A stretch of DNA of 55,599 nucleotides, the filler included, from Thermodesulfobacteriota bacterium (GTDB taxonomy: Bacteria > DASVDK01): NCBI GenBank assembly GCA_036381125.1. It is 3 parts of 3 records of this genome, joined end to end, with 100 filler letters (N's around TTAATTAATTAA, not from the genome) between each part and the next. Parts side by side here need not be neighbours in the genome. Positions count along the whole stretch, not along the records: positions 39,228 to 55,599 come from DASVDK010000381.1; 2 more parts are not named here. One strand, 5' to 3'. The notes beneath the pieces were generated by a model. That model did not search any database and had not been told where the DNA came from. It saw only the letters and a list, made by a program, of their open reading frames with translations. Shown here piece after piece: positions 1 to 55,599 of this stretch. Made by a program: the position numbers and the translations under genes. How positions within the stretch are numbered: position 1 is the first letter of the stretch; each line of letters starts with the position of its first letter.

Positions 1-201
1 GGCTTCAACGCCCAGGCCGAGCGGTACGAGGACCTGGTCGAGGCGGGCGTGATCGACCCGACCAAGGTCTCGCGCGTGGCGCTGCAGAACGCCGCCTCGG
101 TCGCCTCGCTCATGCTCACCACCGAGGCGATGGTCGCCGAGAAGCCGAAGAAGGAGGAGAAGGCCCCCGCCATGCCGGGCGGCGGCATGGGGGACTTCTA
201 G
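1..201 (+). CDS. groL: Chaperonin GroEL, C-terminal fragment (5' end outside window)
   Basis: Frame 1 reads [45 protein letters not shown]...[10 protein letters not shown], the canonical GroEL C-terminus with GGM tail. Confidence 0.97.
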
Positions 202-225
202 GCCCTTCGATCCGATTGCCTCGTC

Positions 226-261
226 CGGCCCGGAGGTCTATCCTCCGGGCCGATTTTTTTT
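226..261 (+). terminator. Rho-independent terminator after groEL
   Basis: Perfect 11-bp stem CGGCCCGGAGG / CCTCCGGGCCG with a 5-nt loop, followed by an 8-T run. Confidence 0.9.
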
Positions 262-275
262 GCCCGGAGACGCCG

Positions 276-1115
276 ATGCCCGACGACCGCTCGCTCGACA
301 CGCTTGCCGCCTTCGCCCGAGACCTCGCCCGCCGCGTCGGCGCCTTCCAGCGCAGCCGCTTCGGCGCGGCCGTGGAGATGCGCCTCAAGGGGGTCGTCGA
401 CCCGGTGACCCAGGTGGACCTCGACAGCGAGCGGATGATCGTCGAGGCGATTCGCCGCACCTTCCCGGACCACGACATCCTGACCGAGGAGGGATCCGGC
501 CGAGACAGCCGGGCCTCGCACCGCTGGATCGTCGACCCCATCGACGGCACCACGAACTTCGCCCGCGGCTACCCGATGTTCTGCGTCTCGATCGCGCTCG
601 AGCGCGAGGGAACGCCGGTGGTCGGGGTGGTCCACGCCCCGGCCATCGAGGAGACCTACTGGGGCGTGAAGGGCGTCGGCGCCTTCGGCGTACGGCTCGG
701 CGGCGAGGCGCGCCCCCTGCACGTCTCGACGGTGGCGCCGCTCGATCGGGCCTTCGTGATCACCGGCTTCCCATACGCGCTGCGCGAGGAGCCCGAGCCG
801 GTCCTCGGGCCGCTCGCGAGGATGACGGTGGCGAGCTTCGCCCTGCGCCGGGACGGCACGGCAGCGCTCGACCTCTGCTACGTCGCCGCGGGGGTCTTCG
901 ACGCCTTCTGGGAGGTCGAGCTGAAGCCGTGGGACGTGGCGGCGGCCCTGGTCATGCTGAACGAGGCGGGCGCGACGGTCACCGACATGGCGGGCGGACC
1001 CTATCGGCTCGGGATGCAGACGCTCGCCGCGTCGAACGGCCGCGTCCACGGGGAGATGATCGCGATCCTCAGGGCCGCGGGCGCGCCGCCGACCGGGCGG
1101 ACGCGGTGGGGGTAG
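276..1115 (+). CDS. suhB: Inositol monophosphatase family protein (SuhB-like)
   Basis: Motifs WIVDPIDGTTNFARG, LTEE, AALDLCYVAAG and LKPWDVAA. ATG 276 lies just after the terminator. Confidence 0.9.
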   Translation: MPDDRSLDTLAAFARDLARRVGAFQRSRFGAAVEMRLKGVVDPVTQVDLDSERMIVEAIRRTFPDHDILTEEGSGRDSRASHRWIVDPIDGTTNFARGYPMFCVSIALEREGTPVVGVVHAPAIEETYWGVKGVGAFGVRLGGEARPLHVSTVAPLDRAFVITGFPYALREEPEPVLGPLARMTVASFALRRDGTAALDLCYVAAGVFDAFWEVELKPWDVAAALVMLNEAGATVTDMAGGPYRLGMQTLAASNGRVHGEMIAILRAAGAPPTGRTRWG

Positions 1116-1141
1116 GTCCGGCGGGGGCCGACCGGCCGGGC

Positions 1142-1360
1142 TCAGCGGCCGGCTACGGCGATCCGCAGGCCGCCGAGGGCGGCCTCGAGCTCGGCGAGCG
1201 TCGCCGAGCAGTCGGGCTCGGCCAGGGTCTCGGTGAGGGCCCGGACGTCCTCGGCGGTGACCTCGAAGACCGGGTCGAGGCGGCCCGCCTCGAGGTCCCA
1301 CGGCACCTCCAGCCTCCCGATCTCGTGCACGACCTCGTCCAGAGCCGCACGGCGAGCCAT
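1142..1360 (-). CDS. Small hypothetical protein (72 aa, acidic, helical)
   Basis: MARRAALDEVVHEIGRLEVPWDL...; GGAGGA RBS upstream and a sigma54 consensus further upstream. Confidence 0.6.
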   Translation of the reverse strand: MARRAALDEVVHEIGRLEVPWDLEAGRLDPVFEVTAEDVRALTETLAEPDCSATLAELEAALGGLRIAVAGR

Positions 1361-1415
1361 CGATCGTCCTCCCACCTGCCCGTCGCCCCGGCGCGACGGG
1401 TCGGCCGCACCTCCG

Positions 1416-1431
1416 AGCAAGCGCCGTGCCA
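1416..1431 (-). promoter_or_regulatory. Sigma54 (-24/-12) promoter
   Basis: Minus strand TGGCACGGCGCTTGCT matches TGGCAC-N5-TTGCW, about 55 nt upstream of ATG 1360. Confidence 0.75.
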
Positions 1432-1581
1432 CCCCTCGAGCTACCGCCAAGCGCCCGTTATCGCATGGGTTCCGGAGCTGCGTCACGCCGACTCCGCACA
1501 AATTCGCGCAGGACGTGGACGAATCGCGTCACCGCGCGCGTCCAACGCGGCGTGCGAACGGAACTGGCAACGCCGGGGGGC

Positions 1582-2472
1582 ATGCCTGCCCGCGTCGCGA
1601 TCGCCAGGGCCGACCGGATCGCCGAGGCGGTGACCGCCGCCCTGGCGCCGCTCGACCTCGCCGGCCTCGTACGGGACCGCTACGTGGCGGTCAAGCCCAA
1701 CGACACCTGGGCCACCTCCGACGACACGACCGGCGTGACCCGTGGCGACACCCTGGACGCCGTGCTCGCGAGCCTCCTCGAGGCCGGACCGCGCCGGCTC
1801 GTCGTCTCGGGCGGCGCCGGCGCCGCCGAGACCGAGGACGTCCTCCGGGTGAGCGGCATGCTCGACGCCGCCCGGCGACACGGCGTCGAGGTGGTCGACC
1901 ACAACCGGCCCCCCTTCGAGGAGGTCGCGCTCGACCACGGACCCGAGCGCTCCGTCAAGGTGAACCGGCGCGTCCTCGAGTACGAGGTGCTCGTCTCCCT
2001 CGCGCAGCTCAAGATGCACGACTCGGCCACCGTCACGCTCTGCCTCAAGAACGTCGCCATGTCGTACCCGGCCGCCGACTGGTACGGGCACCCGCGAGGC
2101 TCCTACGCGCACGAGCACGCGTTCTTCGAGGACCTGCACGGCTTCATCGCCGCGATGGCGAGACGCTTCCCCATCCACCTCGGGATCATCGCCGGACATC
2201 CGGCCATGATCGCCACCGGCCCCCTCGGCGGCAAGACGGTCGAGACCGGGCTCGTCGTCGCGAGCCGCGACCCCCTCGCCGCGGACGTGGTCGGGGCCCG
2301 CCTCCTCGGCTTCCGGCCGATGGCCGTGCGCCACATCTGGGAGGCCGGCCGGCTCGGCGTCGGCGAGACCGACCTCTCGCGGATCGAGGTGGTCGGCCTG
2401 CCGCTCGAGGCCGCGATCCGCCACTTCACGCAGGCGGCCTACGGGCAGGCCCTCACCTACGAGCACGCGTAA
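1582..2472 (+). CDS. DUF362 domain-containing protein
   Basis: Motifs VAVKPN, LVSLAQLKMH...VTLCLKN and VVASRDPLAADVVGARLLG are typical of DUF362. Confidence 0.8.
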   Translation: MPARVAIARADRIAEAVTAALAPLDLAGLVRDRYVAVKPNDTWATSDDTTGVTRGDTLDAVLASLLEAGPRRLVVSGGAGAAETEDVLRVSGMLDAARRHGVEVVDHNRPPFEEVALDHGPERSVKVNRRVLEYEVLVSLAQLKMHDSATVTLCLKNVAMSYPAADWYGHPRGSYAHEHAFFEDLHGFIAAMARRFPIHLGIIAGHPAMIATGPLGGKTVETGLVVASRDPLAADVVGARLLGFRPMAVRHIWEAGRLGVGETDLSRIEVVGLPLEAAIRHFTQAAYGQALTYEHA

Positions 2473-2487
2473 CCGGAGAAAAGACCG

Positions 2488-2985
2488 ATGGCGTTCTCGC
2501 TCACGAGCCCCGCGTTCGTCCACGACCAGCCGATCCCGATCCGCCACACCTGCGACGGCGAGGACCTCTCGCCGCCGCTCCACTGGACCGACCCGCCCGA
2601 TCGAACCCAGGCCTTCGCGCTCGTCGTGGACGACCCCGACGCGCCGAGCGGCACGTTCACCCACTGGCTCCTCTACGACATACCGGTCGGCGCGCGGGAG
2701 CTCGAGGAGGGGATCCCGAACGACGAGGCGCTGCCGACGCAGGCGAAGCAGGGCCTCAACGACTTCGGCAACGTCGGCTACGGCGGCCCCTGCCCGCCGC
2801 CCGGCCCGGCGCACCGCTACTACTTCACCCTCTACGCCCTCTCCCGTCCGGCGAACCTCGCGCCCCGCGCCACCAAGGGGACGGTGCTCGACGCGATCCG
2901 CGACCACGTCCTCGCCCAGGCGCAGATCATGGGGCGCTACCAGCGGGCGGCCGGGACGGCAAAGGGCAAGGCCAGGCGCGCGTAG
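2488..2985 (+). CDS. YbhB/YbcL family Raf kinase inhibitor-like (PEBP) protein
   Basis: Motifs SPPLHW, DDPDAP.GTFTHW and YGGPCPPPGPAHRYYFTLYAL. Confidence 0.92.
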   Translation: MAFSLTSPAFVHDQPIPIRHTCDGEDLSPPLHWTDPPDRTQAFALVVDDPDAPSGTFTHWLLYDIPVGARELEEGIPNDEALPTQAKQGLNDFGNVGYGGPCPPPGPAHRYYFTLYALSRPANLAPRATKGTVLDAIRDHVLAQAQIMGRYQRAAGTAKGKARRA

Positions 2986-3031
2986 GGACGCGAGACCGCC
3001 TCACCGGGCGACCCACCCGCCGAGGACGATC

Positions 3032-4285
3032 TCAGCGAAGGCGGCGCGGACGCGCCCCTCGGGTCGTCGAGTCGGCGGCCTCGCGATCGGCCAGGACGGC
3101 GGCGCAGGGGTGATCGCGGAGCCACGACGCCGGCACGGCCGGCGTCGCCGGTCCCTCGAGCACGGCCCGCAGGGTCTCGCGCTTGTCCCGGCCCGACACG
3201 AGGAGCCAGACCTCGGCCGCGCCGAGGATCTCGGCGAGGCCGAGCGTGAGGGCGTGCGTCGGGGCGGCGGGGTCGCCGGGGAAGTTCCGGCGCCGGGTCT
3301 CCTCGGCGAGGCGCACGACGCGCGCCGGCGCCGACGGCGGCGCGCCCGGCTCGTTGAAGGCGACGTGGCCGTTGGGTCCGAGGCCGAGCAGGCAGAGGTC
3401 GATCCCGCCCCACGCGGCGAGGGCCGCCGAGACGCGCCGCACCTCGGCCTCGAGGTCGGCCGCGGCGCCGTCGAAGGCGAGGCGCCGCTCCGGCGGCACG
3501 CCGAGCGCGTCGAGGAGTTCGCCTCGCAGCTCGTGGGCGAAGGACCGCGGGTCGTCGCGGCCGACGCCGACGTACTCGTCGAGGCCGACGACCCGCACGC
3601 GGGAGGCGTCGAGCCGGCCGGCGGCGGCCCGGGCGCGCAGGCGCGCGTAGAGCGGGTCGGGCGTGCGCCCCGTGGGCAGCGCCGCCACCAGGTCCGGCCG
3701 GGCCGCCACCCGCGCGCAGAACCGCTCGGCCGCGGCCTCGGCCAGCGCATCCGCGTCGGCGAACGTCTCGACCGCGAGCCCCGTCCACTCGCGCGCGACG
3801 AGCCGCACCCCGGCGCGCTCCCCCTCGGGCAGCGCGGCCAGCAGGTCGCGCACCGGGCGGCCGAGCCGCGGGACGACGAGGTCCGCCGCGAGGTCGGCGA
3901 GCGGCACGAGGACGAAGGCGCGCAGGTGAAGGCGAGGGTGCGGCACGACGAGGTCCGGCTCGTCGAGGACGGCCTCGCCGTGGAGGAGGAGGTCGAGGTC
4001 GATCACGCGCGGCTCGCCGGGCTCGCGCGGCGTGCGCCCCATGACGCGCTCGATCCCCTTGAGCCGCGCGAGCAGCTCGCGAGGGCCGAGCGCGGTCTCG
4101 AGGCGGGCGACGGCGTTCAGGAAGCGGGGCTGGGGGCCGACCCCCCAGGGCTCGGTCTCGTAGAGCGGCGACACGGAGCCCACGCGGCCGAGCGGCCGCA
4201 GGCGCGCGAGCGCCTCCCGGAGGCTCGTCTCGCGCTCGCCGAGGTTCGCACCGAGGCCGAGGTAGGCAAGGGCCGGGGCTGGCAT
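3032..4285 (-). CDS. Fusion of HPPK (FolK) and glucosamine-6-phosphate deaminase (NagB)-like domain
   Basis: N-half has AYLGLGANLG, SPLYETEPWG, FLNAV, PRVIDLDLL and PHPRLHLRAFVLVPL (FolK). C-half has LPTGRTP, LDEYVG and LLGLGPNGHVAFNEPG (NagB). One uninterrupted frame. Confidence 0.88.
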   Translation of the reverse strand: MPAPALAYLGLGANLGERETSLREALARLRPLGRVGSVSPLYETEPWGVGPQPRFLNAVARLETALGPRELLARLKGIERVMGRTPREPGEPRVIDLDLLLHGEAVLDEPDLVVPHPRLHLRAFVLVPLADLAADLVVPRLGRPVRDLLAALPEGERAGVRLVAREWTGLAVETFADADALAEAAAERFCARVAARPDLVAALPTGRTPDPLYARLRARAAAGRLDASRVRVVGLDEYVGVGRDDPRSFAHELRGELLDALGVPPERRLAFDGAAADLEAEVRRVSAALAAWGGIDLCLLGLGPNGHVAFNEPGAPPSAPARVVRLAEETRRRNFPGDPAAPTHALTLGLAEILGAAEVWLLVSGRDKRETLRAVLEGPATPAVPASWLRDHPCAAVLADREAADSTTRGARPRRLR

Positions 4286-4293
4286 GGGGCGCG

Positions 4294-4323
4294 ACTCTAG
4301 CGCCCGGCTCGCGGCGGGGTCAA
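4294..4323 (-). promoter_or_regulatory. Sigma70-type promoter of folK-nagB, probably leaderless
   Basis: Minus strand TTGACC-N18-TAGAGT, then 8 nt to the ATG; no SD sequence. Confidence 0.55.
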
Positions 4324-4348
4324 GGCGCCCCGCCGCGCGTGCAAAGGA

Positions 4349-4552
4349 CTAGGTTCGGCTCGTGCCGGGGTTCGTCGGGGTCGCCGGCTCGGCCGGGGTG
4401 GTGGGGCGGTGGTCCGCGACGACCGCGCCCCCGCGCGCCCGGTAGCCCAGGCTGTAAATCGACTCGTCGGCAGGGTCCTCGTCGAGATCGAGCGGCAGCC
4501 GTGAAGCGGGCTCGGCGGGCGGCGTGGCGGTCTTCCCGGTCGTGCGATCCAT
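4349..4552 (-). CDS. Small hypothetical protein (67 aa, Pro/Thr-rich)
   Basis: ORF with GAGGAG RBS and an upstream sigma54-like element; no family recognised. Confidence 0.5.
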   Translation of the reverse strand: MDRTTGKTATPPAEPASRLPLDLDEDPADESIYSLGYRARGGAVVADHRPTTPAEPATPTNPGTSRT

Positions 4553-4618
4553 GGCGTCGGGTTCTCCTCACTCGAGATGAAGTCGCGTGCCGATTGGTGT
4601 CACGTGCCGCGGACGGTG

Positions 4619-4634
4619 AGCAAGACGCATGCCG
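4619..4634 (-). promoter_or_regulatory. Putative sigma54 promoter
   Basis: Minus strand CGGCATGCGTCTTGCT (GG-N10-GC with TTGCT), upstream of the 67-aa ORF. Confidence 0.55.
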
Positions 4635-4804
4635 TGCGATCGGGGGGGCGGGGTGCGCGATCGCACGCCCGAATCCGTCGTCCGGAGCCCGGATCGCGTG
4701 GACGCTCCGCGGCATGCCGGTGACGCATGTCGTCACCGAGCTCCCGCGGGTGTGGCGTACGTGCCACCTGTGGCCCCGCCGCCTCGCCGACACGAGCGTT
4801 TCAG

Positions 4805-4853
4805 GGGGTCAGGTCTTTCCATTTTCCATGGGGTCAGGTCTTTCCGTTTTCCA
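4805..4853. repeat. REP-like dispersed repeat, two tandem 24-bp copies
   Basis: GGGGTCAGGTCTTTCCATTTTCCA (4805-4828) and GGGGTCAGGTCTTTCCGTTTTCCA (4830-4853). The same family occurs at about 38.7 kb and 54.3 kb. Confidence 0.85.
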
Positions 4854-4915
4854 GGCGCGTTCTCCACGGGCCGCAGCCGACCCGTCCCCCGCGCCTCACG
4901 CCACGGTGATCCGCG

Positions 4916-6946
4916 TCAGTTGAACAACCTGCGGAAGAACCCCTTCTCCTCCTGGGCGCGCTGCTCCTCGAGCGCGGCGAGCTCCCGCAGAGCCAGGCGG
5001 TGTCTCGGCACGAGGCGGAGCGCCTTCTGGAACTCCACCTCGGCGAGGCCCGGCTTGCCCTCGGTGACGTAGATGACGCCGCGATACGCGAAGGCGTCGG
5101 CCGTCGGCTTCGCGGCGAGCGACCTGGCGAGCAGCGCCTTGGCGCGGTCGACGGCGCTGCGGCTGCCGGCGTTGCGCGGGTTCTTGAAGATCGCCCAGGC
5201 GAGGTGCGCCTCGGCTTCGGGCGTCGGCATGAGCGTCAGCGCGGACGTGAGCGCCCGCTCGGCCGCCTCGAAGTCGCCCTGCGCGAGGAACGCCTCGCCC
5301 GACTGACGCTGCACCTCCGCCTGCAGCGAGTCCTCCTCCTTGTCGCCGGTCGCCTGGACGCCGCGCTCGCCGAGCAGCCGGTCGTAGTTCTCCTTGGCGA
5401 CGACGTTCGAGAGCGTGTTGTACGCGGTGGCCAGCTTCGCGGTGACCTCCTCCGCCATCGAGACGATCTCGCCGCTCGCGCCGTGCTGGACGAAGTAGTC
5501 GGGGCTGAACCGCTTCAGCTTGGAGAAGTACGCCTCCTTCACCGCGTCGTACCGGTACGTACTCTGCGTGAGGCCGAAGACCTCGTAGTAGTTTCTCGAC
5601 GCGAGCGCGGCATGCTCGGCCCTGAGCTCGGCCTCGCGCTCGGCGAGGTCCGGCGCGGGCGCATGACCGCCGGGCGAGCCCGGCGCGGCGCCGGCGGCCG
5701 GCACCGCGGCGAGTCCCGCGAGCGCGCCCGCCACCTCGCCCGCCAGCTCCGACGAGAGGTCGACGAAGCTGTCGTCGACGATGCTCTCGAGCGTCTGGGG
5801 GGCGAGCCGCGGCGCGATGGCGCGGCGCGGGTAGGGCGGCAGGAGCGGCTCGGCTCGCGGCGCGTCGACGACCGCGACGAGCCCGAGCACGTGCAGGGCG
5901 TCGAGGCAGCCGGCCCGTTCGTGGCTCGCGTCCTGCCCGCTGTCGTCCTGCGGCAACGCGAGGAGGCCGTCGATCGGGATGCCCACCGGCGTCTCCTCGA
6001 GGGCGGCGAGGACCGGGACGTCGAACGGGCCGGCGTCGAGGAAGGGCAGCGCGTCGAAGAAGAGCGCCGTCGGCGCGATCACGCGGTCGGCCGAGCGGTC
6101 GGCGAAGCTGTCGCCGGAGCCGGGCGGCCGCGCGCCGCGCACCCACGCGAAGAGCCAGCGCGGCAGGTCGAGACGGGGCGGCACGGTCGTGGGGACGACC
6201 GGGCCGCTCTTGAAGGCGTAGCGGCCGCCCTCCCAGGCGAGGAGCGCCGCGAGCCCCTGCTCGAGCCGCTCCCGGGCGAGATCGGCCAGCTCCTCGGGAT
6301 CGACCACCCCCATCTTGACGAGGAGCGAGGGCTCGGGGCGATGCTGGTAGGCCTCCACCTCCTCGGCCGTCACGCGGCCGTCGGCGGCGAGCGCCTCCAC
6401 AAGGGCGAGCGGCGCGGCCGGCAGGAGCCCCACCGGGTCGCCGGCGAGGAACTGCACGCCTCGGCGCTCCTCCCCGCGGCCGACGTGAAGGACGCCGGTC
6501 GCGCCGGCGGCCCAGACCTCGAGGAGCACCGCGGCGAGGCCGAACGCGCCGAACGTGCCGCTCTGCCAGGAGGGCGCCGGGCCCACGGGCAGCGCCCCGA
6601 CCAGCACCTTCGCCACCTCGGCCGGGTCCGCGGCCGCCGGAAGCCACCCGACCAGGCCGAGTTGCGCCCGGGCACGCGCCTCGAGCGTCCGGTCGCGCGG
6701 CGCCGCGGTGAGGACGAGCGGCACGTCGATCCCGTCCTGCCGCAGGCGTGCACAGAGTTTCAGGCCCGGCGCGTCGAGGAGGGTGTGGTCGACGACGAGA
6801 CCGTCGGCCTGGCCCGCCCGGACGCGCGCGTACGCCTCGCGCGCCGAGGCGGCGCCAAGGGTCGTGTAGCCCGCTGCCGCCAGCGCGGCCAGGAGCGCGG
6901 CTTGCCGGGCGGGATCGTCTTCGACGACCAGGACGCGGGGCGCCAT
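4916..6946 (-). CDS. Receiver domain + DUF4388-like + DnaJ-like + TPR multidomain protein
   Basis: N-terminal RVLVVEDD receiver; central FGLAAVLLEVWAAGATGVLHV (DUF4388/PatA-like); NYYEVFGL...AYFSKLKRFSPD...AYNTLSN (J-like); C-terminal TPRs ending KGFFRRLFN. Start taken at MAPRVL. Confidence 0.75.
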   Translation of the reverse strand: MAPRVLVVEDDPARQAALLAALAAAGYTTLGAASAREAYARVRAGQADGLVVDHTLLDAPGLKLCARLRQDGIDVPLVLTAAPRDRTLEARARAQLGLVGWLPAAADPAEVAKVLVGALPVGPAPSWQSGTFGAFGLAAVLLEVWAAGATGVLHVGRGEERRGVQFLAGDPVGLLPAAPLALVEALAADGRVTAEEVEAYQHRPEPSLLVKMGVVDPEELADLARERLEQGLAALLAWEGGRYAFKSGPVVPTTVPPRLDLPRWLFAWVRGARPPGSGDSFADRSADRVIAPTALFFDALPFLDAGPFDVPVLAALEETPVGIPIDGLLALPQDDSGQDASHERAGCLDALHVLGLVAVVDAPRAEPLLPPYPRRAIAPRLAPQTLESIVDDSFVDLSSELAGEVAGALAGLAAVPAAGAAPGSPGGHAPAPDLAEREAELRAEHAALASRNYYEVFGLTQSTYRYDAVKEAYFSKLKRFSPDYFVQHGASGEIVSMAEEVTAKLATAYNTLSNVVAKENYDRLLGERGVQATGDKEEDSLQAEVQRQSGEAFLAQGDFEAAERALTSALTLMPTPEAEAHLAWAIFKNPRNAGSRSAVDRAKALLARSLAAKPTADAFAYRGVIYVTEGKPGLAEVEFQKALRLVPRHRLALRELAALEEQRAQEEKGFFRRLFN

Positions 6947-7008
6947 GGAGCCGGGCTTGTACGGGAAATCGGGCCGGTTGGCAAGCGTTTTCGCGGGCGC
7001 TCGCACCC

Positions 7009-7521
7009 TTACGCGTCGAGGTCGCCGGGCCGGAAGAGACGCAGCTCCGTCACGCGCTCGAAGTCGCGGTCGGCCGTGGCGAGCACGTCGACGCCGCGCC
7101 GCAAGGCCGCGTCCAGGATGAGCGAGTCGTTCACGAGTAGCCCGTAGCGCGTCCGAAGTTCGCTCGCGCGGGCGACGTCGGACGGCTCCAGGGCCAGGAC
7201 CTCGATATTCATGGCCGGGATCTGCTCGAGGTGCTCTCGGTAGGCCGATAGCATCGTGACGATGTCGGGTCGCTCCCGAAGCTTGCGCGCGACGTTCCCC
7301 CGCGCGACCAGCCCTTTCAGGACCGCCTCGAGCATCATGAGGCGGTGAGCGACCTCGACGAGCACGACGACGGAGGTGATGCCGTCGAGGTCGCGCCGCT
7401 CGCATCGCTCCAGGAAGTCCAGGCAATGGGCCGACTCGCCGGCGAAGGAGTAGACGAAGATGGTCGAGTCGATGAAGACGGAGGTCCCAGGCGGGATGGC
7501 GTCAAGTGTCGAAGGGTCCAT
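7009..7521 (-). CDS. vapC: PIN-domain toxin (VapC family)
   Basis: Acidic PIN residues in FIDSTIF, VLVEVAH, LVNDSLI and TADRDF. Confidence 0.88.
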   Translation of the reverse strand: MDPSTLDAIPPGTSVFIDSTIFVYSFAGESAHCLDFLERCERRDLDGITSVVVLVEVAHRLMMLEAVLKGLVARGNVARKLRERPDIVTMLSAYREHLEQIPAMNIEVLALEPSDVARASELRTRYGLLVNDSLILDAALRRGVDVLATADRDFERVTELRLFRPGDLDA

Positions 7522-7744
7522 CCTCGTCCTCCAAGATGGACCGCACGAGCGACTTCGGAGCCTTCATGGCGCCGAAGCTTGATCGAGCGATGCTCCGCGG
7601 CGCCTCTCGTCGAGGCGGCTCGCGGAGGTAGGCCTCCAACGCCTCACTGACGAGTTCGCTGATCTGCCGTCCTTGCCGGGCGGACTCGATCTTGACTCGC
7701 CGGAAGAGGGCCTCGTCGAGGACCGTGCTGACCTTTCGCTTCAT
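7502..7744 (-). CDS. Ribbon-helix-helix antitoxin (VapB-like)
   Basis: MKRKVSTVLDEALFRRVKIESARQGRQISELVSEALEAYL has an RHH pattern; overlaps the PIN gene start by 20 bp. Confidence 0.8.
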   Translation of the reverse strand: MKRKVSTVLDEALFRRVKIESARQGRQISELVSEALEAYLREPPRREAPRSIARSSFGAMKAPKSLVRSILEDEDGPFDT

Positions 7745-7750
7745 GACAGG

Positions 7751-7779
7751 AAGATAACCTGAAACCCTGATCGGGTCAA
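7751..7779 (-). promoter_or_regulatory. Leaderless sigma70 promoter and operator of the TA operon
   Basis: TTGACC-N17-TATCTT, then 6 nt to the ATG. Inverted repeat ACCC-TGATC-GGGT overlaps the spacer and -35. Confidence 0.7.
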
Positions 7780-8783
7780 TCCCGCGGCGACCGCGCGCGG
7801 CGACCTGGTCCGGTCTTGGCGGCCGGCTTCTTGTTCGCACCCGGTTTCGCCTGCACGGACTTCGACGACCTCGCCGGTGCGGCTGCGGCCTTCGCGGTGC
7901 CGGTCGCCGGCCTCGGATCGGGGACCCGCTCCCCGCGCAGGCGCCGCAGCATCGTCAGGTTGATGACGTCCAGGTCGACGCCTCCCTCCTCGCCCTTGGC
8001 CGTCTCGATGACCATGGGGCGGTCCTTGACCCGCTCGTCGTTCAGCAGGGCGCGGAACGCCTCGAGGCCGAGCTCGCCCCGGCCGATGTGCTCGTGCCGG
8101 TCGACGCGCGCGCCGAGCCCCTTCTTCGAGTCGTTCAGGTGGAAGGCGCGGAGGCGATCGAGGCCGACGACGTGGTCGAACTCGTCCATGACGCGCGCGT
8201 ACCCCTCGGGCGTGCGCAGGTCGTAGCCGGCCGCGAACGCGTGGCACGTGTCGAGGCAGACGCCGAGCCGCTCGGGCGCCTTGACGCGGTCGAGGACCTC
8301 GCGGAGCTGCTCGAACCGGTAGCCGATGACGCTCCCCTGCCCGGCGGTGTTCTCGAGGAGCACCTTCGTCGCGAAGCCGCGGGTGGCGTCGTGGATGCGG
8401 TCGATCAGCGCCGCCATGCGGCGGATCCCTTCCGCCTCGCCCGCGCCGCCGTGCGCGCCGGGATGCGTGACCAGGTAGGGGATGCCGAGCGCCTCGCACC
8501 GCTCGATCTCCTCGCGGAAGGCGGCCTCCGACCGGGCGAGCAGGTCGCTCCCCTCGGGCGCGCAGAGGTTGATCAGGTACGAGTCGTGGGCGAGGAGGAC
8601 CGGGACCCCGGCGTCGGCCTGGCTCTGCTTGAAGCGCGCGACGTCGTCCGCCGTGAGCGGCCTGGCCGCCCACTGGTTGGAGTTCTTCGTGAAGATCTGC
8701 GCGACCTCGCAGCCGACCGCCCGTGCGCGGGGCGGGGCCTCGTAGACCCCGCCCGCGATCGACACGTGAGCCCCGATGGGCAT
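7776..8783 (-). CDS. nfo: Endonuclease IV
   Basis: Motifs IGAHVSIAGG, HDSYLINL, HPG, LENTAGQG, CLDTCHAFAAGYD and HLNDSK...DRHEHIG. Confidence 0.96.
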   Translation of the reverse strand: MPIGAHVSIAGGVYEAPPRARAVGCEVAQIFTKNSNQWAARPLTADDVARFKQSQADAGVPVLLAHDSYLINLCAPEGSDLLARSEAAFREEIERCEALGIPYLVTHPGAHGGAGEAEGIRRMAALIDRIHDATRGFATKVLLENTAGQGSVIGYRFEQLREVLDRVKAPERLGVCLDTCHAFAAGYDLRTPEGYARVMDEFDHVVGLDRLRAFHLNDSKKGLGARVDRHEHIGRGELGLEAFRALLNDERVKDRPMVIETAKGEEGGVDLDVINLTMLRRLRGERVPDPRPATGTAKAAAAPARSSKSVQAKPGANKKPAAKTGPGRRARSPRD

Positions 8784-8788
8784 GCGGA

Positions 8789-9760
8789 TCACCTCACCGA
8801 CAGGGCGTCGCCCCAGTCGAGGCGGCGCGCGGTCCGGAACGCGTCGCCGTCGCGCCGGCGGACGAGCCGCTCCGCCGCCGCACCGTCGCGCCGGCAGAGC
8901 TTGAGCCGGACGTGGCCGCCGCCCGAGCGGCGCGGGGCGACGATCCGCGCCTCCGGCACGATGCCGGGCCGACGCGAGACGGCGACGTAGATGTACTTCT
9001 CGTCCTCCCAGGGCGCTGCCGCCCCCTTGGCCCGCAGGTGCACGCGGGAGCGGGCGACGCGGCGCGCGAAGTGACACCAGTCGGGCGGCGAGACGGGACA
9101 GCGGGCGGCATGCGGGCAGGGCGCGAGGACGTGCGCGCCTGCCGCGATCAGCCGGTCGCGGGCGGCGAGGACGCGCGTCCAGCCGGCGGGCGTGCCGGGC
9201 TCGACGATCAGGAGCGTGTCGGCGGCGAGCGACCAGAGGCGATCGACCAGCCGGCCCCTCGCCTCCGGCGGCAGCTCACCCAGCACGTACGCCAGCAGCA
9301 CGAGGTCGCGCGGCGCGAGGTCGGGCAGCCCCGCCACGGCGTCGTCCGGCCGCCACGCGACCCGCGCCACCGGCGCCGCGGCCGAGAGCCGCTCGCCGAA
9401 GCCGCGCATGACGGCGCTCCCCTCGATCAGGACGGCCTCCTCGAGACCGGGCCAGCACGCGGCGGCGGCCCAGAGCGCCGAGCCGGGGCCGGCGCCGACG
9501 TCCAGGACGGTGCGCGGCGCGAAGTCGGGCCGCGCCTCGGCCACCGCGGCGAGGCTGGCGCGGACGGCGGCGTAGGTGGCCGGCAGCCGCGTCGCCAGGT
9601 AGGCCCGCGCCGACAGGTCGTCGGCGACGTGAGGCGTCCCGTCGCGCACCTCCGCCCGGTAGCGCCTGGACAGCGCCGCCGCCGCGCGCGCGAGCGGCGG
9701 CAGCGGCACCCCCTCGAGGGCGCGGTCGACCGCCTCGCGCAGCGCGTCCGGCAGCTCCAT
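8789..9760 (-). CDS. Rsm22-family SAM-dependent methyltransferase
   Basis: Motifs AYLATRLPATYAA, LDVGAGPG, IVEPGTPAG, APCPH...CP...DWCHF and WEDEK. ATG overlaps the ilvE stop (TGATG). Confidence 0.88.
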   Translation of the reverse strand: MELPDALREAVDRALEGVPLPPLARAAAALSRRYRAEVRDGTPHVADDLSARAYLATRLPATYAAVRASLAAVAEARPDFAPRTVLDVGAGPGSALWAAAACWPGLEEAVLIEGSAVMRGFGERLSAAAPVARVAWRPDDAVAGLPDLAPRDLVLLAYVLGELPPEARGRLVDRLWSLAADTLLIVEPGTPAGWTRVLAARDRLIAAGAHVLAPCPHAARCPVSPPDWCHFARRVARSRVHLRAKGAAAPWEDEKYIYVAVSRRPGIVPEARIVAPRRSGGGHVRLKLCRRDGAAAERLVRRRDGDAFRTARRLDWGDALSVR

Positions 9761-10674
9761 CAGTACCTCGTGAGCCACTCGCCGTAGCGGGTGTCCTTCC
9801 CCTTGACGATGTCGAAGAAGGCCGCCTGGACGGCCTGCGTGATCGGCCCGGGCCGCCCCTTGCCGATGGGCCGGTCGTCCACCTCGCGGATGGGGGTGAT
9901 CTCCGCCGCCGTGCCGGAGAAGAACGCCTCGTCGGCGATGTAGACCTCGTCGCGCGCGAAGCGGCGCTCCTCGACCGGGATGCCGCGGTCCCGGGCGATC
10001 GCGAGGACCGCGTCGCGCGTGATGCCGCCGAGGACGGTGGCCTGCGGGGCGGTGAGGATGCGCCCGCGCTTGACGATGAAGAAGTTCTCGCCGGACGCCT
10101 CGGCCACGTAGCCGTCGGTGTCGAGCAGGAGCGCCTCGTCGTAGCCGGCCTGCGTCACCTCGAGCTTGGCGAGGATCGAGTTCACGTAGTGGCCGCACAC
10201 CTTGGCCTTGTTCATGTGCGTGTTCACGTGCTGGCGCGCGAACGAGCTGATCTTCACCCGGATGCCGTTCTTGAGCCCCTCCTCGCCGAGGTACGCGCCC
10301 CACTCCCAGGCGGCCACCGAGACGCGCACCGGGTTGTCCTTGGGGTGCAGCCCCATCACGCCGTCGCCGATGAAGGCGAGCGGCCTGATGTAGCCCGCGG
10401 CGAGGCCGTTGGCCCTGAGCGTCTCCACGCAGGCCTTCTCGATCTCCTCCGGCGTGTAGGGGATCCGCATGTGGCAGATGCGGGCCGAGTCGAAGAACCG
10501 CTCGATGTGCTCCTTCAGGCGGAAGACGGCCGATCCGCCGTCGGCGCACTGGTAGGCCCGGATCCCCTCGAAGACGCCGAGGCCGTAGTGGAGCGTGTGG
10601 GTGAGGACGTGGACCCGGGCGTCCGCCCAGGGGACGAGCCGGCCGTCCATCCAGATCACCTTCGCCTGTTGCAT
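9760..10674 (-). CDS. ilvE: Branched-chain amino acid aminotransferase
   Basis: Motifs [45 protein letters not shown] and [11 protein letters not shown]. Confidence 0.96.
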
Positions 10675-10811
10675 CGCGTGCCTCCAACGGCTCGGCGCCG
10701 GGTTCCGCTCCGGACCGGCCCGGCCGGCCCTCCACTCGCCGCGGCGCTCCGCACCGCGACGTCCGGTGGCGCCTCGCCTCGCGCGGCGCCTCCCGGCGCC
10801 GCTCCCTCGAC

Positions 10812-13789
10812 CTACGTGTCGGCCGGCGCGCCCAGGTATCGGGTGTAGAGCGCGCGAACGGCCTCGGTGTGGGCCTGGTACTCGCCGATGAGATCCTTCC
10901 CCGTGGCGCCGCCGTCCCCCGTATCGAGCCGCCTGGCCAGCTTGGCCAGCTCGGGGCCCTCGCCGACCAGGTCGTTGATCGACCGGTCCTGGACGATGCG
11001 GAGGCGGTTCTCGAGCCGGCGCAGGAAGCGGTACGACCCGGCGAGGGTGGCCGCATCGGCCGCGGGCAGGACCTCCGCGCGCTCGAGCCGATCGATGGCC
11101 TCGAGCGTGTTCGGGGTGCGGACCCCGGGGAGGTCGCGGCCGCGCTCGAGCTGGAGGTACTGCACCAGGAACTCGATGTCGACGAGGCCGCCGCGTCCGA
11201 GCTTGATGTTGTAGCGCCCGCGCCGCTCGTTCGCCAATTCGCGTTCCATGCGGGTCCTGAGCCTGTGGATCTCGGCGGCCGCGTCCGGCGGCAGGGGCCG
11301 CTCGTACACGAATCGCGTCACGATCCGCTCGACCGTCCGGGCGAGGGCCGCGTCGCCCGCGACCGGCCGCGCCCGGATGAGGGCCTGGCGCTCCCAGAGC
11401 GCCGCGCTCTCCGCGTGGTAGCGCTCGAAGTTGGCCAGCGAGGTGACGAGCGGCCCCTGGTTGCCCGAGGGCCGAAGCCGCATGTCCACGTGGAAGGCGA
11501 TCCCCTCGCGCGTCGGCGTGGCGAGGACGGAGGCGGTCCGCTGCACGAGCTTGGCGAAGTACTCGTGGTGGGTGAGGGGGCGGCCCCCGGGCGGCGCCAC
11601 GCTCTCGCCGACCTCGCCGTAGATGAGGAGGAGGTCGATGTCGGAGGCGTAGTTCATCTCGCGCCCGCCGAGCTTGCCGAGGCCGAGGACGACGTACGGG
11701 GTCGTCGGGTGGCCGTGCCGCGGCGCCAGCGCCTCGGCCGCGAGGTCGATGGCCGCCCCGAGGCAGGTCTCGGCGAGCGCCGTCATCTGCGCCGTCACCT
11801 CGAAGGTGTCGAGGGCGCCGGCGACGTCCGCCAGGCCGATGCGGAGCACCTCGAGGTGCCGGAAGCGGCGCAGGGCGTCGAGCTGCTCCTCGTAGTCGCC
11901 CGCGTCGGCGAGGATGCGCGCGAGGTCCTGCGCCATGGCGTCGGGCGCCTTGACGGGCGGGTTCGCGTCGGGCGCGAGCAGGGCGTCGAGCAGCTCGGGC
12001 CGCTGGATGAGGAGGTTGGCGAGGAACTCGCTCGTGCCGAAGAGCTTCACGAGGAGCGCGAGCGTGCCCGGGTTCTCCTGGAGGAGCGCGTAGTAGGTCG
12101 AGCGGGCCCCCACCGCGGCGATGAAGGCCTCGAGCTTCGCGAGCGCCATGTCGGGATCGGGCGAGGCGGCCACGGCGGCGAGCAGCCGCGGCGCGAGCTG
12201 CCTGAGCCGCCGGCGGCTGCGCTCGCTCGCCCGCGCCCGGCCGGCCCCCTCCTGGAGCCGGCGCAGGTTCTCGCGCGCCGCGGCCGGCTCGGCGAAGCCC
12301 GCCGCGGCGAGCCGCGCCTCCACCTCCGCGTCCGTGAGCGCTCCGGAGAGCAGCTCCTGCCAGGCCGCCTCCTCGACGCTCTCCCCGGCGTCCTCGAAGA
12401 GGCTGCGGAAGGCGGCCCGAACCGTGGCGGTCACCTCGGCGAGCCGCTCGCGGAAGGCCTCGGGCGTGCCGAAGCCCATGCCGCGCGCGAGGCGCGCGGC
12501 CTCGTGCGGCGAGGCGGGGAGGAGGTGGGTCTGCCGCTCGGCCACCACCTGGATGCGGTGCTCGACCGTCCGGAGGAAGACGTAGGCGTCGGCGAGGGCG
12601 GCCGCCTCGCGTTCGCGCACGAGGCCGCGCGCCGCCAGCGCCTCGAGCGCCTCGAGCGTGCCGCGGCGCTGCACCGACGGGACCCGCCCGCCGTGGATGA
12701 GCTGGAGCGCCTGGACGAAGAACTCGATCTCGCGGATCCCGCCCGTGCCGAGCTTGACGTTGGAGCTGGCCTGCCCGCCGCGCCGCACCTCGGCGTCGAT
12801 GCGCCGCTTGAGCGCGCGGATCTCCTCGATGGCGGTGAAGTCGAGGTACCGGCGGTAGACGAAGGGCCGCACCATGGCGAGGAACGCCTCGCCGAGGGCC
12901 CGCGAGCCGGCCACCGGCCTCGCCTTGATCAGGGCGGCGCGCTCCCAGGTCTGCCCCCAGGCCTCGTAGTAGAGCTCGGCCTGCCGCAGCGGCACCACGA
13001 GGCCCCCCACGCCCCCCTCGGGCCGGAGCCGGAGGTCCACGCGGAAGACGAAGCCGTCCGCGGTCACGGCGCTCATCGCGCGGGTGACCCCCTCGGCCAG
13101 GCGGGTGAAGTACAGCTCGTAGGGGATCCGCTTCGGCCCCGGCGTCTCGCCGTCGAAGCTCGAGGCGATGTAGATCAGGTCGACGTCGGAGGAGAAGTTC
13201 AGCTCGCGGCCGCCGAGCTTGCCCATGCCGAGCACCGCGAACTCCGCCTCGGGCGCGCCGTGCGTCGCCGCGAGCCGCGCGTGGACGCCGCCGCAGGCCC
13301 CCTCGAGCGCCGCCTCGGCCAGGTCCGCGAGCGCGGCCGCGGTCGAGGCGAGGTCGGTCATGCCGAGCAGGTCCCGTGCCGCGATCCGCAGGATCTCGCG
13401 GCGCTTGAGGCGTCGCAGCGCGGCCATCAGCACCTCGGCCGACGGCGGCGTGGACGCCCCCCCGTTGCCTGCCGCGGGGAGGCCCAGTTCGGCGAGGAGC
13501 GGCCCAAGCATCTCCGCCGCCTCCGGCTGCCGCGCGAGCGCCGCGGGCCGGCCCGGCCCCTCCGCGAGGAGCAGCCACTCGACGAGCGAGACGTCCGCGC
13601 AGAGCCGGTCGGCGAGGAACGGGGACGCGCCGCAGAGCGTGACCAGCGCCCGGGGCCCCTCGGGCGCCGCGAGGACCGCCTCGAGCGTCCCGGGCGAGAG
13701 CGCCTCCACGACGCGCGAGACCGCCACCTCGGCCGCGGCCGGATCGGCCGCCTCGGGGAGGCGGGCGGCGAGCGGCGCGGGGAGAGCCA

Positions 13790-13790
<1 letters not shown>
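10812..13790 (-). CDS. glnE: Bifunctional glutamine synthetase adenylyltransferase/adenylyl-removing enzyme
   Basis: Two nucleotidyltransferase repeats: [17 protein letters not shown]...RVDLRLRP and [17 protein letters not shown]...VDMRLRPSG. Start at MALPAP overlaps the mtnA stop. Confidence 0.95.
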
Positions 13791-14860
<1,070 letters not shown>

Positions 14861-14918
14861 CTCCCTCCCGCCCTGCGTCTCCGAGCGCCGCGGCCTCCCC
14901 GGAGGCCCGGCGGCGTGT

Positions 14919-17489
14919 CTACCTGAAGAGGTCCTTGAGGAGTTGCCGCGGATCCGACTTCGGCGCGGGGCTCGCCCCCGGCGCCGCCTCGCCCGCGGCG
15001 CCCCCCTCGCCCTGCGGCGGCCGGCCGCCGCCGGCTCCGCGGCCTCGCAGGAGCCGCTCGAGCCCCCGCTGGAGGTTCTCGTCCACCTCCCGCCCGAGCT
15101 TCGCCTTGAGGCGCTCCTCGATGAAGCGGCCCGAGAGGCCGAAGGTCGGCGAGGCGAGCGTGCCGCCGAGCGTGAACGGGATGTCCACGCGGCCCGACTG
15201 GTCGGCGGCGAGCAGCCGCGAGAGGTCCCGGCCGAGGAGCTGGCGCGCGAGGCCGCCGGGGATGCTGGCGCGCATCCGGTAGGCGAGCGTCTGGTCGAAG
15301 CCGAGCGCGCCGCTGCCCGAGAGCGCGAAGTCGGCGGCGGAGAGGTCGAGGTCGGGCGTGATGAACTTGCCGTCGTCGATCCGCACCCGGCCGGCGAGCG
15401 ACTTGAACGCCGTCCCCTTCGACTGGCCGGACGCCGCTGGAGGGGCCTGGCCCTCCTTCGCGAGCGTCACGAGGGCCCGGAGCCGGTCGAGCACGTCGAT
15501 GGTGGCCAGGCGCCCGTCGGTGAGCGAGAACTTCCCCTCCCCCGTGAGCGACTGGAGGAACGTCGCCGCGTCGGTCCCCGCGCCTTCGATGTCGAGGTTC
15601 GCCGACAGGAGACCGAAGACGACCCCCTTCAGCGACGTGTTGGCCGAGAGGATGTCGTTCGCCTTGACGTTCGCCAGCCGCGAGGCGAACGTCACCGACG
15701 GCACGCGGCCGCGCAGATCGGCCACGCCGCTGCCGGTGTACGTGCCGCCGTAGAGGCCGAACGTCAGGTTCTCGAGCGTGAAGACCCGGTCGCGCAGCTT
15801 GAGGTCCCCCCGCAGGTCGGTGAACTCGACCCCCTTGAGGGTCCCCTGCCGGACCTGCACCGTGCCGTCGGCGGAGAGCCCCGCGACCGCCTCGCCCGAG
15901 CTGGACCGCGTCCCCGCCGGCCCGCGCGCCGGCGAGCGCCTGGGCGCGGCGGGCGACGCCGCCGGCGACGCGGCCGCGCCCGGCTCGCCGCTCGTCGCGG
16001 CCGCGCCGGCGACGAGCGGGTCGAGGTCGAGGCGCGGCGACTCGAGGCTGAACCGCACGTACCGGCGCGAGTAGTCGGGCACCTCGGCGCGCAGCGTCAG
16101 CGTCGACTGCCCGATCGTCACGCGGAGCGGCTCGATCGACGCCCCCTTCCCGGTGAACCTCACCGTCGCCTCGCCGTTCGTGATCGGCTCGGGGAGGGCC
16201 TGGTGCTTCACGTCGAGGTCCATCAGCCTGAGCGTTCCGGCGACGTCGAGCGGCTGGGCGCCGCCCGACGTCTGGCCGCGTACCGTGGCGTCGAGCGCGG
16301 CGCGGCCGCCGAGGCCGACGCCGGCGAGCGCCGGCACGAGCGCGTCCCAGCCGGCGAGCCGCGCCTCGTTCGACGTGACCTGGAGGTCGACGGCGGGGCT
16401 CGTCGGGTTCGCCACGGTCCCGGTGGCGGTCAGGACGAGCGTGTGGAGCGTCAGGACCAGCGGGTTCACCTGGATGACCGGCGTGCCGGACCCCGCCTGC
16501 GCGCTCGTGGTCTTCGCCGAGAGCGTGAGCGGCACCCCCGGCTGCTTCGCGAAGGCGGCGCCGTAGGCGACGCCGGCCGGGGTGAGATCGACGGCGAGGT
16601 CGAGCGCCGGCGCGCCGAGCGGCCCGGTCACCGCCGCCTTGACGCTCCCCGTCCCGCCGAGCGTGAGCGGCGAGGCCGCCGCGCCGCTGCGGGCGCCCGC
16701 GTAGGCCGCGACCTGATCGAGGTCGAGATCGATCAGGGCCGCCGAGAGGTCGGCCGGCGCGGCCAGCAGGTCGGCATCCGGCCCGAGCGGCCCCAGCGTC
16801 CCCGAGAGGGAGACGTTCTGCGGGGTGCGCGAGAGGAAGGTCGCCTGCAGGCTCACGCCGATCGGCCGGTCGAGCGAGAGGTCGCGCAGCGCGGCGTCGA
16901 GGTCGGCGACGCTCGTGGTCACCTCCTTGCCCGGCACCACGGCCCGGTCGCGGAAGGTGAGCGCCCCCTGCCGGATCTCGATCCGCTGCACGAGGAGCGC
17001 GGCGAGCGGCGAGGCCCCGCCCGGCTGCGGCGACGGCGCGGGCCCGGGGCCCGCCGGCGCCTGCGCGGGCGCGCCCAGGAGGTCGGCGATGGAGAGCACC
17101 CCCTTCGCGTCGCGCTCGACGACGATCTCCGGCCGCTCGAGCACCAGTCGCGACACGTCGATCCGCCGGGAGAGGAGCGGCAGGAGGCGGAGCTTCAGCT
17201 CGAGCCGGTCGAGCGCCACGAACCGCTCGCCCGGGGGGATGCGCCCCTCGGCCGGCGCGCCGGGCACGCCGACGACCAGGCCCTCGAGGCCGAGCGTCGG
17301 GGTCGGCAGGAACGACAGCGACAGGCGGTCGAGGGTGATCTGTCGGCCGAGGGCGCGCTCGACCTCCGCGACGACCCGGTCGCGGTACCGGTTCACGTCG
17401 ATGAACGTCGGCAGGAGGGCCAGGACGACGACGACGAGGACGACGACGGCGACCAGCGAGGCAAGGGTCCAGCGGAGCCAGCGGGGCAT
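14919..17489 (-). CDS. AsmA family protein
   Basis: N-terminal TM helix followed by [10 protein letters not shown]...ALGRQITL; beta-rich body; C-terminal FGLYGG and [12 protein letters not shown]. Confidence 0.85.
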
Positions 17490-17492
17490 GCG

Positions 17493-18977
17493 CTACCCAC
17501 CTCCCGCGAGCGCCTTGCGCAGGAGGTCGTTCACCACCTTCGGGTTGGCGCGTCCCTGCGTCGCTCGCATGACCTGCCCGACGAAGAAGCCGAAGAGCTT
17601 CTCCTTGCCGGCGCGATAGCCGGCCACCTGCTCGGGGTTCGCGGCGAGGATATCGGCGATGGTCTTCTCGAGCGCGGCGGTGTCCGACACCTGCGCGAGG
17701 CCCTTCGCCTCGACGATCGCCTCGGGGGCGGCCCCCGTGGCGTACATCTCCTCGAAGACCGCCTTGGCCGTGTTGCGGTTGATGGTGCCGCCGTCGATCA
17801 GCGCCAGGAGCGCCGCCAGCCGCTCCGGGGGGAGCGGCACCGCCGCGAGGTCCTTCAGGTCGGCGGCGTCGCGGCCGTCCTCCTTGAGCTTGCGGAGGAC
17901 CTCCCCCATGACCCAGTTGCTGGTCTCCTTGTAGAGCGCCGCGTCGGCCCCCTTGCCGTCTCGCGTCGCCGCGTAGGCCCGCGCCGCGGCCTCGAAGTAG
18001 TCGGCCAGGCCGCGCGACGCGGTGAGGACTCCGGCGTCGTAGGGGGGCAGGCCGTAGTCGCGCACGAAGCGGTCGCGCTTCTCGTCGGGCAGCTCCGGCA
18101 TGGCGCGCCGCACCTCGTCGATCCAGGCGGCCGACACCTCGAGCGGCAGGAGGTCCGGGTCGGGGAAGTACCGGTAATCGTGCGCGCTCTCCTTGCTGCG
18201 CATCGCCTGCGTCACGCCCCGGTCGGGATCGTAGAGGCGCGTCTCCTGCACGATCCGCTCGCCCGCGTCGACCGCCTTCGACTGCCGCACCACCTCGTAG
18301 GCGAGCGCCTCCTGGACGAAGCGGAAGGAGTTGAGGTTCTTGATCTCCACCTTCGTGCCGAACCCCTCGGACCCCTTCGGCCGGACCGAGACGTTCGCGT
18401 CGCAGCGGAAGTTGCCCTCCTCCATGTTCGCGTCCGAGACGTCGAGGTAGCGGAGCAACTCCCGCAGCCGCCGCAGGTAGGCGGAGGCCTCCTCGGCGCT
18501 GCGCAGGTCCGGCTCGGAGACGATCTCGAGCAGCGGCACGCCGGCCCGGTTGAAGTCGACGTAGGAGTAGGGACCGGAGAGGCCGGGCCACTCGTGGCTG
18601 CTCTTGCCGACGTCCTCCTCGATGTGCGCGCGGGTGATGCCGATGCGCTTGCCGTCCACCTCGATCCACCCGTTGCGGCAGATCGGCAGCTCGTACTGCG
18701 AGATCTGGTAGTTCTTCGGCATGTCCGGGTAGAAGTAGTGCTTCCGCGCGAACCGCGAGACCGGGGCGATCTCGCAGTGGAGCGCGAGCCCCACCCGCAT
18801 GGCCAGCTCGACCACCCGGCGGTTGAGCACCGGCAGGACGCCCGGAAGCCCGAGGCACACGGGGCAGACCTGCGTGTTGGGCGGGGCGCCGAACGTCGTG
18901 GGGCACCCGCACCAGATCTTCGTCCGGGTCTTGAGCTGCACGTGGACTTCGAGTCCGATGATCGCTTCGTACACCAT
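17493..18977 (-). CDS. gatB: Asp-tRNA(Asn)/Glu-tRNA(Gln) amidotransferase subunit B
   Basis: Motifs [46 protein letters not shown] and GFFVGQVM. Confidence 0.98.
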
Positions 18978-18978
18978 G

Positions 18979-19929
18979 TCAGGACGGGTCCTCGAGCCAG
19001 CGGGCGAACCGGGCGAGGCCTTCCTCGATCGGCACCCGCGGCGTGTAGCCGAAGAGCCGGTGCGCCCGGCTCACGTCGGCACAGGTGATGGTGACGTCGC
19101 CCGGCTGGGCCGGGAGCCGCTCGACGAGGGCCGCCCGGCCGAGCTGCTGCTCGAGCATCGCCACCAGGTCGGCGAGCGACGTGGTGCGCGAGCCGCCGAG
19201 GTTCACGATCTCGTAGGGCTGCGGCCGGTCGAGCGCGGCCACGACGCCGTCGACGATGTCGTCGACGTAGGTGTAGTCGCGCCGCGACGAGCCGTCGCCG
19301 TAGAGCGTGACCGGGCGTCCCTCCCTGATCGCCCGCGCGAACTTGTGGATGGCCATCTCGGGCCGCTGCCTGGGGCCGTAGACCGTGAAGAACCGCAGGC
19401 AGGTCACCGGCAGGCCGTAGAGGTGGTGGTACGTGAAGCAGAGCTCCTCGTTGGCCTTCTTGGTGGCCGCGTAGGGGGACACCGGCCGATCGACCCGCAT
19501 GTCCTCGCGGAACGGCACCTCGCCCGACTCCCCGTACACCGACGAGGACGAGCCGAAGAGGAGGTTCTTCACGCCGCGGCGGCGCGCCACCTCGAGCACC
19601 ACCGTGGTGCCCAGACCGTTGACCGACTGGTAGAGGAGCGGCTCCTCGATCGAGGGGCGCACGCCGGCCCGCGCCGCCAGGTGGATGATCGCGTCGACGC
19701 CGTGCCGCGCCGCCAGGTCGTGCATGGCCGCCTCGTCGCGGATGTCCGCCTCGACGATCGTGCAGGCCGGATGCGCGGCGGCCCGGCGGATGTTGCGCCG
19801 CTTGACGGCCGGGTCGTAGAAGTCGTCGAAGTTGTCGACGACCACCACGCGCCGCCCGGCCGCGAGCAGGCGCTCCACGACGTGGCTGCCGATGAAGCCG
19901 GCCCCGCCGGTGACGAGCACGGCGCCCAC
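18979..19929 (-). CDS. NAD-dependent epimerase/dehydratase (UDP-glucuronate 4-epimerase-like)
   Basis: Motifs [34 protein letters not shown] and [18 protein letters not shown] start. Confidence 0.9.
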
Positions 19930-19930
19930 G

Positions 19931-21406
19931 TCAGCGCCTCGACGGCGGACGCCTGGCGTGGTGGTCCGTCTCGAGCTGATAGGCGTGCGCGGCGCGCAGC
20001 AGCCGCGGCTCCTCGAAGGCCGGGGCGACGAGCTGTGCGCCCACGGGGAGCCCCCCCGAGAAGCCGCAGGGCATCGAGAGGCCGGGCAGGCCCGCCAGGT
20101 TCACCGGGATCGTGTACACGTCGTTCAGGTACATCGTGAGCGGGTCGCCCGTCTTCTCGCCGAGGCGGAACGCCGGCGTCGGCGCCGTCGGCGTGAGGAG
20201 CAGGTCGGCCTTCGCGAACGCCTGCTCGAAGTCGCGGGCGATCAGGGTGCGGACCTGCGAGGCCTTGAGGTAGTAGGCGTCGTAGTAGCCGGAGGAGAGC
20301 GCGTAGGTGCCGATCAGGATGCGCCGCTTCACCTCCGCGCCGAAGCCCTCCGCCCGCGTCCGCTCGTACATGTCGAGGAGGTTCTCCGGGGCGGGCGTGC
20401 GGTAGCCGTAGCGCACGCCGTCGTATCGGGCGAGGTTCGACGACGCCTCGGCCGGCGCCACGATGTAGTAGGCGCAGATGCCCTGCATCGACGTCGGCAG
20501 CGACACGTCGACGAGGGTCGCCCCGAGCGACTCGAGGACCTTCCCCGCCTCGCGGACGAGGCGGGCCACCTCCGGGTCGAGCCCCTCGCCGAAGAACTCC
20601 CTCGGCAGGCCGATCCTGAGCCCCTTCGCCCCGCCCCGACCGGCGCGGACGAGCGCCTCGACCGTGTTCGGCACCGGCCGGTCGACCGAGGTCGAGTCGA
20701 GCGGGTCGTGCCCCGCGATGGCGTCGAGCAGGTACGCGCAGTCGAGGGCGCCGGCGCCGAAGGGGCCGGCCTGGTCGAGCGACGAGGCGAAGGCGATCAT
20801 CCCGTACCGGGAGACCCGACCGTAGGTCGGCTTGAGCCCGGTCACGCCGCAGAGGGCCGCCGGCTGCCGGATGGAGCCGCCCGTGTCGGTGCCGAGGGTG
20901 CCGCACGCTTCGCCAGCGGCCACGGCGGCGGCCGAGCCGCCGGAGGAGCCGCCCGGCGCCCGCTCGGGGTCCCAGGGGTTCCGGGTGGGGCCGAACGCCG
21001 AGTTCTCCGTCGACGACCCCATGGCGAACTCGTCCATGTTGAGCTTGCCGAGGAGCACGGCGCGCGCCGCCCTGAGGCGCGTCACGACCGTCGCGTCGTA
21101 CACCGGGACGTAGCGCTCGAGGATCTTCGATCCGCAGGTCGTGCGGACCCCCTTCGTGCAGAAGAGGTCCTTCACGGCCACCGGGACGCCGGCCAGGGGG
21201 GGCAGCGTGCGGCCCGCGGCCCGGTCGCGGTCGACCGCCTCGGCCTCGGCCAGCGCGGAGTCGGCCGTGACCGTCAGGTAGGCGTGCACGGTCGGCTCGA
21301 CCGCGCGGATGCGCTCGAGGAGCGCCTCGGTGAGCGCGCGCGCGGTCACCTCGCGCCGGGCGAGCCGGTCGGCCGCCTGCGCCAGCGACAGGTCGGCGAG
21401 GCTCAT
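19931..21406 (-). CDS. gatA: Asp-tRNA(Asn)/Glu-tRNA(Gln) amidotransferase subunit A
   Basis: Amidase signature [11 protein letters not shown] and [12 protein letters not shown]; also [13 protein letters not shown] and [14 protein letters not shown]. Confidence 0.97.
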
Positions 21407-21693
21407 TCGATCACCTTCGGCACCCGGAAGACCGGCCCCGACGCATCCGGCGCGTTCGAGAGCGCCTCCTCGCGGGAGAGGCAGGGGCGCGGCTCGTCGT
21501 CCCGCATCGGGGTGGCGCCCGGCACCGCGGTCATCGTGGGCGGCACGCCGGTGGTGTCGAGCGCCTTCATCTGGTCGACGTACTCGAGGATGCGGGCAAG
21601 CTGACCGGCCAGGGCCGCCCGCTCGGTGGGCGGCAGGTGGATGCGCGCGAGGCTCGAGACGTGGATCAAGGTGGCTTCCCAGTCGGTGCTCAC
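21403..21693 (-). CDS. gatC: Amidotransferase subunit C
   Basis: HVSSLARI...[15 protein letters not shown]...MRDD...LSNAP...FRVPKVIE; immediately upstream of gatA. Confidence 0.92.
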
Positions 21694-22098
21694 TCACGAC
21701 CTCCGGTTCTGGGCGATGAAGTCGAGAATCGCCCGGCGGTCGGCGTCGGCGATCTGCGTGAACGCGACGCCGCAGCGGTACTCGTCGGGCACCCCCTGCG
21801 TCGTCAGGTCGGCCCAGACCACCACCGCGTCCGCGCGCACGCCGCGCGGCGCGCGGCGGCCCGCGGTCGACAGCGCGCGGTCGTCCGGGAGGTAGACGGT
21901 CAACGAGAGGGGCGTGCCGACCTCGAGCGGCGCCGGCAGCACGAGGAGCAGCCCTCCGCCGCCGAGCGTCCTGAGCGCCGTCGTCCGGGGGTCACCGCCC
22001 GGCAGGACGACGTACTCGACCGGCAGCGACACGTCGAGGCGCGGGTGCTGGCGCCGCTGCAACGATGCCACGCCCCAGCGTGCGTCCTCGTCGGCCAT
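21694..22098 (-). CDS. PilZ domain protein
   Basis: RRQHPR (RxxxR), TLGGGG at the D/NxSxxG position, and AVVVW...GVAF; stop abuts the gatC start. Confidence 0.8.
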
Positions 22099-22194
22099 GC
22101 GCGACCCCCTCGCCGTCACCCTCTCGCCCGACGGACCGCTCTGCTCGGCCGGCTCGATGCCGCTCCGCGGAGGGCGTTGCTCGAAAAGTCAGAA

Positions 22195-22224
22195 AGTATA
22201 GCAGGGTCGGGAGCTTAAGGGCAA
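22195..22224 (-). promoter_or_regulatory. Putative sigma70 promoter for the pilZ-gat operon
   Basis: TTGCCC-N18-TATACT in a locally AT-rich patch. Confidence 0.55.
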
Positions 22225-23213
22225 TTGGGGGCGCCGGCCGGGGCGGCGGGGCGCGCGGCCGAGACGAGCGCCACCCCGGCGACGATCGCCAGGATGCCGA
22301 GCGCCTGGCTGGCCGACACCCGCTCGCCGAGCGTCAGCGCGAGGAGGCCGGCGGTGAAGACCGGTTCGGCGGCGCCCACGACCGCCGTGCGCGCCGCGCC
22401 GAGCCGGCGCATGCCGATCATGAGCAGGGCGAGCGGCGCCGCCGTGGCGGCCACCGACATGAGACCGGCCGCCTGCAGGAGCGGCAGGAGGGGCGGCGGC
22501 GAGCCGCCCGCCGCGAGGCGCAGGACCAGGAACAGGAGGGCGCAGCCGAGCATCGAGTAGCCGGCCACCGCGAGCGGATCGGTCCGCGCGAGGACCCGCT
22601 GGCCGGCCAGCACGTAGGTCGAGTAGGACAGCGCCGCGCCGAGGGAGAGGAGCAGCCCGGCCGGCGGGCGCCCCCCCCGAGCGCCGTCGAGGAGGCCGGC
22701 GGCCAGGGCCGCGCCGCCCACGGCCAGCGCGAGGGCCGCCGCCCGCCGGGCGCCGAGCGGCTCGCGGAACAGGAGCGACGTGCCGAGCGCGACCCAGAGC
22801 GGGAAGGTGAAGTAGAGGGCCGAGAAGACCGCGCCGTCGGTGATGCGCAGGGCGAGGAAGGCGAGGAGCGACGGGGTCCCGTATCCCGCGGCGCCCATCG
22901 CCAGGAGGCGCGCCACCTCGCGCGGCGGCCGCGCGAGCGCCGCGCGGTCGCGCACCGCGCAGGCGACGAGCAGGATCGGCGCGGCCAGGCCGAAGCGGGC
23001 CGCGAGGAGCGAGAGCGGGTCGAGGCCCGCCCGGAAGCCGAGCTTCGCCCAGAGCGCGAGCGACCCGAAGCCGAGCGCCGAGAGGAGGACACAGGCCGTG
23101 GCCCATCCCGGCGGAGACTTCGCGAGGTGCGTGTACGCCATGTCGGCGGCGAGCGTCTCCGTGCGTCCCGCGGACTCCCGACCCGACACGGTCGGTGCCC
23201 GTCGGCCCGTCAT
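22215..23213 (-). CDS. DMT/EamA family transporter
   Basis: About 10 hydrophobic segments with EamA-type motifs LLAARF, FREPL, EPVFT and LGERVS. Start is either the ATG overlapping the pcrA stop or the later MAYTH. Confidence 0.85.
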   Translation of the reverse strand: MTGRRAPTVSGRESAGRTETLAADMAYTHLAKSPPGWATACVLLSALGFGSLALWAKLGFRAGLDPLSLLAARFGLAAPILLVACAVRDRAALARPPREVARLLAMGAAGYGTPSLLAFLALRITDGAVFSALYFTFPLWVALGTSLLFREPLGARRAAALALAVGGAALAAGLLDGARGGRPPAGLLLSLGAALSYSTYVLAGQRVLARTDPLAVAGYSMLGCALLFLVLRLAAGGSPPPLLPLLQAAGLMSVAATAAPLALLMIGMRRLGAARTAVVGAAEPVFTAGLLALTLGERVSASQALGILAIVAGVALVSAARPAAPAGAPNCP

Positions 23214-25999
23214 GCCTCGACGACGCGCAGGCTCGGGTGACCGGCCGCGAGGGTGCGCACGCCGGCCTTCGCGAACCGGACGACGACGCGCGACCCGTCG
23301 GTCGCCTCCACGACGCCGTCGCCGAAGGTGGTGTGGTGGACGCGGGTCCCCTTGCGCAGGCCCGGCGACCCGACGTCGACCGGCGCGTCGTCGTCCCACG
23401 GCGGGTCGTCGTACTCGATGTCGTCGCGCACCACGCGAGGCGCGAAGCCCCGCAGGCCCCGGATGATCGGCGCCGACACCGGGCCGCGCGGCGCGGCCCC
23501 GAACCGGGGCAGCTCGGCGCGCTCGCGCACGAGGAGCCGCGGCGGGATCTCGGTGAGGAAACGCGAGGGGATGGTGGGCGCCGGCTCGCCGCCGTAGAGC
23601 CGCCGGCGCCGGGCGCTCGTGAGGACGAGGAGCTGCCGCGCGCGCGTCATCCCGACGTAGCAGAGGCGCCGCTCCTCCTCGAGCTCCTCGTGGCTCTCGA
23701 GGCTGCGCGAGTGGGGGAAGAGCCCCTCCTCGAGCCCCACGAGGAAGACCAGGGGGAACTCGAGGCCCTTGGCGTTGTGCATGGTCATGAGGGCCAGCAC
23801 GCCGGCCGGCATGGCCGGATCGCCGCCGGTGGGCGTCGCGGTGTCGGCCGAGGTGGCGAGCGCGGCCGCGTCGAGGAAGGCCTCCACCGATGCGCCCTGC
23901 CCGCGCTCGGCCGCCTGCCGCGCGCCCGCGATCAGCTCGCGCACGTTCTCGAGCCGTCCCTGCGCCTCGACCGACTGCTCGGCCTCGAGCGCGGCCACGT
24001 AGCCGCTCTCGGTCGCCACCGCCTCGAGGACGTCGGCCGCGGACGCGCTACGCGCCTTCTCGGCGAGCCGCTCGCGCAGGTCGACGAACTCCGCGAGCGC
24101 CTTGCGAGCTGCCGTCCCCAGGGCCGGCGGTCCCCCCTGGCCCTGCCCGTCCTCGCCCCGCGCGGCCGCGACGATCGCGCCCCAGAGGGTGCCCCCCGAG
24201 GCCTCGGCCGCCCGGACGAGCCGGTCGAGCGTCGTCTTGCCGATGCCGCGCGGCGGGGTGTTGACGATGCGAAGGAGGGACACGGAGTCGGCCGGGTTCA
24301 CGAGGACCTTGAGGTAGGCGAGGAGGTCCTTCACCTCGGCCCGGTCGTAGAACCGGACGCCGCCGATGATGACGTACGGCACCTTGCGGCGGCGCAGCTC
24401 CTCCTCGAGGGCGCGCGACTGCGCGTTCACCCGGTAGAAGACCGCGGCGTCCTCGAGCCTGAGGCCTCTGGCGCGCGTCTCCTCGAGGATCGTCCGGACG
24501 ACGTAGGCGGCCTCGTCCGCCTCGTCGGCCGCCTCGTAGTGGCGAGGCGGCTCGCCTCCGGCCTGCGCCGTCCAGAGGCGCTTGCCCTTGCGCCCGCGGT
24601 TGTGCTCCACGACGGCGCCGGCCGCGTCGAGGATGGCCTGCGTGGACCGGTAGTTCTGCTCGAGCTTCACGACGGCGGCGCCCGGGTAGTCGCGCTCGAA
24701 GTCGAGGATGTTCCGGATGTCGGCGCCGCGCCAGCGGTAGATCGAGTTGTGCACGACCAGCCCGCCGGCCACGTAGTTGCGCGCCCCGGGCACCGAGAGG
24801 TCCACGACCTCTCCGTCGTAGCCCTCGACCGTGCGGCTCTCGACCGTGTCCTCGACGATGCGCCCGTCGGCATCGCAGGCGGCGAGCGGCACGCCGACCT
24901 GCACGGCGGCCAGCGGGATCACCCAGAGGTTCGGGATGGGCGACGGCTCCCCGTACCCGCCCCGGGGCTCGAGGCCGGGCGATCGCGCGGGGGCGGCCTG
25001 CACGCCGACGTAGACCGGGGGGCGGGTCGTGAAGACCAGGTGGTTCGGCGTGCCCCGCAGGTAGCGGCCTCCCCGCGTGGCGATGCTCACGAGCGCGCCG
25101 TCGTGCGACCGGACGAACCGGTGGTCGACCACGGCAACCCCCGTGCCGTCGCCCCCCGCGGCCACGCGCACGGCGTCGCCCGGGTGGACGTCGCGGATCG
25201 CGCGCGGCCGACCGTCGGCCCCGAGGACCGGCGTGTCGGGCGGCAGGCACTGGTCGTCGTCGCCCACGACGCAGAGGTTGCCGGCGGCCGCGGCGAGCAG
25301 GCGGACCAGGCGGTACTGGACGCGGTTGGTGTCCTGGTACTCGTCCACGTGGACGTAGCGCGCCCGCCGCTGGTAGCGCGCCGCCAGGTCGGGGTGGCGC
25401 TCGAGCGCCTCGAGGGCGAGGAGGAGGAGGTCGCCGAAGTCCATGGCGCCGTTGGCGGCGAGCATCTGCTGGTACCTGGCGTAGACCTTCGCGACCTTCT
25501 CGTCGATGAAGTCGTGCGGCCGCGCGGCGAAGGCGCGCGGGGAGAGCCCCTCGTTCTTCGCCTGGTCGATGCGCGCGGCGATCTGGCGCAACGGGAAGAG
25601 CTTCTCGTTGATGTTCAGCTCCCGGCAGGCGTCGCGCAGGACCGCCGCCTGATCGGCCTCGTCGTAGACGGTGAACGTGCGCGGCAGCCCGACCCGCTCG
25701 GCGCTCTCGCGCAGGATCCGCAGGCACGCCGAGTGGAAGGTGCCCATCCAGACCCGGCTCGCCTCGGGCCCGAGGAGCCCCGAGAGGCGCTCGCGCATCT
25801 CGCCCGCGGCCTTGTTGGTGAACGTGAGCGCCAGCACCTCGTCGGGGCGCGCCAGCCCAGACCGGATGATGTGGGCGATGCGGTAGGTGAGGACGCGCGT
25901 CTTGCCCGAACCCGCGCCGGCAAGGATGAGGAGCGGCCCCTCCGTGGCCTCCACGGCGGCGCGTTGCTCGGGGTTGAGGGCCGAGGCGAGATCGAGCAT
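23210..25999 (-). CDS. pcrA: ATP-dependent DNA helicase PcrA/UvrD, intein-containing
   Basis: Motifs AGAGSGKT, TFTNKAA, VDEYQDTN, GDDDQ|SIY, LEQNYRS, MTMHNAKGLEF and EEERRLCYVGMTRA; C-terminal Tudor-like RVHHTTFGDG. Confidence 0.95.
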   Translation of the reverse strand: MLDLASALNPEQRAAVEATEGPLLILAGAGSGKTRVLTYRIAHIIRSGLARPDEVLALTFTNKAAGEMRERLSGLLGPEASRVWMGTFHSACLRILRESAERVGLPRTFTVYDEADQAAVLRDACRELNINEKLFPLRQIAARIDQAKNEGLSPRAFAARPHDFIDEKVAKVYARYQQMLAANGAMDFGDLLLLALEALERHPDLAARYQRRARYVHVDEYQDTNRVQYRLVRLLAAAAGNLCVVGDDDQCLPPDTPVLGADGRPRAIRDVHPGDAVRVAAGGDGTGVAVVDHRFVRSHDGALVSIATRGGRYLRGTPNHLVFTTRPPVYVGVQAAPARSPGLEPRGGYGEPSPIPNLWVIPLAAVQVGVPLAACDADGRIVEDTVESRTVEGYDGEVVDLSVPGARNYVAGGLVVHNSIYRWRGADIRNILDFERDYPGAAVVKLEQNYRSTQAILDAAGAVVEHNRGRKGKRLWTAQAGGEPPRHYEAADEADEAAYVVRTILEETRARGLRLEDAAVFYRVNAQSRALEEELRRRKVPYVIIGGVRFYDRAEVKDLLAYLKVLVNPADSVSLLRIVNTPPRGIGKTTLDRLVRAAEASGGTLWGAIVAAARGEDGQGQGGPPALGTAARKALAEFVDLRERLAEKARSASAADVLEAVATESGYVAALEAEQSVEAQGRLENVRELIAGARQAAERGQGASVEAFLDAAALATSADTATPTGGDPAMPAGVLALMTMHNAKGLEFPLVFLVGLEEGLFPHSRSLESHEELEEERRLCYVGMTRARQLLVLTSARRRRLYGGEPAPTIPSRFLTEIPPRLLVRERAELPRFGAAPRGPVSAPIIRGLRGFAPRVVRDDIEYDDPPWDDDAPVDVGSPGLRKGTRVHHTTFGDGVVEATDGSRVVVRFAKAGVRTLAAGHPSLRVVEA
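24746..25249 (-). mobile_element. Mini-intein (168 aa) in helicase motif III
   Basis: Splits GDDDQ/SIYRWRGA. Begins CLPPDT, has block B TPNH and block F VVDLSV..ARNYVAGG, ends VHN with +1 Ser. No endonuclease domain. Confidence 0.95.
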
Positions 26000-26183
26000 G
26001 GCGGTCATTGTACCCGGGCGATCAAGGAGGGCGGCGCCTGCAGGCCACGCCGGCGATGGATCGCGTACGGACCCTCCTCTCGCTTGCTGCCGTGGGGACC
26101 GATGCTCTAGACTCCTCCAGCGATCGGGACGCCCGCGCGTGCCGAGCGCTCGCTCCGTTTCCGGCCTCCTGGGGACCTTCTAC

Positions 26184-27720
26184 GTGCAGCCGACCGCGAC
26201 CACGGACGGAGACCTGCCGACAGTTCGCGCCGTCCCGTGGTGGCGCACCTGGCGGGCGTCGCTCGCCGCGGTCTTCCTGGTGGTGGTCCTCGCCGTGGCG
26301 CTGTCCGAGGTGTTCCACGTCGTACGCGCGTACGCGCGCGCGGAGGCCGAGGCCCTCGCCAGGAACGAGGAGATGGCCGAGAGCCTCGCGACCGCGACCG
26401 AGATCTTCATCGATCGCTACAGCGTCATCGCGCAGACCACCGCCCAGGCGGTGTTCGGCGGGCCGCTGTCGAGCGAGGAGCGCCGCCGCCTGCTCGTCAC
26501 CGTCCGGCGCACGCACCCCGAGATCGTCAGCCTGGCGGCCATCTTGCCGAACGGCGCCATCGTCGAGGCCGAGCCGCGCGAGTCGGTCGGCGCGGCCGTC
26601 GCCGAGCGCGCGTACTTCCGGCAGATCGTCGACGGCGCGCCGCTCGTCGTGAGCGACCTGCTCGTCGGCCAGGCGACCGGATCGCTCGACATCGTCGTGG
26701 CGGCCGCCGCCCGCTCGCCCGACGGCCGGCTGCTCGGCGTCGTCACCGTCCGGCCGGCGATCGACCGCCTCGTGCGCGAGGTGCGGCCGTCGCTGCGCAA
26801 GGACGCGCACGCGCTCGTCGTCGACCGGTCCGGACGCGCGGTCGTCCACGACGGCCACCCGAAGCTCGCCTGGGAGCAGCGCGACTACTCGCTCGTCCCC
26901 GTCGTCGCGGACGCCCTGGCCGGGCGACGCGCCGTGAGCGCCAGCTTCACGAGCCCGGTGGACGGCACGGCCGTCCTCGGGGCCATGGTGCCCATCGCCA
27001 GCATCGGCTGGGCGGCGGGCGTGGTCCAGCCGGTCGAGACCGCCCTGGCGAGCGCCACGGAGGACCGCCGGTTCGCGCTCGTGGCCGTGGCCCTCATCCT
27101 GCTGCTCGGCGTCTCGCTCGCGCTGGTGACGGCCGACCGCCTCTCGGCGCCCATCCGCGCCCTGTCGGAGGGCGTCACCGCCCTCAGCCGCGGCGACCTG
27201 TCGCACCGCGTCAGGGTGAACGCCCGAAACGAGATCGGCCAGCTCGCCGATCACGTGAACGCGATGGCGGCGCGGCTCGAGGCGGCGCGCGACCGGGAGA
27301 GCCGGGCGGTCGCCGAGGCCCGTGCCGCGCGCGACCGCCTGGCGTTCCTCGCGGGCGTGAGCACCCAGATCGGCGCCTCCCTCGACTACGAGGCGACGCT
27401 GCGCGCCCTGGCGCGCCTGGTCGTGCCCGTGCTGGCCGACGGGTGCCTGGTGGGCCTCGCGGACGGCGATCACGCCACGTGGCCGTTCGCGGTCGCGCAC
27501 GTCGACCCGGCGCGCGAGGCGCTCCTCGAGGCGCTCCACGCCGGGTCCGACGGGATCCACGGCCCGCAGCCGGCCGTCGCGGCCTTCCGCAGCGGCAAGC
27601 CGGAGCTGGTGCTCGACGTGACCGACGCCTGGATGGAGTCGGTGAGCCAGGACGCGCGGCAGCTCGACCTCCTCAGGCGGCTCGGTCTCGTGTCCTGCAT
27701 GGCGGTGCCCCTCGTCGCCC
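26184..27720 (+). CDS. Membrane sensor (Cache + HAMP + GAF), 3'-truncated; start uncertain
   Basis: TM helix, Cache-like RAYFRQ...VVSDLLVG and VVDRSG, second TM, HAMP RGDLSHRV...NEIGQLA..VNAMA, GAF SLDYEATL...SCMAVPL. Runs into the contig join. Confidence 0.8.
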
Positions 27721-27820
27721 NNNNNNNNNNNNNNNNNNNNNNNNNNNNNNNNNNNNNNNNNNNNTTAATTAATTAANNNNNNNNNNNNNNNNNNNNNNNN
27801 NNNNNNNNNNNNNNNNNNNN
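27721..27820. other. Artificial contig linker
   Basis: N44-TTAATTAATTAA-N44 spacer with stops in all six frames. Confidence 0.98.
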
Positions 27821-28525
27821 CCTGCCGCGCACGGCCGGCAGGAGCAGGGCAGCCGCCGCCGCGACCGCCAGCGCCAGGGCGAGCCAGGCGTACGGACGAG
27901 CGGCCGCGCGCCGGCCGCCGACGGCCAGGGCCGCGGACCGGAGCGTCGCGTAGGCGAGCACGGCCGGACCGAGCGCCAGCGCGATGGGGTGCAGGTGGGT
28001 CGCGAGGAGCCCGGCCGCCGCCGCGAGCGCCAGCCACCTGCCGCGCGCCGCCGTCGGCCGCGGCCCCTCGTCCCGGCCTTCGACGGCGCGGTAGGTCGCG
28101 AACGCGGCGAGGAGCGAGAAGAAGGTCAGCGGGCTGTAGAGCCGCGCGAAGCGCGAGACGTCGACGGCGTCGGCCGAGAGGGCGACCAGGGTGAGCGCGA
28201 CGACCCCGGCGACCGGGCCGAAGAGGGCCAGCCCGACCGCGTACGCGAGCGCCATCGTGCCGACGCCGAAGAGGAGCGCCGGCACGCGCGCCGCCCCCTC
28301 GCTCTCGCCGAGCAGCGCGAAGGCGCCGGCCGTGAGGTAGGTGTTGAGGCGGGCCCGCGTGTACTCGCGCCCCGGCACCCGGAGCCCCTCCCCGGCCAGC
28401 CAGCTCCTGGCGGCGAAGACGTCGTAGAACTCGTCGCAGCAGAAGGCCGGCGCACCGAGGTTGGCCGCCCGCAGGAAGACGCCGAGCGCGAGGAGCACGA
28501 CCGCGAGCCCGACGTGGAGCCGCAC
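27821..28525 (-). CDS. GT39/PMT/ArnT-like membrane glycosyltransferase, 3'-truncated
   Basis: FLRAANLG...CCDE, LLGESEGAARVPALLFG and SRFARLY; paralogous to 34837-36462; GTG start. Confidence 0.8.
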
Positions 28526-28533
28526 GGGGCGGT

Positions 28534-30141
28534 CTAGCTCTCCGCGTCCGGCGCGGTCATCGGGCCGGGCGACGCCTCGGGAGTCGGCGTCGCCCCGGGA
28601 GTCGGCGTTACCTCGGGAGTGGGCGTCGCCTCGGGACTCGGCGTCAGCTCGGGAGTGGGCCTCGCCTCGGGAGTGGGCGTCATCTCGGGAGTGGGCGTCG
28701 CCTCGGGGCTCGGCGACGGCTCCGGGCTCACCGATGCGATGGGCGGTTCGAACGGGCCGAAGTCGGGGCTGTTCCACATCTCGTCGAACCGCGCCCGCAT
28801 GGCGTCGACCAGCGCCCGGTCCCTCGCGATCACCATGTCCTCCGTCTGGTAGTAGAGGGCCTGGCAGCCGCGGATGCGCCTGGACGACGTCGTGGTGTAG
28901 TTGCCCGACCCCCAGACGGCGGCCTCCGTCGTGATGATCGACTTCATGTGCATGAAGCCCGGGTGCGCGGTCGCGCGCACGTCGACGTCGGCACCGTCGG
29001 CCTTGAGCGCCAGGAGATCGTCGATGAACTTCGTCATGCTCGGGTAGTTCGAGCTGCCGTACTGGCTCCGCTCGAAGATGAGCCGCGTCGGGACGCCGGA
29101 TCGCGCCCGCTCGAGGATCGGTTCGACGATCGATCCGACCGTGATGCGGAACGCGATGACGTCGAGCGCCTCCTGCTCCCGCGCCACGAGCCGGCCGACG
29201 ACGTCGCGGTTGCACTGCTCGTCCCCGGCGAAGCAGACCGTGAGCTCGCCGTCGTCCGGCGGCAGCACGGCCGGCGGGTCCTCGTAGCAGGTCGTCGGCG
29301 GGTCGGCCTCGGTCTCCTCGAACGTCGGCAGCGTCATCCCCGCCGTGAACGCCTGGTACGCCGCCGGAGCCGCTCCGGAGTTCGCCCAGGCGCGGTCGAA
29401 CCGCTCCCGGTAGCGCGCGAAGACGGCCGGGTTGTCGGTGAAGAACGCCAGCTCCTCGTTCCACTCGGTCTCGCCGGTCCGGCCGTTGAAGACCTTCCGG
29501 CTCGCGATGGACGTGTAGTTCATCGAGCCCTGCTCGACGAGCCCGAGACCGTGGAGGATCGTCATCTTGTGGTGGATGATCCCCCGGAAGCGGTTCACGC
29601 GGACCGGCACGCCGCTCGAGGCGAGGAAGTCCAGCTCGCGCCGGTGCTGCTGCTTGATCGTGTACGCGTGGCGGTCGGCCAGCACGCGGACCGGCACCCC
29701 GGCCCGGTGCTTCTCCACGAGGACGCGCGTGAGGCGGCTGTCGTACAGGTGGTAGATCGCCACGTCGATGCCCTGCGTCTCCGCCCGGGCGAGCGAGATG
29801 AGCCGGTTCATGCAATCGGTCTTCGGCGAGAAGCAGAGCTCCCGCAGCTCCGGCCCCGGCGGCTCCGCCGGCGGCGGCAGCGGCCCCTGCTCGATGTCCT
29901 CCTCGGCGGGCGTCTCGTCCGGCGGCGTGATCTCGTCCTCGACGTCGGCCTCGCCGCCGAGCTGATCGTCTCGCGGAGCCGTTCCGCCCCTGATGCCGCT
30001 GCCCGACGAGGCCGAGCCGCCCTCGCCGTCGCTGCTGCCGCAGCCGCCGACGCCGAATGACAGCACGAGGAGGAGGAGGAGAGCCGCGGCGGGCGCCGCG
30101 TCACGGCGCCGGAGGAGCCATCGAGTTCGCAGGCGCAGCAT
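28534..30141 (-). CDS. Phospholipase D superfamily lipoprotein with two HxK motifs
   Basis: Signal peptide with lipobox VGGC; IDVAIY; HHKMTIL...GSMNYT and HMKSII...GSGNYT; C-terminal Thr/Pro repeats. Confidence 0.8.
28567..28728 (-). repeat. Coding 18-bp tandem repeat x9, encoding (S/T)PExxP hexapeptides
   Basis: [54 protein letters not shown]. Confidence 0.9.
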
Positions 30142-31681
30142 CACGGCTCGCCGCGGACTGCAAGGGACGAGCCCGGGCCTGCTCAGGCTTCTCCGGGCCG
30201 CACCCGGCCTCGCCTGGGCAGCGACGGAGCCATCGCCCGACGACCGCGAGGTCTGCCGAGCGAAGCACGCCGACGTGACACGCGAGCCCCACGAGCACGC
30301 CGGCGTAGCCGAGCGCCGAGAGGCCGAGCACCAGCGGCTCGCCGAAGCGGGACGCGAACGGCCAGACCGGGAGCGCCGCGGCGCCGGCGACGGCGGCAAT
30401 CAGTCCGACCTCTCGCCAGGGGACGAGCGAGCGGCTCGACACGCCGAGCACTGCCGCGGTGCGGCGAACGTAGAACACCGCGGCCGCGAGCGGACCGAGC
30501 GCGGCGCCGAGCGCGGGACCGAGGAGGCCCATCGGCTGCACGAGGATCAGGCTGGCGCCGGCGCTCACCAGGAGCGACAGCACCGAACCGGCGAGCAGCG
30601 TGTGCGTCCGCCCGGTGGCCGTGAGGACGAGGGGCCAGGTCCCGATGCGAAGCGCGAGCAGCACCAGGTAGACGCGGAAGATCGGAACGCTCGCCAGGTA
30701 GCGCTCGCCGTAGAGGAGCGTCACGACGGGCGCCGCGAAGACGAACAGCATGACCGCCAGCGGCAGCACGAGCAGGGCCTGCCCGCGCACCGCCTCCCGC
30801 CAGAGCGGCAGGACCTCCGCCGTCCGGCCGTCGCGGGCCAGCGCCGTGAAGCGCTGCTGCAGGACGATCCCGATCGACTGGAGCACGAGCGGGACCACCG
30901 GCACCTGGCGCGCCCCGACCGCGTAGACCGCGAAGAGCGCCGGCGGGTAGAGCGCGCCGATGATGTAGCGATCGAGGAAGCGGCCGATCGTGCCGACGTG
31001 CGTCGAGGCGGCGAAGGGGACGGCGTACCGGAGCTGTGCGGCCAGGAGGCGCCCGTCGAGCACCTGGCGCAACCGCGGCGGCCGCCGCGAGACGACGGCC
31101 GCGACCAGGCCGGCGACGGCCGTGCCGACGCCGAGGTGCACGAGCGCGACCGACAGGGCGAGCGACGCCAGGTCGGCACCCACCAGAGCCGCGCCCACCG
31201 TGACCGCGCCGTCCCCCAGGGCGATGCCGGCCGCCACGAGCGTCGCCGCCCGGTACCGGCCCATGGCGACCAGGAGGGGATGCGCCGCCGCGGCCGGCAG
31301 CATGCCGACGAGCGCGAGGCCGTAGCGGGCGACGGCCGGGGCGAGGTCCGCGTTGTTCAGCGCCGCGGCGAGCGGGCGGGCCGCAACCGCGAGCGCGCCC
31401 GAGCCGCACAGGCCGAGCACCACGAGGAGGCCGAAGGCCTGCACGAGCACCGCCTCGCGCCGGCCGTCGGTGTAGGCCGGCAGGAAGTAGTAGAGGCCCG
31501 ACGGGATGCCCAGGTAGAGGATCGGCGAGACCGTGGCGACGAGCATCGTGACCTGCAGGTACGACCCGAACGTCTCCGCCGGGAAGAGGCGCGCGAGGAC
31601 GATGCCGACGCCGAGCTGCACGGCGACGGCGGCCGCGCTGCCGAGCGTGAGGATGCCGACCTGATCGGCGAGCCGGCGCAT
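30101..31681 (-). CDS. Wzx/MOP-type oligosaccharide flippase
   Basis: Motifs IVLARLF..ETFG.Y, LGIPSGLYYFLP, LDRYIIG and VTLLYGERY..SVPIFRVY; many TM helices. Start at MRRLAD. Confidence 0.88.
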   Translation of the reverse strand: MRRLADQVGILTLGSAAAVAVQLGVGIVLARLFPAETFGSYLQVTMLVATVSPILYLGIPSGLYYFLPAYTDGRREAVLVQAFGLLVVLGLCGSGALAVAARPLAAALNNADLAPAVARYGLALVGMLPAAAAHPLLVAMGRYRAATLVAAGIALGDGAVTVGAALVGADLASLALSVALVHLGVGTAVAGLVAAVVSRRPPRLRQVLDGRLLAAQLRYAVPFAASTHVGTIGRFLDRYIIGALYPPALFAVYAVGARQVPVVPLVLQSIGIVLQQRFTALARDGRTAEVLPLWREAVRGQALLVLPLAVMLFVFAAPVVTLLYGERYLASVPIFRVYLVLLALRIGTWPLVLTATGRTHTLLAGSVLSLLVSAGASLILVQPMGLLGPALGAALGPLAAAVFYVRRTAAVLGVSSRSLVPWREVGLIAAVAGAAALPVWPFASRFGEPLVLGLSALGYAGVLVGLACHVGVLRSADLAVVGRWLRRCPGEAGCGPEKPEQARARPLQSAASRDAAPANSMAPPAP

Positions 31682-34600
31682 CACGAGGCGGCCGGGCGCG
31701 CCCGCGTCGCGAGCGGGACCGGGCGCGGCCGCCACCAGGGCCGCGGCGCCGAGGCGGCCGTCTGGCGGGCCAGCGGCGCGTCGACTCGCCCGACGGCGGC
31801 GAGCGGCAACCGGCTCCAGTCCGGCTCCGGCGCGCCGGCCGGCAGGAGCCGCTCGAAGGCGTCGCGCCGCATCGTGAGCGTGCCGGGCCGGATCGACTGC
31901 CCGCGCCGGGCCGACACCCCCGCGATCCGGCAGCCCGACGCCGCGACGGCGGGGTCCCGCTGCAGGAGCGCCACGTCGGCCCCCACCTTCCCCGGCGACC
32001 AGACGAGGTCGGGCTCCAGGGGGGCCACGAGCGCGCCCGCCGAGGCGTCGAGGGCCGCGCGCCAGGCGCCGGCCGCGCCCCGTACGACGCGCGCCGTCAC
32101 GCCGCTCGGGCCGCCGAGCGCCGCGAGCAGCCGGTCGGCATCGGCGCCGGCGTCCACGGCAACCAGGACCTCGAGGCGCGGGTAGGTCTGCCGCATCGCG
32201 GCGGCAAGGGCCGGCCCCGCCGCGCGCAGGGACGCGGCGGCCGCGCGGCCGCGCCCTGCGGCCGCGAGCAGCACGCTCACGAGCGGCACCTCGAAGCCGG
32301 CGGCGTCGAGCCGGTCCCAGGTCCAGCGCGTGGTGCGGCGCGTGAGCCCCTGCGGCCGCCCGCGCCCGCCGTCGAGGAGGGCGAGGACCGCCGCCTCGAC
32401 CTCGTCGACCCCGAGCGCGCGCAGGCAGAACTGCGCGGCGCAGTCCCACCGGAGACACGGCGCGCAGGGCACCTCGTGGCGGATGGCGATGGCGGCCCCC
32501 GGTCCCGCGGGGTCCGGTCCCCACCGCCGGTCGTTCTCCGGCCCGAGGAGCGCCGCGAGCGGAGCACCCCGCGCGCGGGCGAGGTGGAGCAGCCCGGTGT
32601 CGTTGCAGACGACCGCGGCGGCTCGATCGAGCAGCGCCACGAGCGCCGGCAGGTCGGTCAGGCCGACCGCCGAGGTCGCCCTGGCGGCCAGCGGCGGCGG
32701 CAGGGCGCCCAGAACCGCGTCGACGAGCGGCGCCTCGTCGGCGACCCCGGTGAGCACGACCGTCAGGTCGGCACGACGCTCGAGCAGGCGCCGCACGAGC
32801 GCCCCGACGCGATCGACGGGCCAGCGGCGCGACGGCTTCTGGGCGCCCGGGTGAACCACGAGCAGGGTTGCGCCCTCGTCGAGCCGCAGGGCGGCGGCAA
32901 CGCGACGCCAGCCTTCCTGCACGGCGGCCGGCTCGATCGAGAGGGGCGGTCGCGCGACGGCGTGCGGAGACGGGCCGAGCGCCTCCACGACGGCGAGGTT
33001 GTTGTCGGCCTCGTGCCGCGTCGGGTCGAGCGGGACGGTCCGGCTGTTGAGCCGCTGCAGCGGATGGCCGTCGTCGAGGCCGACGCGCCGCGGGGCGCCG
33101 GCGAAGAAGGCCTCCCGCAGCAGGAAGAAGCTCGCGCCGGACACGAGCACATCGTAGCCCTCGAGGAAGAGCGACAGCGCGCCGGCGAGACGGCCGGCCC
33201 GGGTGGGGCGGGCGAAGAAGTCGAGCACCCGCACCTCGTCGACGTCCGGCGAGGCGTCGAGGAGGGCGCCGGCCGACATCCCGCGCTGCACGCCGAGCAC
33301 GATGCGCGCGCGGGGGTAGCTCGCCCTCAGGCGGGCCAGCGCCGGCAGGGCGACGACGAGGTCGCCGAGCCGGCAGCGACGAGCGACCAGGATCCGCCGG
33401 ACGCCGGGGTGGGGCTCGCCCCGGAGCACCCGCACGGCGACCCGGAGCGCGTAGTACACGTAGCCGGCGAGCGTGAAGGCGCGGAACGCCAGCCGCGCGC
33501 AGCGCGAGAGCCGATCGGCGTCGTGCGGACCGTGTGTCGTTGCGGCCCCGCCCCGGCGTGCGCGGCGCGGCACGCGAGGGGGCGCGTTGCCGGCCCTGCG
33601 GTCCGAGGCGGCCGCGACGGCCTCCTCGAGCCGGCGCTCCAGCTCGTCCGCGCGCTGCTCCCAGCCGTTCGCGGCCGCGGCGGCGAGGCGCGCCTCCCGT
33701 CCCGCCGCCGGGTCGGCGAGGGCGCGGCCGACCGCCTCGACGAAGCGCTCCGGCGTCTCCGCCATCTCGACGACGTCCGCCATCCGGCCCAGGCCGTCGA
33801 GCGGCGTCGCGACGACCGGCCGCCCCGAGGCGAGGTACTCGAAGACCTTGAGCGGGTTGCACGAGTGGGTGAGGTCGGTGAGGCGATAGGGCACGAGGCA
33901 CACGTCGGCGCCGGCGAGCACGCTCGGCAGCTCCTCGTAGGGCTGGTACCCGATCAGGTGGACGTTCGGCTCGGCCGCGAGCGCCGAGACGTCGACGCCG
34001 GGCTTCACCCGCCCCGCGAGCACGACGGCGCAGTCGCGCCGCGCGCGCGCGAGCGCGACGAGGAGCGGCTGGTCGAGCCGCTCGTCCACCTGGCCCACGA
34101 AGACGAGGCGCGGCGACGGCAGGCCGGCCATCGCGGGATGGCGCGGCGCGCGCGCGAGCCTCGCCGGCGCGAAGTGATCGAGGTCGGCGCCGTTCTCGAG
34201 GAGGTAGCTGCGCGGCTGCGTCCGGCGGAACCGCTCGAGGAGGCGGGGCGAGACGCAGAGGGCGAGGTCCGCCTCGGCGAGGAGGGCCTCCTCGGCCGCC
34301 CGCATCCGGCGGCGCTCGGCCTCCGTCATGCCGCCGAACGCCGTCATCTCGTCGACGGCGTAGTACGCCGTGGCGGCGGGGCGGACGGCGGCGAGGAGCG
34401 GCCGCGCGTCGGGGTGCAGGACGAGCGCGACCGGCCGCTGGAAGCCGAGCCGTCCGGCGAGCGCGCCGAGGACGCGCGGCCGCCTCGCCTCGTTGAGCCG
34501 CCAGCCGAGGGGCGGCGCGTGCCGGTGCGTGAAGACGAAGAGCCCCGGCGCCGCCTCCCTCGCGGCGAACCCGGTCGCCACCGGGGCGAGCGCCCGGAGG

Positions 34601-34746
34601 TGGTCGGCGAGCGAGTCGACGTCCTGGAGGGCCTGGGGGTCCACGTAGAGCACCCGGTGGCCCCGGCGCGCGAGCCGGGTCATCAGGTGCTGCTTCCCCG
34701 TCCAGCAGTAGTCCCAGTTCTGTTGGCCGAAGCAGATCAGATCCAT
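31681..34746 (-). CDS. Multidomain glycosyltransferase (GT4/TuaH-like + GT9 + degenerate GT2)
   Basis: GT4-like: KQHLM..LA, ENGAD..HF, NPLKVFEYLASGRPVV. GT9: RLGDLV, HPGA...RRWP, NDTGLLHLA, CAPC. GT2-like: PLVSVL, QTYPRLEVLV. Confidence 0.85.
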   Translation of the reverse strand: MDLICFGQQNWDYCWTGKQHLMTRLARRGHRVLYVDPQALQDVDSLADHLRALAPVATGFAAREAAPGLFVFTHRHAPPLGWRLNEARRPRVLGALAGRLGFQRPVALVLHPDARPLLAAVRPAATAYYAVDEMTAFGGMTEAERRRMRAAEEALLAEADLALCVSPRLLERFRRTQPRSYLLENGADLDHFAPARLARAPRHPAMAGLPSPRLVFVGQVDERLDQPLLVALARARRDCAVVLAGRVKPGVDVSALAAEPNVHLIGYQPYEELPSVLAGADVCLVPYRLTDLTHSCNPLKVFEYLASGRPVVATPLDGLGRMADVVEMAETPERFVEAVGRALADPAAGREARLAAAAANGWEQRADELERRLEEAVAAASDRRAGNAPPRVPRRARRGGAATTHGPHDADRLSRCARLAFRAFTLAGYVYYALRVAVRVLRGEPHPGVRRILVARRCRLGDLVVALPALARLRASYPRARIVLGVQRGMSAGALLDASPDVDEVRVLDFFARPTRAGRLAGALSLFLEGYDVLVSGASFFLLREAFFAGAPRRVGLDDGHPLQRLNSRTVPLDPTRHEADNNLAVVEALGPSPHAVARPPLSIEPAAVQEGWRRVAAALRLDEGATLLVVHPGAQKPSRRWPVDRVGALVRRLLERRADLTVVLTGVADEAPLVDAVLGALPPPLAARATSAVGLTDLPALVALLDRAAAVVCNDTGLLHLARARGAPLAALLGPENDRRWGPDPAGPGAAIAIRHEVPCAPCLRWDCAAQFCLRALGVDEVEAAVLALLDGGRGRPQGLTRRTTRWTWDRLDAAGFEVPLVSVLLAAAGRGRAAAASLRAAGPALAAAMRQTYPRLEVLVAVDAGADADRLLAALGGPSGVTARVVRGAAGAWRAALDASAGALVAPLEPDLVWSPGKVGADVALLQRDPAVAASGCRIAGVSARRGQSIRPGTLTMRRDAFERLLPAGAPEPDWSRLPLAAVGRVDAPLARQTAASAPRPWWRPRPVPLATRARPAAS

Positions 34747-34836
34747 CGCGCCCTCCGCGAGCCGCGCCGGCGTCCCGCAACGCGCGTGCCGCACGCCCCG
34801 CCCCGAACCGACCGACCGAAACGGATCACCGGGCGT

Positions 34837-36462
34837 TCACGGCGCGGAGGCGCCGTCGGCGTCCGCGCGCCGACCGGTTCCCCACGTGAACACGGCGAGG
34901 CTCGCGGCCGCCGGCGTGTCGGCCTCGTCGAGGCGGCGCGTGACGTAGGCGGCGACGCCGGGCGCGAACGGCGGAGGGTAGACGAGGAGCCGGTGACGCT
35001 CGAGCACGACGAGTCCCCGTGCGTGCCGCTCGACGAGCGCGGCGAGGTCCTCCACCCCGGCGAACGCCGCGACGCCGGTGGTGTAGGAGCGGAACCGGAC
35101 GCCGTGCGGCGTCACCTCGACGTCCCGGTCGGCGGCGTGCGGGCCCTGGTTCGCGTGCAGCAGCCGGCCGTCGACGCGGCCGAAGTAGTAGAAGGCGAGG
35201 TGATCGGCGGGGCTCACCACGGCGGCGTCGGCGAACCCGTGGTCGCGCGCCCAGGCCGCCGCCTCCCGCCACTGGGCGAAGGCCGCGCCCGAGAACTCGC
35301 CGTACGCCTTGAGCCGGTTCGCCTGCGCCGCCGCGAACCAGGGCGAGGCGCGGACGACCACGAGGAGCGTGACGACGACGAGCGCCGTCGCCAGCGGCCG
35401 CGCCAGCGCGGGCCAGGGGAGGCGGGCGGCCAGGTTGCCGGCAAGGCGCGCGTGCAGGAGCCGCGCGGCGAGCCGTCCCCCCTCGCCGAGGAGCACGAAG
35501 AGGCCGGGGAGGAAGACGAAGAGATAGCGCTCCGACTGGGTCGGCACGACGGCCGACAGGAGCAGGAACGGAGCCCAGACGAGGAGCGCGGCGTAGAGGC
35601 CGGCACGCGGGCGCGTCACGACGACCGCGAGCGTCGCCGCCGGCGCGAGGAACCAGAGGTAATCGTAGGTCCCCGCCAGGTACAGATGGTAGAACTTCGG
35701 GTCCCACGCCTCGGCCGGGAACCAGGGCAGCCGCGTGAGACCGGTCTCGAGCGTGGCCAGCGCGCGGTCCGGCGCGGCCAGGAGGACGAGCGCCGCGACC
35801 GACGCCCCGGCGGCGAGCTCGCGCGCCTCGGGCGCCCGCCGCACGGCGCGCCAGCCGCCGGTCGCGGCAAGCCAGGCGGCGACGATGCCGAGATGGAGCC
35901 CGAGGGGCGCGAGGAGGAGGTACGCCTCCGCGTGAAGGCGCGCGGTGAGGAGCGTGAGGCCGACGCCGGTCGCGAGCCACGTCGCGCGGCCGGACGGGCG
36001 AACCGCGAGGAGCCCTCGCGCGGTGGCCGCCGCGGCCAGGACGACCAGGAGCTGCGCCCAGGCGTACATGCGGACGAACCGCGACATGGCCACGGCGTCC
36101 GGCGAGCAGGCGAGCAGCGCCGCGGCCACGAGGCCGGCCGTCGGCCCGAAGAGGACCGTCCCCAGCAGGAAGACGGCCGGGATGGCCAGGACGCCGGCCA
36201 CGACGCTCGGCACGCGGGCGGCCGCCTCGCTCTCGCCCAGGTGCTCGAACGCGAAGGCGACGGCGCGGGTGACGGGGAGCGCGCGTCGATACGGCTCGCC
36301 GGACGGCAGCAGCGGCGCCCCGGTCGCGGCGAGCCCCTTCGCGGCCAGCACGTGCAGGACCTCGTCGTGCGAGAAGCTCCGCTGACCGAGGCGGTCGGCC
36401 CTCAGGAAGAGCCCACCGAGGACCAGGACGGCGAGCCACGCTACCAGGACGGACCGGCGCAC
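34837..36462 (-). CDS. GT39/PMT/ArnT-like membrane glycosyltransferase
   Basis: LFLRADRLGQRSFSHDE, LGESEAAARVPSV, SRFVRMY and ERY; multiple TM helices. GTG start inferred. Confidence 0.82.
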   Translation of the reverse strand: MRRSVLVAWLAVLVLGGLFLRADRLGQRSFSHDEVLHVLAAKGLAATGAPLLPSGEPYRRALPVTRAVAFAFEHLGESEAAARVPSVVAGVLAIPAVFLLGTVLFGPTAGLVAAALLACSPDAVAMSRFVRMYAWAQLLVVLAAAATARGLLAVRPSGRATWLATGVGLTLLTARLHAEAYLLLAPLGLHLGIVAAWLAATGGWRAVRRAPEARELAAGASVAALVLLAAPDRALATLETGLTRLPWFPAEAWDPKFYHLYLAGTYDYLWFLAPAATLAVVVTRPRAGLYAALLVWAPFLLLSAVVPTQSERYLFVFLPGLFVLLGEGGRLAARLLHARLAGNLAARLPWPALARPLATALVVVTLLVVVRASPWFAAAQANRLKAYGEFSGAAFAQWREAAAWARDHGFADAAVVSPADHLAFYYFGRVDGRLLHANQGPHAADRDVEVTPHGVRFRSYTTGVAAFAGVEDLAALVERHARGLVVLERHRLLVYPPPFAPGVAAYVTRRLDEADTPAAASLAVFTWGTGRRADADGASAP

Positions 36463-36503
36463 ACCCGGCAGGCAGGCAACTTCCGCGCCGGATACCGAGC
36501 GGA

Positions 36504-36541
36504 GGCTACACGACGCTGCGTTGGCTACACGACGTTGCGTT
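36504..36541. repeat. 19-bp tandem duplication of a gene 3' end
   Basis: GGCTACACGACGCTGCGTT directly followed by GGCTACACGACGTTGCGTT (one mismatch). Confidence 0.8.
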
Positions 36542-37688
36542 CGGCGGGTGTGCGACCGCGGGAGAAGCGCTCGTACGCGAGGGGGGAGAGATCGATCGTG
36601 TGCGCGCGGCCGTCGAGGATCGTCTCGGCCAGGAGGAGCCCGACCGCCGGCGCGTGCTGGAAGCCGTGCCCGCTGAAGCCGTTCGCGAGGAGGAAGCCCT
36701 CGACGCCGGGAACCGGGCCGATGATGGGGTGGGCGTCGGGGGAGACCTCGTAGAGACCGGCCCACGCGCGGGCGATGGTCGCCTCGGCGAGGGGAGGGTA
36801 CCGCTCGAGCGCGGTCTCGAGCACGGCGTACTGGAACTCGGGGTCGACGCTCGTGTCGAACGACGGCGGCTCGTCCCGGCCCATCCCCATGAGGATGCCG
36901 CCGCTCTCGCGGTGGAAATAGAAGGTGGTGGCGAAGTCGATGACCATCGTGGCGCGCGCCGGGGCACCGGCGAAGGGCCGCGTCGTGAACACGTGGCGCC
37001 GCACCGGCTCGACCGGCACCGCCACCCCCGCCATCCGGCCGACCTCGGCCGCCCAGGGGCCGGCGCAGTTGACGACCCACCGCGCCTCGACCGGGCCGGC
37101 CGCGGTCTCGACGCCGCGCACCCGCCCGCCGGCCACCCGGACGCCGGTCACCGCCACGCCGGTCTCGACGCGGACGCCCAGGCGCCGCGCGGCATCCGCG
37201 TAGCCCTGCGTCAACCCGTGCGGGTCGGCGATGCCGTCCTTCGCGCAGTAGGTGGCCCCGAGAACGTCGTCCACGACGAGGCCCGGCACGAGCGCCCCCG
37301 CCTCGGCCGCGGTCAGCGTCTCCACCGGGACCCCCAGGGCGCGCTGCAACTCGGCGTTGCGGCGGAACTCCGCCCAGTCGGCCTCGCGCGTCAGGAGAAA
37401 GAGGTACCCGTCCTGATGGAAGTCGAGGGGCGCCCCTACCTCCTCCTCGAAGCGCTCGATCGCCCGGATCGAGAGCTTGGACAGCTCGATGTTGACCGGC
37501 GAGGAGAACTGGTGCCGGACCCCGCCGGCGCACCGGCCCGTGGACCCGGTGCCGAGGAGGCCCTCCCGCTCGAGGAGGAGCACGTCCCGGCACCCGCGCC
37601 GGGCGAGATGCCAGGCGAGACTCGCGCCCATGGCCCCGCCGCCGACGATGGCGACCTCGACCCCGGCAGGCAACGTCTTCGTGGACAT
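36525..37688 (-). CDS. FAD-dependent oxidoreductase (DAO / sarcosine oxidase beta-like)
   Basis: Motifs IVGGGAMG, GSTGRCAGGVR, VVNCAGPWA, WAGLYEVSPDAHPIIG and GFSGHGF. Confidence 0.9.
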   Translation of the reverse strand: MSTKTLPAGVEVAIVGGGAMGASLAWHLARRGCRDVLLLEREGLLGTGSTGRCAGGVRHQFSSPVNIELSKLSIRAIERFEEEVGAPLDFHQDGYLFLLTREADWAEFRRNAELQRALGVPVETLTAAEAGALVPGLVVDDVLGATYCAKDGIADPHGLTQGYADAARRLGVRVETGVAVTGVRVAGGRVRGVETAAGPVEARWVVNCAGPWAAEVGRMAGVAVPVEPVRRHVFTTRPFAGAPARATMVIDFATTFYFHRESGGILMGMGRDEPPSFDTSVDPEFQYAVLETALERYPPLAEATIARAWAGLYEVSPDAHPIIGPVPGVEGFLLANGFSGHGFQHAPAVGLLLAETILDGRAHTIDLSPLAYERFSRGRTPAERNVV

Positions 37689-37719
37689 GGGAGCGATGGT
37701 ACCGCTATACTCGGCCCAC

Positions 37720-38709
37720 ATGAGCCAGCAGACGTACGACATCGCCGTCATCGGCGGTGGTCCCACCGGCCTCTTTGGACTCTTCTATGCCGGCCTGCGT
37801 GGGATGAAGGCGATCCTGTTCGACAGCCTCCCGGAACTCGGGGGCCAGCTCACCACCCTCTACCCCGAGAAGCTCGTCTACGACATGCCGGGCTTCCCCG
37901 AGATCCTCGCCCGCGACCTCGCCGCGGCGATGGTCAAGCAGGCGACCCGCTTCAACCCGGACATCCACACGAGCGAGCAGGTCCAGAAGGTGGAGAAGAT
38001 CGGCGAGCGCGACTTCCGCCTGACCACCCCCCGCGGCACCTACTCGGCCCGGTCGGTCCTCGTGGCCGGCGGTGTCGGGTCGTTCACGCCCAAGAAGCTC
38101 GCCATCAACCTCGACCACTACGAGGGCAAGGGGCTCTACTACTTCGTCAAGGACACGAGCGAGTTCCGGAACAGGCGGGTGCTCATCGTGGGCGGCGGCG
38201 ACTCGGCGCTCGACTGGGCCCTCCACCTCGAGCACGTCTGCCAGGTGAACCTCATCCACCGGCGAGGCGAGTTCCGCGGCCACGAGGAGTCGGCGAAGAA
38301 GGTGCTCGCGTCGACCTGCACGGTGCGGCTCTTCCACGAGGTGAAGGAGGTCCACGGCAACGGGCGCGTCGAGGCGGTGACGATCTTCGACAACCGCACC
38401 AAGGCGGAGACCCGGCTCGACGTCGACGCGCTGCTCCTCAACCTCGGCTTCGCCGCCAACCTCGGCCCGATCAAGGACTGGGGGCTCGAGCTGGCGGGCA
38501 AGTCGATCAAGGTGGACGGCCACTTCCAGACGAACATCCCGGGCATCTTCGCCGCCGGCGACATCATCGAGTACCCCGACCGCGAGAACATCACGCTCAT
38601 CGCCACCGGCGCCGCCGACGCGGCCGTGGCGGTGAACTACGCCAAGGCCTACATCGACCCCGGCGCCAAGGTCACCCCCGGGCACTCGTCCGGCCGCACC
38701 GACCTCTGA
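37720..38709 (+). CDS. Ferredoxin--NADP+ reductase, TrxR-like (YumC type)
   Basis: Motifs IIGGGPTGLF-like N-terminus, GGQL..LYPEK.VYD.PGFP, GGGDSALDWA and HRR..FRGHE; no CxxC; ends PGHSS. Confidence 0.9.
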   Translation: MSQQTYDIAVIGGGPTGLFGLFYAGLRGMKAILFDSLPELGGQLTTLYPEKLVYDMPGFPEILARDLAAAMVKQATRFNPDIHTSEQVQKVEKIGERDFRLTTPRGTYSARSVLVAGGVGSFTPKKLAINLDHYEGKGLYYFVKDTSEFRNRRVLIVGGGDSALDWALHLEHVCQVNLIHRRGEFRGHEESAKKVLASTCTVRLFHEVKEVHGNGRVEAVTIFDNRTKAETRLDVDALLLNLGFAANLGPIKDWGLELAGKSIKVDGHFQTNIPGIFAAGDIIEYPDRENITLIATGAADAAVAVNYAKAYIDPGAKVTPGHSSGRTDL

Positions 38710-38711
38710 TG

Positions 38712-38769
38712 GGCGTCAGGCCTTCACCTTTTCCGGGCGATACCGTGGAAAACGGAAAGGGCTGACCCC
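38712..38769. repeat. REP-like repeat, inverted pair
   Basis: Degenerate forward copy GGCGTCAGGCCTTCACCTTTTCC and inverted copy TGGAAAACGGAAAGGGCTGACCCC fill the intergenic gap. Confidence 0.8.
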
Positions 38770-39127
38770 ATGAGGGTTGCGGTGGTGGGAGCGGGCGGCG
38801 TCGGGAGCGCCGCGGCGCGTCACCTGGCGAAGGCCGGGCACGAGGTCCTGCTCGTCGAGCAGTTCGAGGTCGACCACGACCGCGGCTCGTCCTACGGCGA
38901 CTCGCGGGTCACCCGCCTCACCTACCACGAGCCGATCTACACCGCGATGATGGTGGAGGCCTACCGCCTCTGGGAGGCGCTGCAGGCCGAGGCGGACGAG
39001 CTGCTCCAGACCCGCTGCGGCATCCTGGTCTTCGGCAAGCCGACTCACCCCGAGATCCTCGGCACCATCCGATCGCTCGAGGCCAACGGCGTCCCGTACG
39101 AGCGGCTCGACGCCGCCGAGGTCGCCC
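38770..39127 (+). CDS. Monomeric sarcosine oxidase / SolA-like flavoprotein, 3'-truncated
   Basis: VAVVGAGGVGSAAA.HLA and EQF...HDRGSSYGDSRVTR; ends at the contig join. Confidence 0.82.
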
Positions 39128-39227
39128 NNNNNNNNNNNNNNNNNNNNNNNNNNNNNNNNNNNNNNNNNNNNTTAATTAATTAANNNNNNNNNNNNNNNNN
39201 NNNNNNNNNNNNNNNNNNNNNNNNNNN
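39128..39227. other. Artificial contig linker
   Basis: N44-TTAATTAATTAA-N44. Confidence 0.98.
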
Positions 39228-39386
39228 GGGGAGCACGAGGCGCCCGTCCGCCTCGATCTCGTCCGCGCCGCGGGCCGGGAGCGACGGTCCCAGCGCGGCC
39301 ACGCGGCCGCCAGAGATCCCGATGTCCACGACCTCTCCCGACTCGAGCCTGGCGTTCCGCAGGACGAGGTCGTGCCGTCCAGGCAT
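39228..39386 (-). CDS. Metal-dependent amidohydrolase (cytosine deaminase/YahJ/AtzC-like), N-terminal fragment
   Basis: DLVLRNARL...VDIGISGGRVAAL...EIEADGRLVLP is the typical beta-sandwich lead-in to PGxxxxHxH. ATG is coupled to the carbamate kinase stop. Confidence 0.7.
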
Positions 39387-40354
39387 CACGGGTCGCGGGC
39401 GAGCCGGGTCCCGCCCTTCCCCTCGAGGGCGTCACGGACCCGCTCGAGCGAGGTGATGATCACCGTGTCCCCTCCCCCCTCCAGGTACTGCACCGCGGCC
39501 CGGATCTTCGGCGCCATGCTCCCCTCGGCGAACTGCCCGGCCTCGAGGTGGGCCTTCGCCTCCGCGACGGAGAGGCGCGGCACCGGCCGCTCGGCCGGCG
39601 TGCCGAAGTCGAGCGCCACGCTGTCGACGCCGGTGAGGTTGAGGTACAGGCCGGCGCCGAGGCCGAGGGCGAGGAGCGCGCCGGTCAGGTCCTTGTCGAT
39701 CACGGCGGCCACGCCCCGGTACCGGCCGTCCGCCTGCCGCGTCACGGGGATGCCGCCGCCGCCGGCCGCGATGGGGACGACGCCGGCCGCGACCAGATGG
39801 CGCACCGCCTCGAGCTCGACGATCGCCTTCGGCGGCGGCGACGGGACGACGCGGCGGTGGCCCCGCCCGGCGTCGTCCCGGAACTCCCACCCGGTCCGGC
39901 TGGCGATCCGCTCGGCCTCCTCCGGCGTGTAGAAGGGCCCGACCGGCTTCGACGGGTGCCGAAAGGCCGGGTCGTCCGCGTCGACCTCCACCTGCGTGAC
40001 GACCGAGGCCACGGGCGCCGGGACGCCGGCCGCGAGGAGGGCGTTGGCGAGGCTCTGCTGGATCATGTAGCCCATCCCCCCCTGCGAGTCGGCGACGCTG
40101 ACGTCCATCGGCATGGCGGGGACCACGGTGCTCGCCATGGCCATGCGGATGAGGATGTTGCCGATGACCGGCCCGTTCCCATGCGTGAGCACGAGGCGGT
40201 TGCCGCGCGTGGCCATCCAGGCGAGGTGCTCGCAGGTCCGCCGCAGGATCTCGAACTGCTCCTCGGCCGTTCCGCGGATCCCCTTCGGGTAGGTCGCGTT
40301 GCCGCCCAGCGCCACGACGGTCAGCTGCGGGTCAGTGCGCATCGGCTGTAACAT
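39386..40354 (-). CDS. arcC: Carbamate kinase
   Basis: Motifs VVALGGNA, THGNGP, SQGGMGY, PSKPVGPFY, RRVVPSP.P, GGGGIPV, AVIDKD and GSMAPK. Start 40354 or 40342. Confidence 0.95.
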   Translation of the reverse strand: MLQPMRTDPQLTVVALGGNATYPKGIRGTAEEQFEILRRTCEHLAWMATRGNRLVLTHGNGPVIGNILIRMAMASTVVPAMPMDVSVADSQGGMGYMIQQSLANALLAAGVPAPVASVVTQVEVDADDPAFRHPSKPVGPFYTPEEAERIASRTGWEFRDDAGRGHRRVVPSPPPKAIVELEAVRHLVAAGVVPIAAGGGGIPVTRQADGRYRGVAAVIDKDLTGALLALGLGAGLYLNLTGVDSVALDFGTPAERPVPRLSVAEAKAHLEAGQFAEGSMAPKIRAAVQYLEGGGDTVIITSLERVRDALEGKGGTRLARDP

Positions 40355-40358
40355 GCCG

Positions 40359-41468
40359 TCAGGCCCTCGCCACGACCGCCACCGGGCCGCCCCCGGCCGG
40401 GCCCTGGTGCTCCGATCCTCCGGATACGTAGACCATCGGGTCACCGACGATCGAGGCGACGACGGCGCCGACCACCGCCCGCGCGTGCCGCGTGTTGTTG
40501 ATGTCGGAGTCGTTCAGCATCGTGTGCCGGCGTCCCCGGACGTAGCCGCTCGGATCGGCCTCCGCCTTGGCGAAGACGTTCACGATCCGCGCCGCGTCGT
40601 CCGGGTGCACGGTCCCCTCGACGCGCAGGCCGGCCTCGCGGAGCGCCTGCCGTACGGCGTCGCCGTCGATCGCGTCCCTCATGACGGCGTGGCTGACCGT
40701 GAGGTCGCTCGAGGAGGCCTCCGAGTTCCCCATGAGGATGATCTCGCAGTTCATCAGCTCCACGCCGGCCGACGTGGACGCGACGCCGGAGTAGAGCCCC
40801 CAGTCCTTGCAGATCACCTCGTCCGACAGCTTCGCCTCGGCGATCTCACCGAGCGCGAGCCCCACGCCGAGGGCCGAGGCCCCGCGCGAGAACCCCATGG
40901 ACTCGTAGGTATCGGTCGTCGCCACCGTCCCGCCCCGGCGGTGGGCCTCCTCGATCCGCTCCGACGTGAGGAGCGGGCACTTGATCTGCACGAAGTGCAC
41001 GTCGCCGGGCGAATCGACCTCCGCGTCGCGCATCGCCTCCCTGACCGTCCTCGCCACCTCGAGCACCTGCGGCATCCGGCCGATCTCCTCGGGCCTGAAC
41101 AGGCGGGTGTGCGCGACGCCGATCGCGAGCCGCTTGCCGCGCCCCCTCGCTCCGCCGCCCGCGTCCTTCCTCCGCGCGAAGACGGTGGCGTGCGGGCTCA
41201 GGACCCCCTCGGTCCCGCCGGACATGACGAACGCGACCCGCCGCGCCACCTCGTCGCGGGACACCCCGAGGACCTCCGAGAGGAACACCTGGAACGCGAG
41301 GACGGCGTAGCCCCGGGTGAAGTCGTTCACGCAGCCGTTGCCTTCCGTCTTGGCGAGGATCGCGACGATCTCGTCGGCCCTGACGTCGCCGCGGTCGAGG
41401 AGCGCCTTGAGGGTCGAGACGTCGCCCGGCCCGGCCATCGGGATCCTCGCGACCTGAACTGTCGTCAT
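40359..41468 (-). CDS. atzD: Cyanuric acid amidohydrolase / barbiturase family ring-opening amidohydrolase
   Basis: Motifs [55 protein letters not shown] and [15 protein letters not shown]. Start MTTVQ overlaps the upstream stop. Confidence 0.93.
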
Positions 41469-42925
41469 CGCTTCTGCTCCTCGGCAAGCCGGTCCGCGCC
41501 GACCGCGTCGGCGAGCGCCAGCATCGCCTCCTCGAAACAGGACATCGGGGCTCGCACGATGCCGGCCCCGATCTGCCCCACGCCCGCCTCCCGGTGCGCG
41601 ATTCCGGTGTTGATCACGGGCCTGATCCCCGTATCGACGACCGCGCGCAGGTCGATCCCGGTCGGGGTGCCGGAGAAGTCCAGCGGCGGCAGCGAGAACT
41701 TCGCGTTGCGGGCCAGGGTGATCTCGTACATCTCGCGCGTGTACGCCAGGGCGTCGTCGGGGGTGCCGCCGACGAACTGCACCATCGCGGGCGCGGCCCC
41801 CATGGCGAAGCCGCCGAACCCGGCGGTCTCGGTGATCGCGCTGTCGCCGAGGTCCGGGTTCGCGTCCGCCTCCGAGTAGCCGGAGAAGTAGAGCCCCTGC
41901 GGCGTCGGTGCCGGGGCCGTGAACCACCGGTCGCCGAGCCCGCTCACGCGGATGCCGAACTCGACGCCGTTGCGGGTCATCGCGGTCACGAGGCTGCTGC
42001 CCGCGACCCCGTGCGCCGCGTCGAGGCTTGCCTTGCAGGCGGCCATCGAGAGGTTCAGGAAGAAGTGGTTGTTGCCGTCCACGAAGGCGAGGACCTCCTC
42101 GACGTGGCCCGTGTCGAGGCCGGACCGCAGGAGCGCGGTCGCGAGGGTTCGGAAGAGCAAGGAGGTGGCGGCCACGTTCCGGTTGTGGACGTCGTCCCCC
42201 ATCTGGAGCGCCTGGGCCATGATCGGCGCGAGGCGCAGGCCGCCCTCGATCGTGGCGAGGGCCCGCTGCAGGGCCGGCGCGAGCCGGCGCTCGATCCACC
42301 GGAGCCGGTCGATCACTTCGGGGCCGTAGGCGCCGAACCGGAGCACCTTGCCGAGCCCCTCGTTCAGGTTGCTGTAGGCCGTGTTGCCGCTGGTCGTGTT
42401 GCGGACCACGAAGAGCGGCATCGACGGCGAGATGACCCCTGCCATGGGGCCGACGGCCGAGAAGTGGTGGCAGGCGTCGAAGCGGATCCCGCCGCTCGCC
42501 GCGAGCCGCTGGGCCTCCTCGACGGACGAGGCCCAGCCCTCGTAGAGGACCGCGCCGGTGACCGCGCCGCGCATGGGCCCGCACATCCGCTCCCACGCGA
42601 TGGGCGGCCCCGCATGGAGGATCGTCCGCCCGAGGTCGGGCCACACCTCGGCCGCCCGTCCGACGCCCACGAGCACCGGCTGCGCCTCGAGGAGGCGGCC
42701 GACGGCGTCGCGGTTGGCCGCGTCCACCCGCGAGCCGGCAGCGTCCGGGTCGTCGGGGTCGCCGGCGAGGAGCGCGAGCGTCCACGCCGTCCGCGGCTCC
42801 CCCTCGCCGGGCGGCCGCCAGTCCACGTGGTACACCGGCGCGCCGGCCGCGCGCACGGCGTCGGTGAACGCCTCCACGCCGATGTTGATGACCGAGGGTT
42901 CGCGTTCGAGCAGCCCGGCGCTCAT
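41465..42925 (-). CDS. DUF1116 protein (YahG/YlbE; oxamate carbamoyltransferase AllG family)
   Basis: Motifs [54 protein letters not shown] and INTGIAH...GQIGAG. Confidence 0.92.
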
Positions 42926-44502
42926 CGTCCCGCCTCCCCGGGGCCGGCGCCCCGTGTCGCAATGGCGACCGCCGCCCGGGCCGCGGCGGCGTTGCTCGGC
43001 AGGAGGAGGACTCCGGCTTCGCGCAGGCGCGCCTCCTGCGCGGAGAGCCGCTGCGGGTCCCCCTCGGTGCCGCAGACCGACGCCACGACGGAGAGGTGGC
43101 GCCCTTCCCGCTCCGCGAGCGCCCGCGCCTCGCGCACCGCCGGGACCAGCGCGCCGGCGGGATCGGGGTGCGCGCCGTAGCCGAGCACGACGTCGAGCAG
43201 GACGACGGCGGTGGCCGGATCGCGCGCCTCGCGGCGCAGGCGTTCCACGCGGTACCGGAAGTCGATCATCGGGTGCGGCCGGCCGACCGTGAACTCGTCG
43301 GTCCCCATGTCGACGGCCGTGTGCTCCCGGCTCTCGTCGGGGTCGCCGAGCCGCCGCGCCGCGTCGAGCGGGACGTTGGAGTAGGCGTCGATACCCCGCT
43401 CGCGCCAGACGACCTGCGCCTCGGTGCAGAGGGTCCCGCCGGAGAAGAGGCCGCGGATGTAGCGCTGACCCCGGCCGAGCCGGGCAGCCTCCGCCCGCAC
43501 GCGTTCGGCGTCTGGCAGGGGCGCGGCCTCGCCCGGCCCCGGCGCCTCGCCCCGTGCCAGGGCGACGCCGGCCGCCGCCGCGTCCTCGAGCGTCACGGCC
43601 GGCACGGCGCCCGCCCGTCGCACGGGCTCCGGGTCGCCCCCGAGGAACAGGACCACGACCGGCTTCTCGCAGGTCCCGACCAGGCCCAGCATCTTCGCGG
43701 CCACGGCGGGGGCCGGCGGCTTGGAGACGAGGACGATCACGCGCGTCGCCGGGTCGGCCCGCAGCGCCTCGAAGCCCTGCTGCATGGTCGCCCCGCCGAC
43801 CGGCGCCGAGACGTCGTTGCTCCCCGTGCCGATGCCGTGCGAGATGCCCTCGCCCTGCCGGTCGATCAGGCAGCTCACCTCCTGCAGGCCGGTGCCGGCC
43901 GCGGCCACGAGGCCGACGCCGCCGCGCCTGACGACGTTGGCGAAGCCGAGCGGGACCCCGCCGATGATGGCCGTCCCGCAGTCGGGCCCCATGACGAGGA
44001 GCCCCTTGCGCCGGGCGAGGGCCTTGAGGTGCACCTCCTGCTCGACCGGGACGTTGTTGCTGAAGAGGAACACGTGCAGCCCGCGGCGGAGCGCCTTGAG
44101 CGCCTCGGCGCCGGCGTACGCCCCGGGCGTCGAGACGAGGACCAGGTTCGCGTCGGCCAGGCGCCGCAGCGCCGTTGCCAGCGCCCGCGCGGGCCGCTCC
44201 TCAGGCGCCGCGCCGCCGCGGGGGGCCTCCTCGCCCGCGAGCATCGCCTCGACGCGTCCCGACGCGTCCGCGAGCGCCTGTTCGGACTCTCCCTCGAGGA
44301 CCACGACGAGGTCGTCGGGGCCGGCCGCCTGCGCGTCGGCGGTAAGCTGTCCGGCCTCCTCGAGGATCGCCTTGTTCGCCGCCGTGCCCATCACCAGCGC
44401 CGCGCGGCGCACGCCCGCGAGCGCGGCGGCCGCCTCGGAGATCCGCATGAGGGCCACCGAGTCCTTGTAGAGGCCCGGCTTCACGATGGTCGTCACCGGC
44501 AT
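42922..44502 (-). CDS. fdrA: FdrA/YahF acyl-CoA synthetase-like protein (AllF family)
   Basis: Motifs [51 protein letters not shown] and [21 protein letters not shown] before ATG 44502. Confidence 0.93.
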
Positions 44503-44548
44503 CGGCACGTCTCCTTTCGCCGCGGTCGGCCGGCTGCCCCGCGGCCCC

Positions 44549-45874
44549 TCATCGGATGGCCGTCACGATGGCGGCGAGGACGATCGTCACGACGAGGGCC
44601 GCCGGCATGTATGGAAGGTTGTTCCGGATGACGCGCACGATCTCCGTCTGGAATCCGTGTGCCGTGGCGGCGACGTTGATCTGCACCGGGCTGATCATGG
44701 CCCCCTGGGCGACCGCGATGCCGACGAAGCCGAAGGCCCACACCGGCACGCCGACCGCGGCAAGGACCGGGATGACGAGGGCGTCGATCGCCACGGTGTA
44801 GGCCGCCGACGGGATCGCGATGAGGAACGCCGCGACCAGGGCCACCGCGGTGACGATGCGGAGCGGGGCGAGGCCGACGAACCCGGCGATCGTCGAGAAG
44901 GTGCCGATCTCCGCGAGGAGGTTGATGAAGCCGAGGAAGAGGCCCACCAGGAACAGGTACCGGAGGATCGTGAGGCCGCCGTCGATGAACATCTCCCCGA
45001 TGCGGTTCGGGCTCAGCTTGAGGGCGACCGCGGCAACCGCGAGGACCCAGAGCGGGGTGAGCGCCGGCGAGAAGATCGGCTTGCCGACGAGCCGGTTGAC
45101 GAACGGCCCGAGGAGGATGATCGCCAGCAGCACGAAGAACGGCGACGAGCGCCGCCAGGGCCCTCCCACGACCTCCGGCGGCTCGGCCTGCGCCTCGGCG
45201 ACCGCCGCCTTGAGCCCGGCGGGAACGGCCTCGGCGGGTGCGGCGCTCGGGAGGAGGGGCTCGATCGTGCCCGCCAGCCGCCGGCGGCGGACCCCCCACC
45301 AGGCGAGCACCACGCCGATCAGCCAGAATGCGATGGTGTACGGCCGCATGAAGGCCGCGTAGTCGACCGGGCTGAGCTGCATCTGCTGCGAGATGTACGC
45401 GCTCTCGGCCGAGGCCGGCGACGTGGCCCACGACGCGCCGGACACGATGGACATCCCGGCGACGAGCTGCGGGACGAAGCCGACGACGGTGGCGACCAGG
45501 GGGGCGGTCACGAGCGTGTTGGCCGCGCCGATCCCCGCGACGTACGTCGCGAGCGCCTGCACGAGCGTCATCGCCCCTGCCACGAGTTCGAGCCTGTCGC
45601 CGAAGCGCCGCTGGATCAGCTCGAGGATGGCGCGGGTCGAACCCGCCTTCGCGAGGACCATGGCCGTCGCGGCGAACATCAGGACGGACGTGATCCCGAG
45701 GATCTGCGTGACCCCCTTGAGGAACAGCTCGGTGACCGTGGCCAGGTCGAGGCCGCCGATGATCACGGCCGCGGCCCCTCCCACGAGCCCGGCGACGAGG
45801 ATGTGCGCTCTGAAGGGGGGGAGAAGCATGAGGAGGATCAGGATCAGCGGCAAAACCTTGAGGAACTCTTCCAT
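44549..45874 (-). CDS. Secondary transporter (IT superfamily; CitMHS/GntP-like)
   Basis: About 12 hydrophobic segments with internal duplication (WATSP / AMISP); GAGGGAG RBS; first gene of the operon. Confidence 0.75.
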   Translation of the reverse strand: MEEFLKVLPLILILLMLLPPFRAHILVAGLVGGAAAVIIGGLDLATVTELFLKGVTQILGITSVLMFAATAMVLAKAGSTRAILELIQRRFGDRLELVAGAMTLVQALATYVAGIGAANTLVTAPLVATVVGFVPQLVAGMSIVSGASWATSPASAESAYISQQMQLSPVDYAAFMRPYTIAFWLIGVVLAWWGVRRRRLAGTIEPLLPSAAPAEAVPAGLKAAVAEAQAEPPEVVGGPWRRSSPFFVLLAIILLGPFVNRLVGKPIFSPALTPLWVLAVAAVALKLSPNRIGEMFIDGGLTILRYLFLVGLFLGFINLLAEIGTFSTIAGFVGLAPLRIVTAVALVAAFLIAIPSAAYTVAIDALVIPVLAAVGVPVWAFGFVGIAVAQGAMISPVQINVAATAHGFQTEIVRVIRNNLPYMPAALVVTIVLAAIVTAIR

Positions 45875-45980
45875 CAGGCGTTCTCCCTCGGATGCTCCGG
45901 ATCGCTCGCAGAGCCGTGGAGCCCGATCGTCCCCACGGCGTGAGCCCGCGCCGGATTCCTGGCGATTCGAGTGGCCGTCG

Positions 45981-45996
45981 TGCAACGCCGGTGCCA
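45981..45996 (-). promoter_or_regulatory. Sigma54 (-24/-12) promoter of the transporter-fdrA-atzD operon
   Basis: Minus strand TGGCACCGGCGTTGCA matches TGGCAC-N5-TTGCA, about 105 nt upstream of ATG 45874. Confidence 0.8.
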
Positions 45997-46224
45997 CCGT
46001 TCCGTGCCCGGAAGAGGCCCGTCCTGCGTGGGAGAATCGTCTCGGGCCGAGACAGCGCCGCCCCAGACGGGACGGCCATGCCTCACCGGAAGTCGGCTGC
46101 CGAGCGGCGCCCCGCTCCGGGGTCCGGCGCATCCAGCCGGTGGTACGGGACGCGCTGGCGTACCGCGACGAGGCGACACCGGGGCCGGACGCGCAGCGGC
46201 TCGATCCAGCAAGGGGCTGAGGAG

Positions 46225-47196
46225 GTGGGCTCGCGCCAGATCGCCGTCCATCGGATCAGTACGGAGGCAACGGAGCGTCTCCGGTCATCGGCCGGCCGGA
46301 TCGGAACCGTGCACTCGGCCTACGCGCGAACGATCAACCTCGAGATCGCGGGTGGCCGCCTCGTCAGCCTCCACGGCCCGGGGCCCGTCCTGTCGCCCTT
46401 CGGCCTCGAGTGCGCGGAGAGGCTCCCCTTCTCCGCCGCCTCGACCGGACGGGCGGTGTGGAGCGACGGCCGTGCCCTGTGGGTGGAGGGCTCGGACGCG
46501 CGGCTCGGGCTCCACGGCGCCGCGCGGTGGGACCCGGCCCTGCCGACGAGCCGCCGCGCCGACGCGGACGCGGCCGCGTCGCGCCTCCGGGCGATTGCGT
46601 CGGCCGCGCGGGACGACCCGGGTGCCGCGGGGCGCGGCCTGCTGCCGCTCCTGCCAAGGCTCCTCGGCCTCGAGACATGCGCGGCCGCCGGCACCCCCCC
46701 GTGGTCGCCCGTGTGCGAGCGTGCTCTCCCGGCGCTCGAGCGGCTGATCGAGGGCGGGCGGACGGGCACGGTGTCGGCGCTCCTCGACGCCGCGGAGACG
46801 CTGCTCGGCCTCGGTCCGGGACTCACCCCGTCGGGCGACGATGCGCTCGTCGGCTACGTCGCGGCGCTCTGGACCGCGGGGCCGTCGGGGCGCGCCCTCG
46901 TGCGCGACGTCGCCGCGCCCCTCGCCGAGCTTGCCGCCGCGAGAACCACCAGGCTGAGCCGGGAGATCCTCGGCTGCGCCGCGCGCGGTCTGGCCGCCGA
47001 ACCGCTGGGGCGCCTCGCCCGCCGCGGCGACGTGGCGTCGGTGGCGGGGCTCCTGGCCTGCGGGGCGACCTCGGGGGGCGACTGCCTCGTCGGCTGGGCG
47101 GCCGGCCTCCAGGCGTCGCCCGCCCGAGGCGCCGTCACCTCGCGCCGGTCCACGCGATGCACCGGCACGCGCCGGGACTCCCGCGATGGTCCCTGA
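46225..47196 (+). CDS. DUF2877 protein (YahE/YlbF; AllH family)
   Basis: Motifs G.VHSAY.RTINL, LLGLGPGLTPSGDD.LVG, TTRLS and GATSG.D. GTG start uncertain. Confidence 0.85.
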   Translation: MGSRQIAVHRISTEATERLRSSAGRIGTVHSAYARTINLEIAGGRLVSLHGPGPVLSPFGLECAERLPFSAASTGRAVWSDGRALWVEGSDARLGLHGAARWDPALPTSRRADADAAASRLRAIASAARDDPGAAGRGLLPLLPRLLGLETCAAAGTPPWSPVCERALPALERLIEGGRTGTVSALLDAAETLLGLGPGLTPSGDDALVGYVAALWTAGPSGRALVRDVAAPLAELAAARTTRLSREILGCAARGLAAEPLGRLARRGDVASVAGLLACGATSGGDCLVGWAAGLQASPARGAVTSRRSTRCTGTRRDSRDGP

Positions 47197-47210
47197 CAGG
47201 AGGGCGCGTC

Positions 47211-48437
47211 ATGCGGTGGGGACGGCTGGCAGGCGGGCTGGCGGTGGCCGGGGTGGCCGGCTGGTACGCACGCACGGGACGGTATGCGAGCGTTCGGTGG
47301 GATCACCCGGGCCGACCGCCCTACGACGAGTCCCGCGGCGTGCGAGCGGGCGACCTGGAGGTGGTGCACGAGTTCCAGGGCGCCATGCCGACCGGGGTCA
47401 CGGTGTCGCGCCAGGGGCGGGTCTTCGTGAACTACCCCCGCTGGGAGGACCCGGTCGACTTCACCGTGGCGGAGCTTCGCGAGGGGCGCGAGGAGCCCTT
47501 CCCCGACGCGGCGAGCCAGGGCGACGCCTCGCCCGACCAGCTCTTCTCGGTGCAGAGCGTCGTCGTCGACCCGGCCGATCGGCTCTGGGCGCTCGACACC
47601 GGCACCGTCGACCAGGCCCTCCGTGGGCGCGAGTGGGCCAAGCTCGTCGGCATCGACCTGGCCACCAACCGGATCGTCAAGACGATCCGCTTCCCGCCGG
47701 AGGTGGTGCACGGAGCGACCTACCTCAACGACGTCCGCTTCGACCTGCGCCGCGGCGACGAGGGCATGGCCTTCATCACCGACTCGTCGTCGTCCGGGCC
47801 GAACGGCCTCATCGTCGTCGACCTCGCCTCCGGGCGGAGCTGGCGGAAGCTGAACGACCACCCCTCGGTGCGGCCGGACCCGGCGTTCTTCGCCGTGCTC
47901 GACGGCGGCCCCCTGCTGCTGCGCCCGAAGGATCGATTCCTGCCGAAGCGGGCCAGGACCGGCTCGGACGGGATCGCCATCGCGGCCGGCGGCACACGGC
48001 TCTTCTACTGCCCGCTCTCGAGCCGCAGCCTGTACAGCGTGAGCGTCGACGCCCTGGCCGACGAGGGCGCCTCCGACGCCGACGTGGCGCGGACGATCGA
48101 GCGCGAGGACCGGCGCTTCGCCTCCGACGGGCTCGAGGCCGACCTGCAGGGCCGGATCTACCTCACCGACTGGGAGCACAACGCGATCGTCGTGCGGACG
48201 CCCGAGGGGCGGTACGAGACGCTCGTGTGGGACCCGCGCCTCTGGTGGCCCGACACGCTCAGCCTCTCGGACGACGGCTACCTGTACGTCACCGCGAACC
48301 AGCTCCATCGCCAGGCGAAGTTCCACCGGGGCCGGGACCTCAGGCGGCGCCCCTTCCACCTCTTCCGCCTGCCGGTGAACGCCACGCCGGTGCGCCTCTC
48401 ACGCGAGGCGCCGCGCGCCGCGGCCGGAGGCACCTAG
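47211..48437 (+). CDS. Major royal jelly protein / Yellow family beta-propeller
   Basis: Motifs MPTGVTVS..GRVFVNYPRW, SVQSVVVD..DRLWALDTG, YLNDVRFD, GSDGIA and WPDTLS; AGGAGG RBS. Confidence 0.88.
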   Translation: MRWGRLAGGLAVAGVAGWYARTGRYASVRWDHPGRPPYDESRGVRAGDLEVVHEFQGAMPTGVTVSRQGRVFVNYPRWEDPVDFTVAELREGREEPFPDAASQGDASPDQLFSVQSVVVDPADRLWALDTGTVDQALRGREWAKLVGIDLATNRIVKTIRFPPEVVHGATYLNDVRFDLRRGDEGMAFITDSSSSGPNGLIVVDLASGRSWRKLNDHPSVRPDPAFFAVLDGGPLLLRPKDRFLPKRARTGSDGIAIAAGGTRLFYCPLSSRSLYSVSVDALADEGASDADVARTIEREDRRFASDGLEADLQGRIYLTDWEHNAIVVRTPEGRYETLVWDPRLWWPDTLSLSDDGYLYVTANQLHRQAKFHRGRDLRRRPFHLFRLPVNATPVRLSREAPRAAAGGT

Positions 48438-48465
48438 GCCGCGCCGGCGGGCGCGGCCGCGAGGC

Positions 48466-48501
48466 TTGACGCGCGCGCCATATCGTAATATATAAAGTTA
48501 C
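48466..48501 (+). promoter_or_regulatory. Leaderless promoter with overlapping Rrf2 operator
   Basis: TTGACG-N17-TATATA, then 7 nt to the ATG. Palindrome GTAA-N9-TTAC (48485-48501) covers the -10. Confidence 0.7.
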
Positions 48502-48954
48502 ATGAAGCGAAGCGGCCGGTTCGCCGTCGCCTTGCACGTCCTCGTCCATCTGGCCGAGTCGCCGGACGAGCCCGCGACGTCCGAGCATCTGGCCCGGTGC
48601 GCGCGGACCAACCCGGTCGTCGTCCGCCGGACCATGGCCGGGCTGCGCGAGGCCGGGCTCGTGACGTCGGCGCGCGGTCCCGGCGGCGGCTGGAGGCTCG
48701 CGCGCGACGCCGGGTCCGTCACCCTACGCGATGTGTACGCGGCCCTGGGCGAGAGGCTGCTCTTCGCGACCGGGAAGGCGCCGGTGAACCCGGGCTGCGT
48801 GGTCGAGCACGCGCTCACGGGCGCGCTCGACGACTTCTTTCGCCGCGCCGAGGCGACGCTGGCGGAGCGCTTCGGTCGCATCACCCTGGCCGACCTGTCG
48901 GCCGATATCGGCCGCCTGACGGCGCAACGCCGCGGGCGCAGGAAGGGAACGTAG
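48502..48954 (+). CDS. Rrf2 family transcriptional regulator (non-Fe-S, YwnA/HypR-like)
   Basis: Motifs [39 protein letters not shown] and NPGC. Confidence 0.92.
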   Translation: MKRSGRFAVALHVLVHLAESPDEPATSEHLARCARTNPVVVRRTMAGLREAGLVTSARGPGGGWRLARDAGSVTLRDVYAALGERLLFATGKAPVNPGCVVEHALTGALDDFFRRAEATLAERFGRITLADLSADIGRLTAQRRGRRKGT

Positions 48955-48955
48955 C

Positions 48956-49861
48956 ATGTCGCACGACGCCATCGTCGTCGGAGGGAGCTTCGCCGGCCTC
49001 TCGGCCGCCATGCACCTCGCGCGCGCCCGTCGTCGGGTCCTCGTGATCGATGCCGGGCGGCCGCGCAACCGCTTCGCGCGAGCCTCGCACGGGTTCCTGG
49101 GGCAGGACGGCCGGGCTCCCGCCGCGATCATCGAGGACGCCCGGGCGCAGGTTCTGGCCTACCCGACGGCCCGGCTCGTCCGGGGCGAGGCCACCCACGC
49201 GACCCCGACGGGGGACGGCTTCGAGGTCGCGCTCGCCTCGGGAGAGCGCGTGACCGCCTCCCGCCTGATCCTCGCCACCGGCGTCGAGGACGAGCTGCCC
49301 GACGTGCCCGGGCTCAAGGAGCGCTGGGGCGCGAGCGTCCTCCACTGCCCCTACTGTCACGGCTACGAGGTCGCGGGCGGGCGGCTCGGCGTGCTGGCCA
49401 CGGGCGCGATGGCGCTGCACCAGGCCATGCTCGTCCCCGATTGGGGGGAGGTGACGCTGTTCACCAACGGCGCGATCGAGCTGGACGACGGCCGGCGCGC
49501 GGCGTTGCGGGCGCGCGGCGTACGGATCGAGGCCGAGCCGGTCGAGGCGCTCGTGGGGGACACGCCCGCGCTCGCGGGGGTCAGGCTGCGAGGCGGCCGG
49601 TTCGTGCCGCTCGACGCCCTCTTCACGGCGTCCCGCACCAGGATGGCGAGCCCGCTGGCCGAGCAGCTCGGTTGCGCCTTCGAGGAGGGCCCGTTCGGCC
49701 CCGTCATCCGCACCGACGAGTTCAAGGAGACGAGCGTGCCGGGCGTCTACGCGGCGGGCGATGCCGCGCGCGCCCGTCACAACGCCACCTACGCGTCGGC
49801 GGACGGGGTGACGGCGGGCATCTTCGCCCATCAATCCCTGATCGTGCCGAGGCCTGCCTGA
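48956..49861 (+). CDS. Thioredoxin reductase-like NAD(P)/FAD oxidoreductase
   Basis: Motifs VVGGSFAGLSAA, ILATGV.D, HCPYCHGYE and PGVYAAGD. Confidence 0.9.
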   Translation: MSHDAIVVGGSFAGLSAAMHLARARRRVLVIDAGRPRNRFARASHGFLGQDGRAPAAIIEDARAQVLAYPTARLVRGEATHATPTGDGFEVALASGERVTASRLILATGVEDELPDVPGLKERWGASVLHCPYCHGYEVAGGRLGVLATGAMALHQAMLVPDWGEVTLFTNGAIELDDGRRAALRARGVRIEAEPVEALVGDTPALAGVRLRGGRFVPLDALFTASRTRMASPLAEQLGCAFEEGPFGPVIRTDEFKETSVPGVYAAGDAARARHNATYASADGVTAGIFAHQSLIVPRPA

Positions 49862-49873
49862 GGCGTCCCTGCC

Positions 49874-50275
49874 CTACGCCGCCCCGAGGAGGCGCGTGAC
49901 CGCCCCGTGCGCGAGCGTGACGGCCGGCTCGACCCCGAGCACGACCCGGTACCGGTGGCCGAGGCCGGGTGGGCCCTCGGCCGGTGCGACGAGCGCCCGC
50001 GCCTCCTCGCGCAGGGCGCGGATCTCGTCGGCCGTCACCGGATCGTCGGCATCGAGCGCCTCGTCGATGCGCACGACGAGCGTCGAGAGCGGCCGGAGCC
50101 AGGCGAACCAGGGGTGCTCGATCAGCATCTGGAGCATCTCGCCGGCCGAAACCGTCCGGCCGTGGTCGCGCTCGTACGTCGCGCGCTCGGCGTCGACGAG
50201 CGCCTTGTGCAGCCGCAGGAGCGCCTGCCGCAGGTCGCGGAGGGCGGTCGCGTCGTGGTCGACGTATCTTGACAT
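49874..50275 (-). CDS. Hypothetical helical protein
   Basis: LRQALLRLHKALVDAERATYE...PWFAWLRPLS; protein-like composition; GAGG upstream. Confidence 0.7.
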   Translation of the reverse strand: MSRYVDHDATALRDLRQALLRLHKALVDAERATYERDHGRTVSAGEMLQMLIEHPWFAWLRPLSTLVVRIDEALDADDPVTADEIRALREEARALVAPAEGPPGLGHRYRVVLGVEPAVTLAHGAVTRLLGAA

Positions 50276-50363
50276 GCCGCTCGCCCACCTCTCTGGTAGA
50301 CTGGTCAACGTTGCACGTCGTTGCATTGCACGTCTCGTTCCACGGGATCGGGGGGACCGGGAG

Positions 50364-51359
50364 ATGACGACGATCCGGATCTGGATCGCGGCCGTGCTCG
50401 CCGTGGCGGCGGTGCTGGCCACGGGCCCGGCGGACGCCGCGGCGCCGCTCAAGAAGATCAGCTTCCTCACCAACTACGTCTTCCACGGCCGGCACTCGCC
50501 GTACTTCGTCGGCCTCGAGAAGGGCTTCTACCGGGAGGCCGGCTTCGACATCCAGATCTCCCCGGCCACCGGCAGCGGCTTCGTCGTGTCGGCCGTCGAC
50601 GGCGGCAAGGCCGACTACGGCATGGCCGAGGCCACGCCGGTCGTCCAGGCCGTGGCCAAGGGGGCCAGGGTCAAGGGCTTCGCCGTCTTCATGGACATCA
50701 CGACGAGCGGCCTCGCCTCGCTCGCCCCCTATCCGACGCCCGATTCGGTTGCCGGCAAGACGATCGCCGCCTCGCTGACCGACAGCGCCCGGATCATCCT
50801 GCCGATCATCTTCAGCCAGAAGGGGCTCGACCCCGCGTCGATCAGGTGGGAGGCGGCCGATCCGGGCGTCTACTTCTCGCTCCTGCTCGACGGGCGGGTG
50901 GACCTCTTCACCGCCTCGATCGACGGTGACGTGCCGGCGCTCGCGCGGGTTGCCGAGCCGCGGGGCAAGAGCGTGCACTTCGCCTCGTTCGCCGACTGGG
51001 GCTACGATGTCTTCGGGTACTTCCTCGTGGCCAGCGCCGACCGGATCGCCAGACAACCGGACGAGGTGCGAGCCTTCGCCTCCGCCACGGCCAGGGCCGT
51101 GACGTACGCGATCCGGAACCCGGAGGAGGCGGCCCGGATCATGGTCAAGCACAACCCCACGCTGAACTACGACACGACGCTCGCGCAGTGGCGCCAGTCG
51201 ATCAAGGCGATCGACACGCCGTACGTGAAGCGGCACGGCTACGGCGTGGCCACGCCCGACCGCATCCAGCGGACGATCGACCTCGTCAAGCAGGCCTTCA
51301 AGCTCGACGCGTCGCTCGAGCCGGCCGACGTCTACGCCACCGGCCTCGTCGCACCCTAG
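50364..51359 (+). CDS. ABC transporter substrate-binding protein (NMT1/THI5, NitT/TauT family)
   Basis: Signal peptide; HSPYFVGLEKGFYREAGFDI; NPEEAA; upstream of ATPase and permease genes. Confidence 0.9.
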   Translation: MTTIRIWIAAVLAVAAVLATGPADAAAPLKKISFLTNYVFHGRHSPYFVGLEKGFYREAGFDIQISPATGSGFVVSAVDGGKADYGMAEATPVVQAVAKGARVKGFAVFMDITTSGLASLAPYPTPDSVAGKTIAASLTDSARIILPIIFSQKGLDPASIRWEAADPGVYFSLLLDGRVDLFTASIDGDVPALARVAEPRGKSVHFASFADWGYDVFGYFLVASADRIARQPDEVRAFASATARAVTYAIRNPEEAARIMVKHNPTLNYDTTLAQWRQSIKAIDTPYVKRHGYGVATPDRIQRTIDLVKQAFKLDASLEPADVYATGLVAP

Positions 51360-51375
51360 CGCAGCCGCCCGGCGC

Positions 51376-52134
51376 ATGTCGTCTGCCGCCATCACCGTCG
51401 ATGGCCTGGCCAAGTCCTTCGGGGCGAGCCAGGCCATCCGGGACCTCTCGTTCGAGGTCCGCGAGAACGAATTCGTCACCCTCGTCGGCCCGAGCGGCTG
51501 CGGCAAGTCCACCTGCCTTCGGATCGTGGCCGGCCTCGTCGCGCCGACGAGCGGCCGCGTCGAGGTCCGCGGCCGGCCGGTCACCGGCCCCCTGCGGCAC
51601 GTCGGCATGGTCTTCCAGTCGCCGGTGCTCCTGCCGTGGCGCAACGCGCTCGGCAACGTCCTCTTCACGGCCGAGATGGCGGGCGAGTCCCCCCGCGACC
51701 ATCAGCCGCGCGCGCTCGAGCTGATCCGGCTCGCGAAGCTCGACGGCTTCGAGCGGAGCTACCCGCACGAGCTGTCGGGCGGGATGCAGCAACGGGTGGC
51801 GATCTGCCGTGCGCTGCTCCTCGGGCCGTCGCTGCTCTTGATGGACGAGCCGTTCGGCGCACTCGACATCATGACGCGCGAGCAGATGGGCTTCGAGCTG
51901 CAGCGCATCTGGAGCGCGACGCGGACGACCGTGCTCTTCGTGACCCACAGCATCACGGAAGCGGTCCTCCTCTCCGACACGATCGTCGTCATGACCGCCA
52001 GGCCCGGCACCGCACGGGCCGTCATCAAGGTCGACCTGCCGCGCCCGCGCGACGCGGGCACGCTGCGCGATCCCCGCTTCGTCGAGCTGGCCGCGGCGGT
52101 GCGCGACAACATCGAGGCGCAGTGGGTGGAATGA
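51376..52134 (+). CDS. ABC transporter ATP-binding protein (NitT/TauT)
   Basis: Motifs GPSGCGKST, LLPWR, LSGGMQQR, LLMDEPFGALD and FVTHS. Confidence 0.95.
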   Translation: MSSAAITVDGLAKSFGASQAIRDLSFEVRENEFVTLVGPSGCGKSTCLRIVAGLVAPTSGRVEVRGRPVTGPLRHVGMVFQSPVLLPWRNALGNVLFTAEMAGESPRDHQPRALELIRLAKLDGFERSYPHELSGGMQQRVAICRALLLGPSLLLMDEPFGALDIMTREQMGFELQRIWSATRTTVLFVTHSITEAVLLSDTIVVMTARPGTARAVIKVDLPRPRDAGTLRDPRFVELAAAVRDNIEAQWVE

Positions 52135-52901
52135 CGCCGCCCGGACCCCTGCGGAGCGCCGCCGAGACGGCGGCCGGCGTGGTCGCGCTGGTACTGCTCT
52201 GGCAGTTCGGGGCGCCGGCGGCCGGCATCCCCGACTACGTGCTCCCCCTGCCCTCGGTCATCGCTGCCCGGTTCTGGGAGACCCTGCCGGTCCAGGCGCA
52301 GCACATCGGCGTGACCGCGGCGCGCACCACGCTCGGGCTCCTCATGGCGCTCGTCGGCGGGGTCCTCCTCGCGCTGGCGGTCATCTACGTGCGGCCCCTC
52401 AAGGCGATCCTCGTGCCCATCCTCGCCGCCTTCAACAGCATTCCCAAGATCGCCATCGCGCCGCTCTTCGTCATCTGGTTCGGCCTCGGGGCGGAGCCGA
52501 AGGTGCTCCTCGCCTTCCTGCTCGCCCTCTTCCCCATCTTCGTGAACTCGGTCACCGGCCTCGGCGAGATCGAGCCCGACATGCTGGACCTCGCGCGCCT
52601 GTCGGGCGGCAACGAGTGGCGGATCTTCACGAAGGTCCGGCTGCGCAACGCGGTCCCGTACCTGACCGACGCCCTCAAGGTCGCCTTCCCGCTCGCCCTC
52701 GTGGGGACGATCGTCGGCGAGTTCATCGGCGGCAACGTCGGGGTCGGCTACCTGATCCTCTCGGGACAGTTCAACCTCGACACCCCGCTCGTCTTCGCCT
52801 GCCTGCTGTCGATCACGCTCTTCACGACGCTCGCCGTCGGCGCGGTGGCGCTCCTCGAGCGGGTCTTCCTCCGGTGGCGCCCGTCGCGCCGCCGGCGGTA
52901 G
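52131..52901 (+). CDS. ABC transporter permease (SsuC/TauC type)
   Basis: Motifs LPLPS, IPKIAIAPLFVIWFGLG and IVGEFIG...GVGYLI; ATG overlaps the ATPase stop. Confidence 0.93.
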   Translation: MTPPGPLRSAAETAAGVVALVLLWQFGAPAAGIPDYVLPLPSVIAARFWETLPVQAQHIGVTAARTTLGLLMALVGGVLLALAVIYVRPLKAILVPILAAFNSIPKIAIAPLFVIWFGLGAEPKVLLAFLLALFPIFVNSVTGLGEIEPDMLDLARLSGGNEWRIFTKVRLRNAVPYLTDALKVAFPLALVGTIVGEFIGGNVGVGYLILSGQFNLDTPLVFACLLSITLFTTLAVGAVALLERVFLRWRPSRRRR

Positions 52902-52913
52902 GAGCAGTCCCCC

Positions 52914-54299
52914 ATGACGAAGGACCTCAGGTCGTTCCTGCGAGACCTCGAGACGCGCGCACCCGACCTCCTCCTCAGGGTGCAACGGCCGGTGAGCCCG
53001 CGGTGGGAGCTGTCCGCGGTGCAGAAGCGGCTCGAGGCGGAGGGCCGGCTGCCGGTCGTCCTCTTCGATCGGATCGAAGGCCACCGGCTGCCGGTCGTCA
53101 CCAACCTCTTCGCGTCCAAGCGGCACCTCGCGCTCGCCCTCGACACGACGCCGGAGCAGGTGGTCGCCCGGTTCGCCGAGGCCCAGACGCGGCGCATCCC
53201 GCCGCGACAGGTCTCGACCGGGCCGGTGAAGGAAGTCGTGCTCACCGGCGCGGACGCCGACCTGCGCACGCTGCCGATCGTCACGCACTGCGAGAAGGAC
53301 GCCGGCCCCTACCTCACCGCCGGCGTGACGATCGTCCGCGACCTCGCGACCGGCGCCCTCAACGCCGGCATCTACCGCAACCGCGTGCTCTCGCCGACGC
53401 GCGTGACGCTCAACCTGGCGCCGCTCTGCCACGCGTCGGAGATCACGCGCGAGGCCGAGCGGCGCGGCGAGGACGTCGACGCCGCGATCGTCCTCGGGCA
53501 TCACCCGGCGATGGGCATGGCCTCCCAGCAGCGGGGCCGGGTGGGCGAGTTCGAGCTGGAGACCATGGGCGGACTCCTCGGCGAGCCGGTCGACGTGGTC
53601 CCGTGCGAGACGGTCGACGTCCTCGTGCCGGCCGACGCCGAGATCGTCATCGAGGGGAAGGTGCGGACGCGCGAGTGGGAGGACGACGGCCCCTTCGGCG
53701 ACTACTGGCTCTACTACGCGCCGCCCAAGAAGGCGCGCGTGCTCGAGGTCACCGCCATCACCCGCCGGAAGGACGCCATCTTCCACGACGTCTTCAACGT
53801 CGGCCCCGAGCACCTGGTCCTCTTCTCGCTCGGCATGGAGGGCGTGGTCCTCTCGCAGCTCCAGCAGCTCGTCCCGCAGGTCCGGGCCATCAACGTGCCG
53901 GTCTCGGGCTCGGGTAACCTGGTCTACGTCCAGATCCGGAAGGACTTCGAGGGGCTCGGCGTGAACGCGGCGCTCGCGGCCCTCGGCGCCTACCGCTTCA
54001 AGTGCGCCATCGTGGTCGACGAGGACGTCGACATCTACGACGACCGGAAGGTCATCTGGGCGGTCATGACCCGCACGCAGGCGGACCGCTCCTTCTTCAC
54101 GGTCCCCAACTCCTACATCTCGCGCGTCGATCCGACCGGCTACGCCCCCTGGCAGAGCGGCGGCTCGGGCGACCGGCTCCTCAGCACCCGCCTCGGCATC
54201 GACGCCACTCGCCCGCTCGCCCCCGGCTTCCCCGAAGTGGCCGAGCCGCCCCGCGACCTCTGGACCACCCTCGACCTCGCCCGCTACCTGTCCGGCTGA
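52914..54299 (+). CDS. UbiD family prFMN-dependent decarboxylase
   Basis: Motifs DLRSFL, VVTNLF, LP...H...DAGPY, NAGIYR, VPADAEIVIEG, DGPFGD and VDEDVDI; AGGAG RBS. Confidence 0.92.
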   Translation: MTKDLRSFLRDLETRAPDLLLRVQRPVSPRWELSAVQKRLEAEGRLPVVLFDRIEGHRLPVVTNLFASKRHLALALDTTPEQVVARFAEAQTRRIPPRQVSTGPVKEVVLTGADADLRTLPIVTHCEKDAGPYLTAGVTIVRDLATGALNAGIYRNRVLSPTRVTLNLAPLCHASEITREAERRGEDVDAAIVLGHHPAMGMASQQRGRVGEFELETMGGLLGEPVDVVPCETVDVLVPADAEIVIEGKVRTREWEDDGPFGDYWLYYAPPKKARVLEVTAITRRKDAIFHDVFNVGPEHLVLFSLGMEGVVLSQLQQLVPQVRAINVPVSGSGNLVYVQIRKDFEGLGVNAALAALGAYRFKCAIVVDEDVDIYDDRKVIWAVMTRTQADRSFFTVPNSYISRVDPTGYAPWQSGGSGDRLLSTRLGIDATRPLAPGFPEVAEPPRDLWTTLDLARYLSG

Positions 54300-54302
54300 C
54301 AG

Positions 54303-54472
54303 GGGGTCAGGCCTTTCCGTTTTCCACGGGGTCAGGCCTTTCCATTTTCCACGCCTCCCGGTCCGCGAAAGCCCCGAAAACACTGGGGTTCGACCGCGAC
54401 CACGCCGGTAGGTGTCCGGAAATCCTCGGGAACCGAACGCGATCGGCGAGGAGAACGGAAAGGCCTGACCCC
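54303..54472. repeat. REP-like cluster: two tandem copies plus one inverted copy
   Basis: GGGGTCAGGCCTTTCCGTTTTCCA (54303-54326), GGGGTCAGGCCTTTCCATTTTCCA (54328-54351) and inverted GGAGAACGGAAAGGCCTGACCCC (54450-54472). Confidence 0.85.
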
Positions 54473-54481
54473 AGGATCGGC

Positions 54482-55123
54482 TTATCGCCGCTCGATCACG
54501 CCGCAGGCGAGCCGGTCGCCCGAGTCGCCGGCCGGGTCGGTCCGGTAGTCGTCCGGCTTCGCGTGCACCACCATCGCGGCGCCGTCGTCGTCGAAGAGGT
54601 TCGGCGGCGTGCCGGCGGCCGCGCCGGACGCCCCGGTCGCGCCCGCGCCGGACGTGGAGGCGCCGCCGGCGCTCGCCATCGCCGCCCCTCCGAGGGAGAA
54701 CCAGGTCGAGATCATCTCGAAGCGCGCCGTGCCGTCGCCGGCGGCCCAGATGTTCGGAAGCTCGCCGGCGTGCGGGCCGTCCTCGCCGAGCCCGTGCTTC
54801 GCGCCAGCCGGGTTGAAGTGCCCGCCGGCCGCCTGGAAGTCCGGCTCGCACCGGCCGGTCTGATGGGCGTGGATCGCGTGCCAGCCGGGCGGCAGCCCGG
54901 ACAGCTCGCCGCGGATGAGCACGCCCTGAGGGTGCTGGACGAGCGTCACCTCACCGAGGTCCTTGCCGTCCGCGTCCTTCATCTGCGCGTGCGCCTCGGC
55001 CAGCCCGGCCTGGCCCGTCCGGGACGGGCTCTCACCCGACTGCGAGGCGCCCTGACCGTACGCCGTGCCGCCCGCGAGAAGAATGCCGGCCGCGATCGCG
55101 GTTGCGACGAAGAGGCCCGTCAT
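54482..55123 (-). CDS. sodC: Cu/Zn superoxide dismutase family protein, exported
   Basis: Signal peptide; HAIHAH, GGHFNP, KHG, HAGELPN, VVHA and RLACGVI; AGGAGG RBS. Confidence 0.9.
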   Translation of the reverse strand: MTGLFVATAIAAGILLAGGTAYGQGASQSGESPSRTGQAGLAEAHAQMKDADGKDLGEVTLVQHPQGVLIRGELSGLPPGWHAIHAHQTGRCEPDFQAAGGHFNPAGAKHGLGEDGPHAGELPNIWAAGDGTARFEMISTWFSLGGAAMASAGGASTSGAGATGASGAAAGTPPNLFDDDGAAMVVHAKPDDYRTDPAGDSGDRLACGVIERR

Positions 55124-55275
55124 CACCTCGACCTCCTTTTCGAACGGCGCGTGGCGGTTCAGGATCTCGACCGTCGTCCGGGTAGGGCTGACGCCGGCGA
55201 GACGTGTCACGCCGGACGATAGTCGATCGCGGGGAGCCGGCATCTGCTATGTAAGAAATGGGGAGGAGGGGGTGC

Positions 55276-55599
55276 ATGCTCGTCCGTATCCGGCTCCTCG
55301 GGGGCTTCGCCGTCGAGGGGAGCGACGGCCGCCCTGTAGGGCTTCCGACGCGCAAGGCGGCGGCGCTCCTGGCCGTGCTCGCCTCGCGGCCGGGCGCCAC
55401 GTACACGCGCGAACGGCTCGCCGCGCTGCTCTGGTCGCAGAGCGGCGAGGCGCAGGCGCGCGGTAGCCTGCGCCAGGCGCTGGCTCACGTCCGCAAGGCG
55501 CTCGCGGCCGCAGGCTGCGACGCGGCCGTTCAGGAGAGCCGCGGCGAAGGGCTCCGCCTCGTCGCGGACGGCCGCGTCGAGGTCGACGTCGCCCATCCG
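55276..55599 (+). CDS. SARP/BTAD-type transcriptional regulator, N-terminal wHTH (runs off window)
   Basis: My translation: MLVRIRLLGGFAVE...TRKAAALLAVLA...RERLAALLW...QARGSLRQAL; GGAGG RBS. Absent from the ORF track because it has no stop. Confidence 0.85.
   Translation, partial: MLVRIRLLGGFAVEGSDGRPVGLPTRKAAALLAVLASRPGATYTRERLAALLWSQSGEAQARGSLRQALAHVRKALAAAGCDAAVQESRGEGLRLVADGRVEVDVAHP

Follow-up and report, generated by a model that had tools for sequence, protein, structure and literature searches.

An operon combining a cyanuric acid hydrolase gene with genes for a carbamoyltransferase-like complex and a carbamate kinase lies in the 55.6-kb stretch of DNA analyzed here (hereafter the window). 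From its gene context, and by analogy with Escherichia coli enzymes, we lean slightly towards a non-classical cyanuric acid route in which an AllFGH-like complex would phosphorolyze carboxybiuret and/or allophanate and the kinase would make ATP. If true, this would be an undescribed ATP-yielding breakdown of a nitrogen-rich ring, recurrent across many distant microbes, and our literature search found no paper proposing this ATP-yielding cyanurate route. A sequence-only reading of this DNA had advanced the same interpretation, which is partly supported: the comparative tests came out as predicted, and phosphorolysis itself is proposed by analogy.

Classical cyanurate degradation proceeds through AtzD, AtzEG, AtzH and AtzF (Pseudomonas sp. 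ADP) or through AtzD/TrzD, BiuH and AtzF (Rhizobium and others), and these hydrolytic routes yield no ATP. The E. coli oxamate (oxamic) carbamoyltransferase AllF-AllG-AllH and the catabolic carbamate kinase AllK were reportedly described by Kim and Kim in 2022 and 2024; to our knowledge, AllFGH is the only known enzyme built from FdrA, DUF1116 and DUF2877 proteins. According to the available text of two articles, it converts oxalurate and phosphate into oxamate and carbamoyl phosphate (PMC11326118; PMC9843812).

Organization of the locus

The window consists of three contigs with N/TTAATTAATTAA spacers between them, the third of which starts at position 39228 and carries the following genes:

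39228..39389, minus strand: cytosine-deaminase-like (YahJ-like) amidohydrolase, first 54 codons, cut by the contig end (PRK07572, 30.3 bits)
39386..40354, minus strand: carbamate kinase, ArcC/YahI/AllK type (TIGR00746, 358.3 bits; PF00696, 92 bits)
40359..41468, minus strand: cyanuric acid amidohydrolase, AtzD/TrzD family, 369 aa (PF09663, 538.8 bits; NF052395, 559.7 bits)
41465..42925, minus strand: DUF1116/AllG-like subunit of the Yah type, 486 aa, N-terminally extended (PF06545, 328 bits)
42922..44508, minus strand: FdrA/AllF-like subunit, 528 aa (NF004760 FdrA, 484.6 bits; PF00549 Ligase_CoA, 127 bits)
44549..45874, minus strand: ion-transporter-superfamily anion permease, DcuC/DctM-like, 441 aa (ESM Atlas features and structure)
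about 46228..47196, plus strand: DUF2877/AllH-like subunit, divergent, start approximate (PF11392, 70 bits)

Read along the minus strand, the genes run from the anion permease through the FdrA-like, DUF1116/AllG-like, AtzD and carbamate kinase genes to the amidohydrolase fragment; the divergent DUF2877/AllH-like gene lies on the plus strand, its start being set from comparison with 287-305-aa homologs. A 40-base gap separates the permease gene from allF, after which allF and allG overlap by 4 bases (ATGA), as do allG and atzD (again ATGA). The kinase, which likely starts at ATG 40354 and not at GTG 40444, begins 4 bases from the AtzD stop, and its own stop overlaps the amidohydrolase start. 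As judged from sequence, an AtzD-type gene is hence in one operon with AllF and AllG types and a carbamate kinase, through overlapping or near-abutting junctions, with the AllH type divergent. The sequence-only reading had named these genes, their minus-strand packing from fdrA onward and the divergent DUF2877 gene, all of which were confirmed in place. The contig end that it had claimed is real, with an N spacer (39128-39227) preceding the contig start, which falls inside the amidohydrolase gene. The gene order is not an assembly artifact, because the F-G-AtzD order is repeated in an independent 3.2-kb contig with 91-93% protein identity (L001) and in a complete Binatia chromosome (L039), where kinase and full-length amidohydrolase genes follow.

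Relationship to the E. coli all and yah clusters

Profile matches indicate that the three subunit types FdrA, DUF1116 and DUF2877 and a carbamate kinase are all encoded at the locus. The FdrA/AllF-like protein exceeds the NF004760 cut-off (433) and shows 42% identity with YahF and 39% with E. coli FdrA/AllF, while the AllG-like protein shares 47% identity with YahG over 477 aa and 53% with E. coli AllG over 415 aa, and the AllH-like protein 37% with E. coli AllH over 112 aa. The kinase (44% identical to E. coli YahI, 42% to AllK) obtains its TIGR00746 arcC score, against a cut-off of 358.25, on a longer 352-aa ORF, and its PF00696 score in the 322-aa form.

The locus shares with E. coli allFGHK the three subunit families and an adjacent carbamate kinase, and presumably the same logic, by which a ureide and phosphate would give carbamoyl phosphate and then ATP. 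In contrast to allFGHK, the window operon contains a cyanuric acid hydrolase, none of allC, allD and allE is found on its contig, and its DUF2877 gene is divergent, instead of coming after allG; in Yah and Bacillota clusters, this gene stands ahead of the FdrA-type gene, again unlike allFGHK. Moreover, the C-terminal roughly 45 residues of E. coli FdrA sit on DUF1116 in the window and Yah types, residues 6-50 of the AllG-like protein aligning with the C terminus of the FdrA model. With its 528-aa FdrA, its 486-aa extended DUF1116 protein and a kinase followed by an amidohydrolase, the window cluster is closer in architecture to the orphan E. coli cluster yahE-yahF-yahG-yahI-yahJ (DUF2877, FdrA type, DUF1116, carbamate kinase and cytosine-deaminase-like amidohydrolase) than to allFGHK, protein lengths in the two being alike (FdrA type 515-528 aa, DUF1116 472-486 aa). 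Unlike the window, E. coli lacks AtzD and the IT-superfamily permease, and no substrate of its yah cluster is known.

In a quick AllG tree, with SH-aLRT support only, the window AllG belongs to a clade of eight sequences, every one AtzD-linked (support 98), which occupies the half of the tree opposite YahG and stands outside the E. coli AllG clade, so that orthology with E. coli AllG is not indicated. E. coli AllG pairs with L113, the second paralog of genome G001 (support 100), and the AtzD-linked copy of that genome stands apart from it. YahG pairs with L121, and the Bacillota AtzD-linked clade is the sister of the YahG clade (support 89). The AtzD-linked AllG proteins do not form a single clade, with nine label changes, at least five of which are forced by well-supported branches.

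Recurrence of the AtzD-AllFG linkage

The check suggested from sequence, a survey of AtzD neighborhoods for FdrA and DUF1116 (with DUF2877 and carbamate kinase), was borne out. Among the 80 AtzD loci most like the query out of 591, AllF and/or AllG occur within 10 kb of AtzD in 32, a proportion (40%) which is not a family-wide frequency; the linked loci span 11 named phyla, including two archaeal ones, with varying gene order. In this best 80 of 591, carbamate kinase is found in 23/32 AllFG-linked versus 2/48 other loci and AllH in 20/32 versus 0/48, while BiuH-like genes are about equally common (5/32 and 9/48).

The arrangement is no one-off in 401 evenly sampled Bacillota genomes either: AtzD occurs in 10, AllG in 57 and both in nine; AllG is hence present in 9/10 AtzD genomes against a background of 57/401 (Fisher p = 1.2e-7). 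Eight pairs of the two genes, as read from coordinates, are no more than 10 kb apart on the same contig. Most Bacillota AllG clusters (48/57 genomes) lack AtzD and stand beside other enzymes, which implies a wide substrate range in the family.

That carbamate kinase accompanies AllFG fits carbamoyl phosphate as a common product. It could be argued that the FdrA/DUF1116/DUF2877 proteins are not phosphorolytic and instead attack the ring-opened product as, for example, an ATP- or CoA-dependent ligase or a hydrolase, the kinase having another role. FdrA does have CoA-ligase-type domains (PF00549, PF02629), a single member of the family is known to be characterized, and AllG clades are diverse. 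The kinase bias among the best 80 of 591 AtzD loci, together with the presence of carbamate kinase in many AtzD-free AllFG loci, makes such an activity decidedly improbable.

Identity of the AtzD homolog

By sequence, the window AtzD is a bona fide cyanuric-acid-hydrolase-type enzyme. Over its full length it lies far above the NCBI equivalog cut-off (360 for NF052395), it obtains 552.9 bits on TIGR02714, and compared with PDB entries it scores nearer to cyanuric acid hydrolases (TrzD 5t13, 512 bits; Moorella CAH 6bum, 509 bits) than to barbiturase (5hwe, 300 bits). The nearest characterized enzymes are about 66-70% identical. The Moorella active site is described as three Ser-Lys dyads, three Arg residues that bind the substrate, and their Glu/Arg partners (PMC6557486). 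In our alignment, 13/13 catalytic and binding residues of this crystallized enzyme are kept: K40, R52, S83, E87, K163, R195, S233, E237, K301, R327, R330, S349 and E353 in the window, aligned with K40, R52, S83, E87, K161, R193, S231, E235, K299, R325, R328, S347 and E351 in Moorella. The window thus shares the first-step enzyme family of the classical pathways, with its active-site residues all conserved. In the AtzD tree, the characterized Moorella enzyme (P0113) nests among AllFG-linked AtzDs (support 100), and the L137 AtzD is 96% identical to it.

These data bear on the proposal that the AtzD homolog opens another ring (parabanate, barbiturate or a yet undescribed natural triazine or pyrimidine), whose product, such as oxalurate or ureidomalonate, would be the carbamoyltransferase substrate. 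NCS2 nucleobase permeases (10/32) and PucR purine-catabolism-type regulators (15/32) in the AllFG-linked loci of the best 80 of 591 would agree with it, as would the divergent AtzDs of L141 and L142 (417-425 bits) and the pairing of some other Bacillota AllFGH clusters with PF04199 cyclase hydrolases and xanthine-dehydrogenase-type enzymes. The equivalog match, the lower barbiturase score, the conserved active site and the position of the Moorella enzyme inside an AllFG-linked clade all speak against it. Furthermore, the available text describes barbiturate as a tight-binding inhibitor of the Moorella enzyme, not a substrate (PMC6557486). The parabanate and barbiturate alternatives raised by the sequence-only reading are accordingly weakened, and we consider a different ring unlikely.

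Proposed pathway and fate of the ring-opened product

In the cyanurate route that we slightly favor, the permease would import cyanurate and AtzD would open the ring to 1-carboxybiuret, whose terminal carbamoyl group the AllFGH-like complex would move to phosphate, with carbamoyl phosphate and allophanate as products. The latter would be split likewise into carbamoyl phosphate and carbamate, or hydrolyzed by AtzF in the few lineages retaining it. A BiuH-like hydrolase, where present, would return spontaneously formed biuret to allophanate. Carbamate kinase would then use every carbamoyl phosphate to turn ADP into ATP, releasing ammonia and CO2, for a yield of one to two ATP per ring, and AtzE, BiuH and AtzF would be dispensable.

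Spontaneous decarboxylation of carboxybiuret to biuret is described in the accessible part of the Moorella study (PMC6557486), and the complex might instead phosphorolyze biuret to carbamoyl phosphate and urea, a scheme compatible with minimal clusters having no other hydrolase. With urease above cut-off in only 1/5 cluster-bearing genomes, however, this scheme would waste two of the three nitrogens as urea, and biuret is expected to lack the carboxylate that oxalurate has. In addition, BiuH-like genes in five AllFG-linked AtzD loci (best 80 of 591) and in three AtzD-free Bacillota loci (L104, L110 and L118; 284-322 bits on NF050097) suggest that biuret is hydrolyzed, and phosphorolysis of biuret appears improbable. 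The AllG proteins of L118 and L110 nest inside or beside AtzD-linked clades and that of L104 lies just outside one, which provides a second link to the same chemistry.

Distribution of hydrolytic and oxalurate genes

Unlike the classical pathways, no AtzE, BiuH or AtzF was found in the 55.6-kb window, whose contig ends at 39228 and whose sole amidase is GatA (598 bits), and each was found above cut-off in 0/5 cluster-bearing genomes. AtzF and BiuH are each present in 5/5 classical AtzD genomes, a contrast of five versus five genomes that is confounded with taxonomy. The anticorrelation with biuH, atzE and atzF expected from sequence thus holds between these genomes, but has exceptions at individual loci: in L003 a true allophanate hydrolase (TIGR02713, 729 bits) adjoins AllF, in L043 an AtzF-like amidase sits within the cluster (NF006043, 535 bits, cut-off 487), and five loci are BiuH-bearing as above. 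The genes in L003 and L043 imply that AllFGH is not a simple AtzF replacement everywhere, and comparing AllFG with nearby amidases in independent pairs was uninformative (p = 1).

AllD, the oxalurate-making enzyme, exceeds the cut-off in 1/5 cluster genomes, that of Enterococcus aquimarinus (G002), on another contig. E. coli-type allC, allD and allE homologs were not found in the AtzD-linked loci listed, the exceptions being L141 and L142, which have an AllC-like gene. From the scarcity of AllD and the separate E. coli-type AllG paralog of G001, we infer that the AtzD-linked complex is probably not the oxalurate enzyme.

A related collocation, biuH/trtA adjoining allFGHK in comammox Nitrospira and ammonia-oxidizing archaea, has been reported in an article that found no atzD in its genomes and interprets the genes as two separate pathways, for biuret and oxalurate (PMC12625717, mSystems 2025). 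Carbamoyltransferase and kinase genes beside triuret/biuret/cyanurate-node enzymes are likewise seen here in Bacillota L104, L110 and L118, and in two Nitrososphaera contigs (L018 and L031) alongside AtzD. Following that interpretation, two independent nitrogen-scavenging modules might merely lie side by side, AllFGHK acting on purine-derived oxalurate and the AtzD product being hydrolyzed or lost; the retained allophanate hydrolase(-like) genes of L003 and L043 and the AllD of E. aquimarinus would suit such an arrangement. It is hard to reconcile with the position of atzD between allG and the kinase gene at such tight junctions, with a linkage that recurs in 11 named phyla despite reshuffling of the genes (best 80 of 591 loci), with the rarity of AllD and the 0/5 counts for AtzF, AtzE and BiuH, and with the second AllG paralog of G001. 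We thus hold independent modules to be very unlikely.

Accessory amidohydrolase and permease

The best NCBIfam match of the amidohydrolase fragment is the cytosine deaminase model PRK07572, on 54 aa. Over 57 aa the fragment is 51% identical to a full-length 433-aa counterpart at the same position in L039, which itself scores 298 bits on PRK07572, below the cut-off of 438. With low confidence, we suggest that this cytosine-deaminase-like enzyme probably supplies the pathway by removing the amino group from an amino-triazine, ammelide for example.

The permease has no Pfam match above cut-off and resembles DcuC/DctM clusters in ESM Atlas features (0.97) and in structure (TM 0.80). Its homologs occur in 21/32 AllFG-linked AtzD loci versus 2/48 others (best 80 of 591) and, among 60 Bacillota AllG regions, are confined to L137-L140, four of the six that are AtzD-linked, making it a candidate cyanurate importer.

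Organization of the AtzD–AllFGH-like cluster

The window (GC content 70–78%) is composed of three contigs (1-27720, 27821-39127 and 39228-55599) joined by spacers of N/TTAATTAATTAA, the N runs around TTAATTAATTAA occupying 27721-27820 and 39128-39227. As these contigs have been concatenated, genes flanking a spacer are not genomic neighbours. The start of the third contig (39228-55599) carries a cluster encoding an AtzD-family protein and AllFGH-like subunits, followed by other genes:

44549-45874, minus strand: ion-transporter-superfamily permease, most upstream operon gene
42922-44508, minus strand: FdrA/AllF-like protein (NF004760, 484.6 bits, cut-off 433)
41465-42925, minus strand: DUF1116/AllG-like protein (PF06545, 328 bits)
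40359-41468, minus strand: AtzD-family amidohydrolase (PF09663, 538.8 bits)
39386-40354, minus strand: carbamate kinase (TIGR00746, 358.3 bits, cut-off 358.25)
contig end, minus strand: first 54 codons of a cytosine-deaminase-like amidohydrolase, most downstream and truncated by the contig end
about 46228-47196, plus strand: divergent DUF2877/AllH-like protein (PF11392, 70 bits)
47211-48437, plus strand: MRJP/yellow-family beta-propeller, predicted to be membrane-anchored or secreted (PF03022, 121 bits), directly downstream of AllH
48502-52901, plus strand: Rrf2 regulator, flavin reductase and NMT1-type ABC transporter (binding protein, ATPase, permease)

The sequence-only reading had described a tightly packed operon with overlapping or near-abutting junctions from fdrA onward, and this was borne out: allF/allG and allG/atzD are joined by ATGA overlaps, 4 bases separate the AtzD stop from the kinase ATG, and the kinase stop overlaps the amidohydrolase start. 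The gap between the permease gene and allF is 40 bases. It had also reported no biuret or allophanate hydrolase in the visible part, and indeed none is encoded on the third contig; GatA (598 bits) is the sole amidase of the whole 55.6-kb window. The architecture is of the E. coli Yah type, as the DUF1116 protein bears about 45 residues which in E. coli are found at the end of FdrA, and as a YahJ-like amidohydrolase follows the kinase.

Besides the MRJP-like protein, the Rrf2 regulator, the flavin reductase and the NMT1-type transporter, the third contig encodes UbiD, a Cu/Zn superoxide dismutase and a response regulator. The MRJP-like protein was rejected as a member of the module, having a counterpart in none of the best 80 of 591 AtzD loci. 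The Rrf2/flavin reductase/NMT1 block begins 1.3 kb and ends 5.7 kb past the AllH gene. Its ABC transporter (49.9-52.9 kb) was likewise rejected as part of the system: NMT1-type transporters lie beside AtzD in classical loci too (those of the hydrolytic AtzF/BiuH route), and the window binding protein is 22–29% identical to these neighbours, a family-level likeness which leaves the link to cyanurate uptake weak.

The window AtzD scored 559.7 bits on the NCBI cyanuric acid amidohydrolase equivalog model, well past the cut-off of 360, and its best solved-structure matches are TrzD (5t13, 512 bits), the Moorella enzyme (6bum, 509 bits) and AtzD (4bvq, 418 bits), compared with 300 bits for barbiturase (5hwe). 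For the Moorella enzyme, PMC6557486 lists which Ser-Lys dyads are catalytic and which Arg/Glu residues take part in binding, and barbiturate is described there as a tight-binding competitive inhibitor of this cyanuric acid hydrolase; 13/13 of the catalytic and binding residues given there are kept in the window protein. From these model, structural, residue and inhibition data, the window AtzD is treated as being of the cyanuric acid hydrolase type.

Recurrence of the AtzD–AllFG linkage

AtzD loci were collected with an alignment of 15 AtzD proteins, each species being represented by a single genome; the scan gave 591 confirmed stretches. In the best 80 of these, a set skewed to relatives of the query and including two overlapping loci of a single contig (L070 and L075), AllF and/or AllG was found within 10 kb of AtzD in 32/80 loci (19/42 where each flank spans 8 kb or more, 13/38 where flanks are shorter). 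The possibility, raised by the sequence-only reading, that the arrangement is a one-off was thus refuted: the 32 AllFG-linked loci come from 11 named phyla and three unclassified genomes. They include Bacillota (14), Mycoplasmatota (3), Thermodesulfobacteriota (2), Pseudomonadota (2, Huaxiibacter and Casimicrobiaceae), Nitrososphaerota (2) and one each from Actinomycetota (Rubneribacter), Vulcanimicrobiota, Rokuibacteriota, Binatota, Chloroflexota and Bathyarchaeota, while 33 of the 48 loci lacking AllFG are from Pseudomonadota.

Table. Genes accompanying AtzD in the best 80 of 591 loci (AllFG-linked; others)
Carbamate kinase: 23/32; 2/48
AllH: 20/32; 0/48
Ion-transporter-superfamily permease: 21/32; 2/48
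NCS2 nucleobase permease: 10/32; 0/48
PucR-type regulator: 15/32; 6/48

With F, G and H standing for AllF, AllG and AllH, the gene order is F-G-AtzD-kinase-amidohydrolase in the window and Binatia, AtzD-permease-NCS2-H-F-G-kinase in bacilli and clostridia, F-G-x-AtzD-kinase in Nitrososphaera, G-AtzD-H-F in Bathyarchaeia and, as judged from orthologues 94–96% identical, permease-H-F-G-AtzD-...-kinase in the Moorella type. That content is kept while order is shuffled argues for selection on the linkage.

An even sample of 401 genomes from the phylum of Amphibacillus (Bacillota) gave a similar picture. AtzD is present in 10/401 and AllG in 57/401 genomes, and 9/10 AtzD genomes also possess AllG (Fisher's exact p = 1.2e-7), AtzD being present in just 9/57 AllG genomes. 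In 8 of the 9 genomes with both, AtzD and AllG share a contig and are no more than 10 kb apart (as read from the coordinates); the remaining pair is on two small contigs.

Two related loci, belonging to Nitrospinota and to an unclassified genome (L037, 8418-11086; L038, 28-2428), have carbamate kinase 0.5 kb from AtzD, and neither AllF nor AllG was seen within 10 kb; in their close relatives L046, L050 and L056, AllF-AllG are 6–8 kb off, past a Bmp-type ABC transporter. A cupin encoded next to AtzD (cluster c41) was rejected as a TrtB/AtzH-type decarboxylase, being a plain cupin seen only in loci without AllFG.

Phylogeny of AllG and AtzD

Quick IQ-TREE phylogenies (LG+G4, SH-aLRT support only) were computed for AllG (96 rows, open reading frames below 330 aa or 150 bits being excluded) and AtzD (88 rows, L075 excluded). 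AtzD-linked AllG proteins are clustered (9 label changes vs 31 with shuffled labels, 0/500 shuffles being as low) and fall in more than one clade, the window AllG belonging to an 8-row clade in which every member is AtzD-linked (support 98). E. coli AllG forms a pair with another AllG paralog, from genome G001 (locus L113, support 100); as the AtzD-linked AllG of G001 is placed elsewhere, this genome has two distinct AllG paralogs. E. coli YahG and L121 form a pair that is sister to a large Bacillota/Mycoplasmatota AtzD-linked clade (support 89).

In the AtzD tree, the characterised Moorella cyanuric acid hydrolase is nested among the AllFG-linked proteins of L137-L140 (support 100) and shares 96% identity with that of L137. 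AllFG-less rows inside AllFG-rich clades mostly correspond to short contigs. An independent-pairs test of AllFG versus a nearby amidase on this tree, with too few informative pairs, gave p = 1.

Hydrolytic genes in AtzD genomes

The sequence-only reading had proposed a test for anticorrelation between the cluster and biuH/atzE/atzF. Five cluster-bearing genomes (Amphibacillus sp., Enterococcus aquimarinus, Huaxiibacter chinensis, a Binatia chromosome and Proteiniclasticum aestuarii) were compared with five classical ones (Bradyrhizobium, Variovorax, Paenibacillus and two Uliginosibacterium), all reached through their loci, counting matches above curated cut-offs. In this small contrast, which is confounded with taxonomy, allophanate hydrolase (AtzF) was found in 0/5 cluster-bearing versus 5/5 classical genomes, as was BiuH (0/5, one in-cluster copy scoring 290 bits, versus 5/5). 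Cluster-bearing genomes also gave 0/5 for AtzE, 1/5 for urease alpha and 1/5 for ureidoglycolate dehydrogenase (AllD). The anticorrelation stood at the genome level, but two loci depart from it: in L003 (Rokubacteria), a true allophanate hydrolase (729 bits) lies beside AllF, and in L043 (Lachnospiraceae), an AtzF-like amidase (NF006043, 535 bits, cut-off 487) is encoded between PucR and AllH.

AllFGH-like clusters with other hydrolases

Sixty AllG regions were taken from the 401-genome sample, leaving out the AtzD-linked copy of G245 and the G253 contigs. In the commonest AtzD-free type (35 of 60), a PF04199 'cyclase' hydrolase comes after PucR-H-F-G, and it is often accompanied by molybdenum and FAD subunits of xanthine-dehydrogenase type, an NCS2 permease and carbamate kinase. 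These clusters may encode another pathway of ring opening, phosphorolysis and ATP formation for an oxidised N-heterocycle. Since AllFGH and the kinase occur with differing hydrolases, FdrA/DUF1116/DUF2877 plus kinase looks like a reusable module. Examples of the PF04199 type among L083-L136 are L089 (8582-9367 and 16595-18943) and L093 (7212-8075).

A further link involves BiuH-like enzymes. The AllG proteins of the AtzD-free loci L118 and L110 fall within or beside AtzD-linked clades, and that of L104 just outside one; all three share the order PucR-F-G-permease-isochorismatase-permease-H-kinase. The same kind of isochorismatase occurs in five AtzD + AllFG loci of the best 80 of 591 (L006, L009, L014, L027 and L034). 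Five of these proteins (from L006, L009, L014 and L104) scored 284–322 bits against the biuret amidohydrolase model (cut-off 370) and far lower, 111–136 bits, against RutB. The work which comes closest to ours (PMC12625717) describes biuH/trtA adjoining allFGHK (in E. coli, the oxamate carbamoyltransferase and kinase genes) in comammox Nitrospira and ammonia-oxidising archaea, interprets them as separate biuret and oxalurate pathways, and reports that atzD was not found in the genomes studied there. On two Nitrososphaera contigs (L018 and L031), AtzD is present within such clusters.

Proposed pathway and its implications

Cyanuric acid is manufactured on a very large scale for pool disinfection and triazine herbicides. 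To our knowledge, all pathways described for cyanurate after ring opening are hydrolytic and yield no energy. Cyanuric acid has also been reported in Paramecium secretions, and its anoxic degradation is stated in the same source (PMC12342508). In E. coli, AllFGH cleaves oxalurate with phosphate to give oxamate and carbamoyl phosphate, and from the latter AllK forms ATP (PMC11326118, PMC9843812).

1-Carboxybiuret, the AtzD product, corresponds to oxalurate with an extra NH, a likeness on which turnover by an AllFGH-like complex can be proposed. This complex would take the terminal carbamoyl of carboxybiuret as carbamoyl phosphate, leaving allophanate, which would be split likewise or, where kept, by AtzF, a route fitting L003 and L043. 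BiuH-like enzymes would convert biuret back to allophanate, while TrtA-like enzymes would supply triuret. Either carboxybiuret or allophanate may be the true substrate; biuret is a less likely candidate, since urease (above cut-off) is absent from 4/5 cluster-bearing genomes. The DcuC/DctM-like permease, almost confined to AtzD + AllFG loci among the best 80 of 591, is a candidate cyanurate importer, and the amidohydrolase may, as a guess from its family, deaminate an amino-triazine to cyanuric acid. The GHxG phosphohistidine motif of succinyl-CoA synthetase was sought in AllF and not found; H412 is invariant across 77 AllF sequences. With gene content, tight operon, enzyme families and recurrent linkage all directly observed, functional coupling of AtzD, AllFGH and the kinase is strongly supported, and a phosphorolytic mechanism for ring-opened cyanurate is plausible by analogy with oxalurate.

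A broader reading, held tentatively and with some doubt, is that many anaerobes and some archaea could draw energy as well as nitrogen from cyanuric acid and, through BiuH/TrtA-like hydrolases, from biuret and triuret. In this reading, a dedicated FdrA/DUF1116/DUF2877 branch would strip linear ureides stepwise as carbamoyl phosphate, and substrate-level phosphorylation would give as many as two ATP from each ring. Hydrolase, phosphorolase and kinase would form a modular design, reused with the PF04199 cyclase and xanthine-dehydrogenase-type enzymes in Bacillota, and the orphan yahEFG-I-J of E. coli would have a ureide substrate. The yah locus of E. coli K-12 has the architecture of AtzD-linked clusters but lacks AtzD and the permease, and a biuret- or allophanate-like ureide is a lead for its substrate.

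The enzyme types are known, and it is the proposed pathway wiring which would be new. In a literature search covering few subscription papers, no earlier suggestion was found that cyanuric acid, carboxybiuret, allophanate or biuret is broken down by phosphorolysis or with a gain of ATP. If true, the pathway would bring a new reaction into nitrogen-cycle biochemistry, perhaps along with a new fermentable substrate, and would explain cyanuric acid hydrolase without known downstream genes in cluster-bearing microbes, including close relatives of Moorella thermoacetica. It would also extend the AllFGH class of enzymes, identified recently, to further substrates, provide a lead for the yah operon and bear on the interpretation of nitrifier biuH and allFGHK genes.

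Variant clusters and an associated membrane protein

In related genomes G153 (L141) and G251 (L142), the cluster contains two tandem AllG paralogs, a YahJ-like, an AllC-like and a second amidohydrolase, carbamate kinase and a divergent AtzD-family protein (417–425 bits, long branch) whose ring substrate may not be cyanuric acid. Open frames of 829–999 aa span the AllG match in L113 (9279-12278, G001), G105 and G012. A separate AllF was not found in L113, which suggests that its frame, the copy grouping with E. coli AllG, is an AllF-AllG fusion.

Finally, BiuH-like hydrolases are flanked by one or, often, two copies of a membrane protein of about 510–520 aa which has no family in Pfam or NCBIfam (L104, 5151-6710 and 7675-9234; L110; L118; L009, 14640-16175; L008, 7537-9081; L014, 3427-4950). 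This membrane protein matches unnamed clusters of the ESM Atlas, and its predicted structure is near xanthine/uracil-type permeases (TM 0.94), making it a candidate biuret or triuret transporter family.
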